Both the position numbers and the translations under genes were made by a program. This document shows, piece after piece, positions 1 through 44,914 of a stretch of DNA of 44,914 nt (the stretch's first letter is position 1; every line of letters starts with the position of its first letter). The notes under the pieces are model-generated. The model was not told the origin of the DNA and did not search any database. It saw nothing but the letters and a program-made list of their open reading frames with translations. The stretch comes from a virus (taxonomy: Duplodnaviria > Caudoviricetes). The stretch is taken from IMG/VR virus record IMGVR_UViG_3300037044_000223, positions 1 to 44,914 of that record. One strand, written 5' to 3'.

Positions 1-1110
1 TTAAAGAGGGCGGAATCTCACAAATAAAGCTTTTGTGCCATCCGGCCCTTTAAATCTGCGATTGGCAATTACAATTAAAGGTAGCCAATCGGAAACATCA
101 TTGGTCGATAAATTTCTTATCTTAAAACCAATGGTATAATATCTTCTACGGTATCCTGTTCCCATCATTATCGTGTTGGTCAACCGCATTTTATTAATTG
201 TCCAATATCCGATGAATTTTGCATATCCGGAAGGCTGCTTTCCGGATCTTCTTGGAAGCTCGTAAGCTTCCACGCGAAAACCATTGAAAGCCGATCCAAG
301 ACCGATCTCGGAAAAATACATCATATTGGGAAATAGATAATGGACATAACCTGTTCTGCCATCATGATTTCTTTTCACAAAGGCACTTATGTAAGGCGGA
401 AGCGTTAAATCATTCCAGTTTGAAGGATCAAAATACTGGATGGTATATGCACCGTCTTGAAGTGAAAACTTTTTTGGGATGATTGCTGAATATGTCAGCA
501 TCGGTTGTGCGGGAAAATTTCCGGTAGGGGATTTTGCATAGGGGCGATCATGTGCAAAATCCCATCCTTTGTAAACCAGGGAAAGCTGCGAAGATAATTG
601 TCTTGTGGTCTCCGTGTATTCAATAATGATGGAATTTCCGGGAGCAACGCCCGATCCGGAATTAAACGATATGTCTGTAATCATATCCGCTGTGGTATTG
701 TCAGGGATATCGTTTTTAAATCTGCTTCTTGTCCCTGTAAACGTATTAAACCCCGTCATCGCGGAAAATGGAACGACAGTTTTCAATATGGGTGTGATCC
801 TTCGATAAACGGTAACAAAGCCTGAATTCCAGTAAATAAATCTTCCCATCTTGACAACAACATTTCCACCATGGTTCACAAATGCAGTCAGATCGATCGA
901 TGTTGTTAATCTGGGAAATACGCCAAGATCATTTCTTAATGTATCGAGATCCTGGACTTCAGGCGAACCCATTCCAGGGATTTTTCGATAAAATACACTT
1001 CCGCTTGCAACATCCGCCATTTTTTGAAGCGTTACCGCTTTATCCACAAGATCAACAGTGTTGATGGTCGCATCTTTTACCTGAGTTCCGGGAACTTGTG
1101 TCCTGCCCAT
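1..1110 (-). CDS. Putative tail fibre / receptor-binding protein
   Basis: 369 aa. N-terminus (QVKDATINTVDLVDKAVTLQKMAD) is typical of phage fibre proteins; last gene of the fibre cluster; AT-richer distal part. Confidence 0.55.
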   Translation of the reverse strand: MGRTQVPGTQVKDATINTVDLVDKAVTLQKMADVASGSVFYRKIPGMGSPEVQDLDTLRNDLGVFPRLTTSIDLTAFVNHGGNVVVKMGRFIYWNSGFVTVYRRITPILKTVVPFSAMTGFNTFTGTRSRFKNDIPDNTTADMITDISFNSGSGVAPGNSIIIEYTETTRQLSSQLSLVYKGWDFAHDRPYAKSPTGNFPAQPMLTYSAIIPKKFSLQDGAYTIQYFDPSNWNDLTLPPYISAFVKRNHDGRTGYVHYLFPNMMYFSEIGLGSAFNGFRVEAYELPRRSGKQPSGYAKFIGYWTINKMRLTNTIMMGTGYRRRYYTIGFKIRNLSTNDVSDWLPLIVIANRRFKGPDGTKALFVRFRPL

Positions 1111-1114
1111 AAGG

Positions 1115-2056
1115 CTATCTCCAGTAAGTTACAAGGATGACATCCGTTGCAACCGGTGCGGATGCCATGGCGATGTTCTGGCCGGAAATGGTGTAGTCGT
1201 TCCCGGAGCCTGAGTTCTGAAGAAGCCCATTTAAAAAAACCATTTCGGTTCCGGCTATGGGCGCATTGGCAAGCAAAAAGGTGACATTTAAGCCATCCCG
1301 ATTACCGGCGGGAATTTCGCGAACCATATATGTGCCCATAAGAAAGGACTTGATAGCGGCCTTGAGGTTTGCCCATGTGAAACTGGCAAGCTTGTTGGAG
1401 TCGGCAGCGTTCATCAGGGCAAAAGCATCTGCATCGGCCGGCGTGGCCTTGCTTGTCCCGGAATTGATAAGCGCACCAATCGATTCAACCGTTTCATCAC
1501 CGGTATTCGTCCCTGATGTATTATCAAGAACAGACTTTTGCGCTTCAGTCATGTATCGACGGTTCAACGAATCTGCGATATCAGCCGTCGTTGCATCCTC
1601 GCCGGCAGTGACCAATCCTTTCGAATCATATGTGATCTTGGTCTTTGTCGCTCCGGTAATCGGCGCATTCGGGACAACGCCGGTGCCTTCTACGTGCACC
1701 ACGTCCCACTTGGTACCAACGGTAGCCTGATCACCTGAAGCCGTGGCATCTTCCGTGCAAAGCAGTTCATCACCGGGGATGACGGATACTCCGGAAACCC
1801 CGCCGATTTTACCCGCCACCGAGACCTTGTAAGTCCAGCCGCAATCTGCAGCCGGATAATCGGGGTTGGTCGAACAATCGACCACTCCTTTGAACACCAT
1901 CGCATCAGCGGCTGCTATGATACCGTCCGCATAAGTCTTGTTGACGGCGTCGCCCCCGTCAACCGGAGCTGCAAGATTGGTGATCTTTTTGGCGTTGAAG
2001 TTAAAATCATCATCTGCATAAACCTGTTTGGTAATCCTTAATTTGGTTGTCGTCAT
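1115..2056 (-). CDS. Phage virion/tail fibre protein
   Basis: 313 aa, Thr/Ala/Gly-rich. Carries KITNLAAPVDGGDAVNKTYAD and TKITYDSKGLVTAG motifs common in fibres, and a C-terminal VFLNGLLQ..G.DY domain. Confidence 0.65.
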   Translation of the reverse strand: MTTTKLRITKQVYADDDFNFNAKKITNLAAPVDGGDAVNKTYADGIIAAADAMVFKGVVDCSTNPDYPAADCGWTYKVSVAGKIGGVSGVSVIPGDELLCTEDATASGDQATVGTKWDVVHVEGTGVVPNAPITGATKTKITYDSKGLVTAGEDATTADIADSLNRRYMTEAQKSVLDNTSGTNTGDETVESIGALINSGTSKATPADADAFALMNAADSNKLASFTWANLKAAIKSFLMGTYMVREIPAGNRDGLNVTFLLANAPIAGTEMVFLNGLLQNSGSGNDYTISGQNIAMASAPVATDVILVTYWR

Positions 2057-2060
2057 TTTT

Positions 2061-2540
2061 TTACTCCTTTATGTAAACAATGGTTAAATGATCCGTAAAA
2101 CCGGTATTCATCGGAGCCTCTGAAAACATGATCTCATTAACTCCTTTTTCCAAAAAATCGATACCTGCCCTTTGCTTTAGTCCATTCACAAACACCTGGG
2201 TGCTCCCCGGCAAATAATCATAGGTGGTAGCAAACACCAGGTTGGCGCCATTCACCGTGCCGATAAGAACTTCGTCCACCAAGCTGCCGATGGCTGGTAA
2301 TCCGGACGGCCCGGGAATGCCCTGGGGACCGGATTCGATGGCAGAAATCTGCTCGATGGCGACTCCAATGCTTTCAATTACCGTGATTTGTTCTATCCCG
2401 TCGATGGTAACGGAAACAATCTGATCCGGTTCACTGAGTACAACCAGAACGGAATCCTCACCGCCCTCGACGGCAAGGACCTGGTCGCCATCAACAACAA
2501 CCTCAAGCACCTGGTCTTCAATAACAAGAATTTCGCTCAT
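2061..2540 (-). CDS. Phage virion protein with short collagen-like stretch
   Basis: 159 aa; GPQGIPGPSG; C-terminal VFVNGLKQ..G.DF domain; ATGA overlap with upstream gene. Confidence 0.65.
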   Translation of the reverse strand: MSEILVIEDQVLEVVVDGDQVLAVEGGEDSVLVVLSEPDQIVSVTIDGIEQITVIESIGVAIEQISAIESGPQGIPGPSGLPAIGSLVDEVLIGTVNGANLVFATTYDYLPGSTQVFVNGLKQRAGIDFLEKGVNEIMFSEAPMNTGFTDHLTIVYIKE

Positions 2541-2935
2541 ATTGCCGCCGCCGCCAGTATGGTTGCCGGCCCGTATTGCCTAAAAACGGCCTCGCCGGCC
2601 GGAGAGTAAAGGAACAAATTGTAAATACCGATCACATCCTTGTGCTGAGCGCAAAGCCCCAGGGTGTCCGCGTCATTGATATACATTTGATAAATTCCGC
2701 TCTCCGGCGTATTCAGATAAAGCCCTGTATCGCCGCCCGGCATCCAGTCATCCAATGCATGGGGGATTGCAATCAGGGGGATGGCATCCGTCAGTTTCGC
2801 CCGGATTTGCATCTTGCTGGTGTACCCGGTGATATCAACCGGTGCTAACGGGTTGCCGGACTTCCACTGAAATTTTTGATTGAATGTTCCCCCCTCTGTT
2901 ATGGTTATCGGGTACAGAAAGTTGAAGCAGCTCAT
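2537..2935 (-). CDS. Phage virion protein (fibre/baseplate-associated, LtfC/BppU-like)
   Basis: 132 aa; ITITEGGTF...PVDITGYTSKMQIRAK motif; RBS AAGGA. Confidence 0.6.
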   Translation of the reverse strand: MSCFNFLYPITITEGGTFNQKFQWKSGNPLAPVDITGYTSKMQIRAKLTDAIPLIAIPHALDDWMPGGDTGLYLNTPESGIYQMYINDADTLGLCAQHKDVIGIYNLFLYSPAGEAVFRQYGPATILAAAAI

Positions 2936-2957
2936 TTTTTATCCTTGCGAAGCACTG

Positions 2958-3371
2958 TTACGTCCTTGCCGAAAAATTCTGGAGCACAGGTAATTTTTTA
3001 TAAGACAGCCAGCCCCCCAGCCTTACCCCCCAATACATCGGCTGATAAATCCACCATGGGTTGCCCCGTGAAATCATTGCCTGCCGGAATACATCGTCAC
3101 ACTGCCCCCTGGGCAGGTCCGGCACAGACTCAATCCGGTACAGGTAATCATGCAGTACCGACTCCCGGTGCGCTCGGTCCCCCCACATCATATAGACAAT
3201 CGGTAGCCGCGGCACCGAAGCCAAATCCGTTTCAAATCCCGCCGGTACCGTTATGACCCGCTCACCACTGTCGTAAACAAGGGGGGCTTCCAGGCGGTAA
3301 ACCGTCCTTCCGCGATAAGTGCCGATATCCTCAACCCTTAAAGCACTGACAAATCCTTTTAAATTATCCAT
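2958..3371 (-). CDS. DUF1353 family protein
   Basis: ITVPAGFETDLASVPR and ESVLHDYLY motifs; start taken at ATG 3371, overlapping the radical SAM stop. Confidence 0.85.
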   Translation of the reverse strand: MDNLKGFVSALRVEDIGTYRGRTVYRLEAPLVYDSGERVITVPAGFETDLASVPRLPIVYMMWGDRAHRESVLHDYLYRIESVPDLPRGQCDDVFRQAMISRGNPWWIYQPMYWGVRLGGWLSYKKLPVLQNFSART

Positions 3372-4665
3372 GGTGAAGCGCCCTTTCTTTCTGTAAGGTG
3401 TCATAGAAAAAGCTCAATTTGTGTCCAATGACAATGGCGGTCCAGGCTGTCGCGTCGTTGTTTTTCATAATGTCCAGACTTTCAGACAACACGTTTCTGA
3501 AATTGTAGATATTTCGGGTCAGTTGAATGTAACCGTTTGCAAGCTGATCTATTGTCATAAGTTTGGGTTGATAGACGATGTGACGGTTATCGTAATGCTC
3601 CCAGTTGGTATCAATGATTCTGCCTTCTGCTACTATACGTTGTCCAAGTACGGTATTTGGATAAGGAACAAGGATGTTCACCATGGCGGAATCAATTTTC
3701 GATTTCTGATAACAATCATAAATCCGGTCAAATACCCCAGGGTCATCACTATCAAGCCCGCACATGAAGTTGCCTTGCACGACGATCCCGTGGTCATGCG
3801 CGCATTGGATGATAACCCTCAAGGTATCGGTCAAATTGCCCGATCCCTGTTTTTTCAGTCTTGCGGTAGGCGTTTCGACCCCGAGCGTGATCCATTTCAC
3901 GCCTCCGTGCGCCAGGTCCGGGATCATCTCCAGATCTTGCTGTCTGGCTATGGTTGTTTCAACGCAGATATCTTTTTTCAGCGGTGCTATGGCTTTCATC
4001 AGTTCTTTGGTGTGCCGCTTGTTCAGGCCGAAAGTTGCGTCACACAGCCACATGAACCTGCCCTTTGTCTGGGCCACTTCGTTATAGATTGTCTCGACCT
4101 TTCTCATAACATATTCGCCGGGCAGGTAAGGGCTGCAAAATTCACAGGCATAAGGGCAGCCCAGGGAAGTTGGGATACAGGGAAACTGGAACCAGCTCTT
4201 GTCATTATGTGGTTGATAAGGCACAATCGGGTATCTGAATCTTTTCTCTTTGTCGATAACCAGGATTGGCCGCTGCATGTTAGGAATGATCTTTCCTTCG
4301 CTGATATTGCGGAGGAGTGTTTTCCATTGCTGCTCGCAGATGCTGTTGACAATCACGTCGCAGTAGGGAATGGCTTCCTGGTAGGTCTGCGAGCCCCGAA
4401 AATGGGGGCCGCCAAGAATGACGATTTTACCCTCAGCGCGCAGCCTTTCGGCGACCCGGTAAGTTGCGTTTGCCGTCTGCGTGTAAACGCTGAAGCCCAC
4501 GACGTTTGTATCACGGGGGGCGTAAACAGAATTTTCCTTGCAGACAGATGCCCGCGCCTGCCAGCCCAGCGATTCCGACCACAGCTTCAAGGCGTCCAAT
4601 ACAATGGGGTAAGCCAGGTTGATAAGACTGAAGCGCCGGTATAGATGATACAAATCGATTTTCAT
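3364..4665 (-). CDS. B12-binding domain radical SAM protein (copy 2)
   Basis: CPYACEFC cluster motif; N-terminal cobalamin-binding-like GFSVYT...VILGGPH; PYPNT motif; RBS GGGAG before ATG 4665 (433 aa). Confidence 0.88.
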   Translation of the reverse strand: MKIDLYHLYRRFSLINLAYPIVLDALKLWSESLGWQARASVCKENSVYAPRDTNVVGFSVYTQTANATYRVAERLRAEGKIVILGGPHFRGSQTYQEAIPYCDVIVNSICEQQWKTLLRNISEGKIIPNMQRPILVIDKEKRFRYPIVPYQPHNDKSWFQFPCIPTSLGCPYACEFCSPYLPGEYVMRKVETIYNEVAQTKGRFMWLCDATFGLNKRHTKELMKAIAPLKKDICVETTIARQQDLEMIPDLAHGGVKWITLGVETPTARLKKQGSGNLTDTLRVIIQCAHDHGIVVQGNFMCGLDSDDPGVFDRIYDCYQKSKIDSAMVNILVPYPNTVLGQRIVAEGRIIDTNWEHYDNRHIVYQPKLMTIDQLANGYIQLTRNIYNFRNVLSESLDIMKNNDATAWTAIVIGHKLSFFYDTLQKERALHHG

Positions 4666-4684
4666 AAGTTTTGGTCTCCCATCG

Positions 4685-6166
4685 TTACCGCAGTCCGAAT
4701 AATTTCCGGAAATGCAGGCCGTAAAGCGAAAACGATACGGCATCCGCCATCAGGTTGGGCCTGGCAAATAAGGTCCACAGCAGAAGCGACCAGTAATGCC
4801 ACCGTCCCGAGTCCTGCACGCCGAGCGCATAAAACGATTTGAAAAAAGTCACCAGTGCCACGATACCTATCTCCGCTGGTAAGTTCGGGTGCGGGTTGTA
4901 TTCGCGCAAAAGCTTCCGGATTCTCTGGTAGAAAGGCTTGGGCGAATATATGTCATGCAGGATTCTCAAATAACCCTTTACGAGTTCTTTGGGATCCATC
5001 ACAGGGACATAATTCAAAGTCAGGTCCGTGTTGTTTCCTGAAGCTTCGGAAATGATCCTGTTTTCTGATTCATACCGCCTGTAAAGTGCCGTTTTTTTGG
5101 GGGCGTTCAGAAGGCCCACCATGGCCGAAACAATCCCGCTTTGCTGGATGAAATCAATCTGCCGCTGGAAAGTGGTTTCCGTGTCGCTGTCAAAACCGAC
5201 AATAAAACCGGCCGACACCTGCAGGCCGGCGTTTTGCATTTTTTTAACACTCTGAAGCATATCCCGATTGCTGTTCTGTTTCTTGTTGCATTCTTTCAGG
5301 GATTTTTCCTCTGGGGTTTCGATCCCGATAAAAACAGAACTGAAGCCGGTTGCAACCATCAAAGAAAGCATTTCGTCATCGTCGGCAAGATCAACGGAAG
5401 CCTGCGTGTTGAACGTGAAAGGAAAGTTGTGCCGTTCCATCCAATCTTTCATGGCGGGGAGCAGGTTGTATTTGACTTCTTTTCGGCACCCGATGAAATT
5501 GTCATCGACAATGAGTACATGCCCGCGCCAGTTCAGATCGAAAAGCGCCTGCAGCTCGTCAATGACCTGCTGGGTGCTTTTCATCCGGACCTTACGTCCG
5601 AACAGTGCGGTTATCTCGCAGAACTCGCAGGAAAACGGGCAACCGCGGGAAACCTGGATGCTCATGAAAACGTAGTCTTTCAGTGACATCAGATGATAAT
5701 CGGGTATGGGCGTCAGCGTCAGGTCCGCAAATCTGCTGGTTTTATAGATCCTTTCCGGCGTTTGACCCGAGGCCAAGGCATTCAGAAACGGGGGAAGCGT
5801 GATTTCTGCTTCATTCAATATGAAATGATCGACTTCCGGATAATTTTCATATTCCTGGGTGAACAGGGGTCCGCCGGCGACGATCTTGACCTTGTGCTTC
5901 AAACACCGCTTGATTATCTCGCTCACCGATTTTTTTTGAATATACATGGCGCTGATAAACACATAATCGGCCCAAGCCAGGTCCTTTGGCCAGAGCGGAG
6001 AAATGTTCAGATTCACCAGCTTTTTATTCCACTCTTTCGGAAGCATTGCCGACACTGTCAGCATGCCAAGCGGCGGGCATGCCGCCTTTTTATTGACAAA
6101 ACGCAAAATGGATTTAAAGGTCCAGAACGAATCCGGGTAATGCGGGACCACCAATAATATGTTCAT
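4685..6166 (-). CDS. B12-binding domain radical SAM protein with DUF4070-type C-terminus (HpnP-related family)
   Basis: MNILLVVPHYPDSFW, PPLGMLTV, VAGGPLFT, SRGCPFSCEFC, VDDNFIG, GFIVGFDSD; RBS AAGGA and ATGA overlap with SLT stop (493 aa). Confidence 0.92.
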   Translation of the reverse strand: MNILLVVPHYPDSFWTFKSILRFVNKKAACPPLGMLTVSAMLPKEWNKKLVNLNISPLWPKDLAWADYVFISAMYIQKKSVSEIIKRCLKHKVKIVAGGPLFTQEYENYPEVDHFILNEAEITLPPFLNALASGQTPERIYKTSRFADLTLTPIPDYHLMSLKDYVFMSIQVSRGCPFSCEFCEITALFGRKVRMKSTQQVIDELQALFDLNWRGHVLIVDDNFIGCRKEVKYNLLPAMKDWMERHNFPFTFNTQASVDLADDDEMLSLMVATGFSSVFIGIETPEEKSLKECNKKQNSNRDMLQSVKKMQNAGLQVSAGFIVGFDSDTETTFQRQIDFIQQSGIVSAMVGLLNAPKKTALYRRYESENRIISEASGNNTDLTLNYVPVMDPKELVKGYLRILHDIYSPKPFYQRIRKLLREYNPHPNLPAEIGIVALVTFFKSFYALGVQDSGRWHYWSLLLWTLFARPNLMADAVSFSLYGLHFRKLFGLR

Positions 6167-6699
6167 GGTGCTTTCCTTATGTACTTTGACATCAGGGATA
6201 TTATTTTTGTCACATAGCCAAGCGTTTCGCAGCTTTTCCAGCCAGGCACAAATTTTGCGACCGCCGCGATGCTTGCCCACAGGTTCGGTTCAACAGTACA
6301 CAGCTTTTGGGCTTTTAAGATATTTCCGGCCCCGGCATTGTATGACGCGAACATAAGCGCCAACCGGTCCAGTTCCGGCCGGGGGTTTGACCACATCCGG
6401 TATAATTTCCGATCGTAAAAAATACCGGCTTCAATATTTTGCTCAGGATCCTCAACATTTGTAATCCACGGGCAGTGGTACTTTTTGATTTCTGCAAATG
6501 TCGCAGGCATGATCTGCAGGATGCCCTTTGCGCCGCACCATGACACGGCTGCCGGATCTATTCCGGATTCTGCAATTGCCTGCGCCCGAAACCACCGCCA
6601 ATCAAAGTCCGCGCCGAAGTATTTCTCCGAATATTTTGAGAAAAACATGTCATACTTGGTTGTAAACGCCGGAGAATCAACGGTTGTACCAATCTTCAT
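6163..6699 (-). CDS. Lytic transglycosylase (SLT domain), probable endolysin
   Basis: AQAIAES catalytic Glu motif, GAKGILQIMPAT and ASYNAGAG. Confidence 0.92.
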   Translation of the reverse strand: MKIGTTVDSPAFTTKYDMFFSKYSEKYFGADFDWRWFRAQAIAESGIDPAAVSWCGAKGILQIMPATFAEIKKYHCPWITNVEDPEQNIEAGIFYDRKLYRMWSNPRPELDRLALMFASYNAGAGNILKAQKLCTVEPNLWASIAAVAKFVPGWKSCETLGYVTKIISLMSKYIRKAP

Positions 6700-6732
6700 A
6701 CTATCCCTCCCATTATTTTGAGAATTTGACCG

Positions 6733-7125
6733 TTATGGTGAAAGTCTGAGTCCCTTTATAGGGCCTTGAACAGGTTTGCGTTTCGTAAATTCGAAAGGGA
6801 CAAATATCGAATACGATTTACCTCCTGCTTCAGTCTTATCGGCCCCGTAATATCCCCAGTTCTGGGAATACCGCACATACCAGTTATAATCTCCTGGGCC
6901 GATATCCTTTAAATCGTACCGGATCGAGCCATCCGCCTCGTTATTCGCCGAAACGACCAGCTTTCCTGAAACTACGATCATTTCTTCAGGGAGGCCTTTG
7001 ACATTTGACCAAATTTCATACTGCATCCCGATTGCTGCTGACTGTGGATCCGACACCAAAAAAGCAGCGTTGGTATTGAATGCCGATATAACCACCAAAA
7101 ACAGAGTAAGAATTAATGTTTTCAT
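6733..7125 (-). CDS. Hypothetical exported protein
   Basis: 130 aa; signal-peptide-like MKTLILTLFLVVISAFNTNA; RBS GGGGGAG. Confidence 0.7.
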   Translation of the reverse strand: MKTLILTLFLVVISAFNTNAAFLVSDPQSAAIGMQYEIWSNVKGLPEEMIVVSGKLVVSANNEADGSIRYDLKDIGPGDYNWYVRYSQNWGYYGADKTEAGGKSYSIFVPFEFTKRKPVQGPIKGLRLSP

Positions 7126-7141
7126 GATTCACTCCCCCCTT

Positions 7142-7576
7142 TCATTTACTGAATAAATTTGTCCTTTCCCGGATAGTCGTTTCAAGAATGGCGATTTGCC
7201 TTGCAAGTTCAGCAATCGCCCGGTTGCGCTCATCTTTTCCTTTCTCGCGTTTTTCTTCCAGTTCTTCTATTTTGGTAAATAAATCATCCAGCTTGCCCGT
7301 GACGTTATTCGTTGCACATATTTTTTCCTGGAGGCATACGGCCTGTCTGTCCCTGCAAAAAGCAAAAGGAACAAGCTTCGTGATTTCATCTTGAAGTTTT
7401 TCTGTCATTTGTCGCGGTGTTAAAATACCCACCTCCTCCCTTAAATTCGCCAAGTCTTTTTGATGTTGCTCAAGCGTTTTTTCGTGGGAAGAAATTGCAT
7501 ATCGGGCGCCTCCCCATGCCGCCGCCGTCGACGCCACCAGTACGATGATCCATTGTAGAAAGTGAACCGTTTCCAT
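7142..7576 (-). CDS. Membrane-anchored coiled-coil protein (holin/lysis-region candidate)
   Basis: One N-terminal TM segment followed by coiled coil; upstream of endolysin; start may be GTG 7588. Confidence 0.55.
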   Translation of the reverse strand: METVHFLQWIIVLVASTAAAWGGARYAISSHEKTLEQHQKDLANLREEVGILTPRQMTEKLQDEITKLVPFAFCRDRQAVCLQEKICATNNVTGKLDDLFTKIEELEEKREKGKDERNRAIAELARQIAILETTIRERTNLFSK

Positions 7577-7592
7577 TTTACTCACCAATCAT

Positions 7593-7763
7593 TGTGTTTT
7601 TGTAAAAAGTCGAAATTGGGATGGCAAAGTAAAAAGTTCAAGATCAAGGCGTGCGCACCGGAGCTTTCGGCGACAACTCCTGAGGAGTGAGGCGTACGAC
7701 CAGTACGCCGCAACGACGAAGGATGCAGCACAACGCAGATATTGGACTTTTTACGAAGCCATC
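7593..7763. mobile_element. MITE-like element, copy 1 (171 bp)
   Basis: Core GAGGAGTGAGGCGTAC...GCAACGACGAAGGATG shared with copies at 34807 and 41374; imperfect terminal inverted repeats; flanks AATCAT/AGTCAT. Confidence 0.8.
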
Positions 7764-9444
7764 AGTCATAAAAAGGGATCAGCACAATGGCTGCATCGGC
7801 AATTTTGTCATGCACAGGCAGCGCCGCCAAGGTTTCCTCAACCGAATCATATCCGGCTTCACAATCCTCGTTGAACTCATACTCGACATAGCCGTACCAA
7901 TTCCCATTGGGGCAGGTATTGGCAATCTGTATAAAATGCGTTTTCCCGGTGCTGCTTCCAGCCTGGTCGTTTACCCATTCCGGCTTCACCGTCTGCAAAG
8001 ATTTTGGTGAAGGGGAAGATGTGTCGCCGTCCGATGTTGTCACGGTTATTTTTGAAAATTCATCGTCACTGTTGATAGAAGAAGGCCGCTCCGTAAAGCA
8101 CGTTAAGCTCGTAGTTAATGTGCACTTCCCCGATGTGTCCCATAGTGCAATTCCAATTGTCTCGCCGTCGCACGGCGAAAGCTCCGCATGGAAGCCATAC
8201 CCGATGTAATATGTTCCCTGAAAATTGTCAGTGACCGCATATCTTACCCGGTAGGGGATTGAAGATTTGACCACAATTGATTTTTCATAGGTCCGGCCTG
8301 CGTAAATATACCGGTATCTGTAATCCGAACTGCGCGCCACTCCAGACGATGGCGCCTGCCACCAGGCCGCGGGAAGCTGGTGTATTTGGTCGGCATCTGG
8401 TGTCGTAGTCTGCGCCTCAACTTTCCAGTAGGGGATCGTGTCCTCATATCTCCCGATTGCCACCCGATTCGACGGGTTATCCTTATCGCTTGCTTTATAC
8501 TTGCCGGGGTATTGTGCGGCCAGCCCAGCAGTGCATTGGTATTCAATCCAGTATTTAAGAGGGTCATCGAGCGGGTCATCGGGCTCAATTTTCCAGTATC
8601 CGGTATCCGGGTCCAGGTCATAGGTTATGGCTTGATATGCGCCGGCGCTGTCTTTGACTTTTAGGTAAGTCAGCAGCGCGGCGTTTACCGGGGTTCCGTC
8701 CCCGCGGGTCAGTTTTATTTGCAGTCCGCAGGGTTTGGGGTTTTGCTCGAACCCGATCACCACCGGGGTGTTGGCAAGCCCTCGATCCCGATACTCAACA
8801 ATCACCCGATCCCCAACAGTAAAGGCTGCACCGTTGCATTCCATGTACTCGATCTGCACCCCGTCCAGGTTCATTTTTTCGTTTATGTCGAGGCCCTGCT
8901 GGCAGGAAGTAGCGGTGTCGAGTGTAACGCTGCACGCATTTTCATCAATTTCCGTGATTTCCCCGATCCGATAAGTCGGCATCCACTTTTGCCAGCCAGG
9001 CAGGAAAGCAAGGTTGCAAAATGCTTGTACAGGCGTCATGGCCCGGATATCCACAAGCTGGCCGTCGCGTTCCGGGTCATGCGCGGCATCATCGGCGTAT
9101 CCCGGCCGGATATTGATACCGGCATCCGGATCACCGTTGATTTCTATCGTCCCGACGATCCCGGATAATTCATCCGATAAATCCGCGCACCAGGCAGAAA
9201 CCGTCTGGTCTTCCGGGATAAGCTCCAGAGATTCTTTCTGTTTAATGAGCGATGCGCTAAGCAGCCTAAGCCCTGGGCCCTTAAAGTCCGGATCACCGAT
9301 CGGCAAATCCGCGATCTGGGCCTCGACATCCGCAAGCATGGCGTCAAGTCTGGCCAGGTTCTCTTCAACCGCGTCCCGGTTGCTCAGAAGCGTTACAGAG
9401 TATTGGCCGTCCCCCAGGTTGGTTTTGATTTCGCCCTTGCCCAT
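7762..9444 (-). CDS. Tail tip / baseplate hub-like protein
   Basis: 560 aa; PGWQKWMPTYRIGEI and IEYMECNGAAF..GDRV motifs of phage tail tip proteins; position in tail module. Confidence 0.65.
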   Translation of the reverse strand: MGKGEIKTNLGDGQYSVTLLSNRDAVEENLARLDAMLADVEAQIADLPIGDPDFKGPGLRLLSASLIKQKESLELIPEDQTVSAWCADLSDELSGIVGTIEINGDPDAGINIRPGYADDAAHDPERDGQLVDIRAMTPVQAFCNLAFLPGWQKWMPTYRIGEITEIDENACSVTLDTATSCQQGLDINEKMNLDGVQIEYMECNGAAFTVGDRVIVEYRDRGLANTPVVIGFEQNPKPCGLQIKLTRGDGTPVNAALLTYLKVKDSAGAYQAITYDLDPDTGYWKIEPDDPLDDPLKYWIEYQCTAGLAAQYPGKYKASDKDNPSNRVAIGRYEDTIPYWKVEAQTTTPDADQIHQLPAAWWQAPSSGVARSSDYRYRYIYAGRTYEKSIVVKSSIPYRVRYAVTDNFQGTYYIGYGFHAELSPCDGETIGIALWDTSGKCTLTTSLTCFTERPSSINSDDEFSKITVTTSDGDTSSPSPKSLQTVKPEWVNDQAGSSTGKTHFIQIANTCPNGNWYGYVEYEFNEDCEAGYDSVEETLAALPVHDKIADAAIVLIPFYD

Positions 9445-9870
9445 TTACGCCTCGACATCCATCTGACTGGAACCCGGTCCGACTGCGATCGTAACCGCTC
9501 TTGCTTCAAATGTTTTGCTTCCGGCAAAAACAGTGTCGCCGGGTTCCAGGTATGTGTCCGGCACCACAGTTCTTGCCGCTGCGGGTGCAGCGCCGGAAGT
9601 CTTTCTGTAAGTGATCCCTTTCAGGAAAATTTCTTTGGGTGTTTTGGTCACATTTTTATACCCGTCCAGAACCACGGACCGATTCCGGCCGCCTTCGTAA
9701 ATCTGGATATTGTCCAGCGTTACCCGTGCAATTTCTTCGTGTTGGTATGCGATACCGTTTTCGGATATGACTTTGTAAAGAACCAGTTCGCCATGCAGAC
9801 GGGCGGCGATTTCGCCAGCATGGTTCAGTGAAGGCACGGCAACGCTCAAATAATTTTGGACTCTGGTCAT
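9445..9870 (-). CDS. Minor tail protein (possibly the C-terminal part of a split gene)
   Basis: ATG 9870 overlaps the upstream TGA; stop abuts the next start codon. Confidence 0.6.
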   Translation of the reverse strand: MTRVQNYLSVAVPSLNHAGEIAARLHGELVLYKVISENGIAYQHEEIARVTLDNIQIYEGGRNRSVVLDGYKNVTKTPKEIFLKGITYRKTSGAAPAAARTVVPDTYLEPGDTVFAGSKTFEARAVTIAVGPGSSQMDVEA

Positions 9871-10718
9871 AATGCCCGCTTCCGGATATTGAAACTGGAT
9901 ATCGGAATTACGATGTCCGGTAGCCCATCGGCCGCACCGGTCAAAACGCACCGGTAGGTAACGACAGGCGATAAAAGATGCCAGATGTCTGTCTCGGCGA
10001 TCCCTGTCACACAAATATCCGCCGGAGCCGTAGCCAAGGCAAAAAGAAAGCCATCAATGGTTGGCTCAATGGCAATCCGGGCTTCAACATGGACAATGGT
10101 TACAATGCCAATGCCCTGGACTTTGCCCGAGCCAACCACCACGCCAGGACCGGCAATTACGGGTGCTTCGAGCCGAAGGATCTGTTCGACCTGGGCGATG
10201 GTCTGCGCCTGGGCGGCCGGAGGATGTATGGATAAAAGGAGTCCGCCTATCGACGCACCGGCGACAATTTGTCCAGGGGCCGGCGAGACAACACCAAGAA
10301 ACTGAATATCCACGACAGATCCGCCGGCGTTTATCCGGCCCGGCATTACAGCAAGCGCCGATAGGGTACCGCCATCGCTCCCGGTTGCCAAAATCGTTGC
10401 GGCGGGTGGTGCAATCATGATGCATTGCAGCACCTGCCCTATGGCGGCTGCGGCCATAATCGCCGCAGGCGGGACAAGAAAAATAGGCGACACAATCCCT
10501 GCGATGCCACCGGAAATCTTCGCCACGGCCGCCATAGCGTTTACGGCTACAGTTGAACTCGATCCACTTGAACCGATGGTCCCGGAAAAAGGCTCACCCT
10601 GAAACGCAAAATCAAGCCCGTTAAGATCGACACTATCCGCCGCACCCACGTTGCAGAACGGGCAGCCGTCATAAGCGTAATCCAGGGTCTTCAAGTTTTC
10701 ATATGTGGGCAGGGTCAT
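9867..10718 (-). CDS. Minor tail/virion protein
   Basis: 283 aa, Ala/Ile/Pro-rich; RBS AAGGA; tail module context. Confidence 0.6.
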   Translation of the reverse strand: MTLPTYENLKTLDYAYDGCPFCNVGAADSVDLNGLDFAFQGEPFSGTIGSSGSSSTVAVNAMAAVAKISGGIAGIVSPIFLVPPAAIMAAAAIGQVLQCIMIAPPAATILATGSDGGTLSALAVMPGRINAGGSVVDIQFLGVVSPAPGQIVAGASIGGLLLSIHPPAAQAQTIAQVEQILRLEAPVIAGPGVVVGSGKVQGIGIVTIVHVEARIAIEPTIDGFLFALATAPADICVTGIAETDIWHLLSPVVTYRCVLTGAADGLPDIVIPISSFNIRKRAL

Positions 10719-10735
10719 CTGTATCCTTTACGGCA

Positions 10736-10809
10736 GTGTTAAGTTTTAAGTTTTAAGTGTTAAGTATCGGTTTTTTTATCTTAAAACCTAAAACTTAACC
10801 CTTAAAACT
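10736..10809. repeat. Heptamer tandem-repeat palindrome (TTTTAAG / CTTAAAA)
   Basis: Four 7-mers followed by their inverted complements in an intergenic gap. Confidence 0.8.
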
Positions 10810-12840
10810 TTACCTGTAATCAATATCATCGACATAAACGCTGTACGTCGTTCCACCATAGGCCCATGCTTCGATCTCCAACACGCCCGCTGCGGTCGGC
10901 GTGAAGGTGATGGTAAGCTGCTCCCAGGTATCCGCCGCTGCCGTCATCGAGGCTGTAACATCTGCATTAACACCGGAAAGCTGCTCGCCGCGGCAGACAA
11001 GCTTTCCGGTGATTCCGGTGTTGGTTCTCCGGAACCAGCACATGACGGTCACTTGACTGCTTGCGGCAACCGCGATTTTTGCCAGCGACATGAAAAGGGG
11101 GTAGTAGGTGCTTCGATTTGCCGAAGTCGGCGACATTTGCCATGCAATTCCGGTCGCGGTATGCCTTACCGGCGATTGAGAACTGATGATGCCGCCATCC
11201 GTGTAAACATAGTTGTTTGCCGGTGATCCGTCGTGGGCTTCCAAACAGACCCTGCCGTTCATCCATGCTGCTTGGTTTTTAACCCTGTCGGTTTCTCCGA
11301 AGGTGCAGCCATTGAAATACTGGGTTCCAGGCGTAGACGCGGACACGGTCCCGCTGGCGTTTGATGCGGTGGTTGTCCCAATGATTTTATTGTCCAGGGC
11401 AGGGGGTGAATCGAAAGAAAATCCATAAGCCCCGGAGTTTTTGTCATTCGTTATTTTAAGCGTATTGCGGATCGCATTCGCATTGATTGAAACATTTGAA
11501 GATCCGTTATTGCAGACGTTCTCTGCCGTGATTTTGTTTACGTAGGCCGCCGCAACCGCAATACCGGAATTGGTGTTGTTATTCGCATTGACTATGGTTA
11601 TTTCGATGCAGATGTTGTTTGATCCACCATACGAAACACCGGTACCCGTGTTGTTGTTGGCGTTTTTTACGTCAACCTTGCAGAAACTCGCCCCGTAGAT
11701 GTAAATCCCGGCACTGTCATTGCCACACAGGCTGTGTGCAGTCACTTCACAATAAGAAGCGGTATAAAGACAAACGCCCCGCATTGCCCGAACCATGTTT
11801 ATTCTGTTGCTCAAAACATAGTTTCTGTTCGTGAAATCAATGCCGTTACCCCTTCCCGAGCCCACGTCAAAATAGGTTTCTCCGTCCTGGTTCCCGGTGG
11901 CCGGGTCATATCCGCCCTGGAACTCGATCAGGTTTCCGGATGATCCGGAATCCTGAATGGTACAAGCGGCGGATAAAACCCTGAAACACTCCCGCTTGTA
12001 TGTCGCTACGGTTTCGGTCGTTCCGTAATACCCGCGTCCCGCATTTGCGTTTATTGCCGGCCCGTTGTCTAACGTGACCGTTGTGCCGTTGATAGACTGG
12101 ATCGGGTACCAACCTTCTTCGCCGCCGCTGGCGGCTGAATTCTTTGATATGAGACTTGTCAGGCTCAAGGCATCGGCTGAACCGCTCGCCTTGCAGGCGA
12201 TGATATTATCAAGCAGGATGGTTGGGGTTCCAGGGTCCACGATTGCATAAAGGGCAACGGATTGAATGGAAGATCCAAGCGCTGATCCTTTGTTTATTGT
12301 GAAGGAATACTTATATGCGGTAGAATCAGTCACCGGAATAATGAACTCATCAACAATCGTATCCCCGGTCGTATCGGAACAAAGGCAGATTTTTAATGAA
12401 TTAGCCGCTACCACCGTGCTGGCAAGAAACCAGAAAGAAAGCTGTTGGTATGCCGAATAATCAACTGCGCTACCAAGCGCCTTATAGGCAATCTTCCCGG
12501 TGGTGAAGGCCGCGGCAACCACAAATGACGAAGAGCAACTGCCTATTTTGTAATTCGAAGTATTTGTCGATGCTGTTACATTTGTGACTGGCGTCCATGC
12601 CGCATCGCATAATTCCACATTCGCAGTCAGAGCCGAGGCAAGGGTCACGGTTTTGGACAGGTTATTCCACGTTGCATTCCCGATGCTGGTGGGGTCTGGG
12701 GATTTTGCAACCTTGATCGTGTCCCCCGGGGCGATCCTTGCCGCTGTTGCGCCGGAGGTGATCGTTTTCCAGGCCAGCGCCCAGGTGGAGCCATCGTTTG
12801 CGTCATTTCCGTTGGCCGGATCGAGGTGAAATATCGTCAT
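10810..12840 (-). CDS. Tail spike/fibre with right-handed beta-helix and C-terminal carbohydrate-binding-like domain
   Basis: HLDPANGNDANDG..W..AWKTI N-terminus; Asn-ladder repeats (NANNN); C-terminal WEQLTITFTPT...VYVDD. Confidence 0.75.
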   Translation of the reverse strand: MTIFHLDPANGNDANDGSTWALAWKTITSGATAARIAPGDTIKVAKSPDPTSIGNATWNNLSKTVTLASALTANVELCDAAWTPVTNVTASTNTSNYKIGSCSSSFVVAAAFTTGKIAYKALGSAVDYSAYQQLSFWFLASTVVAANSLKICLCSDTTGDTIVDEFIIPVTDSTAYKYSFTINKGSALGSSIQSVALYAIVDPGTPTILLDNIIACKASGSADALSLTSLISKNSAASGGEEGWYPIQSINGTTVTLDNGPAINANAGRGYYGTTETVATYKRECFRVLSAACTIQDSGSSGNLIEFQGGYDPATGNQDGETYFDVGSGRGNGIDFTNRNYVLSNRINMVRAMRGVCLYTASYCEVTAHSLCGNDSAGIYIYGASFCKVDVKNANNNTGTGVSYGGSNNICIEITIVNANNNTNSGIAVAAAYVNKITAENVCNNGSSNVSINANAIRNTLKITNDKNSGAYGFSFDSPPALDNKIIGTTTASNASGTVSASTPGTQYFNGCTFGETDRVKNQAAWMNGRVCLEAHDGSPANNYVYTDGGIISSQSPVRHTATGIAWQMSPTSANRSTYYPLFMSLAKIAVAASSQVTVMCWFRRTNTGITGKLVCRGEQLSGVNADVTASMTAAADTWEQLTITFTPTAAGVLEIEAWAYGGTTYSVYVDDIDYR

Positions 12841-12855
12841 CTGTTTCCTTTACAG

Positions 12856-12930
12856 CAGTGACGAGTGACGGGTAACGGGTAACGAGTTTTTAACCCGTCA
12901 CTCGTCACTGCTTTCCGTCACCTGTCACTC
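12856..12930. repeat. Heptamer tandem-repeat palindrome (GTGACGR / YCGTCAC)
   Basis: gtgacga-gtgacgg-gtaacgg-gtaacga followed by inverted copies. Confidence 0.8.
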
Positions 12931-12932
12931 TT

Positions 12933-13370
12933 TTATGGCTGCGATAAATCGATTTCCGGCACCTTGATCTGGAAAGAATTGCCATCCGAAATCGTGTTAT
13001 CATTTCCAAAGTCAATGCACATGACTATGGGATCATTGGTGACAGTGTCGTCATATATGATCGCCGCGCCTGTCGGGCCGATGCTTCCGCCCGAAGCGGT
13101 CCAGGTCACATCATCCCATGTGGTGGTGACTTTGTCCGTTGTGTCATTTTCCGTGACTGCAACTCCTGTCAGGGTTTTGCTGTTCTGGGTGTAGCCGTTG
13201 GCCGTGGCGATCTGGTCCGCCGTCACATCTGCAAGCTCAGCATGGTTATCTTTGTTGAATGCAAACGTGGTATTCATCAAAATGATTTTGAAAGTATCGC
13301 TCGACTCATCAATCTGTTTTGTTTTGAGCAAATACATGTAATGGTTGGGTACTGTGACTACGGCTGGCAT
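12933..13370 (-). CDS. Phage virion (tail) protein
   Basis: 145 aa; DTFKIILM...GYT...DVTWTASGGSIGP..AIIYDDT motif typical of phage structural proteins. Confidence 0.75.
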   Translation of the reverse strand: MPAVVTVPNHYMYLLKTKQIDESSDTFKIILMNTTFAFNKDNHAELADVTADQIATANGYTQNSKTLTGVAVTENDTTDKVTTTWDDVTWTASGGSIGPTGAAIIYDDTVTNDPIVMCIDFGNDNTISDGNSFQIKVPEIDLSQP

Positions 13371-13382
13371 AATGTTTTCCCC

Positions 13383-13730
13383 TCAATCCAGCGTTAATTT
13401 TTCATAAACCAAAAAGGACACGGCAACGTCCGTGTTTTGAATTTTTACCTTTTCCAGATATCCCGAGAAAACACCCTCCGGACAGGATAAGTGAACCAGT
13501 GTTTCGTTTTGGAAAAAAGCCCAAAGAGACAGCCGGACACCTTCCGGTACCTGCCTTGCCGTAAAATTAAAGGTGCGGTCAGAGTCAGTTATGCCGTTGT
13601 TGGAAATTACACACCCGCCATCCAATGTGGCCACCCGGGAAATGCGCTTCGTGTTTTCCTGGACCGGCACGGTGTCCACGGTTATCCGAACAAAGGTTCC
13701 TTGCGCTATTGTCGAAAAAGAAATATCCAT
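13383..13730 (-). CDS. Distal tail-like protein
   Basis: 115 aa directly after tape measure; RISRVATLDGG motif. Confidence 0.6.
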   Translation of the reverse strand: MDISFSTIAQGTFVRITVDTVPVQENTKRISRVATLDGGCVISNNGITDSDRTFNFTARQVPEGVRLSLWAFFQNETLVHLSCPEGVFSGYLEKVKIQNTDVAVSFLVYEKLTLD

Positions 13731-13737
13731 GTCCCTT

Positions 13738-14382
13738 TTAAATATTCAGAAGAAATTTGTTGCCGTCTTTATTCATTTCCACCTGGAGCAGGCGCAGTAT
13801 CTCAAAGACAAATGCCAGAAGCGCCGGCTCAACGCCGGTGGAGTCAATCTTGATCAGTCCTTCACCGCTGTCCAGCGCCCTTTCTTTTGCTTCCAAAAGC
13901 TCGAGTTGTTGGTCGATCAAATCTTTCTGCAGATCAAAATCCGCTTTCTTTTTTTCCATGTCATCGTTGATGGCTTGCTCCCATTGATCGGCTTCGAGCT
14001 GGCTCAACTGGGCAGGGTTATCCTGGAAAAACTGGTCAATTGAACTGCCGGTTTCGTCAATGCTCGTGGACAGGTCATCAAATATGTTGCTGAATTCATC
14101 GGTACCGGCAAGGCTGATATCCATGGAAACATCTTCAGGTAAAGTGCCGATATCTTCATTTACAGCGTCTATATTTTCTTGCGCATCGCCGGAGACAGTC
14201 AGGTAAATATCGGCTTCTGCAGGAATATCGGTGATTGAATCGCTCAGGTCGTTTGCATCTTCCGAAACATCAACTGCACTTCCTCCGAATTCGGAAAGAG
14301 CTGAAGACATATCCGTCAAGGGGTCGGTCATTGAGTCAATGGCTTCAAAAATAATCCGGACAGTTCTTTCAAGATCGGCCAC
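13738..14382 (-). CDS. Very short tape measure-like protein (~214 aa)
   Basis: Follows the frameshifting chaperone; GTG 14382 with RBS AAGGA gives MADLERTVRIIF; C-terminal LIKIDSTG.EP.L.AF.FEILR.LQV is a TMP-like end. Confidence 0.7.
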   Translation of the reverse strand: MADLERTVRIIFEAIDSMTDPLTDMSSALSEFGGSAVDVSEDANDLSDSITDIPAEADIYLTVSGDAQENIDAVNEDIGTLPEDVSMDISLAGTDEFSNIFDDLSTSIDETGSSIDQFFQDNPAQLSQLEADQWEQAINDDMEKKKADFDLQKDLIDQQLELLEAKERALDSGEGLIKIDSTGVEPALLAFVFEILRLLQVEMNKDGNKFLLNI

Positions 14383-14560
14383 GGCGTTTATTCCTTGCTT
14401 TGTCCACGTAGTAGATTCCCCACAAACGGCTTTCGTCATCCGTTAAAAAACCCTGGGGAAATAAATCGGGTCTGACCTCGTACAAGAATCGCCCCCTGGA
14501 ATCGCAAAGCTTCAAGGCGATTCGGACATCACTTCGATTCCAGAGGGCTTCTATTTTCCC
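14369..14560 (-). CDS. Tail assembly chaperone gpGT-like extension (-1 frame after G GGA AAA)
   Basis: Slippery heptamer at 14554-14560; open -1 frame GKIEALWNRSDVRIALKLCDSRGRFLYEVRPDLFPQGFLTDDESRLWGIYYVDKARNKRRGRS* to TGA at 14369. Confidence 0.8.
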   Translation of the reverse strand, partial: GKIEALWNRSDVRIALKLCDSRGRFLYEVRPDLFPQGFLTDDESRLWGIYYVDKARNKRRGRS

Positions 14561-14982
14561 GACTCGTGCCCCAGGCCGGTTAATCGCATGATCTTTTTGG
14601 TTAAAATCAAAAATTCAGTTGGAAAGGCCATATTCAGTTTGACGGCAAGCTCGATGTCGCATACCGGGTCCACGCTGCCGGCAATCAGCAATTCCAGGCG
14701 CAGCGCAATATCCATGGGCACGCTTCCATCCAGACCGGTCATGTGCCGCACGGCAGTTGCCGTTCCTTCAGGTTGTTTTCCCGATAAAGCTTCCAATACG
14801 GCATTGATGGTTTTTCGGTTTTTCTCGGCCATTTCCTTGCAGCGGCCCAGTTCATTGCCGTTAAGGCCCTTTACGGTCCATTCTGCAGGTCCATCGAACC
14901 ATTGTTTCAAATCGGGCAGAGGTATGGTTGCGGTCCGATGAACGAGCTTGGCTTTCTTGAACTCTTTTGCTTTAAAAAACAT
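14551..14982 (-). CDS. Tail assembly chaperone (gpG-like)
   Basis: ATG 14982 with RBS GAGGAG; lies between tail tube and TMP; ends in slippery GGGAAAA. Confidence 0.8.
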   Translation of the reverse strand: MFFKAKEFKKAKLVHRTATIPLPDLKQWFDGPAEWTVKGLNGNELGRCKEMAEKNRKTINAVLEALSGKQPEGTATAVRHMTGLDGSVPMDIALRLELLIAGSVDPVCDIELAVKLNMAFPTEFLILTKKIMRLTGLGHESGK

Positions 14983-15006
14983 TGCAGATTCTCTCCTCAA
15001 AAAAAA

Positions 15007-15078
15007 GGTGACGGGTGACGAGTAACGGGTGACGGCCGGTAGACTTGTCACCTGTCACCTGTCACTCGTCACTTATCA
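15007..15078. repeat. Heptamer tandem-repeat palindrome (GTGACGG / CTGTCAC)
   Basis: Direct 7-mers plus inverted copies; contains the TGA of the 15069 gene. Confidence 0.8.
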
Positions 15079-15413
15079 CTCCGATCTCCGTCCAGAGCCA
15101 AGAATTGGCCTTGAATCCAAATCAGCTCCCAATCTCGATAATAAAAGTTTCCTAAATTCGTAATGGTAACCATATCCCCGCGTGCGTAAAAATCATATGT
15201 CGCCAACAAAACCCCATCGGCCGTCAGTTCCGCTTTCCCGCAAGGGCCAGGCCCGAAAGGCCCTTGGGTGAAACGGATTTCATAAACCGTTCCCGCCAGG
15301 TTGACGGTGTAGGTGTGCCCGGCGATATCCGTTTTGATATCCCCGGCCGTGGCGAAACTGGTCAGTACAAACAACAAAGCAATCAACAAACTGGCAAATA
15401 ATGATTTTTTCAT
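15069..15413 (-). CDS. Hypothetical exported protein (moron-like)
   Basis: 114 aa; signal peptide MKKSLFASLLIALLFVLTSFATA; RBS AAGGAG. Confidence 0.75.
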   Translation of the reverse strand: MKKSLFASLLIALLFVLTSFATAGDIKTDIAGHTYTVNLAGTVYEIRFTQGPFGPGPCGKAELTADGVLLATYDFYARGDMVTITNLGNFYYRDWELIWIQGQFLALDGDRSDK

Positions 15414-15432
15414 GGTTGTTCTCCTTAAGAAA

Positions 15433-15502
15433 AGGTTACAAGGTGCAGGGTAGAGGTTTTTTTCTGCCCTCTGTCTTCCGTCTTCTGTTATCTGTCCTCT
15501 GT
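15433..15502. repeat. Degenerate heptamer repeats
   Basis: aggttac-aaggtgc-agggtag and (t/c)ctgtcc/tt series. Confidence 0.6.
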
Positions 15503-16516
15503 TTATCCGGTTATTCTCTTCCCCGGATCATTTGCATTTATGGTGAAATCAGCAACGATGCTGCCACGGGCAGGGTATTGGACATTGATGCCCAGAAAAC
15601 CCTGGGTCAGGATATAATTGTCAGTTTGCAGTCTATCGACAAAGTATTTGATCCAGATCTTTTTCCCTTCCTTGGTCAGTATGGGATCTGAAATTCCGTT
15701 ATCCAAAAAGGCCTTGAACTTGCCGGCTTTTAAAGACGTGCTTACCTCGCCGATGACCCCGCCGTAAAACGGCTGTGATGTCGTTGACATGCTGTTTGCG
15801 GCCGGTTGAAAATCAGCGGCCTTGGGCAGTTCAGAGAATTCCGGTTCGTAATATTGCGCACAAACATTTTTGGTGGTGTTTCCGGTATGGTTCAACATCA
15901 GTGCCGGGCTGAAAACAACACCGGCCAGACCGATCGTGGCGTTTTGCTCCCGGATGAATTCTGTTTTTAGAATTGACGGGTAGTTTGCCATTTCACGGTG
16001 GCGATTCGGGATCGCATAAATTTCGGTGCCGGCAATAGGCGTCGCCGTAGTAGACGAAAGGCGCACCTGGGCCAGTTCGACGCTGCCGACCGGGATAAAA
16101 GGCGGTCCGCCGTTTGCGCCGCGGACTTCACTGAAAGACGCTCCTTCCACGCCGTTGACCACGGCTACAGCCGCAACGCTGTTGATGGTAATGGTGTTGA
16201 TGCGACAAACATCAGCGTCAGCACCGCGCAAGCATGTAATATCCACGCTTGTCGCCAGGGTGGTTACAACGCCTGCAAGGTTCAGGGATCCGGCAGACAA
16301 ATCAACCTTGTCATTGGCGCCGGATATCGCAGGTGTTACAACAAACCCGGTCAGAACGCCGTCTGGTTTGACAACAGGCGCAAAACCGGATTCATCGGAC
16401 CAGATTTCTGCCGCTGAATTGTAGGTTTTGTGGTCACCCGCATCAACCAGGGCAACCATGGAAACAAGGGATTGCCCGTTTTCAAAATATAACAAAGAGT
16501 TTTCGGCGGTTGTCAT
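15503..16516 (-). CDS. Major tail (tube) protein
   Basis: 337 aa; position after tail terminator and before chaperone; RBS GAGG. Confidence 0.7.
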   Translation of the reverse strand: MTTAENSLLYFENGQSLVSMVALVDAGDHKTYNSAAEIWSDESGFAPVVKPDGVLTGFVVTPAISGANDKVDLSAGSLNLAGVVTTLATSVDITCLRGADADVCRINTITINSVAAVAVVNGVEGASFSEVRGANGGPPFIPVGSVELAQVRLSSTTATPIAGTEIYAIPNRHREMANYPSILKTEFIREQNATIGLAGVVFSPALMLNHTGNTTKNVCAQYYEPEFSELPKAADFQPAANSMSTTSQPFYGGVIGEVSTSLKAGKFKAFLDNGISDPILTKEGKKIWIKYFVDRLQTDNYILTQGFLGINVQYPARGSIVADFTINANDPGKRITG

Positions 16517-16531
16517 CGGTATTCCTCTTTA

Positions 16532-16975
16532 TTATGCGTAGGGTGATGTAATGGTTGTGAAATATTTGATCGTGAAATTCGCTGTAACCAAAACTGAATC
16601 ATTCTTGGAATAATCATTCGTGCCGCCGGAAACATAGGCCATGTCTTCAATAAGGGATGAAATTGGCTCCCGCATGAAAGCTTCCCGTAGATCCCCGAGT
16701 ATTTGCTCCGCAAGGACCGAGGGGTTTGTTATCCCGGTTAAAGCGACAGCTTCTACCCGGAGCGGCATTGTGCAAAGGTACTGGCCGCCGCCGATCCGCT
16801 CTGCTGTTTCGGTAAACGGGTAGACGATACATGCCGGCAGCCTTGATGGGTCAACTTTTGTAATCGCACGGTATGTGTTCAGTCCCAGGTCCGTGTTATA
16901 CCCGCTTGCCGTGGTGATGGTCACCGCGCGCACAAGGCATGCTTGAATAATCAGTTCGCGTTTTGTGTCAGACAC
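16532..16975 (-). CDS. Tail terminator/completion protein
   Basis: 147 aa; TKRELII...ITTASGYNTDLG motif; position in tail module. Confidence 0.7.
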   Translation of the reverse strand: MSDTKRELIIQACLVRAVTITTASGYNTDLGLNTYRAITKVDPSRLPACIVYPFTETAERIGGGQYLCTMPLRVEAVALTGITNPSVLAEQILGDLREAFMREPISSLIEDMAYVSGGTNDYSKNDSVLVTANFTIKYFTTITSPYA

Positions 16976-17537
16976 TTTCCAGCACCCCGTCTATCACCGT
17001 TGCGTAGTCATCAATTACAATGTCCGCGCCGTATTCCGTTATCGGGTCGATAAAATAAGGTTGCGCCTGGATATCCTGAATGCGAACAGATGATAATATT
17101 TTCCGTTTTGCCCTTACCCCGCGCACATATTTCGTCCATCCATAGACTTGGTTTTGCCCGACTGTGACATGCCGGAATTCATGCGTGGCACCGCCCCGGA
17201 ATATTTGCACGTGTACCGGTCTTTTTCGTTTCCAGCCGGCCGCGTCGGGAGCAAAATCATAAAGCTCAATCGGTATCCCTTTTGAAGTGATTTCTGCTCG
17301 ATATCCGTCCAGGGTTTCAGTATCGGGCACCGTTGTTTCAATCTCGCTGTCGACTTGCTCAAAATCAACATTCAGCGTTTTTACGGTTTCATCGGCAAAG
17401 GTTTCTTTGGTTTTCGCAACACCTTTTGTGAGTGAAGTGCAGGCATTTGTCGGTAAATACGATTTGAGCAGTTGCAGCGCCACCAGCACACCGTCAAGAG
17501 CTGCACTGTCAATCCTTATGGTAAAGCTATCACTCAC
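16968..17537 (-). CDS. Minor tail protein, gpZ-like
   Basis: GTG 17537 overlapping upstream stop; AEITSKGIPIELYDF motif; position. Confidence 0.65.
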   Translation of the reverse strand: MSDSFTIRIDSAALDGVLVALQLLKSYLPTNACTSLTKGVAKTKETFADETVKTLNVDFEQVDSEIETTVPDTETLDGYRAEITSKGIPIELYDFAPDAAGWKRKRPVHVQIFRGGATHEFRHVTVGQNQVYGWTKYVRGVRAKRKILSSVRIQDIQAQPYFIDPITEYGADIVIDDYATVIDGVLESV

Positions 17538-17844
17538 CGACCACCGCCTTGACGACATAACCGTCGTTATTCATGATGGACTGTACGACATGCCGAATAC
17601 CATTGATAATAAAGGATTCACCGACTCTGGCCTCGCGCGCCAGGTCTGCAAGAGAATATTCGACGGTTTTTATTTGCAGCCAGGTTTCTGCTTGCCCGGA
17701 GGGTTGCAGCAGCATCGATTCGTTAAACAGCACCTTGAAGTTTAACGGCTCGCCGGTCAAAGGGGTAAATGTAGCATCGACTCCCCCGAGTTTTGCCAAT
17801 ACATCCTTCCAAAGTCTGTTTTGCAGTGTGTCGAAGTCAGTCAT
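17530..17844 (-). CDS. Head-tail joining protein
   Basis: 104 aa directly after capsid; LGGVDATFTP...GESFIING motif. Confidence 0.7.
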   Translation of the reverse strand: MTDFDTLQNRLWKDVLAKLGGVDATFTPLTGEPLNFKVLFNESMLLQPSGQAETWLQIKTVEYSLADLAREARVGESFIINGIRHVVQSIMNNDGYVVKAVVGE

Positions 17845-17850
17845 AATAAA

Positions 17851-17917
17851 AGGGTGCAGGTAATAGGGTACAGGGTGCAGGTTTTTCCTGTCCCCTGATA
17901 ACTGCCCCCTGATACCT
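17851..17917. repeat. Heptamer repeat palindrome (AGGGTRC / CCTGWYC)
   Basis: 7-nt periodic purine arm followed by a complementary arm. Confidence 0.7.
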
Positions 17918-17922
17918 TTCTT

Positions 17923-18930
17923 TTAAGCTACCAACTTGACCAGCACCCCCGGTCTGAAACACATCGGCAGCGGGTTGGACTGCATGTGCAAATCAAGGCC
18001 GCGGTTGTACTGCCGCATTTCCTGTTTTGCATAGAGCGGTATCCCGATGGTATTTACGGTTTCCAGGAAATCGGCTGGTGCATAGATGGTTTTGAAGGTG
18101 TCCATCGTACCCTGGGGGAAACAATGTCCTTCACCGTCATTGATAAATTTTCGGGTTACACCAGCGGCATCCGAAGCCGTGCCGCGGTATTCTTCAAAAA
18201 TAATCCCGCCGTAGGAAAACCCCTTTCTGATGTCTCCGCCAATGATTTGTACAGCCAGGGCGGTGTTGTCGAAAGTGGCTTTGACGTTCGCATGTCCGGT
18301 CAGCGCATCAAAAAAGTCGGCGGAAACAAGCGCTCGCGGGCTGGACATGACCTCGCCGCGCAGGTTGTCTTCAATGAGTCGAAGAACTGCCATGCATTTG
18401 GCCCGGACATCGGTTGTGGGCGTTGATAAATCAAAATCAACGTAATTCTGATCAATCCCGAATTCCGTATAAAGGTTGTACAGAAGGGACCCGTCGGCAT
18501 CCAGAATGATCCCTTTCAGCGCCCCCATCCTCAAGTGCTCAAGGGTAATTGCGTACTTGTTTTTGGCCGTTTGCATATGGCTATTAATGACATTGGCCAA
18601 TGTCTGCGCCTGGTTCTCTGTGCCGAACTCACGGACAGCTTCAAACTCGGTAGCCAGGATCGTATCGCCGAGGGGGATATGGGGGACGCTGAACGCCCGA
18701 ACTTTTCTTTTGCCCATTCGGTTCTGTTGTTCGGGCGCGCCGACCGGCATCGTTGATAACAGGTTAAGTACTCCGTTTAACTCCTCTACCAGCGCAACGC
18801 GGGTGGTGATCCCCTTGTCGGGGAAAAGGTTCAGTTCTCTCAGCCTGCCGTAATTGTTCGGAAGGATATTGATTGCTTGCGTCAGCGAAACCATGTTGAA
18901 GGCATCTGTATCAAAAGGGTTCAGCAACAT
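17923..18930 (-). CDS. Major capsid protein (phage capsid E family)
   Basis: MLLNPFDTDAFNMVSLTQAIN, TLEHLRMGALKG and QSNPLPMC.RP motifs. Confidence 0.93.
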   Translation of the reverse strand: MLLNPFDTDAFNMVSLTQAINILPNNYGRLRELNLFPDKGITTRVALVEELNGVLNLLSTMPVGAPEQQNRMGKRKVRAFSVPHIPLGDTILATEFEAVREFGTENQAQTLANVINSHMQTAKNKYAITLEHLRMGALKGIILDADGSLLYNLYTEFGIDQNYVDFDLSTPTTDVRAKCMAVLRLIEDNLRGEVMSSPRALVSADFFDALTGHANVKATFDNTALAVQIIGGDIRKGFSYGGIIFEEYRGTASDAAGVTRKFINDGEGHCFPQGTMDTFKTIYAPADFLETVNTIGIPLYAKQEMRQYNRGLDLHMQSNPLPMCFRPGVLVKLVA

Positions 18931-18948
18931 TTTCGTACTCCTTTTTTT

Positions 18949-19047
18949 GTAACGGGTGACGGGTAACGAGTGACGGGTGACGGGTAACGGACGATAAGCT
19001 TGTCACTGCTTTTAAAACCTGTCACTCGTCACTTGTCACCTGTCACT
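18949..19047. repeat. Heptamer tandem-repeat palindrome (GTRACGR x6 / YTGTCAC)
   Basis: Six direct 7-mers followed by inverted copies. Confidence 0.85.
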
Positions 19048-19050
19048 GAT

Positions 19051-19962
19051 TTATACATCTGTCCTGGTAACAATCCCCGCGTTCGCCAGTTGAACCAGCG
19101 CGGCAGCCTTTTGGGCATCCGAAGCGCCTGTCGGCCAGGTCAGATAATCAGCAACGATTTGCGCATCACGGACGATTGCAACAGCCTGTCTGTCTGGGTT
19201 ATAAGCCGATGGGTTGGCTCCAATTGTGCAGATATTGACCTGGGCTGTCGCATTCAGATTTTCCGACTGGAATGTTCCGACCTGATTATCCAGGATCAAA
19301 ACTCCGGCGGCGGTTCCGGCTGTCCATGTCCCGGAGGTAAGCGTCAATGACACCACCTGCGCTGTTGCGCCGCTGGTTTCGCCGGTCACGACCATTCCAG
19401 GTTGTAATTCAGCGGTGCCACCGGAGGTGTAGGCAACTTGTTTCTGGGTCGAATCATTTGTGTCAGCTCCGGCAGTCAGTATGCCGTAAGCATCCTCAGA
19501 CCCATCGATCCCGGTAAGGTTAAGCTCCCGGACTTTCCCGGAACCCGCCGGTACCGTAATGGTGAAAGTGTCACCGAGGGCAAAGTCCGTGGCGCCATCG
19601 GTCAGGGTGAAATTGATCGCCGGATTGGAATAAGCGCCCATCACGGCATCCGGTAATGCTTCGCCATCCGGGTCCCGGACCGAAAAAATCCCCCCATTGG
19701 CAGCCACTCCGACGCATCGCAGGGTATAAACGCCAACTTTGGTTTTGGCGCCGCCGGTCACTGAAACGCAGGTTCCGGTTCCGGTATTTGTCCCGGCAGT
19801 TCCGGTCGTGGGAACAGATCCGGTTTTAATCTTTCCGATAACAGACCCCATGACAAGGTCCTGTCCGGCCAATACAGTGACCTGCTCGCGGGAGTGATAG
19901 TTTTCCATTTCCCATTTAAGCAAATCGTTGAGGTAATTCCCTTCAATTAATACAGTCGGCAT
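19051..19962 (-). CDS. Head decoration protein (gpD-like) with internal insertions
   Basis: EG.YL.DLLKWE..NYHSRE.VTV N-terminus and LTWP.GA..AQK.AAL.QL...GIV.R C-terminus. Confidence 0.85.
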   Translation of the reverse strand: MPTVLIEGNYLNDLLKWEMENYHSREQVTVLAGQDLVMGSVIGKIKTGSVPTTGTAGTNTGTGTCVSVTGGAKTKVGVYTLRCVGVAANGGIFSVRDPDGEALPDAVMGAYSNPAINFTLTDGATDFALGDTFTITVPAGSGKVRELNLTGIDGSEDAYGILTAGADTNDSTQKQVAYTSGGTAELQPGMVVTGETSGATAQVVSLTLTSGTWTAGTAAGVLILDNQVGTFQSENLNATAQVNICTIGANPSAYNPDRQAVAIVRDAQIVADYLTWPTGASDAQKAAALVQLANAGIVTRTDV

Positions 19963-19992
19963 GTTCGTTCTCCTTATTGTTCTTTTAAATAA

Positions 19993-20094
19993 AGGGTGCA
20001 GGTATCAGGAGGCAGGGTGCAGGAAAAAGGTGCAGCCCGCTGTCTTATCAGTTACCTGCCCCCTGCCCCCTGCACCCTGTTACCTGTCCCCTGC
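19993..20094. repeat. Heptamer repeat palindrome overlapping the S49 3' end
   Basis: agggtgc/aggtatc/aggaggc arm and cctgccc/cctgcac/cctgtta arm. Confidence 0.7.
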
Positions 20095-21326
20095 TTTTCA
20101 GCCCTCTTTTTCGCATCTTCCAGAAGCGGGTTGGCTTCACCAGTGGAAAGTGGCCCAACCGTGGATATAATCGGTGCTTTTTCTGCAGCCTTGGCTTTGG
20201 CGTCCAGAATAGCGCTTTTCGCCTCATCGAGCGTCAGCCCGTCACGGATTATGGCGCCGGCCAGTTCAGGCATTCCGGCCAAGTCGCAAATTTCCACGAT
20301 CTCTCCGGCAGTCGATGTCGCACTGCCGGTGTCAGCGGTGTCAGGCGGATCGATCACCAGTGTCGGCTCTATCAAGCGCGCCTCGATCCCTTCGAGCATC
20401 TTTTTCACTTCAGACATGCTTTCCGCCAATGCCTGGTAAATGAAATCCTTTACTTCATTCAAATTCATAGCCATATCTCCTTTGCTTGAACTCATTTTTG
20501 TAACGATATCCCTTACCGACATAGTGCCATCCGCCAAACCGGCCTCTACAGCGGCAGCGCCCATATAAAAGCCAGCCTGTGTGGCAATCACCGCCGCCTG
20601 TGTCATGCTTCTGTTTCGCGCTACGACAGCAGTGAGCATGTCGTAAAGCTTATCGACGTGGGCTTGCAGCACGTCCCTGCCATCCGCTTTCAACGGCTCG
20701 TGCGGGTTGAAATCATTTTTATGATCACCGGCGAAAATGGGCGTGTACCGTACTCCCAGGTTCTTGTCGTAACCGCTTTGGTCCGTATGAATTGCGATGA
20801 CACCGATAGACCCGACTTGCGCGGTTCTGGAGAGATAGACTTCATCCGCCGCGGAAGCTATCGCGTAAGCAGCCGAAAAAGCGGCTTCATCAGCAATGGC
20901 AATGATGGGCTTGGCTCCCCTTGCATGGTAGATTTCATCTACCAAATCAAAAAGGCCCGCGACTTCGCCGCCTGGGGAATCTATAAGAAACAGCACACTG
21001 GTGGTGCGTTCATCAGCCATTGCCGCCCGGAAACTGTCGCGGATATCCAAATATGAGGTAGTCCACCAACTGTATGCGCGATAAGTCAGCCCGCCAGAAA
21101 TCTCGATTAGGGCAATGCCGTCAATGATTGCGTACCCTTCAGCCGCATAAACAACCTCATTTTCCGAGTTGTCGGCCAGTATCTGTAATCTCACAATGCT
21201 TTCGCGGGGCGTGTCCGAATCTACGGGCGCAATACCCGCCGTTTTTGCGGAAAGTATTTCATCAACAGATTGCGGTGCCACCATGAGCGACGTGTTAAAC
21301 AGTCTGGTCGGTATTTCCACTGGCAT
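20052..21326 (-). CDS. S49 family prohead protease / scaffold (gpC-like)
   Basis: IDSPGGEVAG, AFSAAYAIASAA and TAQVGSIGV motifs; ATG 21326 with RBS GGAGG. Confidence 0.92.
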   Translation of the reverse strand: MPVEIPTRLFNTSLMVAPQSVDEILSAKTAGIAPVDSDTPRESIVRLQILADNSENEVVYAAEGYAIIDGIALIEISGGLTYRAYSWWTTSYLDIRDSFRAAMADERTTSVLFLIDSPGGEVAGLFDLVDEIYHARGAKPIIAIADEAAFSAAYAIASAADEVYLSRTAQVGSIGVIAIHTDQSGYDKNLGVRYTPIFAGDHKNDFNPHEPLKADGRDVLQAHVDKLYDMLTAVVARNRSMTQAAVIATQAGFYMGAAAVEAGLADGTMSVRDIVTKMSSSKGDMAMNLNEVKDFIYQALAESMSEVKKMLEGIEARLIEPTLVIDPPDTADTGSATSTAGEIVEICDLAGMPELAGAIIRDGLTLDEAKSAILDAKAKAAEKAPIISTVGPLSTGEANPLLEDAKKRAEKQGTGNRVQGAGGR

Positions 21327-22782
21327 TTCCTCCTGTTGCTCCCATCGATTTCCGTGCGTCCGAATCAAACACAAGGCCGGCCGCATCCGCCCGCTCATTA
21401 TCCGCCATGATTTCATCCTCAAGCGCTTCAACGTCCAATCCCCGCTCAGCCACCTCTTGTGTCCGGGAAGAAAACCCGGAGCGGACAAGACCGGTGGACG
21501 CCTTCAAGTCCTTAAGGGGATCAACCCACGGCCAGCCGTCAATCGTCCATTTGATCCTCATGTACGATTTTGGGTCCTTTGCATATCCGGGCAAAAACAT
21601 GGCATTCGATAACGCAACCTGGGAAAGCCAGTACCTGGCGACCGGCCGGCATATCTGATATGCCATGACATTGAAAATGAACTGCTTGCATTGGCGTTGA
21701 AATTCGAGATTGCCGGCCCGGATAGAGGAATAATTGACTTCGGACAGATCCCCGGTGAACTTCTCATAGGTCAATCCTCCCAATCCTCTGGCGACCCTGC
21801 GTTCCTGATGCTTGACAAAACAATCGTAATTCCCGCCGACATCCGCCGGTTCCGAAAACGTGACGGAATGCCCAGGCGCAAGCGTGGTAAACGTGCCAGG
21901 CTGCATATTGTAAACGGGTGTGTCGGTTTCGTCCTTTTCCTTCTTTTCCCCAAACTGCGGCGGCATAAAGTCTTCTTCAGGAGGTTGGGTGACAAACCCT
22001 CCGAACATGGCCGCCGTTTTTTTGCGCGTCAATTCGGCATCGTTAAACTGATTCAGATCGTGCATGGTCAGGATCAGCGAGGTCAGCCAGGGCCGGCCCC
22101 GCTGCTGCCCGGGGCGAAGCGGCTGGAATGCATGAAGTATTTCAGTGGCTGATATCCGGACTCGGTCAAATTGATTCTGGATTGTCATAAACGACTCTCC
22201 GGGGTGTTCCCGGTACATCCAGTACGCCTTGCGTTGACCAGTCTTGTCAAACTCGATCCCCATGCGAATTTCGTTGCCGTTGGGGGCAATTGTGTTATAG
22301 GTTTCATCGAGGTGGTCCGATTCAAGGACCTGGAGTTGCAGCGGCACTGAAAGTCCGCTGCCCGGGCGTTTCGGGCAAAACCGGATAAACACTTCTCCGG
22401 ATTCAATGATTGACCGGGCAATGAGCGCCTGAAGTCCGTAAAAATCAAATAGCCCGTCAGCGTCCGCTTCCTGGGTCCAGTCCGACCAGAGTTGCTGCAA
22501 CGCTTTTTTGAGTTTGGAATTGGAAAGCTGCCACCGGGGGGAGATCCCCATTCCGACGATATTGGACACCAGGCAATCAAGGGCTCCGGATATCTGAGGA
22601 TCATTGCGCGACAGCTCGCGAGACCGGGCGCGAAGGTTCCCAAGCGAGGAAAAAAGCGTACTGTTCGGTCCGGCTGTTGATAATCCCCACCTGTACATTC
22701 TCCGGCCGGTTCCGGAACCCTCGTAGTCACTATAGGCCCGGATTTTTCGTCCTTGACTGTCCAGTATCTTCAGAAAGGTCAT
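21295..22782 (-). CDS. Lambda-family portal protein (gpB-like)
   Basis: LRARSREL.RND, LQVLESDHL, GDLS.VNYSSIRAG and WVDPLKD motifs. Confidence 0.95.
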   Translation of the reverse strand: MTFLKILDSQGRKIRAYSDYEGSGTGRRMYRWGLSTAGPNSTLFSSLGNLRARSRELSRNDPQISGALDCLVSNIVGMGISPRWQLSNSKLKKALQQLWSDWTQEADADGLFDFYGLQALIARSIIESGEVFIRFCPKRPGSGLSVPLQLQVLESDHLDETYNTIAPNGNEIRMGIEFDKTGQRKAYWMYREHPGESFMTIQNQFDRVRISATEILHAFQPLRPGQQRGRPWLTSLILTMHDLNQFNDAELTRKKTAAMFGGFVTQPPEEDFMPPQFGEKKEKDETDTPVYNMQPGTFTTLAPGHSVTFSEPADVGGNYDCFVKHQERRVARGLGGLTYEKFTGDLSEVNYSSIRAGNLEFQRQCKQFIFNVMAYQICRPVARYWLSQVALSNAMFLPGYAKDPKSYMRIKWTIDGWPWVDPLKDLKASTGLVRSGFSSRTQEVAERGLDVEALEDEIMADNERADAAGLVFDSDARKSMGATGGNASGNTDQTV

Positions 22783-23015
22783 TAGACCCCCTTGCTCGTT
22801 GAGATTCGGAAATACCGCGACCTGTTATTCAGTGCGTTTATCTTCGCGATGAGGCTGGACTTGTAATCCTGTAATTCTCCAAGCTTGGCTTGACCGTATT
22901 CAGCCGAACGCTCGCCGTTCGAAATGCGGATAACGCGCTCGCCGGCCATCAACTTCGCGATGGCTTCATCTACAGCCACCAGTAATGTGCTTAATTCAGT
23001 TAGTGTTTGTGCCAT
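22782..23015 (-). CDS. Head-to-tail joining protein W (gpW-like)
   Basis: 77 aa before portal; AIAKLMAGERV..IS.GERS.EY. Confidence 0.85.
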   Translation of the reverse strand: MAQTLTELSTLLVAVDEAIAKLMAGERVIRISNGERSAEYGQAKLGELQDYKSSLIAKINALNNRSRYFRISTSKGV

Positions 23016-23068
23016 GGCAATATTAATGCAGGTTTCTTGGAGGCACGCAAGTCAGGGACCCGTACACC

Positions 23069-23092
23069 ATTCGCAGTATTCGCAGTATTCGC
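23069..23092. promoter_or_regulatory. 9-bp direct repeats (ATTCGCAGT x2.7) upstream of gpW; putative regulator site
   Basis: attcgcagt-attcgcagt-attcgc about 55 bp upstream of the gpW ATG. Confidence 0.5.
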
Positions 23093-24216
23093 TTAAAATG
23101 CAGGGGAAAAATGGGGAAAGGGTTCCGGCAAGGGGGGCGTGCAGAAAGCTCCGCATAAATCACAATGGGTGGCATGGGAACGCTTCTCACAAGTGAAATG
23201 GGGGAGTGAAAAAGCGTGTTTAGAATGGTGAATAAGGGGTATCTGGGGGAGTGATGCAAGTGGAGCACCTGTATGAATTTGAATGAGTGGAAAGGACCCA
23301 TTTTTGATGTGAAAAGAGACCGAAATGACGAAAAAAGCAGAAAAAAAATTCATGAAAATGATTGAAAAATGAGTATGAAAGTAGATGGTGAAAGGTGATG
23401 ATGTTGACGAGGGCCGGAAATGAAGTATTGAATCTCGAAGTGAATAATGTGACAGAAAAGAACAGCGCTTGCCGGGAAGGAAGCAGGCGTCACGCCCCTT
23501 GCAAAAAAGCCGCAAGGGCCGCGCCGCTTGGTCATGTGTGTGCATACCCAATATCTGCGGGCGGATAAAAATCAGTTTGATGGTGACAGCCTGGACATGA
23601 GGGGCCTTGAATGTTCTTTGGTTGTGTCGCGCCTGGGAGGATGCAGGCTGGACGTGAGGAGCAGGCGTCACGCCCCTTGCAAAAAAGCCGCAAGGGTCGT
23701 GCCGCTTGTTCGTGGGTTCGCGTACCCGATATCTGCGGGCGGATAAAAATCAGTTTGATGGTGACAGCCTGGACATGAGGGGCCTTGAATGTTCTTTGGT
23801 TGGTGCGCGACGGGGGGGCTGGCTGAACGTGAGGAGCCGGCGTCACGCCCCTTGCAAAACAGCAAGGGTCGCGCCGCTGGGCCTTTGGTTGCCACTCCGT
23901 CATTTGCTCCAGGTGTCGCCTCCGGCTCCATCCTGAAAGGATAAAAGCATTTGATATTTGATGGTGCCGCTCGACGTGCAGTGCGGGCGTCACGCCCTTT
24001 GCAAAAAGGCAAAGGGCGCGCCGCTACCTCTATGGTAGTTGCGCCCCGAAACAGCAAAAGCAACAGCAACTGCAACAGCACCCGTGTGGTGGTGGTTTGT
24101 GTTGTTTCGTTTCGCCACTAGCGCCCCCGCGCACGTGCCGTGGTATTAGTAGTCTTAGTGGTACTGGTGCATTTGGTATTGGTGGTGGTATTGGCACTAT
24201 GTATTTTGATGACATT

Positions 24217-24311
24217 GGGCGTTCCGGCTTCGCCGTCGGGTGTCTTCCGGCTCCGCTTCGCTCCGGTCCCGCCAAAAAGCCGGCGGGACTTCCCTTCAGC
24301 CCCCCTAACGC
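24217..24311 (-). ncRNA. Flavo-1-like structured element, copy 1
   Basis: Minus strand GCGTTAGGG...GAAG...CCCGAC-hairpin-GGAACGCCC matches my recollection of the Flavo-1 motif architecture; not verified by search. Confidence 0.5.
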
Positions 24312-27300
24312 TCGCGGGCCGGTGCGGTTATCGGATTCGTGCCCGCGCTCCACATGGGGTGGTTTTAAGGGCGTGACAACGTTTCGCGTGGTGCTGTTTC
24401 GGCCGGTCACTCCCCAAAAGCGGTCGTGACCGGCCTCAATTCCATTTTCCTGAGAGCGCCACGGAAAAGCCCAGACGCCACGTGAGGTGCCGTTCAGGCG
24501 GACACTCCGCTGCGCTACGTGACCGCCTTCAAGTTCACGATCGGGGAACGCAACGGAAAAGCACGCATGCCATGTGTGGTGCTGGCCGGCGCTCCCCAAA
24601 AAGCCGGGGAGCGCCTAGGCGACGACCTTTTCAACCTGGACGAATAAACAAAAGCCGCAAGCGCCACGGCCTACGCGCTCCCTGCAAAAAAACGCAGGGA
24701 GCGCTCCGGCGGTGCAGTGCAGCCGGTCACTTCGCAAGGGCCTACGTGACCGGCTGCAAGGCCACGATCGGGGTATGCCACGGAGAAAAACAAAAGCCGC
24801 ATGCCATGTTTCGTGCAGACCGGCGCTCCCTGCAAGGGCCAGGGAGCGCCTAGTAGACGACCTTTTCAATCTGGACGGAAAAGCAATAAGGAGGCGCCGG
24901 ACACTCCGCTGCGCTACGTGACCGGCTTCGACATCATTTGATAAAAAGCCGCCATGCCACGTTCGGTGCTGACCGCCGCTCCCTGCAAAGGCCAGGGAGC
25001 GGCTAGGCGACGACCTTTTTAGCCGGGACGAAAAAAAGCCGCTGGGTCACTGACGGTAACGACCGGCGTGTCCGGACAAAAAGCTGCCCGGCCACACCTC
25101 GACCACTTTTGGCGAAGCACATTCATTCAAAGCGCCAGGAGTCGCACGGCTATGCAAAATTGAAATGGTTTTGCTGGGCCGCGCTCCGTCATTATTTGAT
25201 AAAAGCAACGGAACAAGGAAGTCGGGCGGCCACATCACAGTTGTATTGGCTGTTCAGCGGCCGCCCTCCATCTTTATCTGATAATGCCCACCCACCACCC
25301 ACAGCGGATGGCGCGGCAGCCGGGGCGGATGCTCCGCGCTGAAAATGCTGCCTCCGCACCCGCCCCGACAGCCGCTTGACTTATTTGATAAAAGCGGGAG
25401 CTGTCCGGACGTTGGGTGCATGTGGTCCGCTCCCTAAAAGCAAGGGAGCGGACCACAGACGACCTATTGAGGGAACGCAGCAAAAAAAGCAGGCTTGCTT
25501 CGCAAGATCAAGAAGGACGTGGAGTGCACGCCTACGCGCTCCCCAAAAGCAGGGAGCGCTCCGGAGACGACCTATTGAGGCGCTCAAACGAAAAGAAAAA
25601 CAGCAGACTACCCAGCCTGGTGCTGGCCGGCGCTCCCCAAAAAACCGAGGAGCGCCTAGTAGACGACCTTTTCAATCTGGGCGAGAAAACAAAAGCCACA
25701 AGCGCCACGGCCTACGCGCTCCCTGCAAAAAGCGCAGGGAGCGCTCCGGCGGTGCAGTGCAGCCGATCACTCAGCAAAAGCCTACGTGACCGGCTGCAAG
25801 GCCACGATCGGGGTATGCCACGGAAAAACAAATGTCGCATGCCATGTTTCGTGCAAACCGGCGCTCCCTGCAAGGGCCAGGGAGCGCCTAGTAGACGACC
25901 TTTTCAACCTGGGCGAGAAAACAAAAGCCGCAAGCACCACGGCCTACGCGCTCCCTGCAAAAAGCGCAGGGAGCGCTCCGGCTGTGCAGTGCAGCCGGTC
26001 ACTTCGCAAGAGCCTACGTGACCGGCTGCAAGTCCACTATCGGGGAATGCCACGGAAAAACAAAAGTCGCATGCCACGTTCAGCGTTGACCGCCGCTCCC
26101 TGCAAGGGCCAGGGAGCGGCTAGGCGGCGACCTTTTCAGCCTGGTCGAAAAAACAAAAGCACGCTGAGTCACTGACGGTGCCAACCGGCGCGGCCGGACA
26201 AAAATCTGCCCGGCCACACCTCGACATCTTTCGGCGAAACGCATTCATTCAAAGCGCCAGGAGTCGCACGGTCTAGGCAAAATTGGAATGGTTTTGCTGA
26301 GGCCGCGCTCCGTCATTATTTGATAATGCCCACCCACCACCCACAACGGATGACGCGGCAGCCGATGCGGACGCTCCGCGGCTGAAAAATGCCGCCTCCG
26401 CACCCGCCCCGACAGCCGCTGAATCAATTTGATAAAAGCGGGAGCATTCCGGACATGTGGCGCAGTGCAACCCGGTCACTCCGCAAGAGCCTACGTGACC
26501 GGGTTGCAAGTCCATGTGGGGAACAACACGGGTGCGGGTCAGTCCGTCCGGTGTTGGCCGCCGCTCCCTGTAAAAGCCAGGGAGCGGCTAGGCGACGTTC
26601 AGTGCAATGCGAAAAAAAAAAGCTGAATCCCGGGTGTCAGAGCGCAGGGCCGGTCACTCCCAACTGGTCGTGACCGGCCCTGAGTTCGCGTAAGGTTAAT
26701 AAAACAGCCGCACTTTGCCCGTTCCGTACAGCCGTACCGCACCTCAAACTGCCGGGGAGCGGTACGAAGACGCATTATCGGGGAACACCGAGTTTAAAAC
26801 ACGTACCAGTGCCACGGGCCTCCGCGCACCCCAAACTGCCGGGGAGCGCTCCGGCTGTGCAGTTCGGCCCTTCACAAAAAGCCGGGGAGCGACACGTAGG
26901 CGAACTATCGGAAAAACCTGGACGAAAAACAGCGGTGCAGACCGACGTTCGGTTCTGATAGCCGCTCCCCAAAGGGCCGGGGAGGGCTAGGCGACGACCT
27001 GTGTGACGCATTCATTCAAAACGCGGAAGGAAAGGGGTTAGGATGGCCACTGTTTGGACGTCCAGTGCTGCCGTAACGCACCCCAAAAAGCCGGGGAGCG
27101 TTACGGAGGCGACCTATTGGGGAGCGCTTCGACTGTGCAGAGTTCGGCCGGTCACTTCACAAGTGCCTTCGTGACCGGCCTCAAAACCACGTGGGGAGAA
27201 AAGGGGTCATCACACCCTGGACGTGAGGAGCCGGCGTACCGCACCCCAAACTGCCGGGGAGCGGTACGCAATCGACCTTTCGTCGCATGGAAAAAACGTG

Positions 27301-28194
27301 AAACGCCGTAGTCCGTGCTGACCGGCGCTCCCTGCAAAAGCCAGGGAGCGCCTATCTACGACCAGTGAGATGCCAACTAGAAAAACCGCAGGACAACGGG
27401 CCTGAGCGCTCCCCAAAAAAACCGGGGAGCGCTCAGGCTGTGCAGAAACCAACGACCGGTGTAGCGCCACGGGGAAAAGAGCGGTTTTGACGTGAGGTGC
27501 TCGCGGCACGGCCCTTGCAAAAAGGCAACGGCCGCGCCGCCGGGAAGTGATGCGCAAGGCCACGATCTGCAAGCGGATAAAAAGTCAGTCTGATCCCCCG
27601 CCTGTTAATATGGGTAGCATGTTCTTTTGTGAGCTGCTGCCCGGCCGCATAAGGCCCTGGGGCAAGTCGCTCCGTTCGGCACGGCTGATAAGAGCTCTTA
27701 TCAGCCGTGGCTTTTTGTCATGCAGGCTGCAAAAACAGCAGCCTGCCCGCCAAAAACCTGCCCTCACTCCGCTAGACATAACACGCATTATGTCTCCTTG
27801 CCCCAGGGACTTATGCGTCCTCTTGCCCACTCCGCACAATCTTTCTACCAGAACGACCGGCCGCCCCCAGGGGCTATCAGCGGAATTCTACCTTTAAAAG
27901 GATAAAAGCATTGATATTTGATGGTGGCGCCTGAACATGAGCGCACGCGGTGCGCCCCTTGCAAAAAACCGCAAAAGGCGCGCCGCTCGACGCGCTTTGT
28001 TTCGAGCCACGGAAAAGCAAATGCAAATGCCTGCTGCTGGTCGTTCAGGTTCATGTTGGCGTTTTCAGCCACTAGTGCCCCCGCTAGGGTACTGAGATTC
28101 TGGATATAAATATGGATCAGGTGGTTGATGTGGTATTGGTGGTGGGGTTATATGTTACGCAGCTATGTATTATGGTCATACAGCAAAATGAGAC

Positions 28195-28306
28195 GGGCGT
28201 TTCGGCAGGGCAAAAAGCGCACCCTGCCGTCGGGTGTCTTCCGGCTCCGCTTCGCTCCGGTCCCGCCAAAACAGCCGGCGGGACTTTCCTCCAGCCCCCC
28301 TAACGC
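28195..28306 (-). ncRNA. Flavo-1-like structured element, copy 2
   Basis: Near-identical to 24217-24311 with a longer variable stem (cggcaggg...ccctgccg). Confidence 0.5.
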
Positions 28307-31300
28307 TCGCGGGCAGGTGCCGCTATCGGATTCGTGCCCGCGCTCCACGTGACCGGGACGTACGGTGTGCTGCTTCCGCCTCCCGTTCCGGCAGGCCTTC
28401 ACGGGAGACGGAAGCAGTGGCACTATCCGGAAGGTCCCTGACATAACTGCCTCCCGCCGGGTAAAAAAACCCCCGGCGGTAAGACCTGGCATCCGGTGAG
28501 TTGCAGAAGTCTCCCGTTCAGCAAGCTTTCACAGGAGACTTCTGCAATGGCACTATTGGGGAAACTCGACGTAAACTGTCTCCCGCCGGGAGAAAAGCAC
28601 CCGACGGTAAGACCGGGACGTGCGGTGCAGTTCGGCCCGTCACTCCGCAAGGGCCTGCGTGACGGGCCTCAAGTCCAATATCCTGGAACGCCTCGAAAAA
28701 GCGTGCATGCCACGTGTGGTGCTGACCGGCGCTCCCCAAAAAGCCAGGGAGCGCCTAGTAGACGACCTTTTCAACCTGGACGAATAAACAAAAGTCGCAA
28801 GCGCCACGGCCTACGCGCTCCCTGCAAAAAAACGCAGGGAGCGCTCCGGCGGTGCAGTGCAGCCGGTCACTCCGCAAGGGCCTACGTGACCGGCTGCAAG
28901 GCCACGATCGGAGTATGCCACGGAAAAACAAAAGCCGCATGCCATGTTTCGTGCAGACCGGCGCTCCCTGCAAGGGCCGGGGAGCGGCTAGGCGACGACC
29001 TGTGCGACGCATTCATTCAAAACGCAGAAGGAAAGGGGTTAGGATGGCCACTGTTTGGACGTCCAATGCTGCCGTAACGCACCCCAAAAAGCCGGGGAGC
29101 GTTACGGATGCGACCTATCGAGGTACGCCAAGAAGAACAGCCGCCAGGTCCACGGCCTACGTGCACCCCAAAAAGCCGGGGAGCGCTCCGGCTGTGCAGT
29201 TCAGCCCGTCACAAAAAACCGTGACGGACCTCAAGTCCACATGGGGGAAAGAGCGAAAAAAACAGCCGAACCTTGGGCGTGGGGAACTGGTAGTCCGCTC
29301 CCTGCAAAAGCCAGGGAGCGGACTACAGACGACCTATTGAGGCGCTCAAACGAAAAGAAAAACAGCAGACTCCCCAGCCAGGAGCAGACCGGCGCTCCCC
29401 AAAAAGCCGGGGAGCGCCTAGGCGACGACCTTTTTGGCGCCACGAAAAAGAAATGGAGGCCGGTCACTCCCAAAAAACGGTCGTGACCGGCCAGCCATAA
29501 TCAGCGGATAAAAGCATTTTTTCGATATTACCCACCCACCACCCCGTCTTATTTTCGGCACGTGCAGAGCCATGCTCCGGGAACCTCGCGAAAAAACTCG
29601 GTACCCGTCTCAGGCGACGGAAGGACCGGGATATAGGTGCTTGAATATGAGGAGTGCGGCGCCGATCACCTGTCGGTCATCGGCGCCGGAGAACGGAAGG
29701 TGGAGAGCGACGAAACTACTGTTTTCCGGCACAATACGAGGCTATCTGCACGCTGGGGGATGCGCCACGGATAGGGGAATTGGCACGTTTTACTAACAAA
29801 GGATTGTTTGAAAAGCGACGGGTTGAGATTCGTGGTGCGCGACGTGGGGTTGTGCGTGTCATGCCCGTTGCAGAAAAGCTCGCAACGGTCACGCCACGGG
29901 GGATGATCGTGCAGTTGGAAAGATCGCATGTGGACGAAAAAACAAGAAAAGGATAACAGCATTATTCGATAATGCCCGCCCACCACCCCAACTGTAAAAA
30001 AAACCTCCGGAAACCCATGAAAAAACCTCCAAAAACCACTACAAAGCGCCTAACGGCGAAGGCCAAAACATAGTGAGAGGTTTTTTGCAGTTGCAAACGA
30101 TTCCTTTGCAACTGCAATGACAAAAACGGAAAAGTGTGAACGTTGGGAGTGTGCTCCGGAAACCTCACAAAAGCCTCAGTATCCGTCGCATGGGTACGAA
30201 AAAAACCGGAGAAAATCAAGACTTGATGAGCTTGCTCCGGGAACCTCGCCGAAAAGCTCGGTACCCGTCGCACGAGACGAAAGGGAAGAACGACGAGAGT
30301 AACAGCAACATCAAGGGCAAAAGCAACTGCAAAAGCAAAAGCAAAAGCAAAAGCGGGATGGCTTTGGTCGTGAGGAGCGTGCTCCGGAAACCTCACAAAA
30401 GCCTCGGTATCCGTCGCATGGGACGAAAAAGCCGGAACGGGGAGCCCGGACGTGGGGAGTGCGGCACCGATCACCTGTCGGTCATCGGTGCCGGTGGACG
30501 GGAGGAAAAGCGCGACAAACAACTTTCATCCGGGGACGGCAAAAGGTTGTCTGGACGTGGAGCGGGACGCGAACAGCGGGGCTGTCTGCACGTTTTACTA
30601 ACAAAGGATTGAATAAAAAGCGACGGGTAGAGGGCCGGGCGCTGGGGAGACGTGGGAAGCTGGTGTCACCCGCATGCAAAAAGAGCATGGGGCGCGCCAC
30701 TGGGGAAGATCGGGATTTAACAGCACGCCTGCGGCGGGCAAGGAAAGGGGTTAGGATGTCTGCTCCTTGCAAGTCCGTTGTGGGGCGGCCGGTCACTTTC
30801 CGTGACTCCCTGCACCAAATCTAGCGGCCGCCGGGTTTCCCATCTGGAAATTTATGCAATTCCCCAACACTTGCTAAAAGGATAAAAAGTCAAATTGAGG
30901 CTGGGGTGTTGTATCGTTCATCCTGTGTTCCAACCTGCCGCGCTATCGCTTGGCTCTTTTTCGGTTTCAAAAAAATAACTGCTCCCTTTTTGTCAAAAGA
31001 TCGGAAGGGGGTTTAGCCGTTATTTTTTCAAAACCTCAAAACTCTAAGCGCTCAAAACTCTTATTGAATCTTTTTCCCCCATGTTTCGTGATGCATGATT
31101 TTTCGGTTCAAAAATACATCCTTAGTCAAAAAGGGTTTTCGGCTGGTCGTCGTTGGGTGTGCTACTGCCGGGTTGCCGGTGTCGGTGGCCAGGTCGCCGG
31201 TCCCAGATCCAGGTGGCATCCGGCGCCCGGCTTCCAGGCTGCCCGGGCTGGGTGTCTGTTCGGGTCCAGGCGCCCGTGCGCCAGGGGTCCCGGTACATAT

Positions 31301-31467
31301 AAATAAACTCATAACATGCTGTTTTTATTATATAGTTCATAAAAATGAACCTATTTTTGGTATTTCGTTCATATTCTTGTACAATGGTTTAAATGCTTAT
31401 TTTGTGCCAGTATAATATTTTATATATCTGTTATTATTGTATATTTTACTTATACCATGGCACAAAT

Positions 31468-31483
31468 TGGCATGCAGCTTGCA
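31468..31483 (+). promoter_or_regulatory. Sigma-54 (-24/-12) promoter
   Basis: TGGCATGCAGCTTGCA fits TGGCACG-N4-TTGCW with correct spacing; AT-rich upstream region; ORFs with RBS follow. Confidence 0.75.
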
Positions 31484-31544
31484 TTTTCTTATAGTGCCTG
31501 GGCGTGTTGGCCAGGCGCAACTTTTCACAATAAGGGGGGGTCTT

Positions 31545-31739
31545 ATGTCGCTCAATTTTTGTATGCCGTCCGTTCATTCGCCGCGCGTTCCCTGCATCAA
31601 GCTTCCGCCGTTCGATATACGGTCCGAAGGCACTTCTTTCAAACAGCTTGTTTTCCTGGGCTATGAGTTCCACCAAACCCCACCACCTACCGAGTCTTCC
31701 GTTCAGTGCTCCGAGTTGCCTGTTCCTTCTCAGTCGTAG
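31545..31739 (+). CDS. Small hypothetical protein (64 aa)
   Basis: ATG after AAGGGGGGG, downstream of the sigma-54 site; no recognisable motif. Confidence 0.4.
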   Translation: MSLNFCMPSVHSPRVPCIKLPPFDIRSEGTSFKQLVFLGYEFHQTPPPTESSVQCSELPVPSQS

Positions 31740-31821
31740 TGCTCACCGCGCTCCCGGTGGTTGCCGGGGGCGCTTTCTTCATTCAGTGCCATTTTGTACG
31801 ATTATCTTCAGGAGGTGCCTT

Positions 31822-32211
31822 ATGCAGCTATCTTTTTTACGTGATTCATTGCCGGCCGGATATGTCCGTTTTTATCCCAATCTTCCCACGGAAATCTTTC
31901 TTGCCCTGGGCGGCGTTCAGGCGCTTGAAAAAGTTGGGGCTCACAATATCCTCAGCAGCCACAATGCCCTGCAAATCGATGTTTGCGCAGTCAATGGCGT
32001 TACCATGATTCATGTCACCCAAAACGTTCACAAGGCATATGATATTTATTTTTATAACAGCAAGGGGGCGTGCGTGTCGTATGCTTATCATGTCTATCAC
32101 CACGAGCTTGCAGGCGTGTTCCGGTCCGGCACCGGGCTTGTTTCTTTCAAGAAAAAGTACATCGGGCTCGATCCGGCCGTTTGCTGCGAAGAAGAGCAGG
32201 CGGTTGCATAG
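31822..32211 (+). CDS. Conserved phage/plasmid hypothetical protein (129 aa)
   Basis: RBS AGGAGGT; I...LGG......GA.N...YDI.F...VY..EL..VF...TGL pattern resembles a widespread small phage protein family. Confidence 0.75.
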   Translation: MQLSFLRDSLPAGYVRFYPNLPTEIFLALGGVQALEKVGAHNILSSHNALQIDVCAVNGVTMIHVTQNVHKAYDIYFYNSKGACVSYAYHVYHHELAGVFRSGTGLVSFKKKYIGLDPAVCCEEEQAVA

Positions 32212-32273
32212 GCCGGCGTGCGGCGGTACCCTCGCCAGGGTGGCGTCAGCAAATATCAAAATCTATCCGTTTC

Positions 32274-32305
32274 AGCGGCATCCTCTCCAGGTGCCGCTTT
32301 TTTTT
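32274..32305 (+). terminator. Rho-independent terminator
   Basis: AGCGGCATC-loop-GGTGCCGCT followed by a T run, after the 31822 gene. Confidence 0.75.
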
Positions 32306-32710
32306 GCCTCATTTTTCGTATTTTGCAAAAATGTCTCATAGTGTTGCATAGCGCTGCATTATGTTGCAACAGGCGGATAAAAGTACCCACTTTTTCATAT
32401 TCAGTAAAATAACAGTGCTATAAAAAAAGAATGATATTTATATTTCAATAAGTTACGACCTGGTGAGGCGCAGCCGGGGTTCCCCCCAAATAAAACAAAA
32501 ATATCCCATTTTCCCCTTTCCAGTCCAGGACATCATTTCTTGACCCCCCATTTTTTCGAAAAAAGGCTTCAAAAATTCGGGACAAAAAAGAAAAATACTG
32601 AATATACAATCAGAGAGCTGGTTTTTTTAAAAGTACCTGGTGCCGTTATTGTACTATTGCACCCTGTAGGTTTTTGTAGACGGGGTGTTTTTTTGCGACG
32701 GTTGTTTAAA

Positions 32711-32763
32711 AGTGACAAGTGACAAGTGGCCCGTTCCGTCACCCGTCACCCGTCACTTGTCAC
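32711..32763. repeat. Heptamer repeat palindrome (AGTGACA / CCGTCAC)
   Basis: Direct and inverted 7-mers; contains the TGA of the HTH gene. Confidence 0.75.
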
Positions 32764-32939
32764 CCCTTTAGGTTCTTTTTGATGTACTCATCAATGGAGT
32801 CTTTTAAAACACGCAAGCTACGGGGGCCGAGCATGATGGCTTTGAGTTTTCCAGTTTTAATCATATCGTAGATATGGCGCTCGGTGCAGCACAATTCTTG
32901 CGCTGCTTTGCGAATATAGACGAATTTTTCAGCGGTCAT
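32760..32939 (-). CDS. Excisionase-like helix-turn-helix protein
   Basis: AAQELCCTERHIYDMIKTGKLKA..LGPRSLRV; RBS GAGGTG before ATG 32939. Confidence 0.85.
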   Translation of the reverse strand: MTAEKFVYIRKAAQELCCTERHIYDMIKTGKLKAIMLGPRSLRVLKDSIDEYIKKNLKG

Positions 32940-32961
32940 AGGTTCACCTCGCAAAGCGTTG

Positions 32962-34806
32962 TCACTCCTTTTGCCGTTCCAGGTAAGAACATATCACGGA
33001 TATTTTTTTTCTCGGCATTGTCGGCAGCCCAGGTGTAGTTGACTTTGACCTGCCGAGCCACAGGAGACCGGCGCGGATAGCGGCTGCATAGGCGTAAATT
33101 TCAGCATCAAGCGCATCGTTTCGATCCCTTGTTTTCACCCATTCCAGATATGGGAAACCGCCTTTGATATGGGTTTCCATTTTTTCTGCGGTAAGCTGCA
33201 TAAAATATTCGTCTGTTACGCATTCATACCAGTGATAACAGCATGGTCCCGGAACTTTATTGTTTTTCAACCGGCCGTACAGTGTGGATTTCGCGGTATC
33301 GGTTCCGACCGGCCACAATTTGACGCCCCTGGGGATCTGCTTGCCCCTCCAGTTCAAATCTTGTTCGGAGGGTTTTCCTAATACAGGTTTATTGCGTGCG
33401 CGCTCGCCTTTTACGGCAAAAACACGGCTGTCTTTTTTTCGGCAATAGCTGTAAACTTGCTGTGTTTTGTAACCGGAATCAATAGCGACACCGGCCACAG
33501 AGATGACGGCATCATCACACATGAAGTTGTAAGCAATCAAGTCGTCAAGTTGTGATTCCCAGTCGCCGTAGATTTCCCCGTACCAAATGAGCCAGGATTC
33601 TTCACCGACTCCCCATCCGCGGATTACAACAACAATCCGGTTTTCCTGAACGTCAACACCAAACGTAATGAATATGACACCTGGGGGCGGTTTCATCGGC
33701 TCATAGGGTTCACACCTTAACCGGAGGTTTTCCCATTCCGGTTGTTCCCCGGCAACTTCATAAGGTTCGCCGAGTCGGGTATTTACCCAAACCTTCATGG
33801 ACATGGGATCTTTTTTTGCGTCGTTGTATTCCTGAGCGATCTGGCGCCAGGAAACAAAGCCGAGGGGAGACAAAAGGCCGCTGATGTGGTATCCGCGTTT
33901 TGACCGGTTTGGTTGTAGAGGAATCCATTTTCCCTTTTTCAACATCTTGTTTTTGTAATGCTCGTTGATTTTTTCACGACAATTCATGCAAGTGTACCAG
34001 ACATCTGTTACTTCGCCGTTTTCCTCTGTATAATGCAGCCCATGTTCTTCATTGTTCGTGGAGAAGATAAGTATTTGCCGGGTTTCACAGAAAGGGCAGG
34101 GTACGTGGTAATATCGCTGGTCGGATTTCTGGAATTCTTTTTCGATCAGAGATCCGCCTTTTATCGTCGGCGTGCTGATCTTCAGGATTTTTTTCCGGCT
34201 GGAGTAAGTATCGGTCCGGCGCTCGGCCAGGCTTACGGGGCTTCCTTCCCCGCCGATATCCGGTTCAAAGCCGTCGATGTCATCCAGGATCAAGTAACGG
34301 ATAGAAACGTTTCGGAATGCCGATCCGGAATTGCTTCCGGCCAAGTAGAGTGCGCCGCCGACAAAGTTTTTTGCAAGTACGGTGTTTCCGCCGGTGCGGC
34401 TTTTTGACGGGTGGACCTTTGCAGCGATCGAGGGGATGCTTTCGATCATGGGGGCGATACGGTTCCGGCTGTGGCGTTCCGCCAGCTCGACCGTGGGAAG
34501 CATGTACAAAATCGGGCCGGGTGCACAATCAATGATGTAGCCGATAAAGTTATTCGCCACTTCAGACCCGCCAATCTGCGTGGCTTTCATGACGGCGATA
34601 TCGGTTATTTCGGATTCTGAGACCGACAGTGCTTGCATAATTTCCCGCAGATATGGCGTACGCCTTGTGCGGTAGTTACCGGCTTCACGAGAGGCGACGG
34701 AATTCAGGACCCTTTTTTCATCGGCCCATTCGTCAACAGTGGTCAGTGGATCCAGTTCAAGGCCGTCGCAAGCGGCTTGAATAAAAAAAGTGCGGCCGTC
34801 AATCAT
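32962..34806 (-). CDS. terL: Terminase large subunit (GpA family)
   Basis: TPYLREIM, KATQIGGSE, ISTPT, SDQRYYHVPCP.C, GVDVQ and RNDALD motifs. Confidence 0.96.
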   Translation of the reverse strand: MIDGRTFFIQAACDGLELDPLTTVDEWADEKRVLNSVASREAGNYRTRRTPYLREIMQALSVSESEITDIAVMKATQIGGSEVANNFIGYIIDCAPGPILYMLPTVELAERHSRNRIAPMIESIPSIAAKVHPSKSRTGGNTVLAKNFVGGALYLAGSNSGSAFRNVSIRYLILDDIDGFEPDIGGEGSPVSLAERRTDTYSSRKKILKISTPTIKGGSLIEKEFQKSDQRYYHVPCPFCETRQILIFSTNNEEHGLHYTEENGEVTDVWYTCMNCREKINEHYKNKMLKKGKWIPLQPNRSKRGYHISGLLSPLGFVSWRQIAQEYNDAKKDPMSMKVWVNTRLGEPYEVAGEQPEWENLRLRCEPYEPMKPPPGVIFITFGVDVQENRIVVVIRGWGVGEESWLIWYGEIYGDWESQLDDLIAYNFMCDDAVISVAGVAIDSGYKTQQVYSYCRKKDSRVFAVKGERARNKPVLGKPSEQDLNWRGKQIPRGVKLWPVGTDTAKSTLYGRLKNNKVPGPCCYHWYECVTDEYFMQLTAEKMETHIKGGFPYLEWVKTRDRNDALDAEIYAYAAAIRAGLLWLGRSKSTTPGLPTMPRKKISVICSYLERQKE

Positions 34807-34957
34807 GATGAACCCATAAAAAGACAGAATTGGAATGGCAAAGCAAAAAGTTCAAGATCAAGGCGAGCAAGTCCTGAGGAGTGAGGCGTACGACCAGTAC
34901 GCCGCAACGACGAAGGATGCAGCTCAACGCAGATATTGGGCTTTTTGAGAAGCCATC
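34807..34957. mobile_element. MITE-like element, copy 2 (151 bp)
   Basis: Terminal inverted repeats GATGAACCCATAAAAAG / CTTTTTGAGAAGCCATC; flanks AATCAT/AGTCAT. Confidence 0.85.
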
Positions 34958-35603
34958 AGTCATGGTGATTACCCCGGATATGCGTCAGCGCATTTCTGAT
35001 TTCGTTTTCCAGGATGATCCGGACATTCGCCTCTTTTTTTTCGGCTGCAAGCTGGGCGCTTATCCTATCGATGATATTCAGTAAGCTGTCTCGGGTTTTC
35101 CGGTACATTTCAAAGGCGCCTTTTTGGACGTCTTCATCCCGCAACAATTTCCCGGACCGCTCTTCAAAGTCCAATTTTTTCATTTCGGCATTGTACTGTT
35201 CTTTTAACGTCCGAGCCGCGCTGAAGGACATTCCCGCCAACTCAATGGTTTTTGCTGTTTCTGTTCTCTGTCCTCCGTCATCCGTCATCTGCCCTCTGTC
35301 TTCAGTCTTCTGTCCTCTGTCATCTGCCCTCTGGTTTAACCTGGATATCTTGTTTTTAAATCCGCGGGCCTCGGGGTCCGAGTATTTTTTGACATTTTCG
35401 ACAGCGGTATCGATGTCAATCAGGTAATACCGCTGGTTTATTTTCGTAAACGTGTCGCCGAAAGCGCCTTTTTTGTGGAGTTGGGAGACACGTCCCTTAG
35501 TGACGCCGAGCCGTTTTGCAAGATCGGTAAGACTCCCGTATCCCTCCGGCAAAGAAACCAGCTTGCAATCTTTTCGAACCTTGGGGATTTTCTTTTTTTT
35601 CAT
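34956..35603 (-). CDS. terS: Terminase small subunit (Nu1-like)
   Basis: N-terminal HTH (LAKRLGVTKGRVSQL); ARTLKEQY.A...KLDFEERSGKL; RDSLLNI.DRISAQLAA; upstream of terL. Confidence 0.85.
   Translation of the reverse strand: MKKKKIPKVRKDCKLVSLPEGYGSLTDLAKRLGVTKGRVSQLHKKGAFGDTFTKINQRYYLIDIDTAVENVKKYSDPEARGFKNKISRLNQRADDRGQKTEDRGQMTDDGGQRTETAKTIELAGMSFSAARTLKEQYNAEMKKLDFEERSGKLLRDEDVQKGAFEMYRKTRDSLLNIIDRISAQLAAEKKEANVRIILENEIRNALTHIRGNHHD
35258..35333. repeat. Heptamer repeats inside the terS coding sequence
   Basis: (t/c)ctgtc(c/a/t)-type 7-mers encoding DDRGQKTEDRGQMTDDGGQRTE. Confidence 0.75.
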
Positions 35604-35622
35604 AAATCACACAAGTTGTTTT

Positions 35623-36150
35623 TCAGTTTTTTCCGCCGATCCCGCCGGCCAGCAATCTCAACTTTCTTTCATCCGATCCCCCGCAGCCGATCTGTGACCG
35701 GTTCCCGGTCCGCTCCACCGCCTGGTATGATTCGATAAATTCTTTGGCCCACCATTTCAGTTCAGATTCGGTCATTGTGCACACGGCCTGCCAGGACCAC
35801 CTGGAAGACATCAAGGTTTTGGTAACAGGGTCGTCAAAACAGGGGGTCCTGTATGAACCAAGCTCCCTGATCTGCTTCATGACAACCGTAACCTGTTTGC
35901 CGGCCCGGTCCGTTTCCGTCACGGGTGATCCGAAAACAGTTTCATAAAAATCCGCATAGGTCGGCTGGCTTGTGTACTTTCTTCCACGGATAATCTTCTT
36001 TGCGGCGGATTCCCATTGTTCGATAGTAATTTTGTCCTCTCTTGCCGCTTCAAACCAGAGGTTTAAAAGCGATTCTGTCGCAATGGCGCCGAAATTGGCT
36101 AAAACAGCCGTTGTACTCTTTGCAAAGTTTAACAGATCACTCTGTTTCAT
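35623..36150 (-). CDS. DUF6475-like replication-associated protein
   Basis: LGSYRTPCFDDPV....SW..VC......KW..KEF..SY motif; follows replication initiator. Confidence 0.7.
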   Translation of the reverse strand: MKQSDLLNFAKSTTAVLANFGAIATESLLNLWFEAAREDKITIEQWESAAKKIIRGRKYTSQPTYADFYETVFGSPVTETDRAGKQVTVVMKQIRELGSYRTPCFDDPVTKTLMSSRWSWQAVCTMTESELKWWAKEFIESYQAVERTGNRSQIGCGGSDERKLRLLAGGIGGKN

Positions 36151-37018
36151 GTTCGGCTTCCCCCATTTTTTTGTTCACCCAGTTCATTGCGTTGGTCAAC
36201 GAAACGTCCGTTTTCCTGTCACCGGTTGAAACAAGCGTCTGAAATTTTCCGTTTTCGTTGTTCCGGACAATACCGCCTTTGTTCTGCTTATCGGCCAACC
36301 AGGTGTTGATATGCCGTAAAATTCCGGCTTTTGTTTTCCTGCGAGCCGGATTCGCAAGGTTCCATTGCCGGATATTGCGGAGTTCCTGGATTACGTTAAC
36401 GGCCGGATAGGATTCCGCCCAATCGTCAATCACTGGCTGATAGATATCGAATTCAACTTGCGGTTCGCTTTTTTTGCTGATAAGCGGGATTGAAATTACC
36501 GCAGTTTTTTCACTGAGCGTGGAGCCGATTTTTTTCGGCTCTGCGCAAGAAGTTCCTTGTTCCTGTTCCCTTTCCTGTTCCTGTTCCTGTTCCTGTTCCA
36601 CTGGATCTTGATTAAGGGAAAAAAAGCCCGCGTGAGGCACGCGTGAGGCACGCGTCAAATCTTCAATTATATCAGTTGTATTTTCAGGTTCAGGCAAAAT
36701 ACTTTCCTTTTCCCTGTTGTTTACGATCTGGTGTTTTTTGAACGTGGGGATTAGTCCGTATTGCAATCCCTTGACTTCGTACTTGACGACAAAGCCACGT
36801 GTGAGGCACGCGTCGAGCACGCGTGAAAAATCCAAATTATCAAAAGGCAAAACATCCAATTTTAAAACAGCCGGTTGCCATCGAAACCGCCCCTCGCGGT
36901 CAGCAACTGTCCATAGGCCGGCAAATGCCACACGCAAAGGAAGCCCGGTCTCAATTTCCGCCTGATAAAGTTCTAAATGCCTGAAAAAATCAGGCTTTAT
37001 CGTTCTGATCCGCGCCAT
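36137..37018 (-). CDS. Phage replication initiator (replisome organiser-like)
   Basis: MARIRTIKPDFF, LWTVADREGRF, F.KHQ, EQ repeats and C-terminal W.ESYPAVNV.QELR...ANPARRKT. Confidence 0.85.
   Translation of the reverse strand: MARIRTIKPDFFRHLELYQAEIETGLPLRVAFAGLWTVADREGRFRWQPAVLKLDVLPFDNLDFSRVLDACLTRGFVVKYEVKGLQYGLIPTFKKHQIVNNREKESILPEPENTTDIIEDLTRASRVPHAGFFSLNQDPVEQEQEQEQEREQEQGTSCAEPKKIGSTLSEKTAVISIPLISKKSEPQVEFDIYQPVIDDWAESYPAVNVIQELRNIRQWNLANPARRKTKAGILRHINTWLADKQNKGGIVRNNENGKFQTLVSTGDRKTDVSLTNAMNWVNKKMGEAEHETE
36629..36826. other. Putative replication origin iterons inside the initiator gene
   Basis: 11-bp CACGCGTGAGG-type repeats in two clusters (36629-36656 and 36796-36826). Confidence 0.55.
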
Positions 37019-37230
37019 ATCTCACCATCCCACCCATATCATTCCTTGAATGATTTGCCCCTGGCCTGTACCGGGAAAACGCATCGTTTCCTATCCGCGA
37101 TTTATACCCTCAATTCTGGGATAACGGTCCCGATAAAACCACCAAGACATGACTTTGCGGTGCAAAAACTATCGTAATGGCGCCCAATGTCCGCCGGCAT
37201 CACAAAATGTTTTTTGTTCTTCGTAACGCA

Positions 37231-37674
37231 TCATGTTCGATCCATTTTTAACGAAAAGATGTCGTAGGTAATCTGGATGATTTCATATACTTTCTTTTTA
37301 ATCTCGGAACGAGGCAGCCGTAATATTTCGCATTTGTAGAACTGTGCAGCGATAGCCTCTCTGATTATCCTGAGAACTTTAATGTCATTTCTATCAATCA
37401 ACTCAGGCACAGAAACGCCAAATGCCTTCTTGATCTTTTTGTTGATCTGGATCGAAAGCCCTGCAAGACTGGATGCTTTGTTCCCGTCGTCATCAACGTA
37501 CTGCTCATGTTTTTTAATGGCATCCTGTATCAGATGATACGCTTTGATAGAACTGATTCGCTCAATCCTTGTTTCAATGCTCGAATCTTTAGGCAGATTC
37601 AATTTTATTTGTTTGGACAAGGCGATTATTGATTGCTCGTCCGCTCCAACTATCATTTCCTGCGTCAAGAGCAT
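37231..37674 (-). CDS. Hypothetical protein
   Basis: ATG 37674 with RBS GGAGG immediately after the upstream stop. Confidence 0.7.
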   Translation of the reverse strand: MLLTQEMIVGADEQSIIALSKQIKLNLPKDSSIETRIERISSIKAYHLIQDAIKKHEQYVDDDGNKASSLAGLSIQINKKIKKAFGVSVPELIDRNDIKVLRIIREAIAAQFYKCEILRLPRSEIKKKVYEIIQITYDIFSLKMDRT

Positions 37675-37675
37675 T

Positions 37676-38653
37676 TTATCCTCCTGTTTCGATAAGTTTT
37701 TCACCGTCCAGGTATTTACGGAAAGCCGCTGCGCCCTGCTCAAGTTCACCACATAGGTGTCTCATTTCTTTTTCGGCGGATTTTGTAAGCTTGTGATCCT
37801 CAAACAAGTCTCGAAGCGCAACGGATATATCCAAAAGAAAGCCCCGAATCTGGTCACATGCCTTTTTGCAGGCCGCCAGGTCACCGGCTGTCTTGTCCAT
37901 CTGCCTCATGGATTCTCGCAGATAATCAATTCTGTCTTGAATAGCCTTAAGCTGTCTGTTCTTAAGGTTGAAATCTTCTTCAAGCGCCTTCAATTTCTGG
38001 CCGACTTGCTGCTCGACTTCTTTTTCCTGGGCTTCCTTCAACCGCTTGATCCGACTGAGCAACCGGTCCTTTTCGTCAACCAGGGTGTCGCGCTCGGAAA
38101 TCAGAATAGGGTAGTCATCCGGAACCTTCTCAACGGTTACCGTTTCGACAACGGGGGGTTTGTTCATCTCATATTCAAGGCGTGATTTAAGGTTTATAAT
38201 CAAAGCCAGAATATCGTCCGTTGGGATCTGAGCTTTGGCCAGGTCAAGCTCTTTGCGAAGCACATCAATACGTTTGTGGGCTTCAACGAGTTCTTTTGTC
38301 TGCTTGATGGTGAGGGATTCGCCGTTCTCTGCTTTTTCAATGGCTTCGGTACGGGCGGATTCGGGCGTGCTGGGTGCGGCAAGGAGGAACATGGTTGCTA
38401 CTGGTAGATAATCTACCACACTTTGTGTGGTAGAACCAAACTGTTCATAAACATTAAGTAATTGATCCCCGCGAGTGGATCCGAGTCCGAGACTTTCTTT
38501 AATCCATTTCGAGTAATCCTGATAACCAAATTCCTGATGGTATTCATGACAAATCTGACTCAGGTTGACATACTCGTATGCCGTTCGCTTCAAAGAAGCC
38601 AATGCCATTTTGGTGAGGTATTCTTTCTTTTGAATCGTGGTCTCGTTAAGCAT
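37676..38653 (-). CDS. DUF3102 domain protein with coiled coil
   Basis: YSKWIKESLGL...LLNVYEQFG, LLAAPSTPESARTEAIEKAE.GE. Confidence 0.75.
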   Translation of the reverse strand: MLNETTIQKKEYLTKMALASLKRTAYEYVNLSQICHEYHQEFGYQDYSKWIKESLGLGSTRGDQLLNVYEQFGSTTQSVVDYLPVATMFLLAAPSTPESARTEAIEKAENGESLTIKQTKELVEAHKRIDVLRKELDLAKAQIPTDDILALIINLKSRLEYEMNKPPVVETVTVEKVPDDYPILISERDTLVDEKDRLLSRIKRLKEAQEKEVEQQVGQKLKALEEDFNLKNRQLKAIQDRIDYLRESMRQMDKTAGDLAACKKACDQIRGFLLDISVALRDLFEDHKLTKSAEKEMRHLCGELEQGAAAFRKYLDGEKLIETGG

Positions 38654-38675
38654 ATTCTCTCTCCAATGGATTCTT

Positions 38676-38933
38676 TTAAAAAACAGAAGAGGCCTTAAAG
38701 TGGATATAAAGCTTTTCTTTGGATAACATCCTTTCGTGTGTTTTTGGCTGTGATATGTATCTTGCTTTGCGTTTTTTTATGTAGAATCTCCCGAAAAACG
38801 GGAGTTTTGCCGTAGAATTAACAAGAAGCTGCTCGTCAACGACCGCCTTAAAAGCGATCAGGGCGTTTCTCGCGGTGTTCTGCGTGCAACCGGCCAATTT
38901 CGCCGCTTTTGAAATGAAAACATCTTGTCTCAT
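38676..38933 (-). CDS. HU/IHF-family DNA-binding protein
   Basis: LPFFGRFYIKKRKAR...PKT.E.......HFKAS. Confidence 0.85.
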   Translation of the reverse strand: MRQDVFISKAAKLAGCTQNTARNALIAFKAVVDEQLLVNSTAKLPFFGRFYIKKRKARYISQPKTHERMLSKEKLYIHFKASSVF

Positions 38934-39184
38934 TTTAACCCCCCCTTACTGCTATAGCTAATCCTGGAACATACCCATTCAATATAGGCGGCTGTTGGAT
39001 AGGCAACTTTCCGGCCAATAAAAAAGGCGCCCTTTGGTCCTGTTCCAGCGGAGTCAAAATTTGCCATGACACCAACCGAATTTCCATCAAGCGCCTGCCG
39101 TGTTTTATCAGTGCGGAAAAGATAGGGCCTTCCCGTCAATGCTTTTTCAAGCTCAATTCGGATTTTCTCTTGTGATTCTGTCAT
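38930..39184 (-). CDS. AlpA/excisionase-like DNA-binding protein
   Basis: MANFDSAGTGPKGAFFIGRKVAYP...IEW motif. Confidence 0.7.
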   Translation of the reverse strand: MTESQEKIRIELEKALTGRPYLFRTDKTRQALDGNSVGVMANFDSAGTGPKGAFFIGRKVAYPTAAYIEWVCSRISYSSKGGLK

Positions 39185-39308
39185 TTATCGTCCTTTCCAG
39201 ATCCCATCTGTTCCAGATTGCCGCAGGATTAAAAAGATACTCCATGGCAATAATCACGCGGCTTTTAAAATCCCGATACACACCCCATAAAAGGAAAAAG
39301 CGTTTCAT
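39153..39308 (-). CDS. Possible small hypothetical protein (51 aa)
   Basis: ATG with RBS GGAGG filling an operon gap; not in the ORF track. Confidence 0.3.
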   Translation of the reverse strand: MKRFFLLWGVYRDFKSRVIIAMEYLFNPAAIWNRWDLERTINDRITRENPN

Positions 39309-39317
39309 TCGACCCTC

Positions 39318-39512
39318 CTAACTCCAATTTTGACAGCTCCGCTCGCCCGCGGGATTGCCATGCTGCTGGTTCGGGAAATAGCATTTGTGAAACTTGCAAA
39401 AAGCCCAGCCATATTCTTTGTCTCCAGGATCGCGTGCCCTGAAAAAATACGACCGGCATGTGTAACATCTTTTGTCTTCAATTGACTTTTTCATGAATGA
39501 AAGACGATTCAA
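39318..39512 (-). CDS. Small Cys-rich hypothetical protein
   Basis: CxxC...C...C pattern; operon context. Confidence 0.5.
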   Translation of the reverse strand: MNRLSFMKKSIEDKRCYTCRSYFFRARDPGDKEYGWAFCKFHKCYFPNQQHGNPAGERSCQNWS

Positions 39513-39777
39513 CCATTTCCAGTGCCGCTTTCATTTTTTGGGTTATTTCGCCGAAAACCCTCTCGGCAACCTTACCGCACATGGAATACATTTTTTTCCG
39601 CTCTTCATCAGTATCTTCAATCAAATACGGTTCGAAGATATCTGCGTAATCAATATCTAAATCACGAAGACGATATTCCAGCGTGTAAATAAGACCATCG
39701 TCGTGAAATATAGATCGCATTTCATTTTTAATGGCCACCTCCACTAAACGACTTATTCTTTGTTCAAGTGTCATCAT
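39478..39777 (-). CDS. Hypothetical protein
   Basis: 99 aa, globular composition, co-oriented with the early operon. Confidence 0.6.
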   Translation of the reverse strand: MMTLEQRISRLVEVAIKNEMRSIFHDDGLIYTLEYRLRDLDIDYADIFEPYLIEDTDEERKKMYSMCGKVAERVFGEITQKMKAALEMVESSFIHEKVN

Positions 39778-39954
39778 TGTTCGGCTTCCATAATGTTTCT
39801 TGTTATTTCGATTTTCTCGATTAAAAAAACCCGGTCTTGATTCTGTTTCCCAGAAATGATTTTTTCCTGACTGAAACTGGATTGCGACAGAATCTTTTTT
39901 ATTGCCGCTGACGGACCGGGTCGCCGGCGGGGAGGCATCCAGCCAGGTCAGCCG

Positions 39955-41352
39955 TTAAAACTTTTCATACCCATCGGGCATGCCGTCAGGGATCCCGGTG
40001 TTTCCGTCTATTTGGGCTTCAACCATTGCCATCATGCAAGACAGAATTCTTTCACAGTCCTCAACTGTATTCGGCAAGGTTCCGAGATGTTTTTTCGCCG
40101 CCGCGTATTCATTGGGGAACTCAGCCTTTCGGGTCATCAGGTTTTTATACTGGGGGGTGTAACTCAGGGGCAGAGTGCTTTCAGTTTTTTCCGGCGCCGG
40201 TGTTTCCGGTGCGGTCACTTGAGAGCCGGAAAGCGGCCAGGGTTGTGCCGGGTACAATTTTACCCACTTTTCAATGGCTTCCATCAGCATGGTTTGCGGA
40301 CAATGCCGGAATAAATCAAGGTTCTGGAAAACAAAAGTTGAAAAACCAGGGCCTTTCAGGTTTATGTACCGGGTCCGGAAATCGCTCCATACCACGGCAT
40401 CACTCGGAGGGCCCTGGTGGTCAGACACTTTTGCCGGCCTGCTTGCCGGATCCGGAGCTGGTGCTGGAGCAGGAGCCGTCGTTTCCGGGGCGGTAGTAAT
40501 CTCTTTTTCGCTCGCCGGTTCTTTTTTTGCCGAGGCTTGCTTCGACAGCCAGGCTTCAAACGCTTTGATAAATACACTCCAGTTCCCAACTGCCCGGTTT
40601 TTAAGATCGTCAACGCTGGCGCCATTGGCTTTTGCCGTAAGAACAACAAAGTCAATAAGCTTTTCCTGGCCCTCCGGATACTGCTCTGCAGCAAGAATAT
40701 CAAAAGCGTTTTCGTCAATACTTCCGCTTCCCGACAATTCAGTTTCTGCCGGGGCTTTTAACTGATACTGTTCATGCCCGTCATTCCCGACTGTAGATTC
40801 CAGAACAATCGCATCGCTGTTTTCTTCAATGGTACGGATTCCCTTCAAAAAATCCGCGAACTGATCCCGCATGGCGAAATTGCGTGCTTTAAATTGCATC
40901 ATACGATTCGTCCATCTTTTCCACGGGCTTTCGGGTTTCACCTGATCAAAACCGGCTTCTAACGCCTCAGCCCACGAATAGGAACCGGTAACCGCTTCAC
41001 AGCCTTTTCGTTTCACCCGACAGAAGTAAGTCCAGTCGGGTTTTTTTCGCTCACCTTCCGACCATTCCTTGAATTCTTCAAGCAGTCCGGAAGACCGGAC
41101 AATCGCCAGTGCCGCATCGCCGTAAATACCAGGCCTCCCATTTATGACTGCAATGTTCTGAACGCTCGCCATTGGGGACAACCCGATTTCCGCGCCCATT
41201 TGTATGGCCACGAAAACTGCTTCCGGGGTTTCGATCGATTTCGGCATCAACCCGGATGCTGCCATGATTTTGGCGAGCCGGATTGCTTCTTCAATTCCCC
41301 TCGGGGTTATCCCGAAAGATCGACTTTGTACCGCTGGTAAACTTGTTTCCAT
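39955..41352 (-). CDS. recT: RecT-family single-strand annealing protein with long C-terminal extension
   Basis: VAIQMGAEIGLSPM.SVQNIAVINGRP.IYGD, PW....RMMQ.KAR.FA.RD.FAD.LKG; RBS GGAGGT. Confidence 0.85.
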   Translation of the reverse strand: METSLPAVQSRSFGITPRGIEEAIRLAKIMAASGLMPKSIETPEAVFVAIQMGAEIGLSPMASVQNIAVINGRPGIYGDAALAIVRSSGLLEEFKEWSEGERKKPDWTYFCRVKRKGCEAVTGSYSWAEALEAGFDQVKPESPWKRWTNRMMQFKARNFAMRDQFADFLKGIRTIEENSDAIVLESTVGNDGHEQYQLKAPAETELSGSGSIDENAFDILAAEQYPEGQEKLIDFVVLTAKANGASVDDLKNRAVGNWSVFIKAFEAWLSKQASAKKEPASEKEITTAPETTAPAPAPAPDPASRPAKVSDHQGPPSDAVVWSDFRTRYINLKGPGFSTFVFQNLDLFRHCPQTMLMEAIEKWVKLYPAQPWPLSGSQVTAPETPAPEKTESTLPLSYTPQYKNLMTRKAEFPNEYAAAKKHLGTLPNTVEDCERILSCMMAMVEAQIDGNTGIPDGMPDGYEKF

Positions 41353-41373
41353 AACCCACCTCCTTTATGCTTT

Positions 41374-41524
41374 GATGAAGTTGAAAAAAAGGCAAAATCA
41401 CACGGCTTCGAAAAAAGTACGCAGGCAAGGCGCGCAAAGCCTGAGGAGTGAGGCGTACTTATCGTACGCCGCAACGACGAAGGATGAAGCGCAACGCAGC
41501 ATCCGGACTTTTTACGAAGCCGTC
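41374..41524. mobile_element. MITE-like element, copy 3 (151 bp)
   Basis: Perfect 7-bp flanking duplication ATGCTTT (41367-41373 and 41525-41531); same core as copies 1 and 2. Confidence 0.88.
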
Positions 41525-42299
41525 ATGCTTTGATGATTGCTGATTCAGTTTCATAGATTCGAATTCCCGGAATTTCCCTGATACCGCTCTTAACAGCCTG
41601 GTTGACAGCCACCTTATCAACCACAAGATATTTCGGAGGGATCAGACTGATGTCCAAAACATCCCAAACCCAGTCTTTCCGGAGATGCACGGAAGACCCG
41701 GTTTCCGAGCGAAACACCTTTTGAACCGGGACCACTGGAGCAACCACAATAGGGGCTATTACTTCGGGCTCCATCGGCGCGGCCGGTTCTCCCATTTCAA
41801 AGGCTTTCTTCGCCTCGGCTTCCCGCTGCACGTTCAGTGCCGCTGCCCGTTCATTCAGTTCCCGCTGGACCTTTGCAGCCTCTAATCGAGCGCGTTCCTG
41901 CGCTTCACGCTGTTCCATTTGGACTTTGGATATGCGAGCCAGGATGCCGACATTTAATTTCTGGTGGATCTCATCGAGAGTGTTTGTAAAAACCTTCACA
42001 AAACTGTTGACGGTTTTCACGAATTCCCCCGGCGCCTCGATAACTTCTTTGCGCTTTTTCTCGATTGCCGTTGCCAGTTTTTTTGCCTGACCAACCATTG
42101 TAATCGCTTCATTTTGGCTGTCTTCATCTACAACAACATGTGCCATTGCCTGGGCCTTCATCCGCTCGATTTCAGGCAGGTACATCCGCCGCAACACGCG
42201 ACACGCCTGATCTGCATCATTGTATCCAATTAAAACCGATGGGATATGTACAGCCGCCGGTACTTCTTCAGCCTCATTCACTGCTGCCATAAAATCCAT
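41523..42299 (-). CDS. Conserved phage coiled-coil protein (recombination module)
   Basis: 258 aa; C-terminal W.W.V.D.S.IP.KYL.VD......AVK.GIREIPGIRIYE motif. Confidence 0.75.
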   Translation of the reverse strand: MDFMAAVNEAEEVPAAVHIPSVLIGYNDADQACRVLRRMYLPEIERMKAQAMAHVVVDEDSQNEAITMVGQAKKLATAIEKKRKEVIEAPGEFVKTVNSFVKVFTNTLDEIHQKLNVGILARISKVQMEQREAQERARLEAAKVQRELNERAAALNVQREAEAKKAFEMGEPAAPMEPEVIAPIVVAPVVPVQKVFRSETGSSVHLRKDWVWDVLDISLIPPKYLVVDKVAVNQAVKSGIREIPGIRIYETESAIIKA

Positions 42300-42321
42300 A
42301 TTACCTCCTTGTATCGGGAAA

Positions 42322-42395
42322 AGGGGGCAGGGGGCAGGCTTCAGGGTGCAGGTTTTTTCTGCTCCCTTCCCCCCGTCACTCGTTACTCGTCACCT
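42322..42395. repeat. Heptamer repeats (AGGGGGC / CGTCACT)
   Basis: 7-nt periodic tracts; contain the TGA of the nuclease gene. Confidence 0.65.
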
Positions 42396-42929
42396 TCCCT
42401 TAAAGTACCGGTATGCCCCCAACGCATTCAGAAATGCCGCCCAAGGTTCGCCGTCTACATCAATCTCAGTCGCTATTGCAGGACTGCCATTTCTCCGAAG
42501 ACGAACGGCCAACCCTCGCCGAACATCATATCCGTACTTTCGCGCAAGATGCGCATAAGCAGCGATTTGGGGATACCATGTACGGGAAATACTCATGGGC
42601 GTTTTGTAATCGACAATCGTCAAACCATGGTCGCCTGGGATATAAACAACAGCGTCAGGATGCCCCATGTATCCAAGGTGTGGATCCGCAAACTCTTCCT
42701 CAACCGCAACAAATTCAGGCGCCGCCATTTCCGCCCAATTCAAGAAGCTGTCAAAAAAAGGTCCATCTCCGGGCCAAAGCGCACAATCTGCCCAAAGCCC
42801 CTTGGCATAAATCGCGCACGCTGCATGGACCCTTGATCCCCGATCGGCGGCCCGTTGCAAAACTTCAGGACGGATCTTCGAGAAGTCAGAAAATGGCGAC
42901 AACACTCTTGTCACCGATGGGAGCTTCAT
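42390..42929 (-). CDS. PD-(D/E)XK nuclease (phage exonuclease)
   Basis: LPSVTRVL, RGSRVH, GY.GHPD....IVDYKT and QIAAY motifs. Confidence 0.88.
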   Translation of the reverse strand: MKLPSVTRVLSPFSDFSKIRPEVLQRAADRGSRVHAACAIYAKGLWADCALWPGDGPFFDSFLNWAEMAAPEFVAVEEEFADPHLGYMGHPDAVVYIPGDHGLTIVDYKTPMSISRTWYPQIAAYAHLARKYGYDVRRGLAVRLRRNGSPAIATEIDVDGEPWAAFLNALGAYRYFKGR

Positions 42930-42957
42930 TTTCTCTCCGTCCTCCTTTGTTTGTTGT

Positions 42958-43079
42958 TTGAGATGTCAGGATTCAAACCTGATTTGGCAACAGTGCGCTT
43001 CTGCGATAGTGCTGTTGCCCGGAACCTCCATGCGCGCTTGTTCCCGCGCTTCCCGGTGTCTCACCACGCCGCATCCCAA
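42958..43079 (-). ncRNA. tRNA-like RNA with expanded inner arms
   Basis: Acceptor stem TGGGATG/CATCTCA; T arm TCAGG-TTTGAAT-CCTGA; 8-bp stem GGCAACAG/CTGTTGCC; no canonical anticodon arm. Confidence 0.55.
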
Positions 43080-43256
43080 AATTATGAATTATGAATAAAA
43101 ACAAGTCCGTCGTTCTGTCAGCTTACTTTATTGAGCTTTCCCGGTCTCATCCGCCCCTTACCGCCTCGCCGCGCCGCAGCTTCGATCATGGGGAAGCCAC
43201 AACCCCGTCTGCACGCCGGTCAAGGTCGTTCGGGGGTTGTGACTGGTTTTTTCTTT

Positions 43257-43448
43257 TTAAAGAAAACTGACCAGTCCGGCTTCATAAGCAAGCCGATTCA
43301 TTTCCTTATGGAATGTACGGCTCCAGGATTCATTGTATTTTTCATCATCAGAAGCTGGATGCTTCTTGTTTGCGATCCTCACAGCAGTATTGATGAGCGC
43401 ATCTCTTTTTTCGATATATGTCCGTGGTTCGCGTATTTTTTTTGCCAT
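43257..43448 (-). CDS. Hypothetical protein
   Basis: ATG 43448 with upstream AAGGAG; 63 aa. Confidence 0.6.
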   Translation of the reverse strand: MAKKIREPRTYIEKRDALINTAVRIANKKHPASDDEKYNESWSRTFHKEMNRLAYEAGLVSFL

Positions 43449-43485
43449 TGTTTGGTGCCACTCCTTGTCTGGTATTACCAATCTC

Positions 43486-43686
43486 TTACGCTTGTTTTAT
43501 TGACCCAGACGCTTTTAAGGGCAACAATTTAACCAGGTCAGGGTGCGTTGTAATCACGGGGATTCCAATTTCAAGGCAAGCGCGGACCAGTTCGGACAGC
43601 GAACAGTCCAGGGAAATTGTTGCGGTGTTGACAATTTTTAGCAGCCGATCGTCAATTTTGATGTTGAGAGGATTATTCGTCTTCAT
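43486..43686 (-). CDS. Ribbon-helix-helix-like DNA-binding protein
   Basis: LNIKIDDRLL..V......DCSLSELVRACLE; RBS GGAGGT. Confidence 0.7.
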   Translation of the reverse strand: MKTNNPLNIKIDDRLLKIVNTATISLDCSLSELVRACLEIGIPVITTHPDLVKLLPLKASGSIKQA

Positions 43687-43756
43687 TTCTCTACCTCCAA
43701 ACCCAAACACACACTCAGAACATTCCATAAGATGGCTCCTGTTGTTTTTTGGGATT

Positions 43757-43978
43757 TCATTGCAAATAGGGCTTTTGACTTATGTTTTTAAAAAGATCGA
43801 TGGCTTTTTTGATTTCAACGGGGGTGCCTTCCAGCCAAAGAACAGGATTGGTTTTTGTTGCAAAGGCAAGGCGCTTAGCGGCGCCCCAGGAGGGACGCCT
43901 TCGTCCATTCAGGATATTTGAGAGCGCCTGCTTTGAAACACCGGCTATTTCGGCAATTTTTGAGTAATTTGTTTTCAT
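43757..43978 (-). CDS. Cro-like XRE HTH regulator
   Basis: YSKIAEIAGVSKQALSNILNGRRRPS; divergent from repressor. Confidence 0.88.
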   Translation of the reverse strand: MKTNYSKIAEIAGVSKQALSNILNGRRRPSWGAAKRLAFATKTNPVLWLEGTPVEIKKAIDLFKNISQKPYLQ

Positions 43979-43984
43979 GGTGGA

Positions 43985-44013
43985 ATATTATTCAATAAGA
44001 AATTATAAATCAA
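43985..44013 (-). promoter_or_regulatory. Sigma-70 promoter for cro/early operon within the operator region
   Basis: TTGATT-17 nt-TAATAT ending 6 nt before the cro ATG; repeated TATTC(A)...AGAAA operator-like motifs in 43984-44060. Confidence 0.65.
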
Positions 44014-44060
44014 GAATAATATATTCACATAGAAAATATATTTTCACGTAAAGTGATATT

Positions 44061-44540
44061 ATGGATAATAGCGATATTTTCAGAAAATTTCTTGTCAAGT
44101 GGATGGCAGACAACTGGAAGAAAAACCAGAATGCCTTTGCCGAGTTCTTGGGGATTTCGAGCTGTCATCTATCGAATATATTGACTGGGAACAAAAGATC
44201 ATCGGAAAAAGCACGCTTATCGATATGTAATAAACTTGGCGTGGATTACCGCAACCTGATCCGAGTCGATTTAGGCGTAAAAAATGATTCCAAAGCCCCG
44301 AACGTTAAGTATAAAGACGCCCCGAAGCCATTGGACTTAAGAATTAAATCAATGATAGACGATTTATTGGAAATATATAAATCAGGAGATTCTGCCAAAA
44401 TAACTACAATTGAGACAAACCTATCTTCTTTAAAGGCGATGATCCAAATGGAAAAACATGCCAGAAAAAGAACAGGTCTATCATTGCAGGAGGAAGACGA
44501 AACGCTGATGAATCGGCCCAATCTCAAAGAAAGCGCATGA
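44061..44540 (+). CDS. CI-like XRE repressor (no S24 peptidase domain seen)
   Basis: QNAFAEFLGISSCHLSNILTGNKR HTH; divergent from cro. Confidence 0.85.
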   Translation: MDNSDIFRKFLVKWMADNWKKNQNAFAEFLGISSCHLSNILTGNKRSSEKARLSICNKLGVDYRNLIRVDLGVKNDSKAPNVKYKDAPKPLDLRIKSMIDDLLEIYKSGDSAKITTIETNLSSLKAMIQMEKHARKRTGLSLQEEDETLMNRPNLKESA

Positions 44541-44719
44541 ATTCCATAATATCCAGATTTATCGAGAATGTTAATATCGACAATATCGAAAGTATAAAAA
44601 AAGGGCACTATAAAGTTTACGGGAATATATGCGTTATTATTTTTAGATGCGACTGGTTGGATTGTTGCTATTATGAGTATTTTGAAGTTGCGAGAAAAAT
44701 CGGTTTACCAGTAATTTGA
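44537..44719 (+). CDS. Small hypothetical protein
   Basis: ATGA overlap with the repressor stop; 60 aa. Confidence 0.45.
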   Translation: MNSIISRFIENVNIDNIESIKKGHYKVYGNICVIIFRCDWLDCCYYEYFEVARKIGLPVI

Positions 44720-44914
44720 GAGGAATCGAATGCCGAAAACTTGCTGATCCTGAAAGGCAACAAGCCCCTGGCGGACAGATATATTCAGAATTTTGAAACG
44801 CATAAGGGGCATTCGGAGGGATATATATGAAGATAATTTAAAAGTTGATAATTGACACGGTGCGGATACACCGCATAGGTGTTTGACCAGAAAAAAGCCT
44901 TCTTTCCCATTCAT

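Follow-up and report, generated by a model that had tools for sequence, protein, structure and literature searches.

Comparison with described systems

The lambdoid phages LLS and MD8 carry clusters of Chi sites at the right end of their chromosomes, where oriented cis-elements are concentrated at the cos end that lies open to RecBCD after terminase has started, and are read on the 3'-ending strand (PMC12315714, cited here, as are the sources marked 'in part' below, from part of its text). The hairpin array described here resembles these clusters in its position at a predicted cos, its orientation and its strand, but Chi is an unstructured octamer found through genes in that account, whereas the array consists of hairpins in gene-free DNA. 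Its oriented motifs are not enriched outside it, and its top octamers are rare elsewhere in the window (the whole 44,914-nucleotide stretch analysed, from IMG/VR record IMGVR_UViG_3300037044_000223).

Streptomyces telomeres, in a linear replicon too, have similar 3' overhangs: palindromes are packed on the strand with the 3' end, sheared G-A pairs close their GNA loops and nuclease resistance has been proposed; they are a few hundred nucleotides long, fixed in order and associated with a terminal protein and the Tap primase (PMC5449611, in part), whereas the arrays span 3.5-8 kb, are shuffled and lie beside a predicted cos. No match to a terminal protein or Tap was found among the ORFs scanned. 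The injection-stop region of T5 is also non-coding, rich in repeats and palindromes and near the leading chromosome end, but it is ∼1.7 kb long, has a conserved order and eight DnaA boxes and lies in a terminal repeat (10.1101/866236, in part); the array is shuffled, has no DnaA boxes and belongs to a presumed cos phage. Prophage arrays of UG27 reverse transcriptase ncRNAs are variable, with structure-conserved, sequence-diverse units that are gained and lost, and comprise one family of ∼150-nt units that depend on an adjacent reverse transcriptase and two accessory proteins (10.64898/2026.09.22.753630, in part). In contrast, the array has no reverse transcriptase, many unit families and far more copies.

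REP, REPIN and BIME elements are imperfect palindromes in mosaic clusters, and one 18-mer of the array is common to a dispersed Desulfovibrio repeat; REPINs, however, are scattered over extragenic DNA and associated with a RAYT (PMC3116915, in part), while the array units are confined to one phage site. Finally, one-strand hairpins of the Frpo/ssi sequences in plasmid leading regions re-form the duplex of a promoter ahead of small early genes, with sigma70 -35/-10 boxes and DNA that enters single-stranded (PMC12672017, in part). The probable folding strand of the array is likewise the template for orf64 and orf129, but the array matches sigma54 instead, its loop lacks the length to hold a start site, and its DNA enters double-stranded.

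The locus and its gap

A first-pass annotation of the window had reported about 9.7 kb between the terminase/HTH genes and gpW, and measurement from gpW to the HTH gene bears this out. The genes and repeats that frame or occupy the gap are as follows.

22782..23015, minus strand: gpW head-tail adaptor (Pfam gpW, E 1.6e-7; PHROG 75), the first gene on the predicted cosB (first-packaged) side
23070..23096, plus strand: short tandem repeats of 9 bp, immediately upstream of gpW, seen in the sequence
31545..31739, plus strand: orf64, a small gene with homologues of 59-95% identity in related loci
31822..32211, plus strand: orf129 (PHROG 9437), a member of a widespread uncharacterised family of ∼100 aa
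32760..32939, minus strand: excisionase-like HTH gene (Pfam HTH_17), after terL
32962..34806, minus strand: gpA-type terL
34956..35603, minus strand: terS

About 7.4 kb of the gap had been described as lacking any credible gene. This holds for the array, where none of the 11 long ORFs in or overlapping it matches PHROGs; the gap also contains orf64 and orf129. Terminase and gpW are normally adjacent, as had been stated, but in these phages the interval is a variable cargo site even without the array. Relatives L002 and L004 hold 5-6 kb of antisense cargo between cos and gpW, and where cargo has been inserted next to cos the 9-bp repeats remain with gpW, for which they are possibly a late promoter or operator.

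Content and reality of the array

Three features define the bulk of the array.

23461..30900, minus strand (probable folding strand): hairpin array, at least 47 A-, B-, C- or D-type hairpins and further unit families
24591..29416, unstranded: A-type hairpins (n = 25), with an invariant GC(T/A)CC / GGGAGC core and variable, covarying outer stems
24406..30806, unstranded: B-type hairpins (GTCAC..GTGAC), the internal loops of which are GA/GA or GNA/GNA in the minus-strand sequence

The extent originally given, 23461..30830, was confirmed except that the right edge lies at about 30900. Hairpins are mostly spaced 45-116 nt apart, in units of ∼90 nt. The hand counts of some 25 GC(T/A)CCC..GGGAGC and 12 GTCAC..GTGAC hairpins agree with pattern searches: between 23461 and 30830 we found 23 strict GCWCCC..GGGAGC hairpins (25 with the relaxed GCWCCY..RGGAGC pattern), with none elsewhere in the window by either pattern, and 11 GTCAC..GTGAC hairpins, with one outside. 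The means of 200 Markov-1 simulations were 0.06 for the A-type and 0.18 for the B-type. The CCCTTGC..GCAAGGG family is present in three copies by a strict pattern and six by a relaxed one. Same-strand self-matches cover 83% of 23461-30830 (220 plus-strand versus 5 minus-strand HSPs), and all units share one orientation. Stems had been described as conserved while loops and linkers drift. In the A-type arms, Watson-Crick pairs at positions 1-6 exceed those in all 500 arm shuffles, and the 107 arm pairs of 14 arrays include 18 distinct, perfectly paired 6-nt arms.

Hidden protein genes were rejected on the PHROGs result given above and because indels ignore reading frame; among 64 indels separating the window from relatives of at least 88% identity, 50 are of 1 nt and five are multiples of three. 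An assembly artefact was likewise rejected. Another IMG/VR record, L022, is 99.97% identical over 9,745 bp, although its sample may be the same one or a neighbour. On L071, a MAG contig of 343 kb, a complete variant of the array stands together with terL and gpW/portal in a single piece. No tRNA or tmRNA was found, no cultured phage among 50,697 records matched the array by blastn, and a single 52-bp match was recovered among 72,556 plasmids. A 41-bp match on contig G002:C388, considered as a CRISPR spacer, is a palindrome within an integrase island. As far as we found, in a search that covered few subscription papers and main texts only, the feature is undescribed in the published literature. 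Covarying stems, the near-identical second record and shuffled versions in relatives thus support a real, structurally conserved and undescribed array, as had been claimed.

Shuffled arrays in related phages

Versions of the array occur in 13 related loci, carried by a clade of lambda-like phages of deltaproteobacteria, with lengths of 3.5-8 kb. In a TerL tree, the phages bearing the array or orf129 are divided from four array-less ones by a branch 0.7 long with support of 100/100. An 18-mer scan of GTDB genomes yielded 29 stretches, three of which are arrays (L071, L073 and L087); the others are chance matches or the Desulfovibrio repeat. The array consists of hairpin units of ∼90 nt that are inherited vertically and shuffled by recombination. 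The suggestion of ordinary host REP/BIME repeats finds no support in the two host MAGs, both incomplete, while a REP-like origin of some units is possible. Part of the rearrangement can be seen directly.

27647..27816, unstranded: invertible segment between 20-bp inverted repeats
27774..27795: dif-like site ACATAA-N6-TTATGT, one within the invertible segment

The segment is flipped in L050 relative to L071 and L073 (174 bp, 97%), and is also inverted in contigs from two DNA runs. The ACATAA-N6-TTATGT sequence, which we take to be dif-like, occurs once per array in 11 of the 14 arrays.

A predicted cos site at the array edge

The earlier account of the gap had overlooked a cos site at its left edge. 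A lambda-type cos is predicted between the array and gpW, at 23258-23299.

23258..23269, minus strand: predicted cosN 12-nt cohesive end GGTGCTCCACTT, from 14 distinct contexts in related loci
23293..23299, minus strand: cosQ-like heptamer GGGTCCT, the sole intergenic copy of four in the window

GGGTCCT, presumably cosQ, is seen 23 nt before the right end of lambda, and in 12 of 14 contexts it stands exactly 23 nt before the predicted end, which is the same as the lambda end at 6 of 12 positions. A cos-like element lies at the array edge in all 14 distinct contexts. TACG precedes the predicted nick in 11 of 14 contexts, and GC or GT follows it; a lambda-type cos would have CG on either side of the cohesive end, and lambda has a conserved CG before its nick (PMC4669245), as do 11 of the 14 contexts, but the window has CA before and GC after, which counts against the single-stranded DNA reading developed below. 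The phage encodes a lambda-type kit (gpA-type terminase, gpW, lambda-type portal and an IHF-like protein). There is no space for a cos site beside terS, since the next ORF lies only ∼20 bp away. GGGTCCT also occurs in the array-less relative L017, where terS lies ∼120 nt downstream of it; a lambda-like sequence in the gap of L017 was discarded because it falls within coding sequence that L059 shares. The array-less L019, L020 and L021 yielded no cos candidate, which likewise counts against that reading. Assembled contigs span the predicted site. With cos placed between the array and gpW, the array would line the last-packaged, free 'right end' of the chromosome.

C-type hairpins and sigma54

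The units nearest to the predicted cos are of the C-type.

23482..24024, minus strand: first four C-type hairpins, with right arms resembling sigma54 -24/-12 sites
about 27504, 27945, 29858 and 30655: further C-type copies
31468..31483, plus strand: putative sigma54-type promoter of the orf64-orf129 operon, TGGCAY-N5-TTGCA kept and N5 variable across 13 related contexts

C-type hairpins resemble sigma54 promoters in sequence. Three of the five best sigma54-like sites of the window fall in C hairpins, and all arrays together hold 21 such sites versus 3 in shuffles. Both the C units and the orf64 promoter have GG and GC at -24/-12 spacing, with flanks that fit what we take to be the consensus, and sigma54 is encoded by both host MAGs.

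Strand asymmetry and folding

Distinct symmetric GA/GA or GNA/GNA loops number 24 on the minus strand versus 0 on the plus strand, the counted loops belonging to a handful of related, non-independent unit families; shuffles give 0.5-1 symmetric G-A loops per class. The minus strand is also the one that carries a 3' end at the array/cos terminus. GC(GNA)GC occurs 10 times on that strand versus once on the other within the window's array, and 6 versus 6 times outside. GNA triloops, a DNA motif, number 32 on the minus strand, where shuffles give about 29, so that the signal is solely the 32:5 asymmetry between strands. When folded as DNA, the minus strand is favoured over the plus strand in 9 of 10 arrays and in all five units tried, two of which fold no better than shuffles, and hairpin loops are T-rich on this strand.

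RNA energies show no strand preference, and whole-array energies fail to separate RNA from DNA. A comparison of G-T with A-C (11 versus 17) is weak, and UUCG and GNRA tetraloop counts show no excess over shuffles. Tandem G-A loops stabilise RNA as well, so that the strand test does not tell the two nucleic acids apart. A single-stranded DNA structural array nevertheless fits best among the three options originally listed, because only one strand has the stabilising GA/GA, GNA/GNA and GNA-triloop motifs and that strand ends at the predicted cos; a single long ncRNA, another of the three, is unlikely given that unit order is shuffled between phages. An array of small RNAs is possible.

A possible shield at the packaging end

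We propose that the array, as single-stranded DNA, shields the right end of the phage chromosome where this would be exposed, or acts there as a decoy for host proteins; we give this reading somewhat less than an even chance. Terminase would cut at 23258-23269 and package towards gpW, making the array the last-packaged end, left open to host helicase-nucleases. Unwinding or 5'-to-3' resection would then free the minus strand, with its 3' end at cos, and dozens of imperfect hairpins, with sheared G-A motifs to stabilise them, would form along this strand. The folded tail could slow single-strand nucleases and bind host factors, C-type units might expose a sigma54 -24/-12 duplex that runs into a fork, and the many oriented repeats would supply homology for the recombination that reshuffles units. 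In lambda and LLS the last-packaged end is open to helicase-nucleases (PMC12315714, in part), and the GNA-loop hairpins on Streptomyces 3' overhangs may withstand nucleases (PMC5449611, in part). The retention of ArdC in the gap of array-less L021 also favours this reading. The right end of lambda is the first into the cell, and by analogy we propose the same for the array end. Spacer acquisition reportedly takes place at the first-injected cos end, which we do not use as evidence.

Several observations argue against the shield. In lambda the cohesive ends are joined soon after the DNA has entered the cell, so any exposure may be short. The two-fold range in array length and an insertion element within the L087 array indicate weak selection on any one unit. 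Chi-rich phages are without a recombination module of their own (PMC12315714, in part), whereas this phage carries RecT-like and exonuclease genes.

A more specific version strikes us as possible but doubtful when its parts are taken jointly: that the clade moved cos behind terL, and that a telomere-like, 3.5-8 kb single-stranded DNA aptamer library at the free end, once this is unwound, titrates host proteins, sigma54-RNA polymerase among them by way of promoter-mimicking forks, its nuclease-resistant hairpins being reshuffled by recombination into an adaptable counter-defence. The means of counter-defence known from phages are nearly all proteins, with a few RNAs; if the proposal is true, a multi-kilobase, gene-free folded-DNA device at the packaging end would represent a new type of component. 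Even without a shield function, a relocated cos would alter the virion map of the clade and mark a cargo hotspot, with cassettes, defence islands and signalling genes on the first-packaged side.

Alternative explanations

Transcription of the array as a modular non-coding RNA or as processed small RNAs, for instance a protein sponge with a 6S-like sigma54 mimic, is in our view unlikely. Covarying stems, fixed internal loops and regular ∼90-nt units would suit it, as would a weak minus-strand sigma70-like site (31463-31436) and a plus-strand -10-like hexamer beyond cos, both directed into the array, and variable structured ncRNA arrays are known from prophages (UG27; 10.64898/2026.09.22.753630, in part). 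However, no Rfam 15 family reached its gathering score (four matches were at chance level), reverse transcriptase is present in none of four phage records, with host matches at least 34 kb away or on other contigs, and the probable folding strand bears 24 of 29 terminator-like sites along with loops and linkers rich in U, besides the GNA triloops typical of DNA. RNA run X23 (share 0.06) is equally thin over portal, array and terL, a weak indication from contigs that carry neither level nor strand.

We also regard as improbable a near-neutral or selfish REP/MITE-like accretion of hairpins, amplified by recombination at a free end and serving as cos-to-cos length stuffer. Breakpoints do fall in shared motifs, as homology-driven shuffling predicts, insertions are tolerated, lengths vary from about 3.4 to 7.9 kb, and the 18-mer of the C-type left arm is common to a dispersed palindromic repeat of Desulfovibrio cuneatus (seven loci). 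A 52-bp P-type piece matches an intergenic stretch of a planctomycete plasmid, and both hosts encode Y1 transposases. Yet true A hairpins lie in cos-linked loci in 17 of 17 and 9 of 9 cases in the two incomplete host MAGs, none of three phage records encodes a Y1 transposase, and the host Y1 genes are on contigs without units. The single orientation of all units, the first units, cos spacing and several motifs kept in L059 (73% TerL identity), and an inconstant HTH-to-gpW distance of about 7-17 kb are also at odds with a stuffer.

Double-stranded or cruciform signals for entry or transcription, comparable to the T5 iss, with C arms acting as true sigma54 promoters into gpW-portal across cos, seem to us quite improbable. 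The array would lie at a chromosome end, the T5 iss is a non-coding region of repeats and palindromes close to the leading end (10.1101/866236, in part), two to four C units adjoin cos with sigma54-like right arms directed to gpW, and GGATAA motifs show strand bias. Exact DnaA boxes, by the consensus we assume, are absent, and one-mismatch boxes number 4 versus 5.6 expected; the 4-12 nt loops between arms are unsuited to a dimeric duplex binder, a cruciform has no need of one-strand G-A motifs, and the antisense cargo of L002 and L004 would lie between such promoters and gpW.

Gene-less integron cassettes with non-canonical attC, shuffled in trans by a tyrosine recombinase, are very improbable: two relatives do hold gene cassettes with attC-like hairpins beyond cos, whose bottom strand is the array folding strand, and hosts have partial IntI matches, but strict AAC/GTT core pairs are absent from 13 of 14 arrays (a weak regex test, negative also for the L002 cassettes), no integron integrase exceeded the cut-off in five genomes or records (the records being incomplete), and breakpoints fall in several different motifs rather than one site.

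Genes beside the array

The orf129 family has 1,145 representatives at E ≤ 1e-3, and the broad-family HMM gives E 1e-17. Its structural model (pLDDT 79) had no Foldseek PDB match at E ≤ 0.001 and no clear fold match, the best Z being 6.5 and that of the T4 MotA C-terminal domain 5.9; an Atlas search gave unnamed clusters under 0.9. Relatives have longer versions of orf64, and orf129 adjoins the array wherever that side was seen, with tandem paralogues in L059.

A gene-free hairpin array between terL and gpW

Between the HTH/terL side and gpW, the window carries a hairpin array that is real and apparently undescribed so far, in a gap with the following features.

Features of the gap
23258-23269, minus strand: predicted cos 12-mer, between array and gpW
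23461..30900, minus strand: gene-free hairpin array, about 7.4 kb
31545..31739, plus strand: orf64
31822..32211, plus strand: orf129

The first-pass annotation had claimed roughly 25 A-type (GCWCCC..GGGAGC) and 12 B-type (GTCAC..GTGAC) hairpins, and its counts were borne out: 25 A-type hairpins lie in the array and none outside, and 11 B-type lie inside with one outside, against means below 0.2 in simulations. Four hairpin patterns together account for 47 or more copies in the array, spaced mostly 45-116 nt apart; same-strand self-matches cover 83% of the interval, and none of its 11 long ORFs matched PHROGs. Single-base indels accounted for 50 of 64 between the window and its relatives. A second record is 99.97% identical across 9,745 bp, 30 of 30 bins have contig cover from three DNA runs (no single contig spans the stretch), and one 343-kb contig carries terL, an entire variant array and portal.

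The 44,914 bases, the complete extent of the record, represent a lambda-like temperate phage. Its minus strand encodes terS, gpA-type terL and gpW along with the portal, protease, decoration and major head genes; RecT-like, exonuclease, replication-initiator, IHF-like and repressor genes are present too. Related arrays sit in delta proteobacterium and Desulfobacteraceae MAGs, so the hosts are likely Desulfobacterota. The tail region has two B12-binding radical SAM genes (DUF4070; 3364-6280), with similar ones in relatives. A GC-rich tract (31100-31300), kept in altered form in relatives L071 and L059, precedes an AT-rich promoter region, short tandem GTCAC/GTGAC repeats lie past the HTH gene (32715-32770), and an array palindrome (30083-30123) matches one at the end of a host-MAG integrase island (G002:C388, L142:1978-2018).

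A literature search of limited reach found no description of such an array. DnaA boxes are absent from it, and RT, integron integrase and Y1 transposase were not found in the phage records searched (28-85% complete). Each named family open to testing failed a defining feature.

Hairpin structure and the proposed folding strand

The outer stems covary, with 18 distinct perfectly paired 6-nt arms in 107 A-type arm pairs and 10 in 29 B-type pairs; at A positions 1-6 pairing is higher than in any of 500 shuffles, a null that takes no account of relatedness. Of the 238 distinct symmetric loops (2x2 and 3x3), 24 give GA/GA or GNA/GNA when read on the minus strand and none when read on the plus strand, against 0.5-1 per class in four shuffles, and the window has 22 such minus-strand loops in six families, the patterns having been written post hoc. 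The minus:plus ratio of GC(GNA)GC is 10:1 in the window's array and 6:6 outside it, and 32:5 over all arrays, where about 29 are expected per strand. DNA folding energies favour the minus strand, which has its 3' end at the predicted right end, in 9 of 10 arrays and in all five units, though two of these fold no better than shuffles. RNA folding energies show no minus-strand lean, and wobble pairs number 17 versus 11. GNA triloops and T-rich loops point to DNA, and PMC5449611 ties GNA loops to DNA, but tandem G-A pairs occur in RNA as well.

A predicted cos site at the array edge

The lambda record terminates in GGGTCCT, which we take to be cosQ, plus 23 nt, the final four being TACG. PMC4669245 describes cosQ as a conserved 7-mer required for termination. 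On the window's minus strand the heptamer (23299-23293) is followed by 23 nt and then the 12-mer, identical at 6 of 12 bases to the lambda end as printed in PMC12315714. Across 14 distinct contexts, retrieved by a pattern for the 12-mer, heptamer-to-end spacing is 23 nt in 12, 22 in one and diverged in one; ahead of the predicted nick stands TACG in 11 and TACA in three, including the window. Only about 20 bp lie upstream of terS. In the array-less relative L017 the heptamer lies upstream of terS, whereas L019, L020 and L021 yielded no cos candidate. From these comparisons we infer that cos was relocated behind terL in the array-bearing clade, so that packaging would begin at gpW and finish with the array.

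In relatives L002 (4766-8923) and L004 (4005-7971), cassettes that carry HEPN/Toprim, DUF4357 and other genes and have attC-like hairpins occupy the cos-to-gpW interval; no integron integrase was found in these two phage records. Two MAGs hold four cos-plus-array loci but a single matching portal. Beyond cos, the loci L108, L107 and L087 (G001:C22, G002:C243 and G002:C325) continue into non-phage DNA for 10-18 kb or longer, comprising a DUF499/methylase/SNF2 island, PAS-kinase genes and metabolic genes, and may represent elements of a satellite-like or cargo-packaging kind, or else broken prophages in MAGs that are incomplete.

Possible roles of the array

In lambda the right end is also the first to enter the cell. 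In lambda-type packaging terminase holds the left end and leaves the right end accessible to RecBCD, and in some lambdoid phages Chi sites are grouped at the right end on the 3'-ending strand (both from PMC12315714). For these reasons we favour, at a little under even weight, a reading in which the array would fold upon unwinding or resection of the right end, slow nucleases and bind host proteins.

In the one RNA run, contigs cover portal, array and terL to a similarly thin degree, a pattern that favours no reading. An RNA array seems to us unlikely. Similarly doubtful is a REP-derived stuffer, in favour of which array length ranges two-fold, an insertion with terminal inverted repeats (by eye) sits inside one array (L087:1330-1880), and an 18-mer of the C-type left arm is shared with a dispersed REP-like palindrome of Desulfovibrio cuneatus (L068, L070, L076, L077, L084, L088, L094, L091). 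Against it, array units are confined to cos-linked loci in two host MAGs.

Duplex entry or promoter signals are a quite improbable alternative. That the units are gene-less cassettes is very improbable, and attC cores are absent from the array.

By a sigma54 consensus, five sites in the window reach 11/13 matches (three in C hairpins, one ahead of orf64, one elsewhere). The 14 arrays total 21 such sites, including the L059 gene promoter, versus 3 in shuffles. When a C unit is folded, its -12 element would abut the loop, like the fork junction bound by sigma54 (PMC5095919); sigma54 binding by these units is putative. Both hosts carry a sigma54 gene.

In 13 related contexts the sigma54-type promoter of orf64 persists while its spacer varies. 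orf129 is a member of a family that is widespread but uncharacterised, and its fold gave no clear match; the family also occurs in the array-less L020, so orf129 is only a candidate partner of the array. In L059, the most divergent array-bearing phage, a sigma54-type promoter precedes four paralogues of the orf129 family arranged in tandem (L059:14953-16965).

Distribution and reshuffling of units

The comparison covered 14 arrays, that of the window plus those of 13 loci, several of which are truncated at contig ends. Wherever visible, the left edge begins with C-type units, and subsequent unit order varies. Alignment ends coincide with shared motifs, which fits reshuffling driven by homology. 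A 170-bp segment flanked by inverted repeats is flipped in some phages and contains a dif-like site, present once in 11 of the 14 arrays.

Cultured phages gave no match to the array. It is absent from four relatives whose gap is fully visible, and the TerL tree (19 rows, midpoint root) places these across a 0.7-long branch with support of 100/100; their gaps measure 0.1-5 kb and contain Rha, ArdC and small genes. Two toxin-antitoxin-like pairs (Gp49-like, RelE) lie between array and orf64 in L042 (10724-12148). Relatives often have a second replication module (DnaB plus initiator, prim-pol, or primase plus D5 helicase) between the HTH gene and orf129; the window is without one.

Second replication module in relatives
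L042:13510-16902
L057:10468-13221
L134:1453-3543
L063:1616-4969

Follow-up and report, generated by a model that had tools for sequence, protein, structure and literature searches.

A long array of strand-polarised hairpin modules beside a lambda-type cos-like site in a provirus: a possible single-stranded DNA cap for the chromosome end

The window analysed here (the whole stretch of 44,914 nucleotides) belongs to a lambda-like provirus of a deltaproteobacterial clade and carries a non-coding mosaic of ~7.4 kb, about 23480-30900 on the minus strand, that is built of ~61 hairpin modules. The modules covary, bear G-N-A motifs that are constrained in the gene sense, and keep a fixed position and orientation next to a cos-like sequence spaced as in lambda. 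The data support selection on a minus-strand-specific fold, because G and A are fixed in these motifs, folding is biased toward this strand, orientation is kept and the modules are conserved against near-saturated synonymous sites. We tentatively propose that the array, as folded single-stranded DNA, caps the free right end of the chromosome by folding back or acts there as a decoy, a role that we regard as possible rather than probable. Up to about a seventh of the chromosome would consist of selected, strand-polarised hairpins beside cos, which is surprising because phage genomes are densely coding.

The initial annotation had placed the array at 24821-30493; it does lie there, but the true feature is larger (Table 1). 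Its modules are joined via T-rich linkers, and no PHROG- or Pfam-supported gene was called inside it. Hairpins with at least 8 Watson-Crick pairs number 40 in the array; eight dinucleotide shuffles have 2-10, and two coding stretches of equal length have 12 and 4. Many A modules have perfect stems of 11-15 bp, and an unpaired linker motif occurs 42:0 on one strand and is also kept in the related loci L008 and L032. The array has grown by local and long-range duplications, the former including tandem copies of 178 and 232 bp. A terminator scan returned 29 sites where 15.3 were expected, mostly fragments of module stems, and an ARAGORN search gave nothing usable. The most widely conserved module is C, the last copy of which ends 184 bp before cosQ. 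The interior of module H is inverted in one of 18 array pieces (locus L006), and both of its G-N-A loops are lost in L008.

Table 1. Positions of the array, its parts and neighbouring features in the window
Feature	Position	Strand	Description
Portal	21295-22782		follows gpW
gpW head-tail adaptor	22782..23015	-	first gene past cos
Lambda-type cos-like site	23250..23305	-	cosQ heptamer 23299-23293, dyad-symmetric cosN-like stretch; cleavage predicted
Hairpin-module array	23480..30900	-	about a dozen families (23 A-type plus B1/B2/B3, C, D, E, F, G, H, I, J, K)
Terminal run, four C modules	23483..24026	-	fixed G.T and G.A mismatches, T loop
F module	24219..24329	-	overlapping GC-GAA-GC / GC-GGA-GC mini-hairpins
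Core, shuffled A and B modules	24488..29498	-	GNA/GNA internal loops, GNA triloops, T.T mismatches; contains swaps at 24822/24975 and wobble at 27151
H module	27660..27803	-	single-copy multibranch domain
F module, copy 2	28212-28325		second occurrence in array
D and E modules	29570..30498	-	carry swaps 29657/30462 and 29574/30234 vs 30153/30381
Conserved 129-aa ORF	31822..32211	+	directed away from array; weak phrog_9437 match
Small HTH gene	32760-32939
Terminase large subunit, gpA type	32962..34806	-	upstream of array
RecT-like annealase	39955-41352	-
PD-(D/E)XK exonuclease	42390-42929	-

The paired swaps that had been read as compensatory are all present, at or within 1-5 nt of where they had been placed (24822 versus 24975, 29657 versus 30462, and 29574/30234 versus 30153/30381). 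Module alignments likewise show covariation in excess of column shuffles in families B1 and C. Family B1 has 8 double-changed cells against 1.0 in the shuffles and family C has 12 against 2.2, neither number being reached in 500 shuffles, although these counts are not probabilities because module copies are related, and in B1 only 2 pairs vary, a number that 41 of 500 shuffles reach. Family A contains 83 distinct outer-arm pairs, of which 25 match perfectly and comprise 23 different left-arm 5-mers. By itself, covariation does not prove selection, since copying from one arm to the other could be another source of it; signs of such copying are seen in perfected palindromes and in the inverted module interior of L006. 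The argument for selection from compensatory swaps is weak.

The G.T pairs described for the minus strand near 27503 and 27151 are present, and GNA/GNA internal loops, cGNAg triloops and T-rich loops are minus-strand features, as had been observed. A general wobble asymmetry was not upheld: sporadic G.T and A.C variant types stand at 9:8, and at 41:31 (p=0.29) in a rough count that lacked a seed for family A and had families F, G and K partly out of register. Wobbles at fixed positions lean to the minus strand, 7:1 in 19 non-redundant module types (p=0.07), and all 39 sequences of family C have G-U, G-C or A-U at pair 10-41. Blind folding in 120-nt windows gives no strand energy difference (38/62 with RNA parameters, 35/62 with DNA parameters). 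When modules are folded individually with RNA parameters, the minus strand is better in 52 of 61, and after a composition control it folds better than predicted in 14 of 19 module types. Folding energies do not discriminate DNA from RNA, because the DNA set gives no GNA bonus. The claim of the initial annotation that selection acts on the minus-strand fold is partly borne out, by the G-N-A constraint, better folding, orientation and conservation; the arguments from swaps and sporadic wobbles are weak. Its description of this strand as the late-transcript sense is correct for orientation only, and the motifs fit DNA better than RNA.

At 13 G-N-A sites, extra states number 3 for G, 14 for N and 2 for A (p=4e-4); G and A are fixed and N is free. 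The word GCGNAGC outnumbers its complement 135:11 in 90.7 kb of arrays versus 5:5 in 31 kb of coding DNA. When flanks are clustered, GC-GNA-GC is left with 13 contexts and its complement with 7, implying few independent origins. The array has the sequence marks of the GCGNAGC DNA mini-hairpin, namely fixed G and A, free N, C-G closure and confinement to one strand. According to the available text of PMC13037366, only GNA loops form among GCNNNGC DNA mini-hairpins; they withstand exonuclease and S1/P1 and have little affinity for SSB, and an RNA counterpart melts far lower. The middle bases of the C-GNA-G triloops rank A>G>C>T in frequency, matching the melting order given there. GNRA loops on a stem of at least 4 bp occur in 4 contexts on the folded strand, cUUCGg is absent from the folded strand of the arrays, and the commonest B1 loop is GTA/GGA, not GTA/GAA. 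This motif set, with GNA triloops and nearly no GNRA or UUCG, suggests single-stranded DNA more than a transcript, although sheared G.A loops and T.T (U.U) pairs occur in RNA too.

Relatives have homologous, reshuffled arrays at the matching location, and orientation is preserved in all of them. Module order is freely reshuffled among them, and modules are 71-93% identical over 40-150 nt between arrays, in BLAST segments chosen for similarity. Four-fold sites are identical at 71 of 205 positions between terL of the window and L008 and at 73 of 191 for portal and L032; synonymous sites are near saturation (35%) while modules are conserved, and the order at both array ends persists along with several modules. 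Recent exchange could explain the likeness of modules between distant phages. Some related phages lack the array, for example L031, which has the same cos motif in the usual place before terS. Two genomes keep a lone C module together with cos, and two array-less relatives have ArdC anti-restriction genes in the terL-gpW slot. In two host genomes, 39 of 41 module matches lie inside prophage arrays, and the module C pattern occurs in just one of 401 genomes of the phylum, where each of its 7 copies sits within an array. GenBank phages and PLSDB plasmids gave no usable match, only one 52-nt piece, and no description of such an array was found in the literature searched, mostly open articles.

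The cos-like site adjoining the array had been missed in the initial annotation. Its cosN-like stretch starts 30 nt downstream of cosQ, which is the lambda offset, and the site thereby has the sequence of a lambda-type cos, with cosQ at lambda spacing before a dyad-symmetric cosN. The role and conservation of cosQ in lambda are described in PMC4669245 (in part). A variant cosQ heptamer is present in the L032 and L027 groups. Among 35 loci examined, 33 are C-module loci, of which 21 have a cos-like site 60-672 bp downstream of the array, 16 of the 21 at 156-217 bp. Since the array lies before this site, it is predicted to form the right, last-packaged chromosome end. Three to four ORFs similar to the 129-aa ORF occur in tandem in L008. 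A model of the protein (pLDDT 77) had no Foldseek match at E<=0.001 and a best VIA-align Z of 6.2; because structure searches gave no clear match, the protein is not tied to the array. The RecT-like annealase and PD-(D/E)XK exonuclease (39955..42929) form a phage end-resection system and give context for the proposed mechanism, and the phage also encodes an HU-like protein.

In the proposed cap, terminase would cut at the cos-like site, leaving the array as the last-packaged end, with the gene-sense strand bearing the 3' terminus there. If host RecBCD/AddAB or the phage exonuclease unwound the end or resected it 5'-to-3', exactly this strand would be exposed. It would then collapse into dozens of highly stable DNA hairpins with resistance to single-strand nucleases and low affinity for SSB. 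The array would act as a non-coding, expendable, fast-shuffling buffer, shielding the genes that lie behind it until end joining or recombination. Such an end would also account, through fold-back and template switching, for the duplication, perfecting and inversion of modules. The polarity of this proposal follows from the folded strand being the one that end resection would expose. Counting for it are cos proximity, constraint, the GNA vocabulary, the phage exonuclease and annealase, and ArdC in the same slot, together with the reports that RecBCD enters lambda at the right end only (available text of PMC5041463) and that defence systems target injected cos ends (bioRxiv 10.1101/2025.08.30.673261, in part). 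Against it, the strand match has an a priori chance of 1 in 2, independent GC-GNA-GC origins are few, sporadic G.T:A.C variants are symmetric, and H has lost its loops in L008 and is inverted in L006. Additionally, cohesive ends normally join fast, leaving little time for resection. Five words modelled on known Chi sequences, from which the host Chi may differ, show no bias to the 3'-ended strand.

If the array were instead transcribed in the gene sense, as implied in the initial annotation, it would yield a long modular non-coding RNA that could act as a protein sponge or decoy, for example for host RNA-binding or defence proteins, which we consider rather unlikely. The per-module and composition-controlled folding advantage of the minus strand and the family C pair 10-41 would fit such an RNA, as would terS-terL pointing into the array, the resemblance of GUA/GAA loops to loop-E submotifs, and one RNA library with contigs of relatives over 23 of 30 bins. 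These contigs (run X1, 6% of words) are mostly <95% identical and unstranded, their shallow coverage does not exceed that over head genes, and uncovered bins are uninformative. The scarcity of GNRA and lack of cUUCGg loops, sporadic G-U that is not in excess, the commonest B1 loop, free reshuffling of modules and the lack of an Rfam match at gathering score also speak against RNA, and GNA triloops are a DNA specialty (PMC13037366, in part). Another explanation, in our judgement unlikely, is that the array is a self-amplifying by-product, with template switching near a free end duplicating palindromes and copying arms into apparent covariation, and with strand bias inherited from few founder hairpins. 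Perfected palindromes with diverse arm 5-mers, inverted module interiors, tandem and long-range duplications, few independent GNA contexts, symmetric sporadic mismatches and relatives that do without the array all favour it. Yet ~7.4 kb of dispensable DNA is a burden when the capsid limits genome size, end order and several modules are kept despite near-saturated synonymous sites, and copying alone does not predict internal loops that keep G and A while varying N. Furthermore, modules have not spread across host chromosomes, given that 39 of 41 matches fall in the arrays, and neither transposase nor reverse transcriptase is carried in four phage records, which are incomplete.

Supercoiled double-stranded phage circles might also extrude the hairpins, with the very stable strand as the driving force, which is how N4 early promoters work. 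Near cos, these hairpins and the repeated unpaired linker motif would then serve terminase, topoisomerase or a nucleoid protein as docking or braking sites. This is quite unlikely, even though N4 promoters use GCGGAGC mini-hairpins (PMC13037366, in part) and the perfect A stems, the persistent one-strand linker motif, the lone C module with cos in two genomes and the HU-like protein are in keeping with it. The internal loops and G.T pairs would be poor mismatches on the other cruciform arm, 87 kb contain one IHF consensus match and two DnaA boxes, and lambda needs merely ~200 bp of cos (available text of PMC4669245). More improbable still is that the modules act redundantly as single-strand initiation signals and, in rolling-circle replication, bring primase or a primosome to the displaced strand. 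GNA-type mini-hairpins do occur at the G4, St-1, alpha3 and RSF1010 ssiA priming sites (PMC13037366, in part), and the strand polarity is what such signals require. However, known systems need one or two sites, which leaves dozens in 7 kb beside cos unexplained, and plasmid and phage records match nothing beyond the 52-nt piece.

CRISPR spacer capture is concentrated at free phage DNA ends, and to our knowledge known phage end protection is done by proteins. RecBCD/AddAB and Gabija-type defences act at such ends (available text of PMC5041463 and bioRxiv 10.1101/2025.08.30.673261). If the fold-back cap is true, end protection by DNA structure would be a new counter-defence principle. A broader proposal, which we place on the unlikely side, is that an end cap reminiscent of telomeres but free of protein has evolved in one clade of cos phages, in which 3-8 kb of self-renewing DNA would fold upon end unwinding, stall or divert end-processing and defence enzymes, and offer CRISPR spacer capture only repetitive, expendable sequence. 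If the array is RNA, it would be among the longest modular phage non-coding RNAs described.

The array shares one-strand C-GNA-G triloops with a variable middle base with the GCGNAGC mini-hairpins of G4/St-1/alpha3 origins, RSF1010 ssiA and N4 vRNAP promoters (PMC13037366, in part). Those are single sites with a named enzyme, whereas the array is a multi-kilobase repeated mosaic in a double-stranded phage. REP/BIME mosaics with RAYT offer a further comparison. Like these and Neisseria NTS/SRM with Ssn (PMC11893778, in part), the array intersperses imperfect palindromes with linkers, conserves mismatches and implies a single-strand fold. Unlike them, its modules have one orientation at one locus beside cos and are undispersed in host chromosomes, as the prophage-array location of 39 of 41 matches in two host genomes shows. 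No PF01797 (Y1/HUH) was found in four phage records (65-85% complete), and 15 host Y1 loci shared with the arrays only one 16-nt chance-level match. The degenerate SRM motif had no match on either strand of 27 array pieces, and no small GIY-YIG gene was found in G000 or G424; three hosts have one GIY-YIG match each, on contigs other than the array-bearing ones found. Inverse core/core boxes of integron attC, 40-140 nt apart, gave no regex match on either strand of the window array, and PF00078, sought for retron or RT-linked repeats, was absent from the four incomplete phage records. Rfam families (GOLLD, ROOL, ribozymes and others) gave two sub-threshold generic stem-loop hits and none at gathering score.

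GOLLD and ROOL, which are large structured prophage RNAs, and repeated RNA decoys such as pseudo-ToxI resemble the array as long structured non-coding prophage stretches with repeated units. The array differs from them in having no Rfam match, nearly no GNRA/UNCG loops, a shuffled order and ten times the length. With the lambda cos and right end (J02459; PMC4669245 and PMC5041463, both in part) this phage shares the cosQ heptamer, the 30-nt offset to a dyad-symmetric cosN-like stretch, the gpA-type terminase and a lambda-type portal and capsid. In contrast, lambda has cos before terS while this phage has it between terL and gpW, the 12-mers differ, and the lambda right end has no hairpin array. 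Plasmid leading regions with the single-strand structures Frpo/ssi (PMC11541004, in part) likewise place structured non-coding DNA at or near the first-entering end, and ArdC occupies the same slot in two relatives. A tailed phage, by contrast, delivers double-stranded DNA, and the array precedes rather than follows the small-gene operon. The T5 injection-stop region is a parallel case, in which the end that enters first, or its vicinity, is likewise structured and non-coding.

The window record is classed as a provirus of about 65% completeness, with genes of lambda-like type lying almost all on the minus strand. Besides gpW, its head genes are a portal, an S49 protease, a decoration protein and capsid E; further right lie a replication initiator, an HU-like protein, a RecT-like annealase and a PD-(D/E)XK exonuclease. 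The 10-kb interval between the terminase gene (terL) and gpW holds two small genes and about 7.4 kb of non-coding DNA, the middle of which is the feature described in the initial annotation; the feature is real and extends further than was first given. Profile and pattern mapping resolves this array into about 61 modules of about a dozen families, with tandem (178 and 232 bp) and long-range duplications. Scanned without regard to strand, the array gives 40 hairpins with 8 or more Watson-Crick pairs; eight shuffles give 2-10, and two coding stretches of equal length give 12 and 4. Elsewhere, 7-bp tandem repeats fill many intergenic gaps, with one inside terS, and two neighbouring B12-binding radical SAM genes (DUF4070), unusual cargo for a lambdoid phage, lie amid lysis and tail genes.

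Searches with terL and portal gave 14 and 22 viral loci, respectively, further loci from metagenomes and genomes were picked up by motif scans, and close relatives of the window were located in genomes labelled 'uncultured delta proteobacterium'. Relatives carry arrays of ~3-8 kb in the terL-gpW interval, oriented as in the window (matches in L030 favor the same strand by 227:2), with conserved ends and reshuffled middles. Between the window and the relatives L008/L032, terL identity is 73% and 71 of 205 four-fold sites agree, while modules of 40-150 nt show 71-93% alignment identity; such module identity despite diverged four-fold sites indicates purifying selection or recent exchange. No array match was found in the more distant relatives L010/L035, L031, L033, L034 and L025, and no spread of modules through host chromosomes was found.

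The terL-gpW interval also carries other features. In two array-less relatives this slot is taken by anti-restriction genes of the ArdC type, which plasmid leading regions typically carry, and the gap in one of these (L035) contains a duplicated promoter-like stretch. Some relatives carry a second replication module (initiator and DnaB-like helicase, by eye) between terL and the array, with toxin-antitoxin or IS genes likewise inserted. Small phrog_9437-like proteins, for which a clear fold match was not found, recur in the gap, and in L008 their ORFs form 3-4 similar tandem copies. Sigma54-like promoter boxes follow an AT-rich stretch upstream of a 129-aa ORF, are directed away from the array and are conserved in relatives. 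An unpaired AT-rich linker ending TTTTATCC occurs 42:0 on the gene-sense strand over the arrays, is kept in the most distant of them and is a candidate protein or nicking site; TTATC(A/C) occurs 15:1 in the window array.

Positions of genes, sites and additional features in the window and in loci of relatives (L numbers)
Feature	Locus	Position	Strand
Terminase gene, gpA-type	window	32962-34806	minus
gpW gene	window	22782-23015	minus
Non-coding array	window	about 23480-30900	
cosQ heptamer	window	23299	minus
cos-like sites compared	window; L031	23250-23305; 4384	minus (window)
Lone C module and cos-like site	L134; L135	9638-9900; 5774-6040	
Post-cos cargo hotspot	L016; L018; L025; L047; L134; L135	4200-9700; 2800-9100; 1-2400; 7600-9000;; 	
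7-bp tandem repeats	window	10735-20094, 32712-32765, 35260-35333	
Radical SAM genes	window	3364-6280	minus
ArdC genes	L034; L035	6377-7441; 7198-8064	
Insertions between terL and array	L003; L006	9290-11870; 10670-13220	
phrog_9437-like	window; L008; L034	31822-32211; 14953-16965; 8728-9042	plus (window)
Sigma54-like boxes	window	31468-31483	plus
AT-rich linker	window	27905-27935, 23944-23975, 29511-29530	minus

A cos context beside the array, missed in the first reading, points to DNA. The heptamer used by lambda as cosQ is followed by a dyad-symmetric stretch at the 30-nt offset seen in lambda, and the only other minus-strand copy in the window lies inside terL. According to PMC4669245, cosQ is highly conserved and required for packaging termination. 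The C module is present in 33 of the 35 loci examined and is followed in 21 by a cos-like site 60-672 bp past its last copy (156-217 bp in 16 of these); the 12 C-module loci without such a site in the available sequence include eight that end within 500 bp and four that continue 0.7-2 kb. The array-less L031 has a cos-like motif before terS, as in lambda, whereas the clade of the window has its cos-like site in the terL-gpW interval; cos has moved relative to the terminase genes. Conservation stops about 45-50 bp after cosN, which suggests a short cosB. In two genomes the available stretch shows a single C module and the cos-like site and matches no phage gene; these are possibly packageable islands or prophage remnants. 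The DNA directly past cos is a cargo hotspot of reverse-orientation genes with attC-like palindromes and of BREX-like and restriction-like genes (by eye); an element conserved there ahead of gpW is a possible attachment site of integron type. If terminase cuts at the predicted site, the array would form the right end, which is packaged last, and the strand that folds would be the one with its 3' terminus there.

Strand asymmetry gave mixed results overall. The proposed minus-strand fold held up per module, with that strand better folded in 52/61 modules using RNA parameters and 47/61 using DNA parameters, and with an advantage beyond composition in 14/19 non-redundant module types (p=0.009 and 0.003); blind 120-nt windows gave no strand difference. 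A general wobble asymmetry had been overstated, as sporadic G.T versus A.C variants are near symmetric (9:8 in one count; 41:31, p=0.29 in another), with fixed positions at 7:1 (p=0.07). T runs outnumber A runs 124:24, and the ratio of GCGNAGC to its complement is 135:11 across 90.7 kb of arrays, 10:1 for the window and 5:5 in coding DNA; GC-GNA-GC flank clusters number 13 and their complement 7, which counts against asymmetry. The best test, since it is internal to the motifs, is the distribution of extra states over 13 G-N-A sites (triloops and internal loops), with 14 at the middle base, 3 at G and 2 at A (p=4e-4), a count that takes in perfected forms running contrary to the result, whose sites partly share ancestry and whose patterns miss L008. 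Both G-N-A loops are lost from the L008 copy of the multibranch H module. Fixed G and A around a free N is the pattern characteristic of sheared G.A pairs, here in the gene-sense strand. The array is real, constrained and strand-polarised.

The quoted paired swaps were found within a few bases of their reported positions, and covariation exceeds column shuffles in two families, with 8 double-changed cells versus 1.0 in B1 (where only 2 pairs vary and 41/500 shuffles attain that count) and 12 versus 2.2 in C (from 39 of 63 distinct sequences, one of the 39 a stray). Family A pairs perfectly in 25/83 distinct outer-arm pairs, with 23 different left arms. Copies within these families are related, so the counts are not probabilities. 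Imperfect arms adjoin "perfected" versions resembling the copying of one arm onto the other, and module H has an inversion between its outer arms in 1/18 pieces. With such forms present, covariation alone is no proof of selection, and the original argument from it was overstated.

In PMC13037366, GCNNNGC DNA mini-hairpins form with GNA loops only, are stable in the order A>G>C>T, withstand nucleases and show poor SSB binding; an RNA counterpart melts far lower. GNA counts in the arrays, in A, G, C, T order, are 48, 38, 21 and 1 (not independent). The gene-sense strand has hardly any of the loops that characterise structured RNA: cUUCGg does not occur, and GNRA with a stem of at least 4 bp occurs in four contexts in 87 kb; neither the sporadic G-U tolerance expected of RNA helices nor a usable Rfam match was found for the array. 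We consider the fold to be probably single-stranded or extruded DNA, and hold this only somewhat above even because sheared G.A loops and U.U pairs occur also in RNA. An RNA fold is rather unlikely, and so is a modular RNA decoy. One RNA run yielded shallow, unstranded contigs of relatives covering array and genes alike, which favor neither DNA nor RNA. That no fold is selected is less likely again.

We tentatively read the array as a fold-back cap at the free right chromosome end, every step of which we infer. The window phage carries exonuclease and annealase genes, and post-Chi processing and phage exonuclease-annealase systems both leave the 3'-ended strand single. Lambda is injected in a set order and spacer capture has an end bias. 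Once exposed, the 3'-ended strand would form hairpins by the dozen that resist nucleases, and the first gene would be separated from the end by kilobases of DNA that is expendable and free to change; fold-back with template switching would yield duplications, perfected arms and inversions. RecBCD unwinding of lambda starts solely at the right end (PMC5041463), and sensitivity to Gabija is decided by the cos ends that are injected, in the presence or absence of RecBCD (bioRxiv 10.1101/2025.08.30.673261). That the folded and exposed strands agree would happen by chance in one case of two, and a Chi-like strand bias was not found. It is doubtful that the array represents a novel type of end structure in phages. 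Arm copying would also suit a self-amplifying by-product, which is improbable and would not by itself predict the constraint on G-N-A sites. Duplex-DNA sites for cruciforms or protein docking are slightly less probable, and priming signals, which would suit the strand polarity and have dozens of modules to account for, are the least probable.

No account of such an array was found in the literature searched, the coverage of which is incomplete. The modules differ from REP/RAYT elements in that they are not dispersed, have no transposase in the phage records searched and are unrelated to the flanks of host Y1 genes. Contig C42 of genome G002 has six clustered Y1-transposase-like genes (L105, L109, L110, L113, L116, L118), with flanks unrelated to the array. 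The array does not belong with integron attC sites, reverse-transcriptase arrays, Rfam families or Ssn/SRM repeats (PMC11893778). Other comparisons drawn are with T5 iss, GOLLD/ROOL, pseudo-ToxI, loop E and REP anatomy. Plasmid leading regions (PMC11541004) are an analogy only. The building blocks are mini-hairpins known both at N4 promoters and at single-strand origins, and the arrangement as a mosaic resembles that of BIME and NIME arrays.
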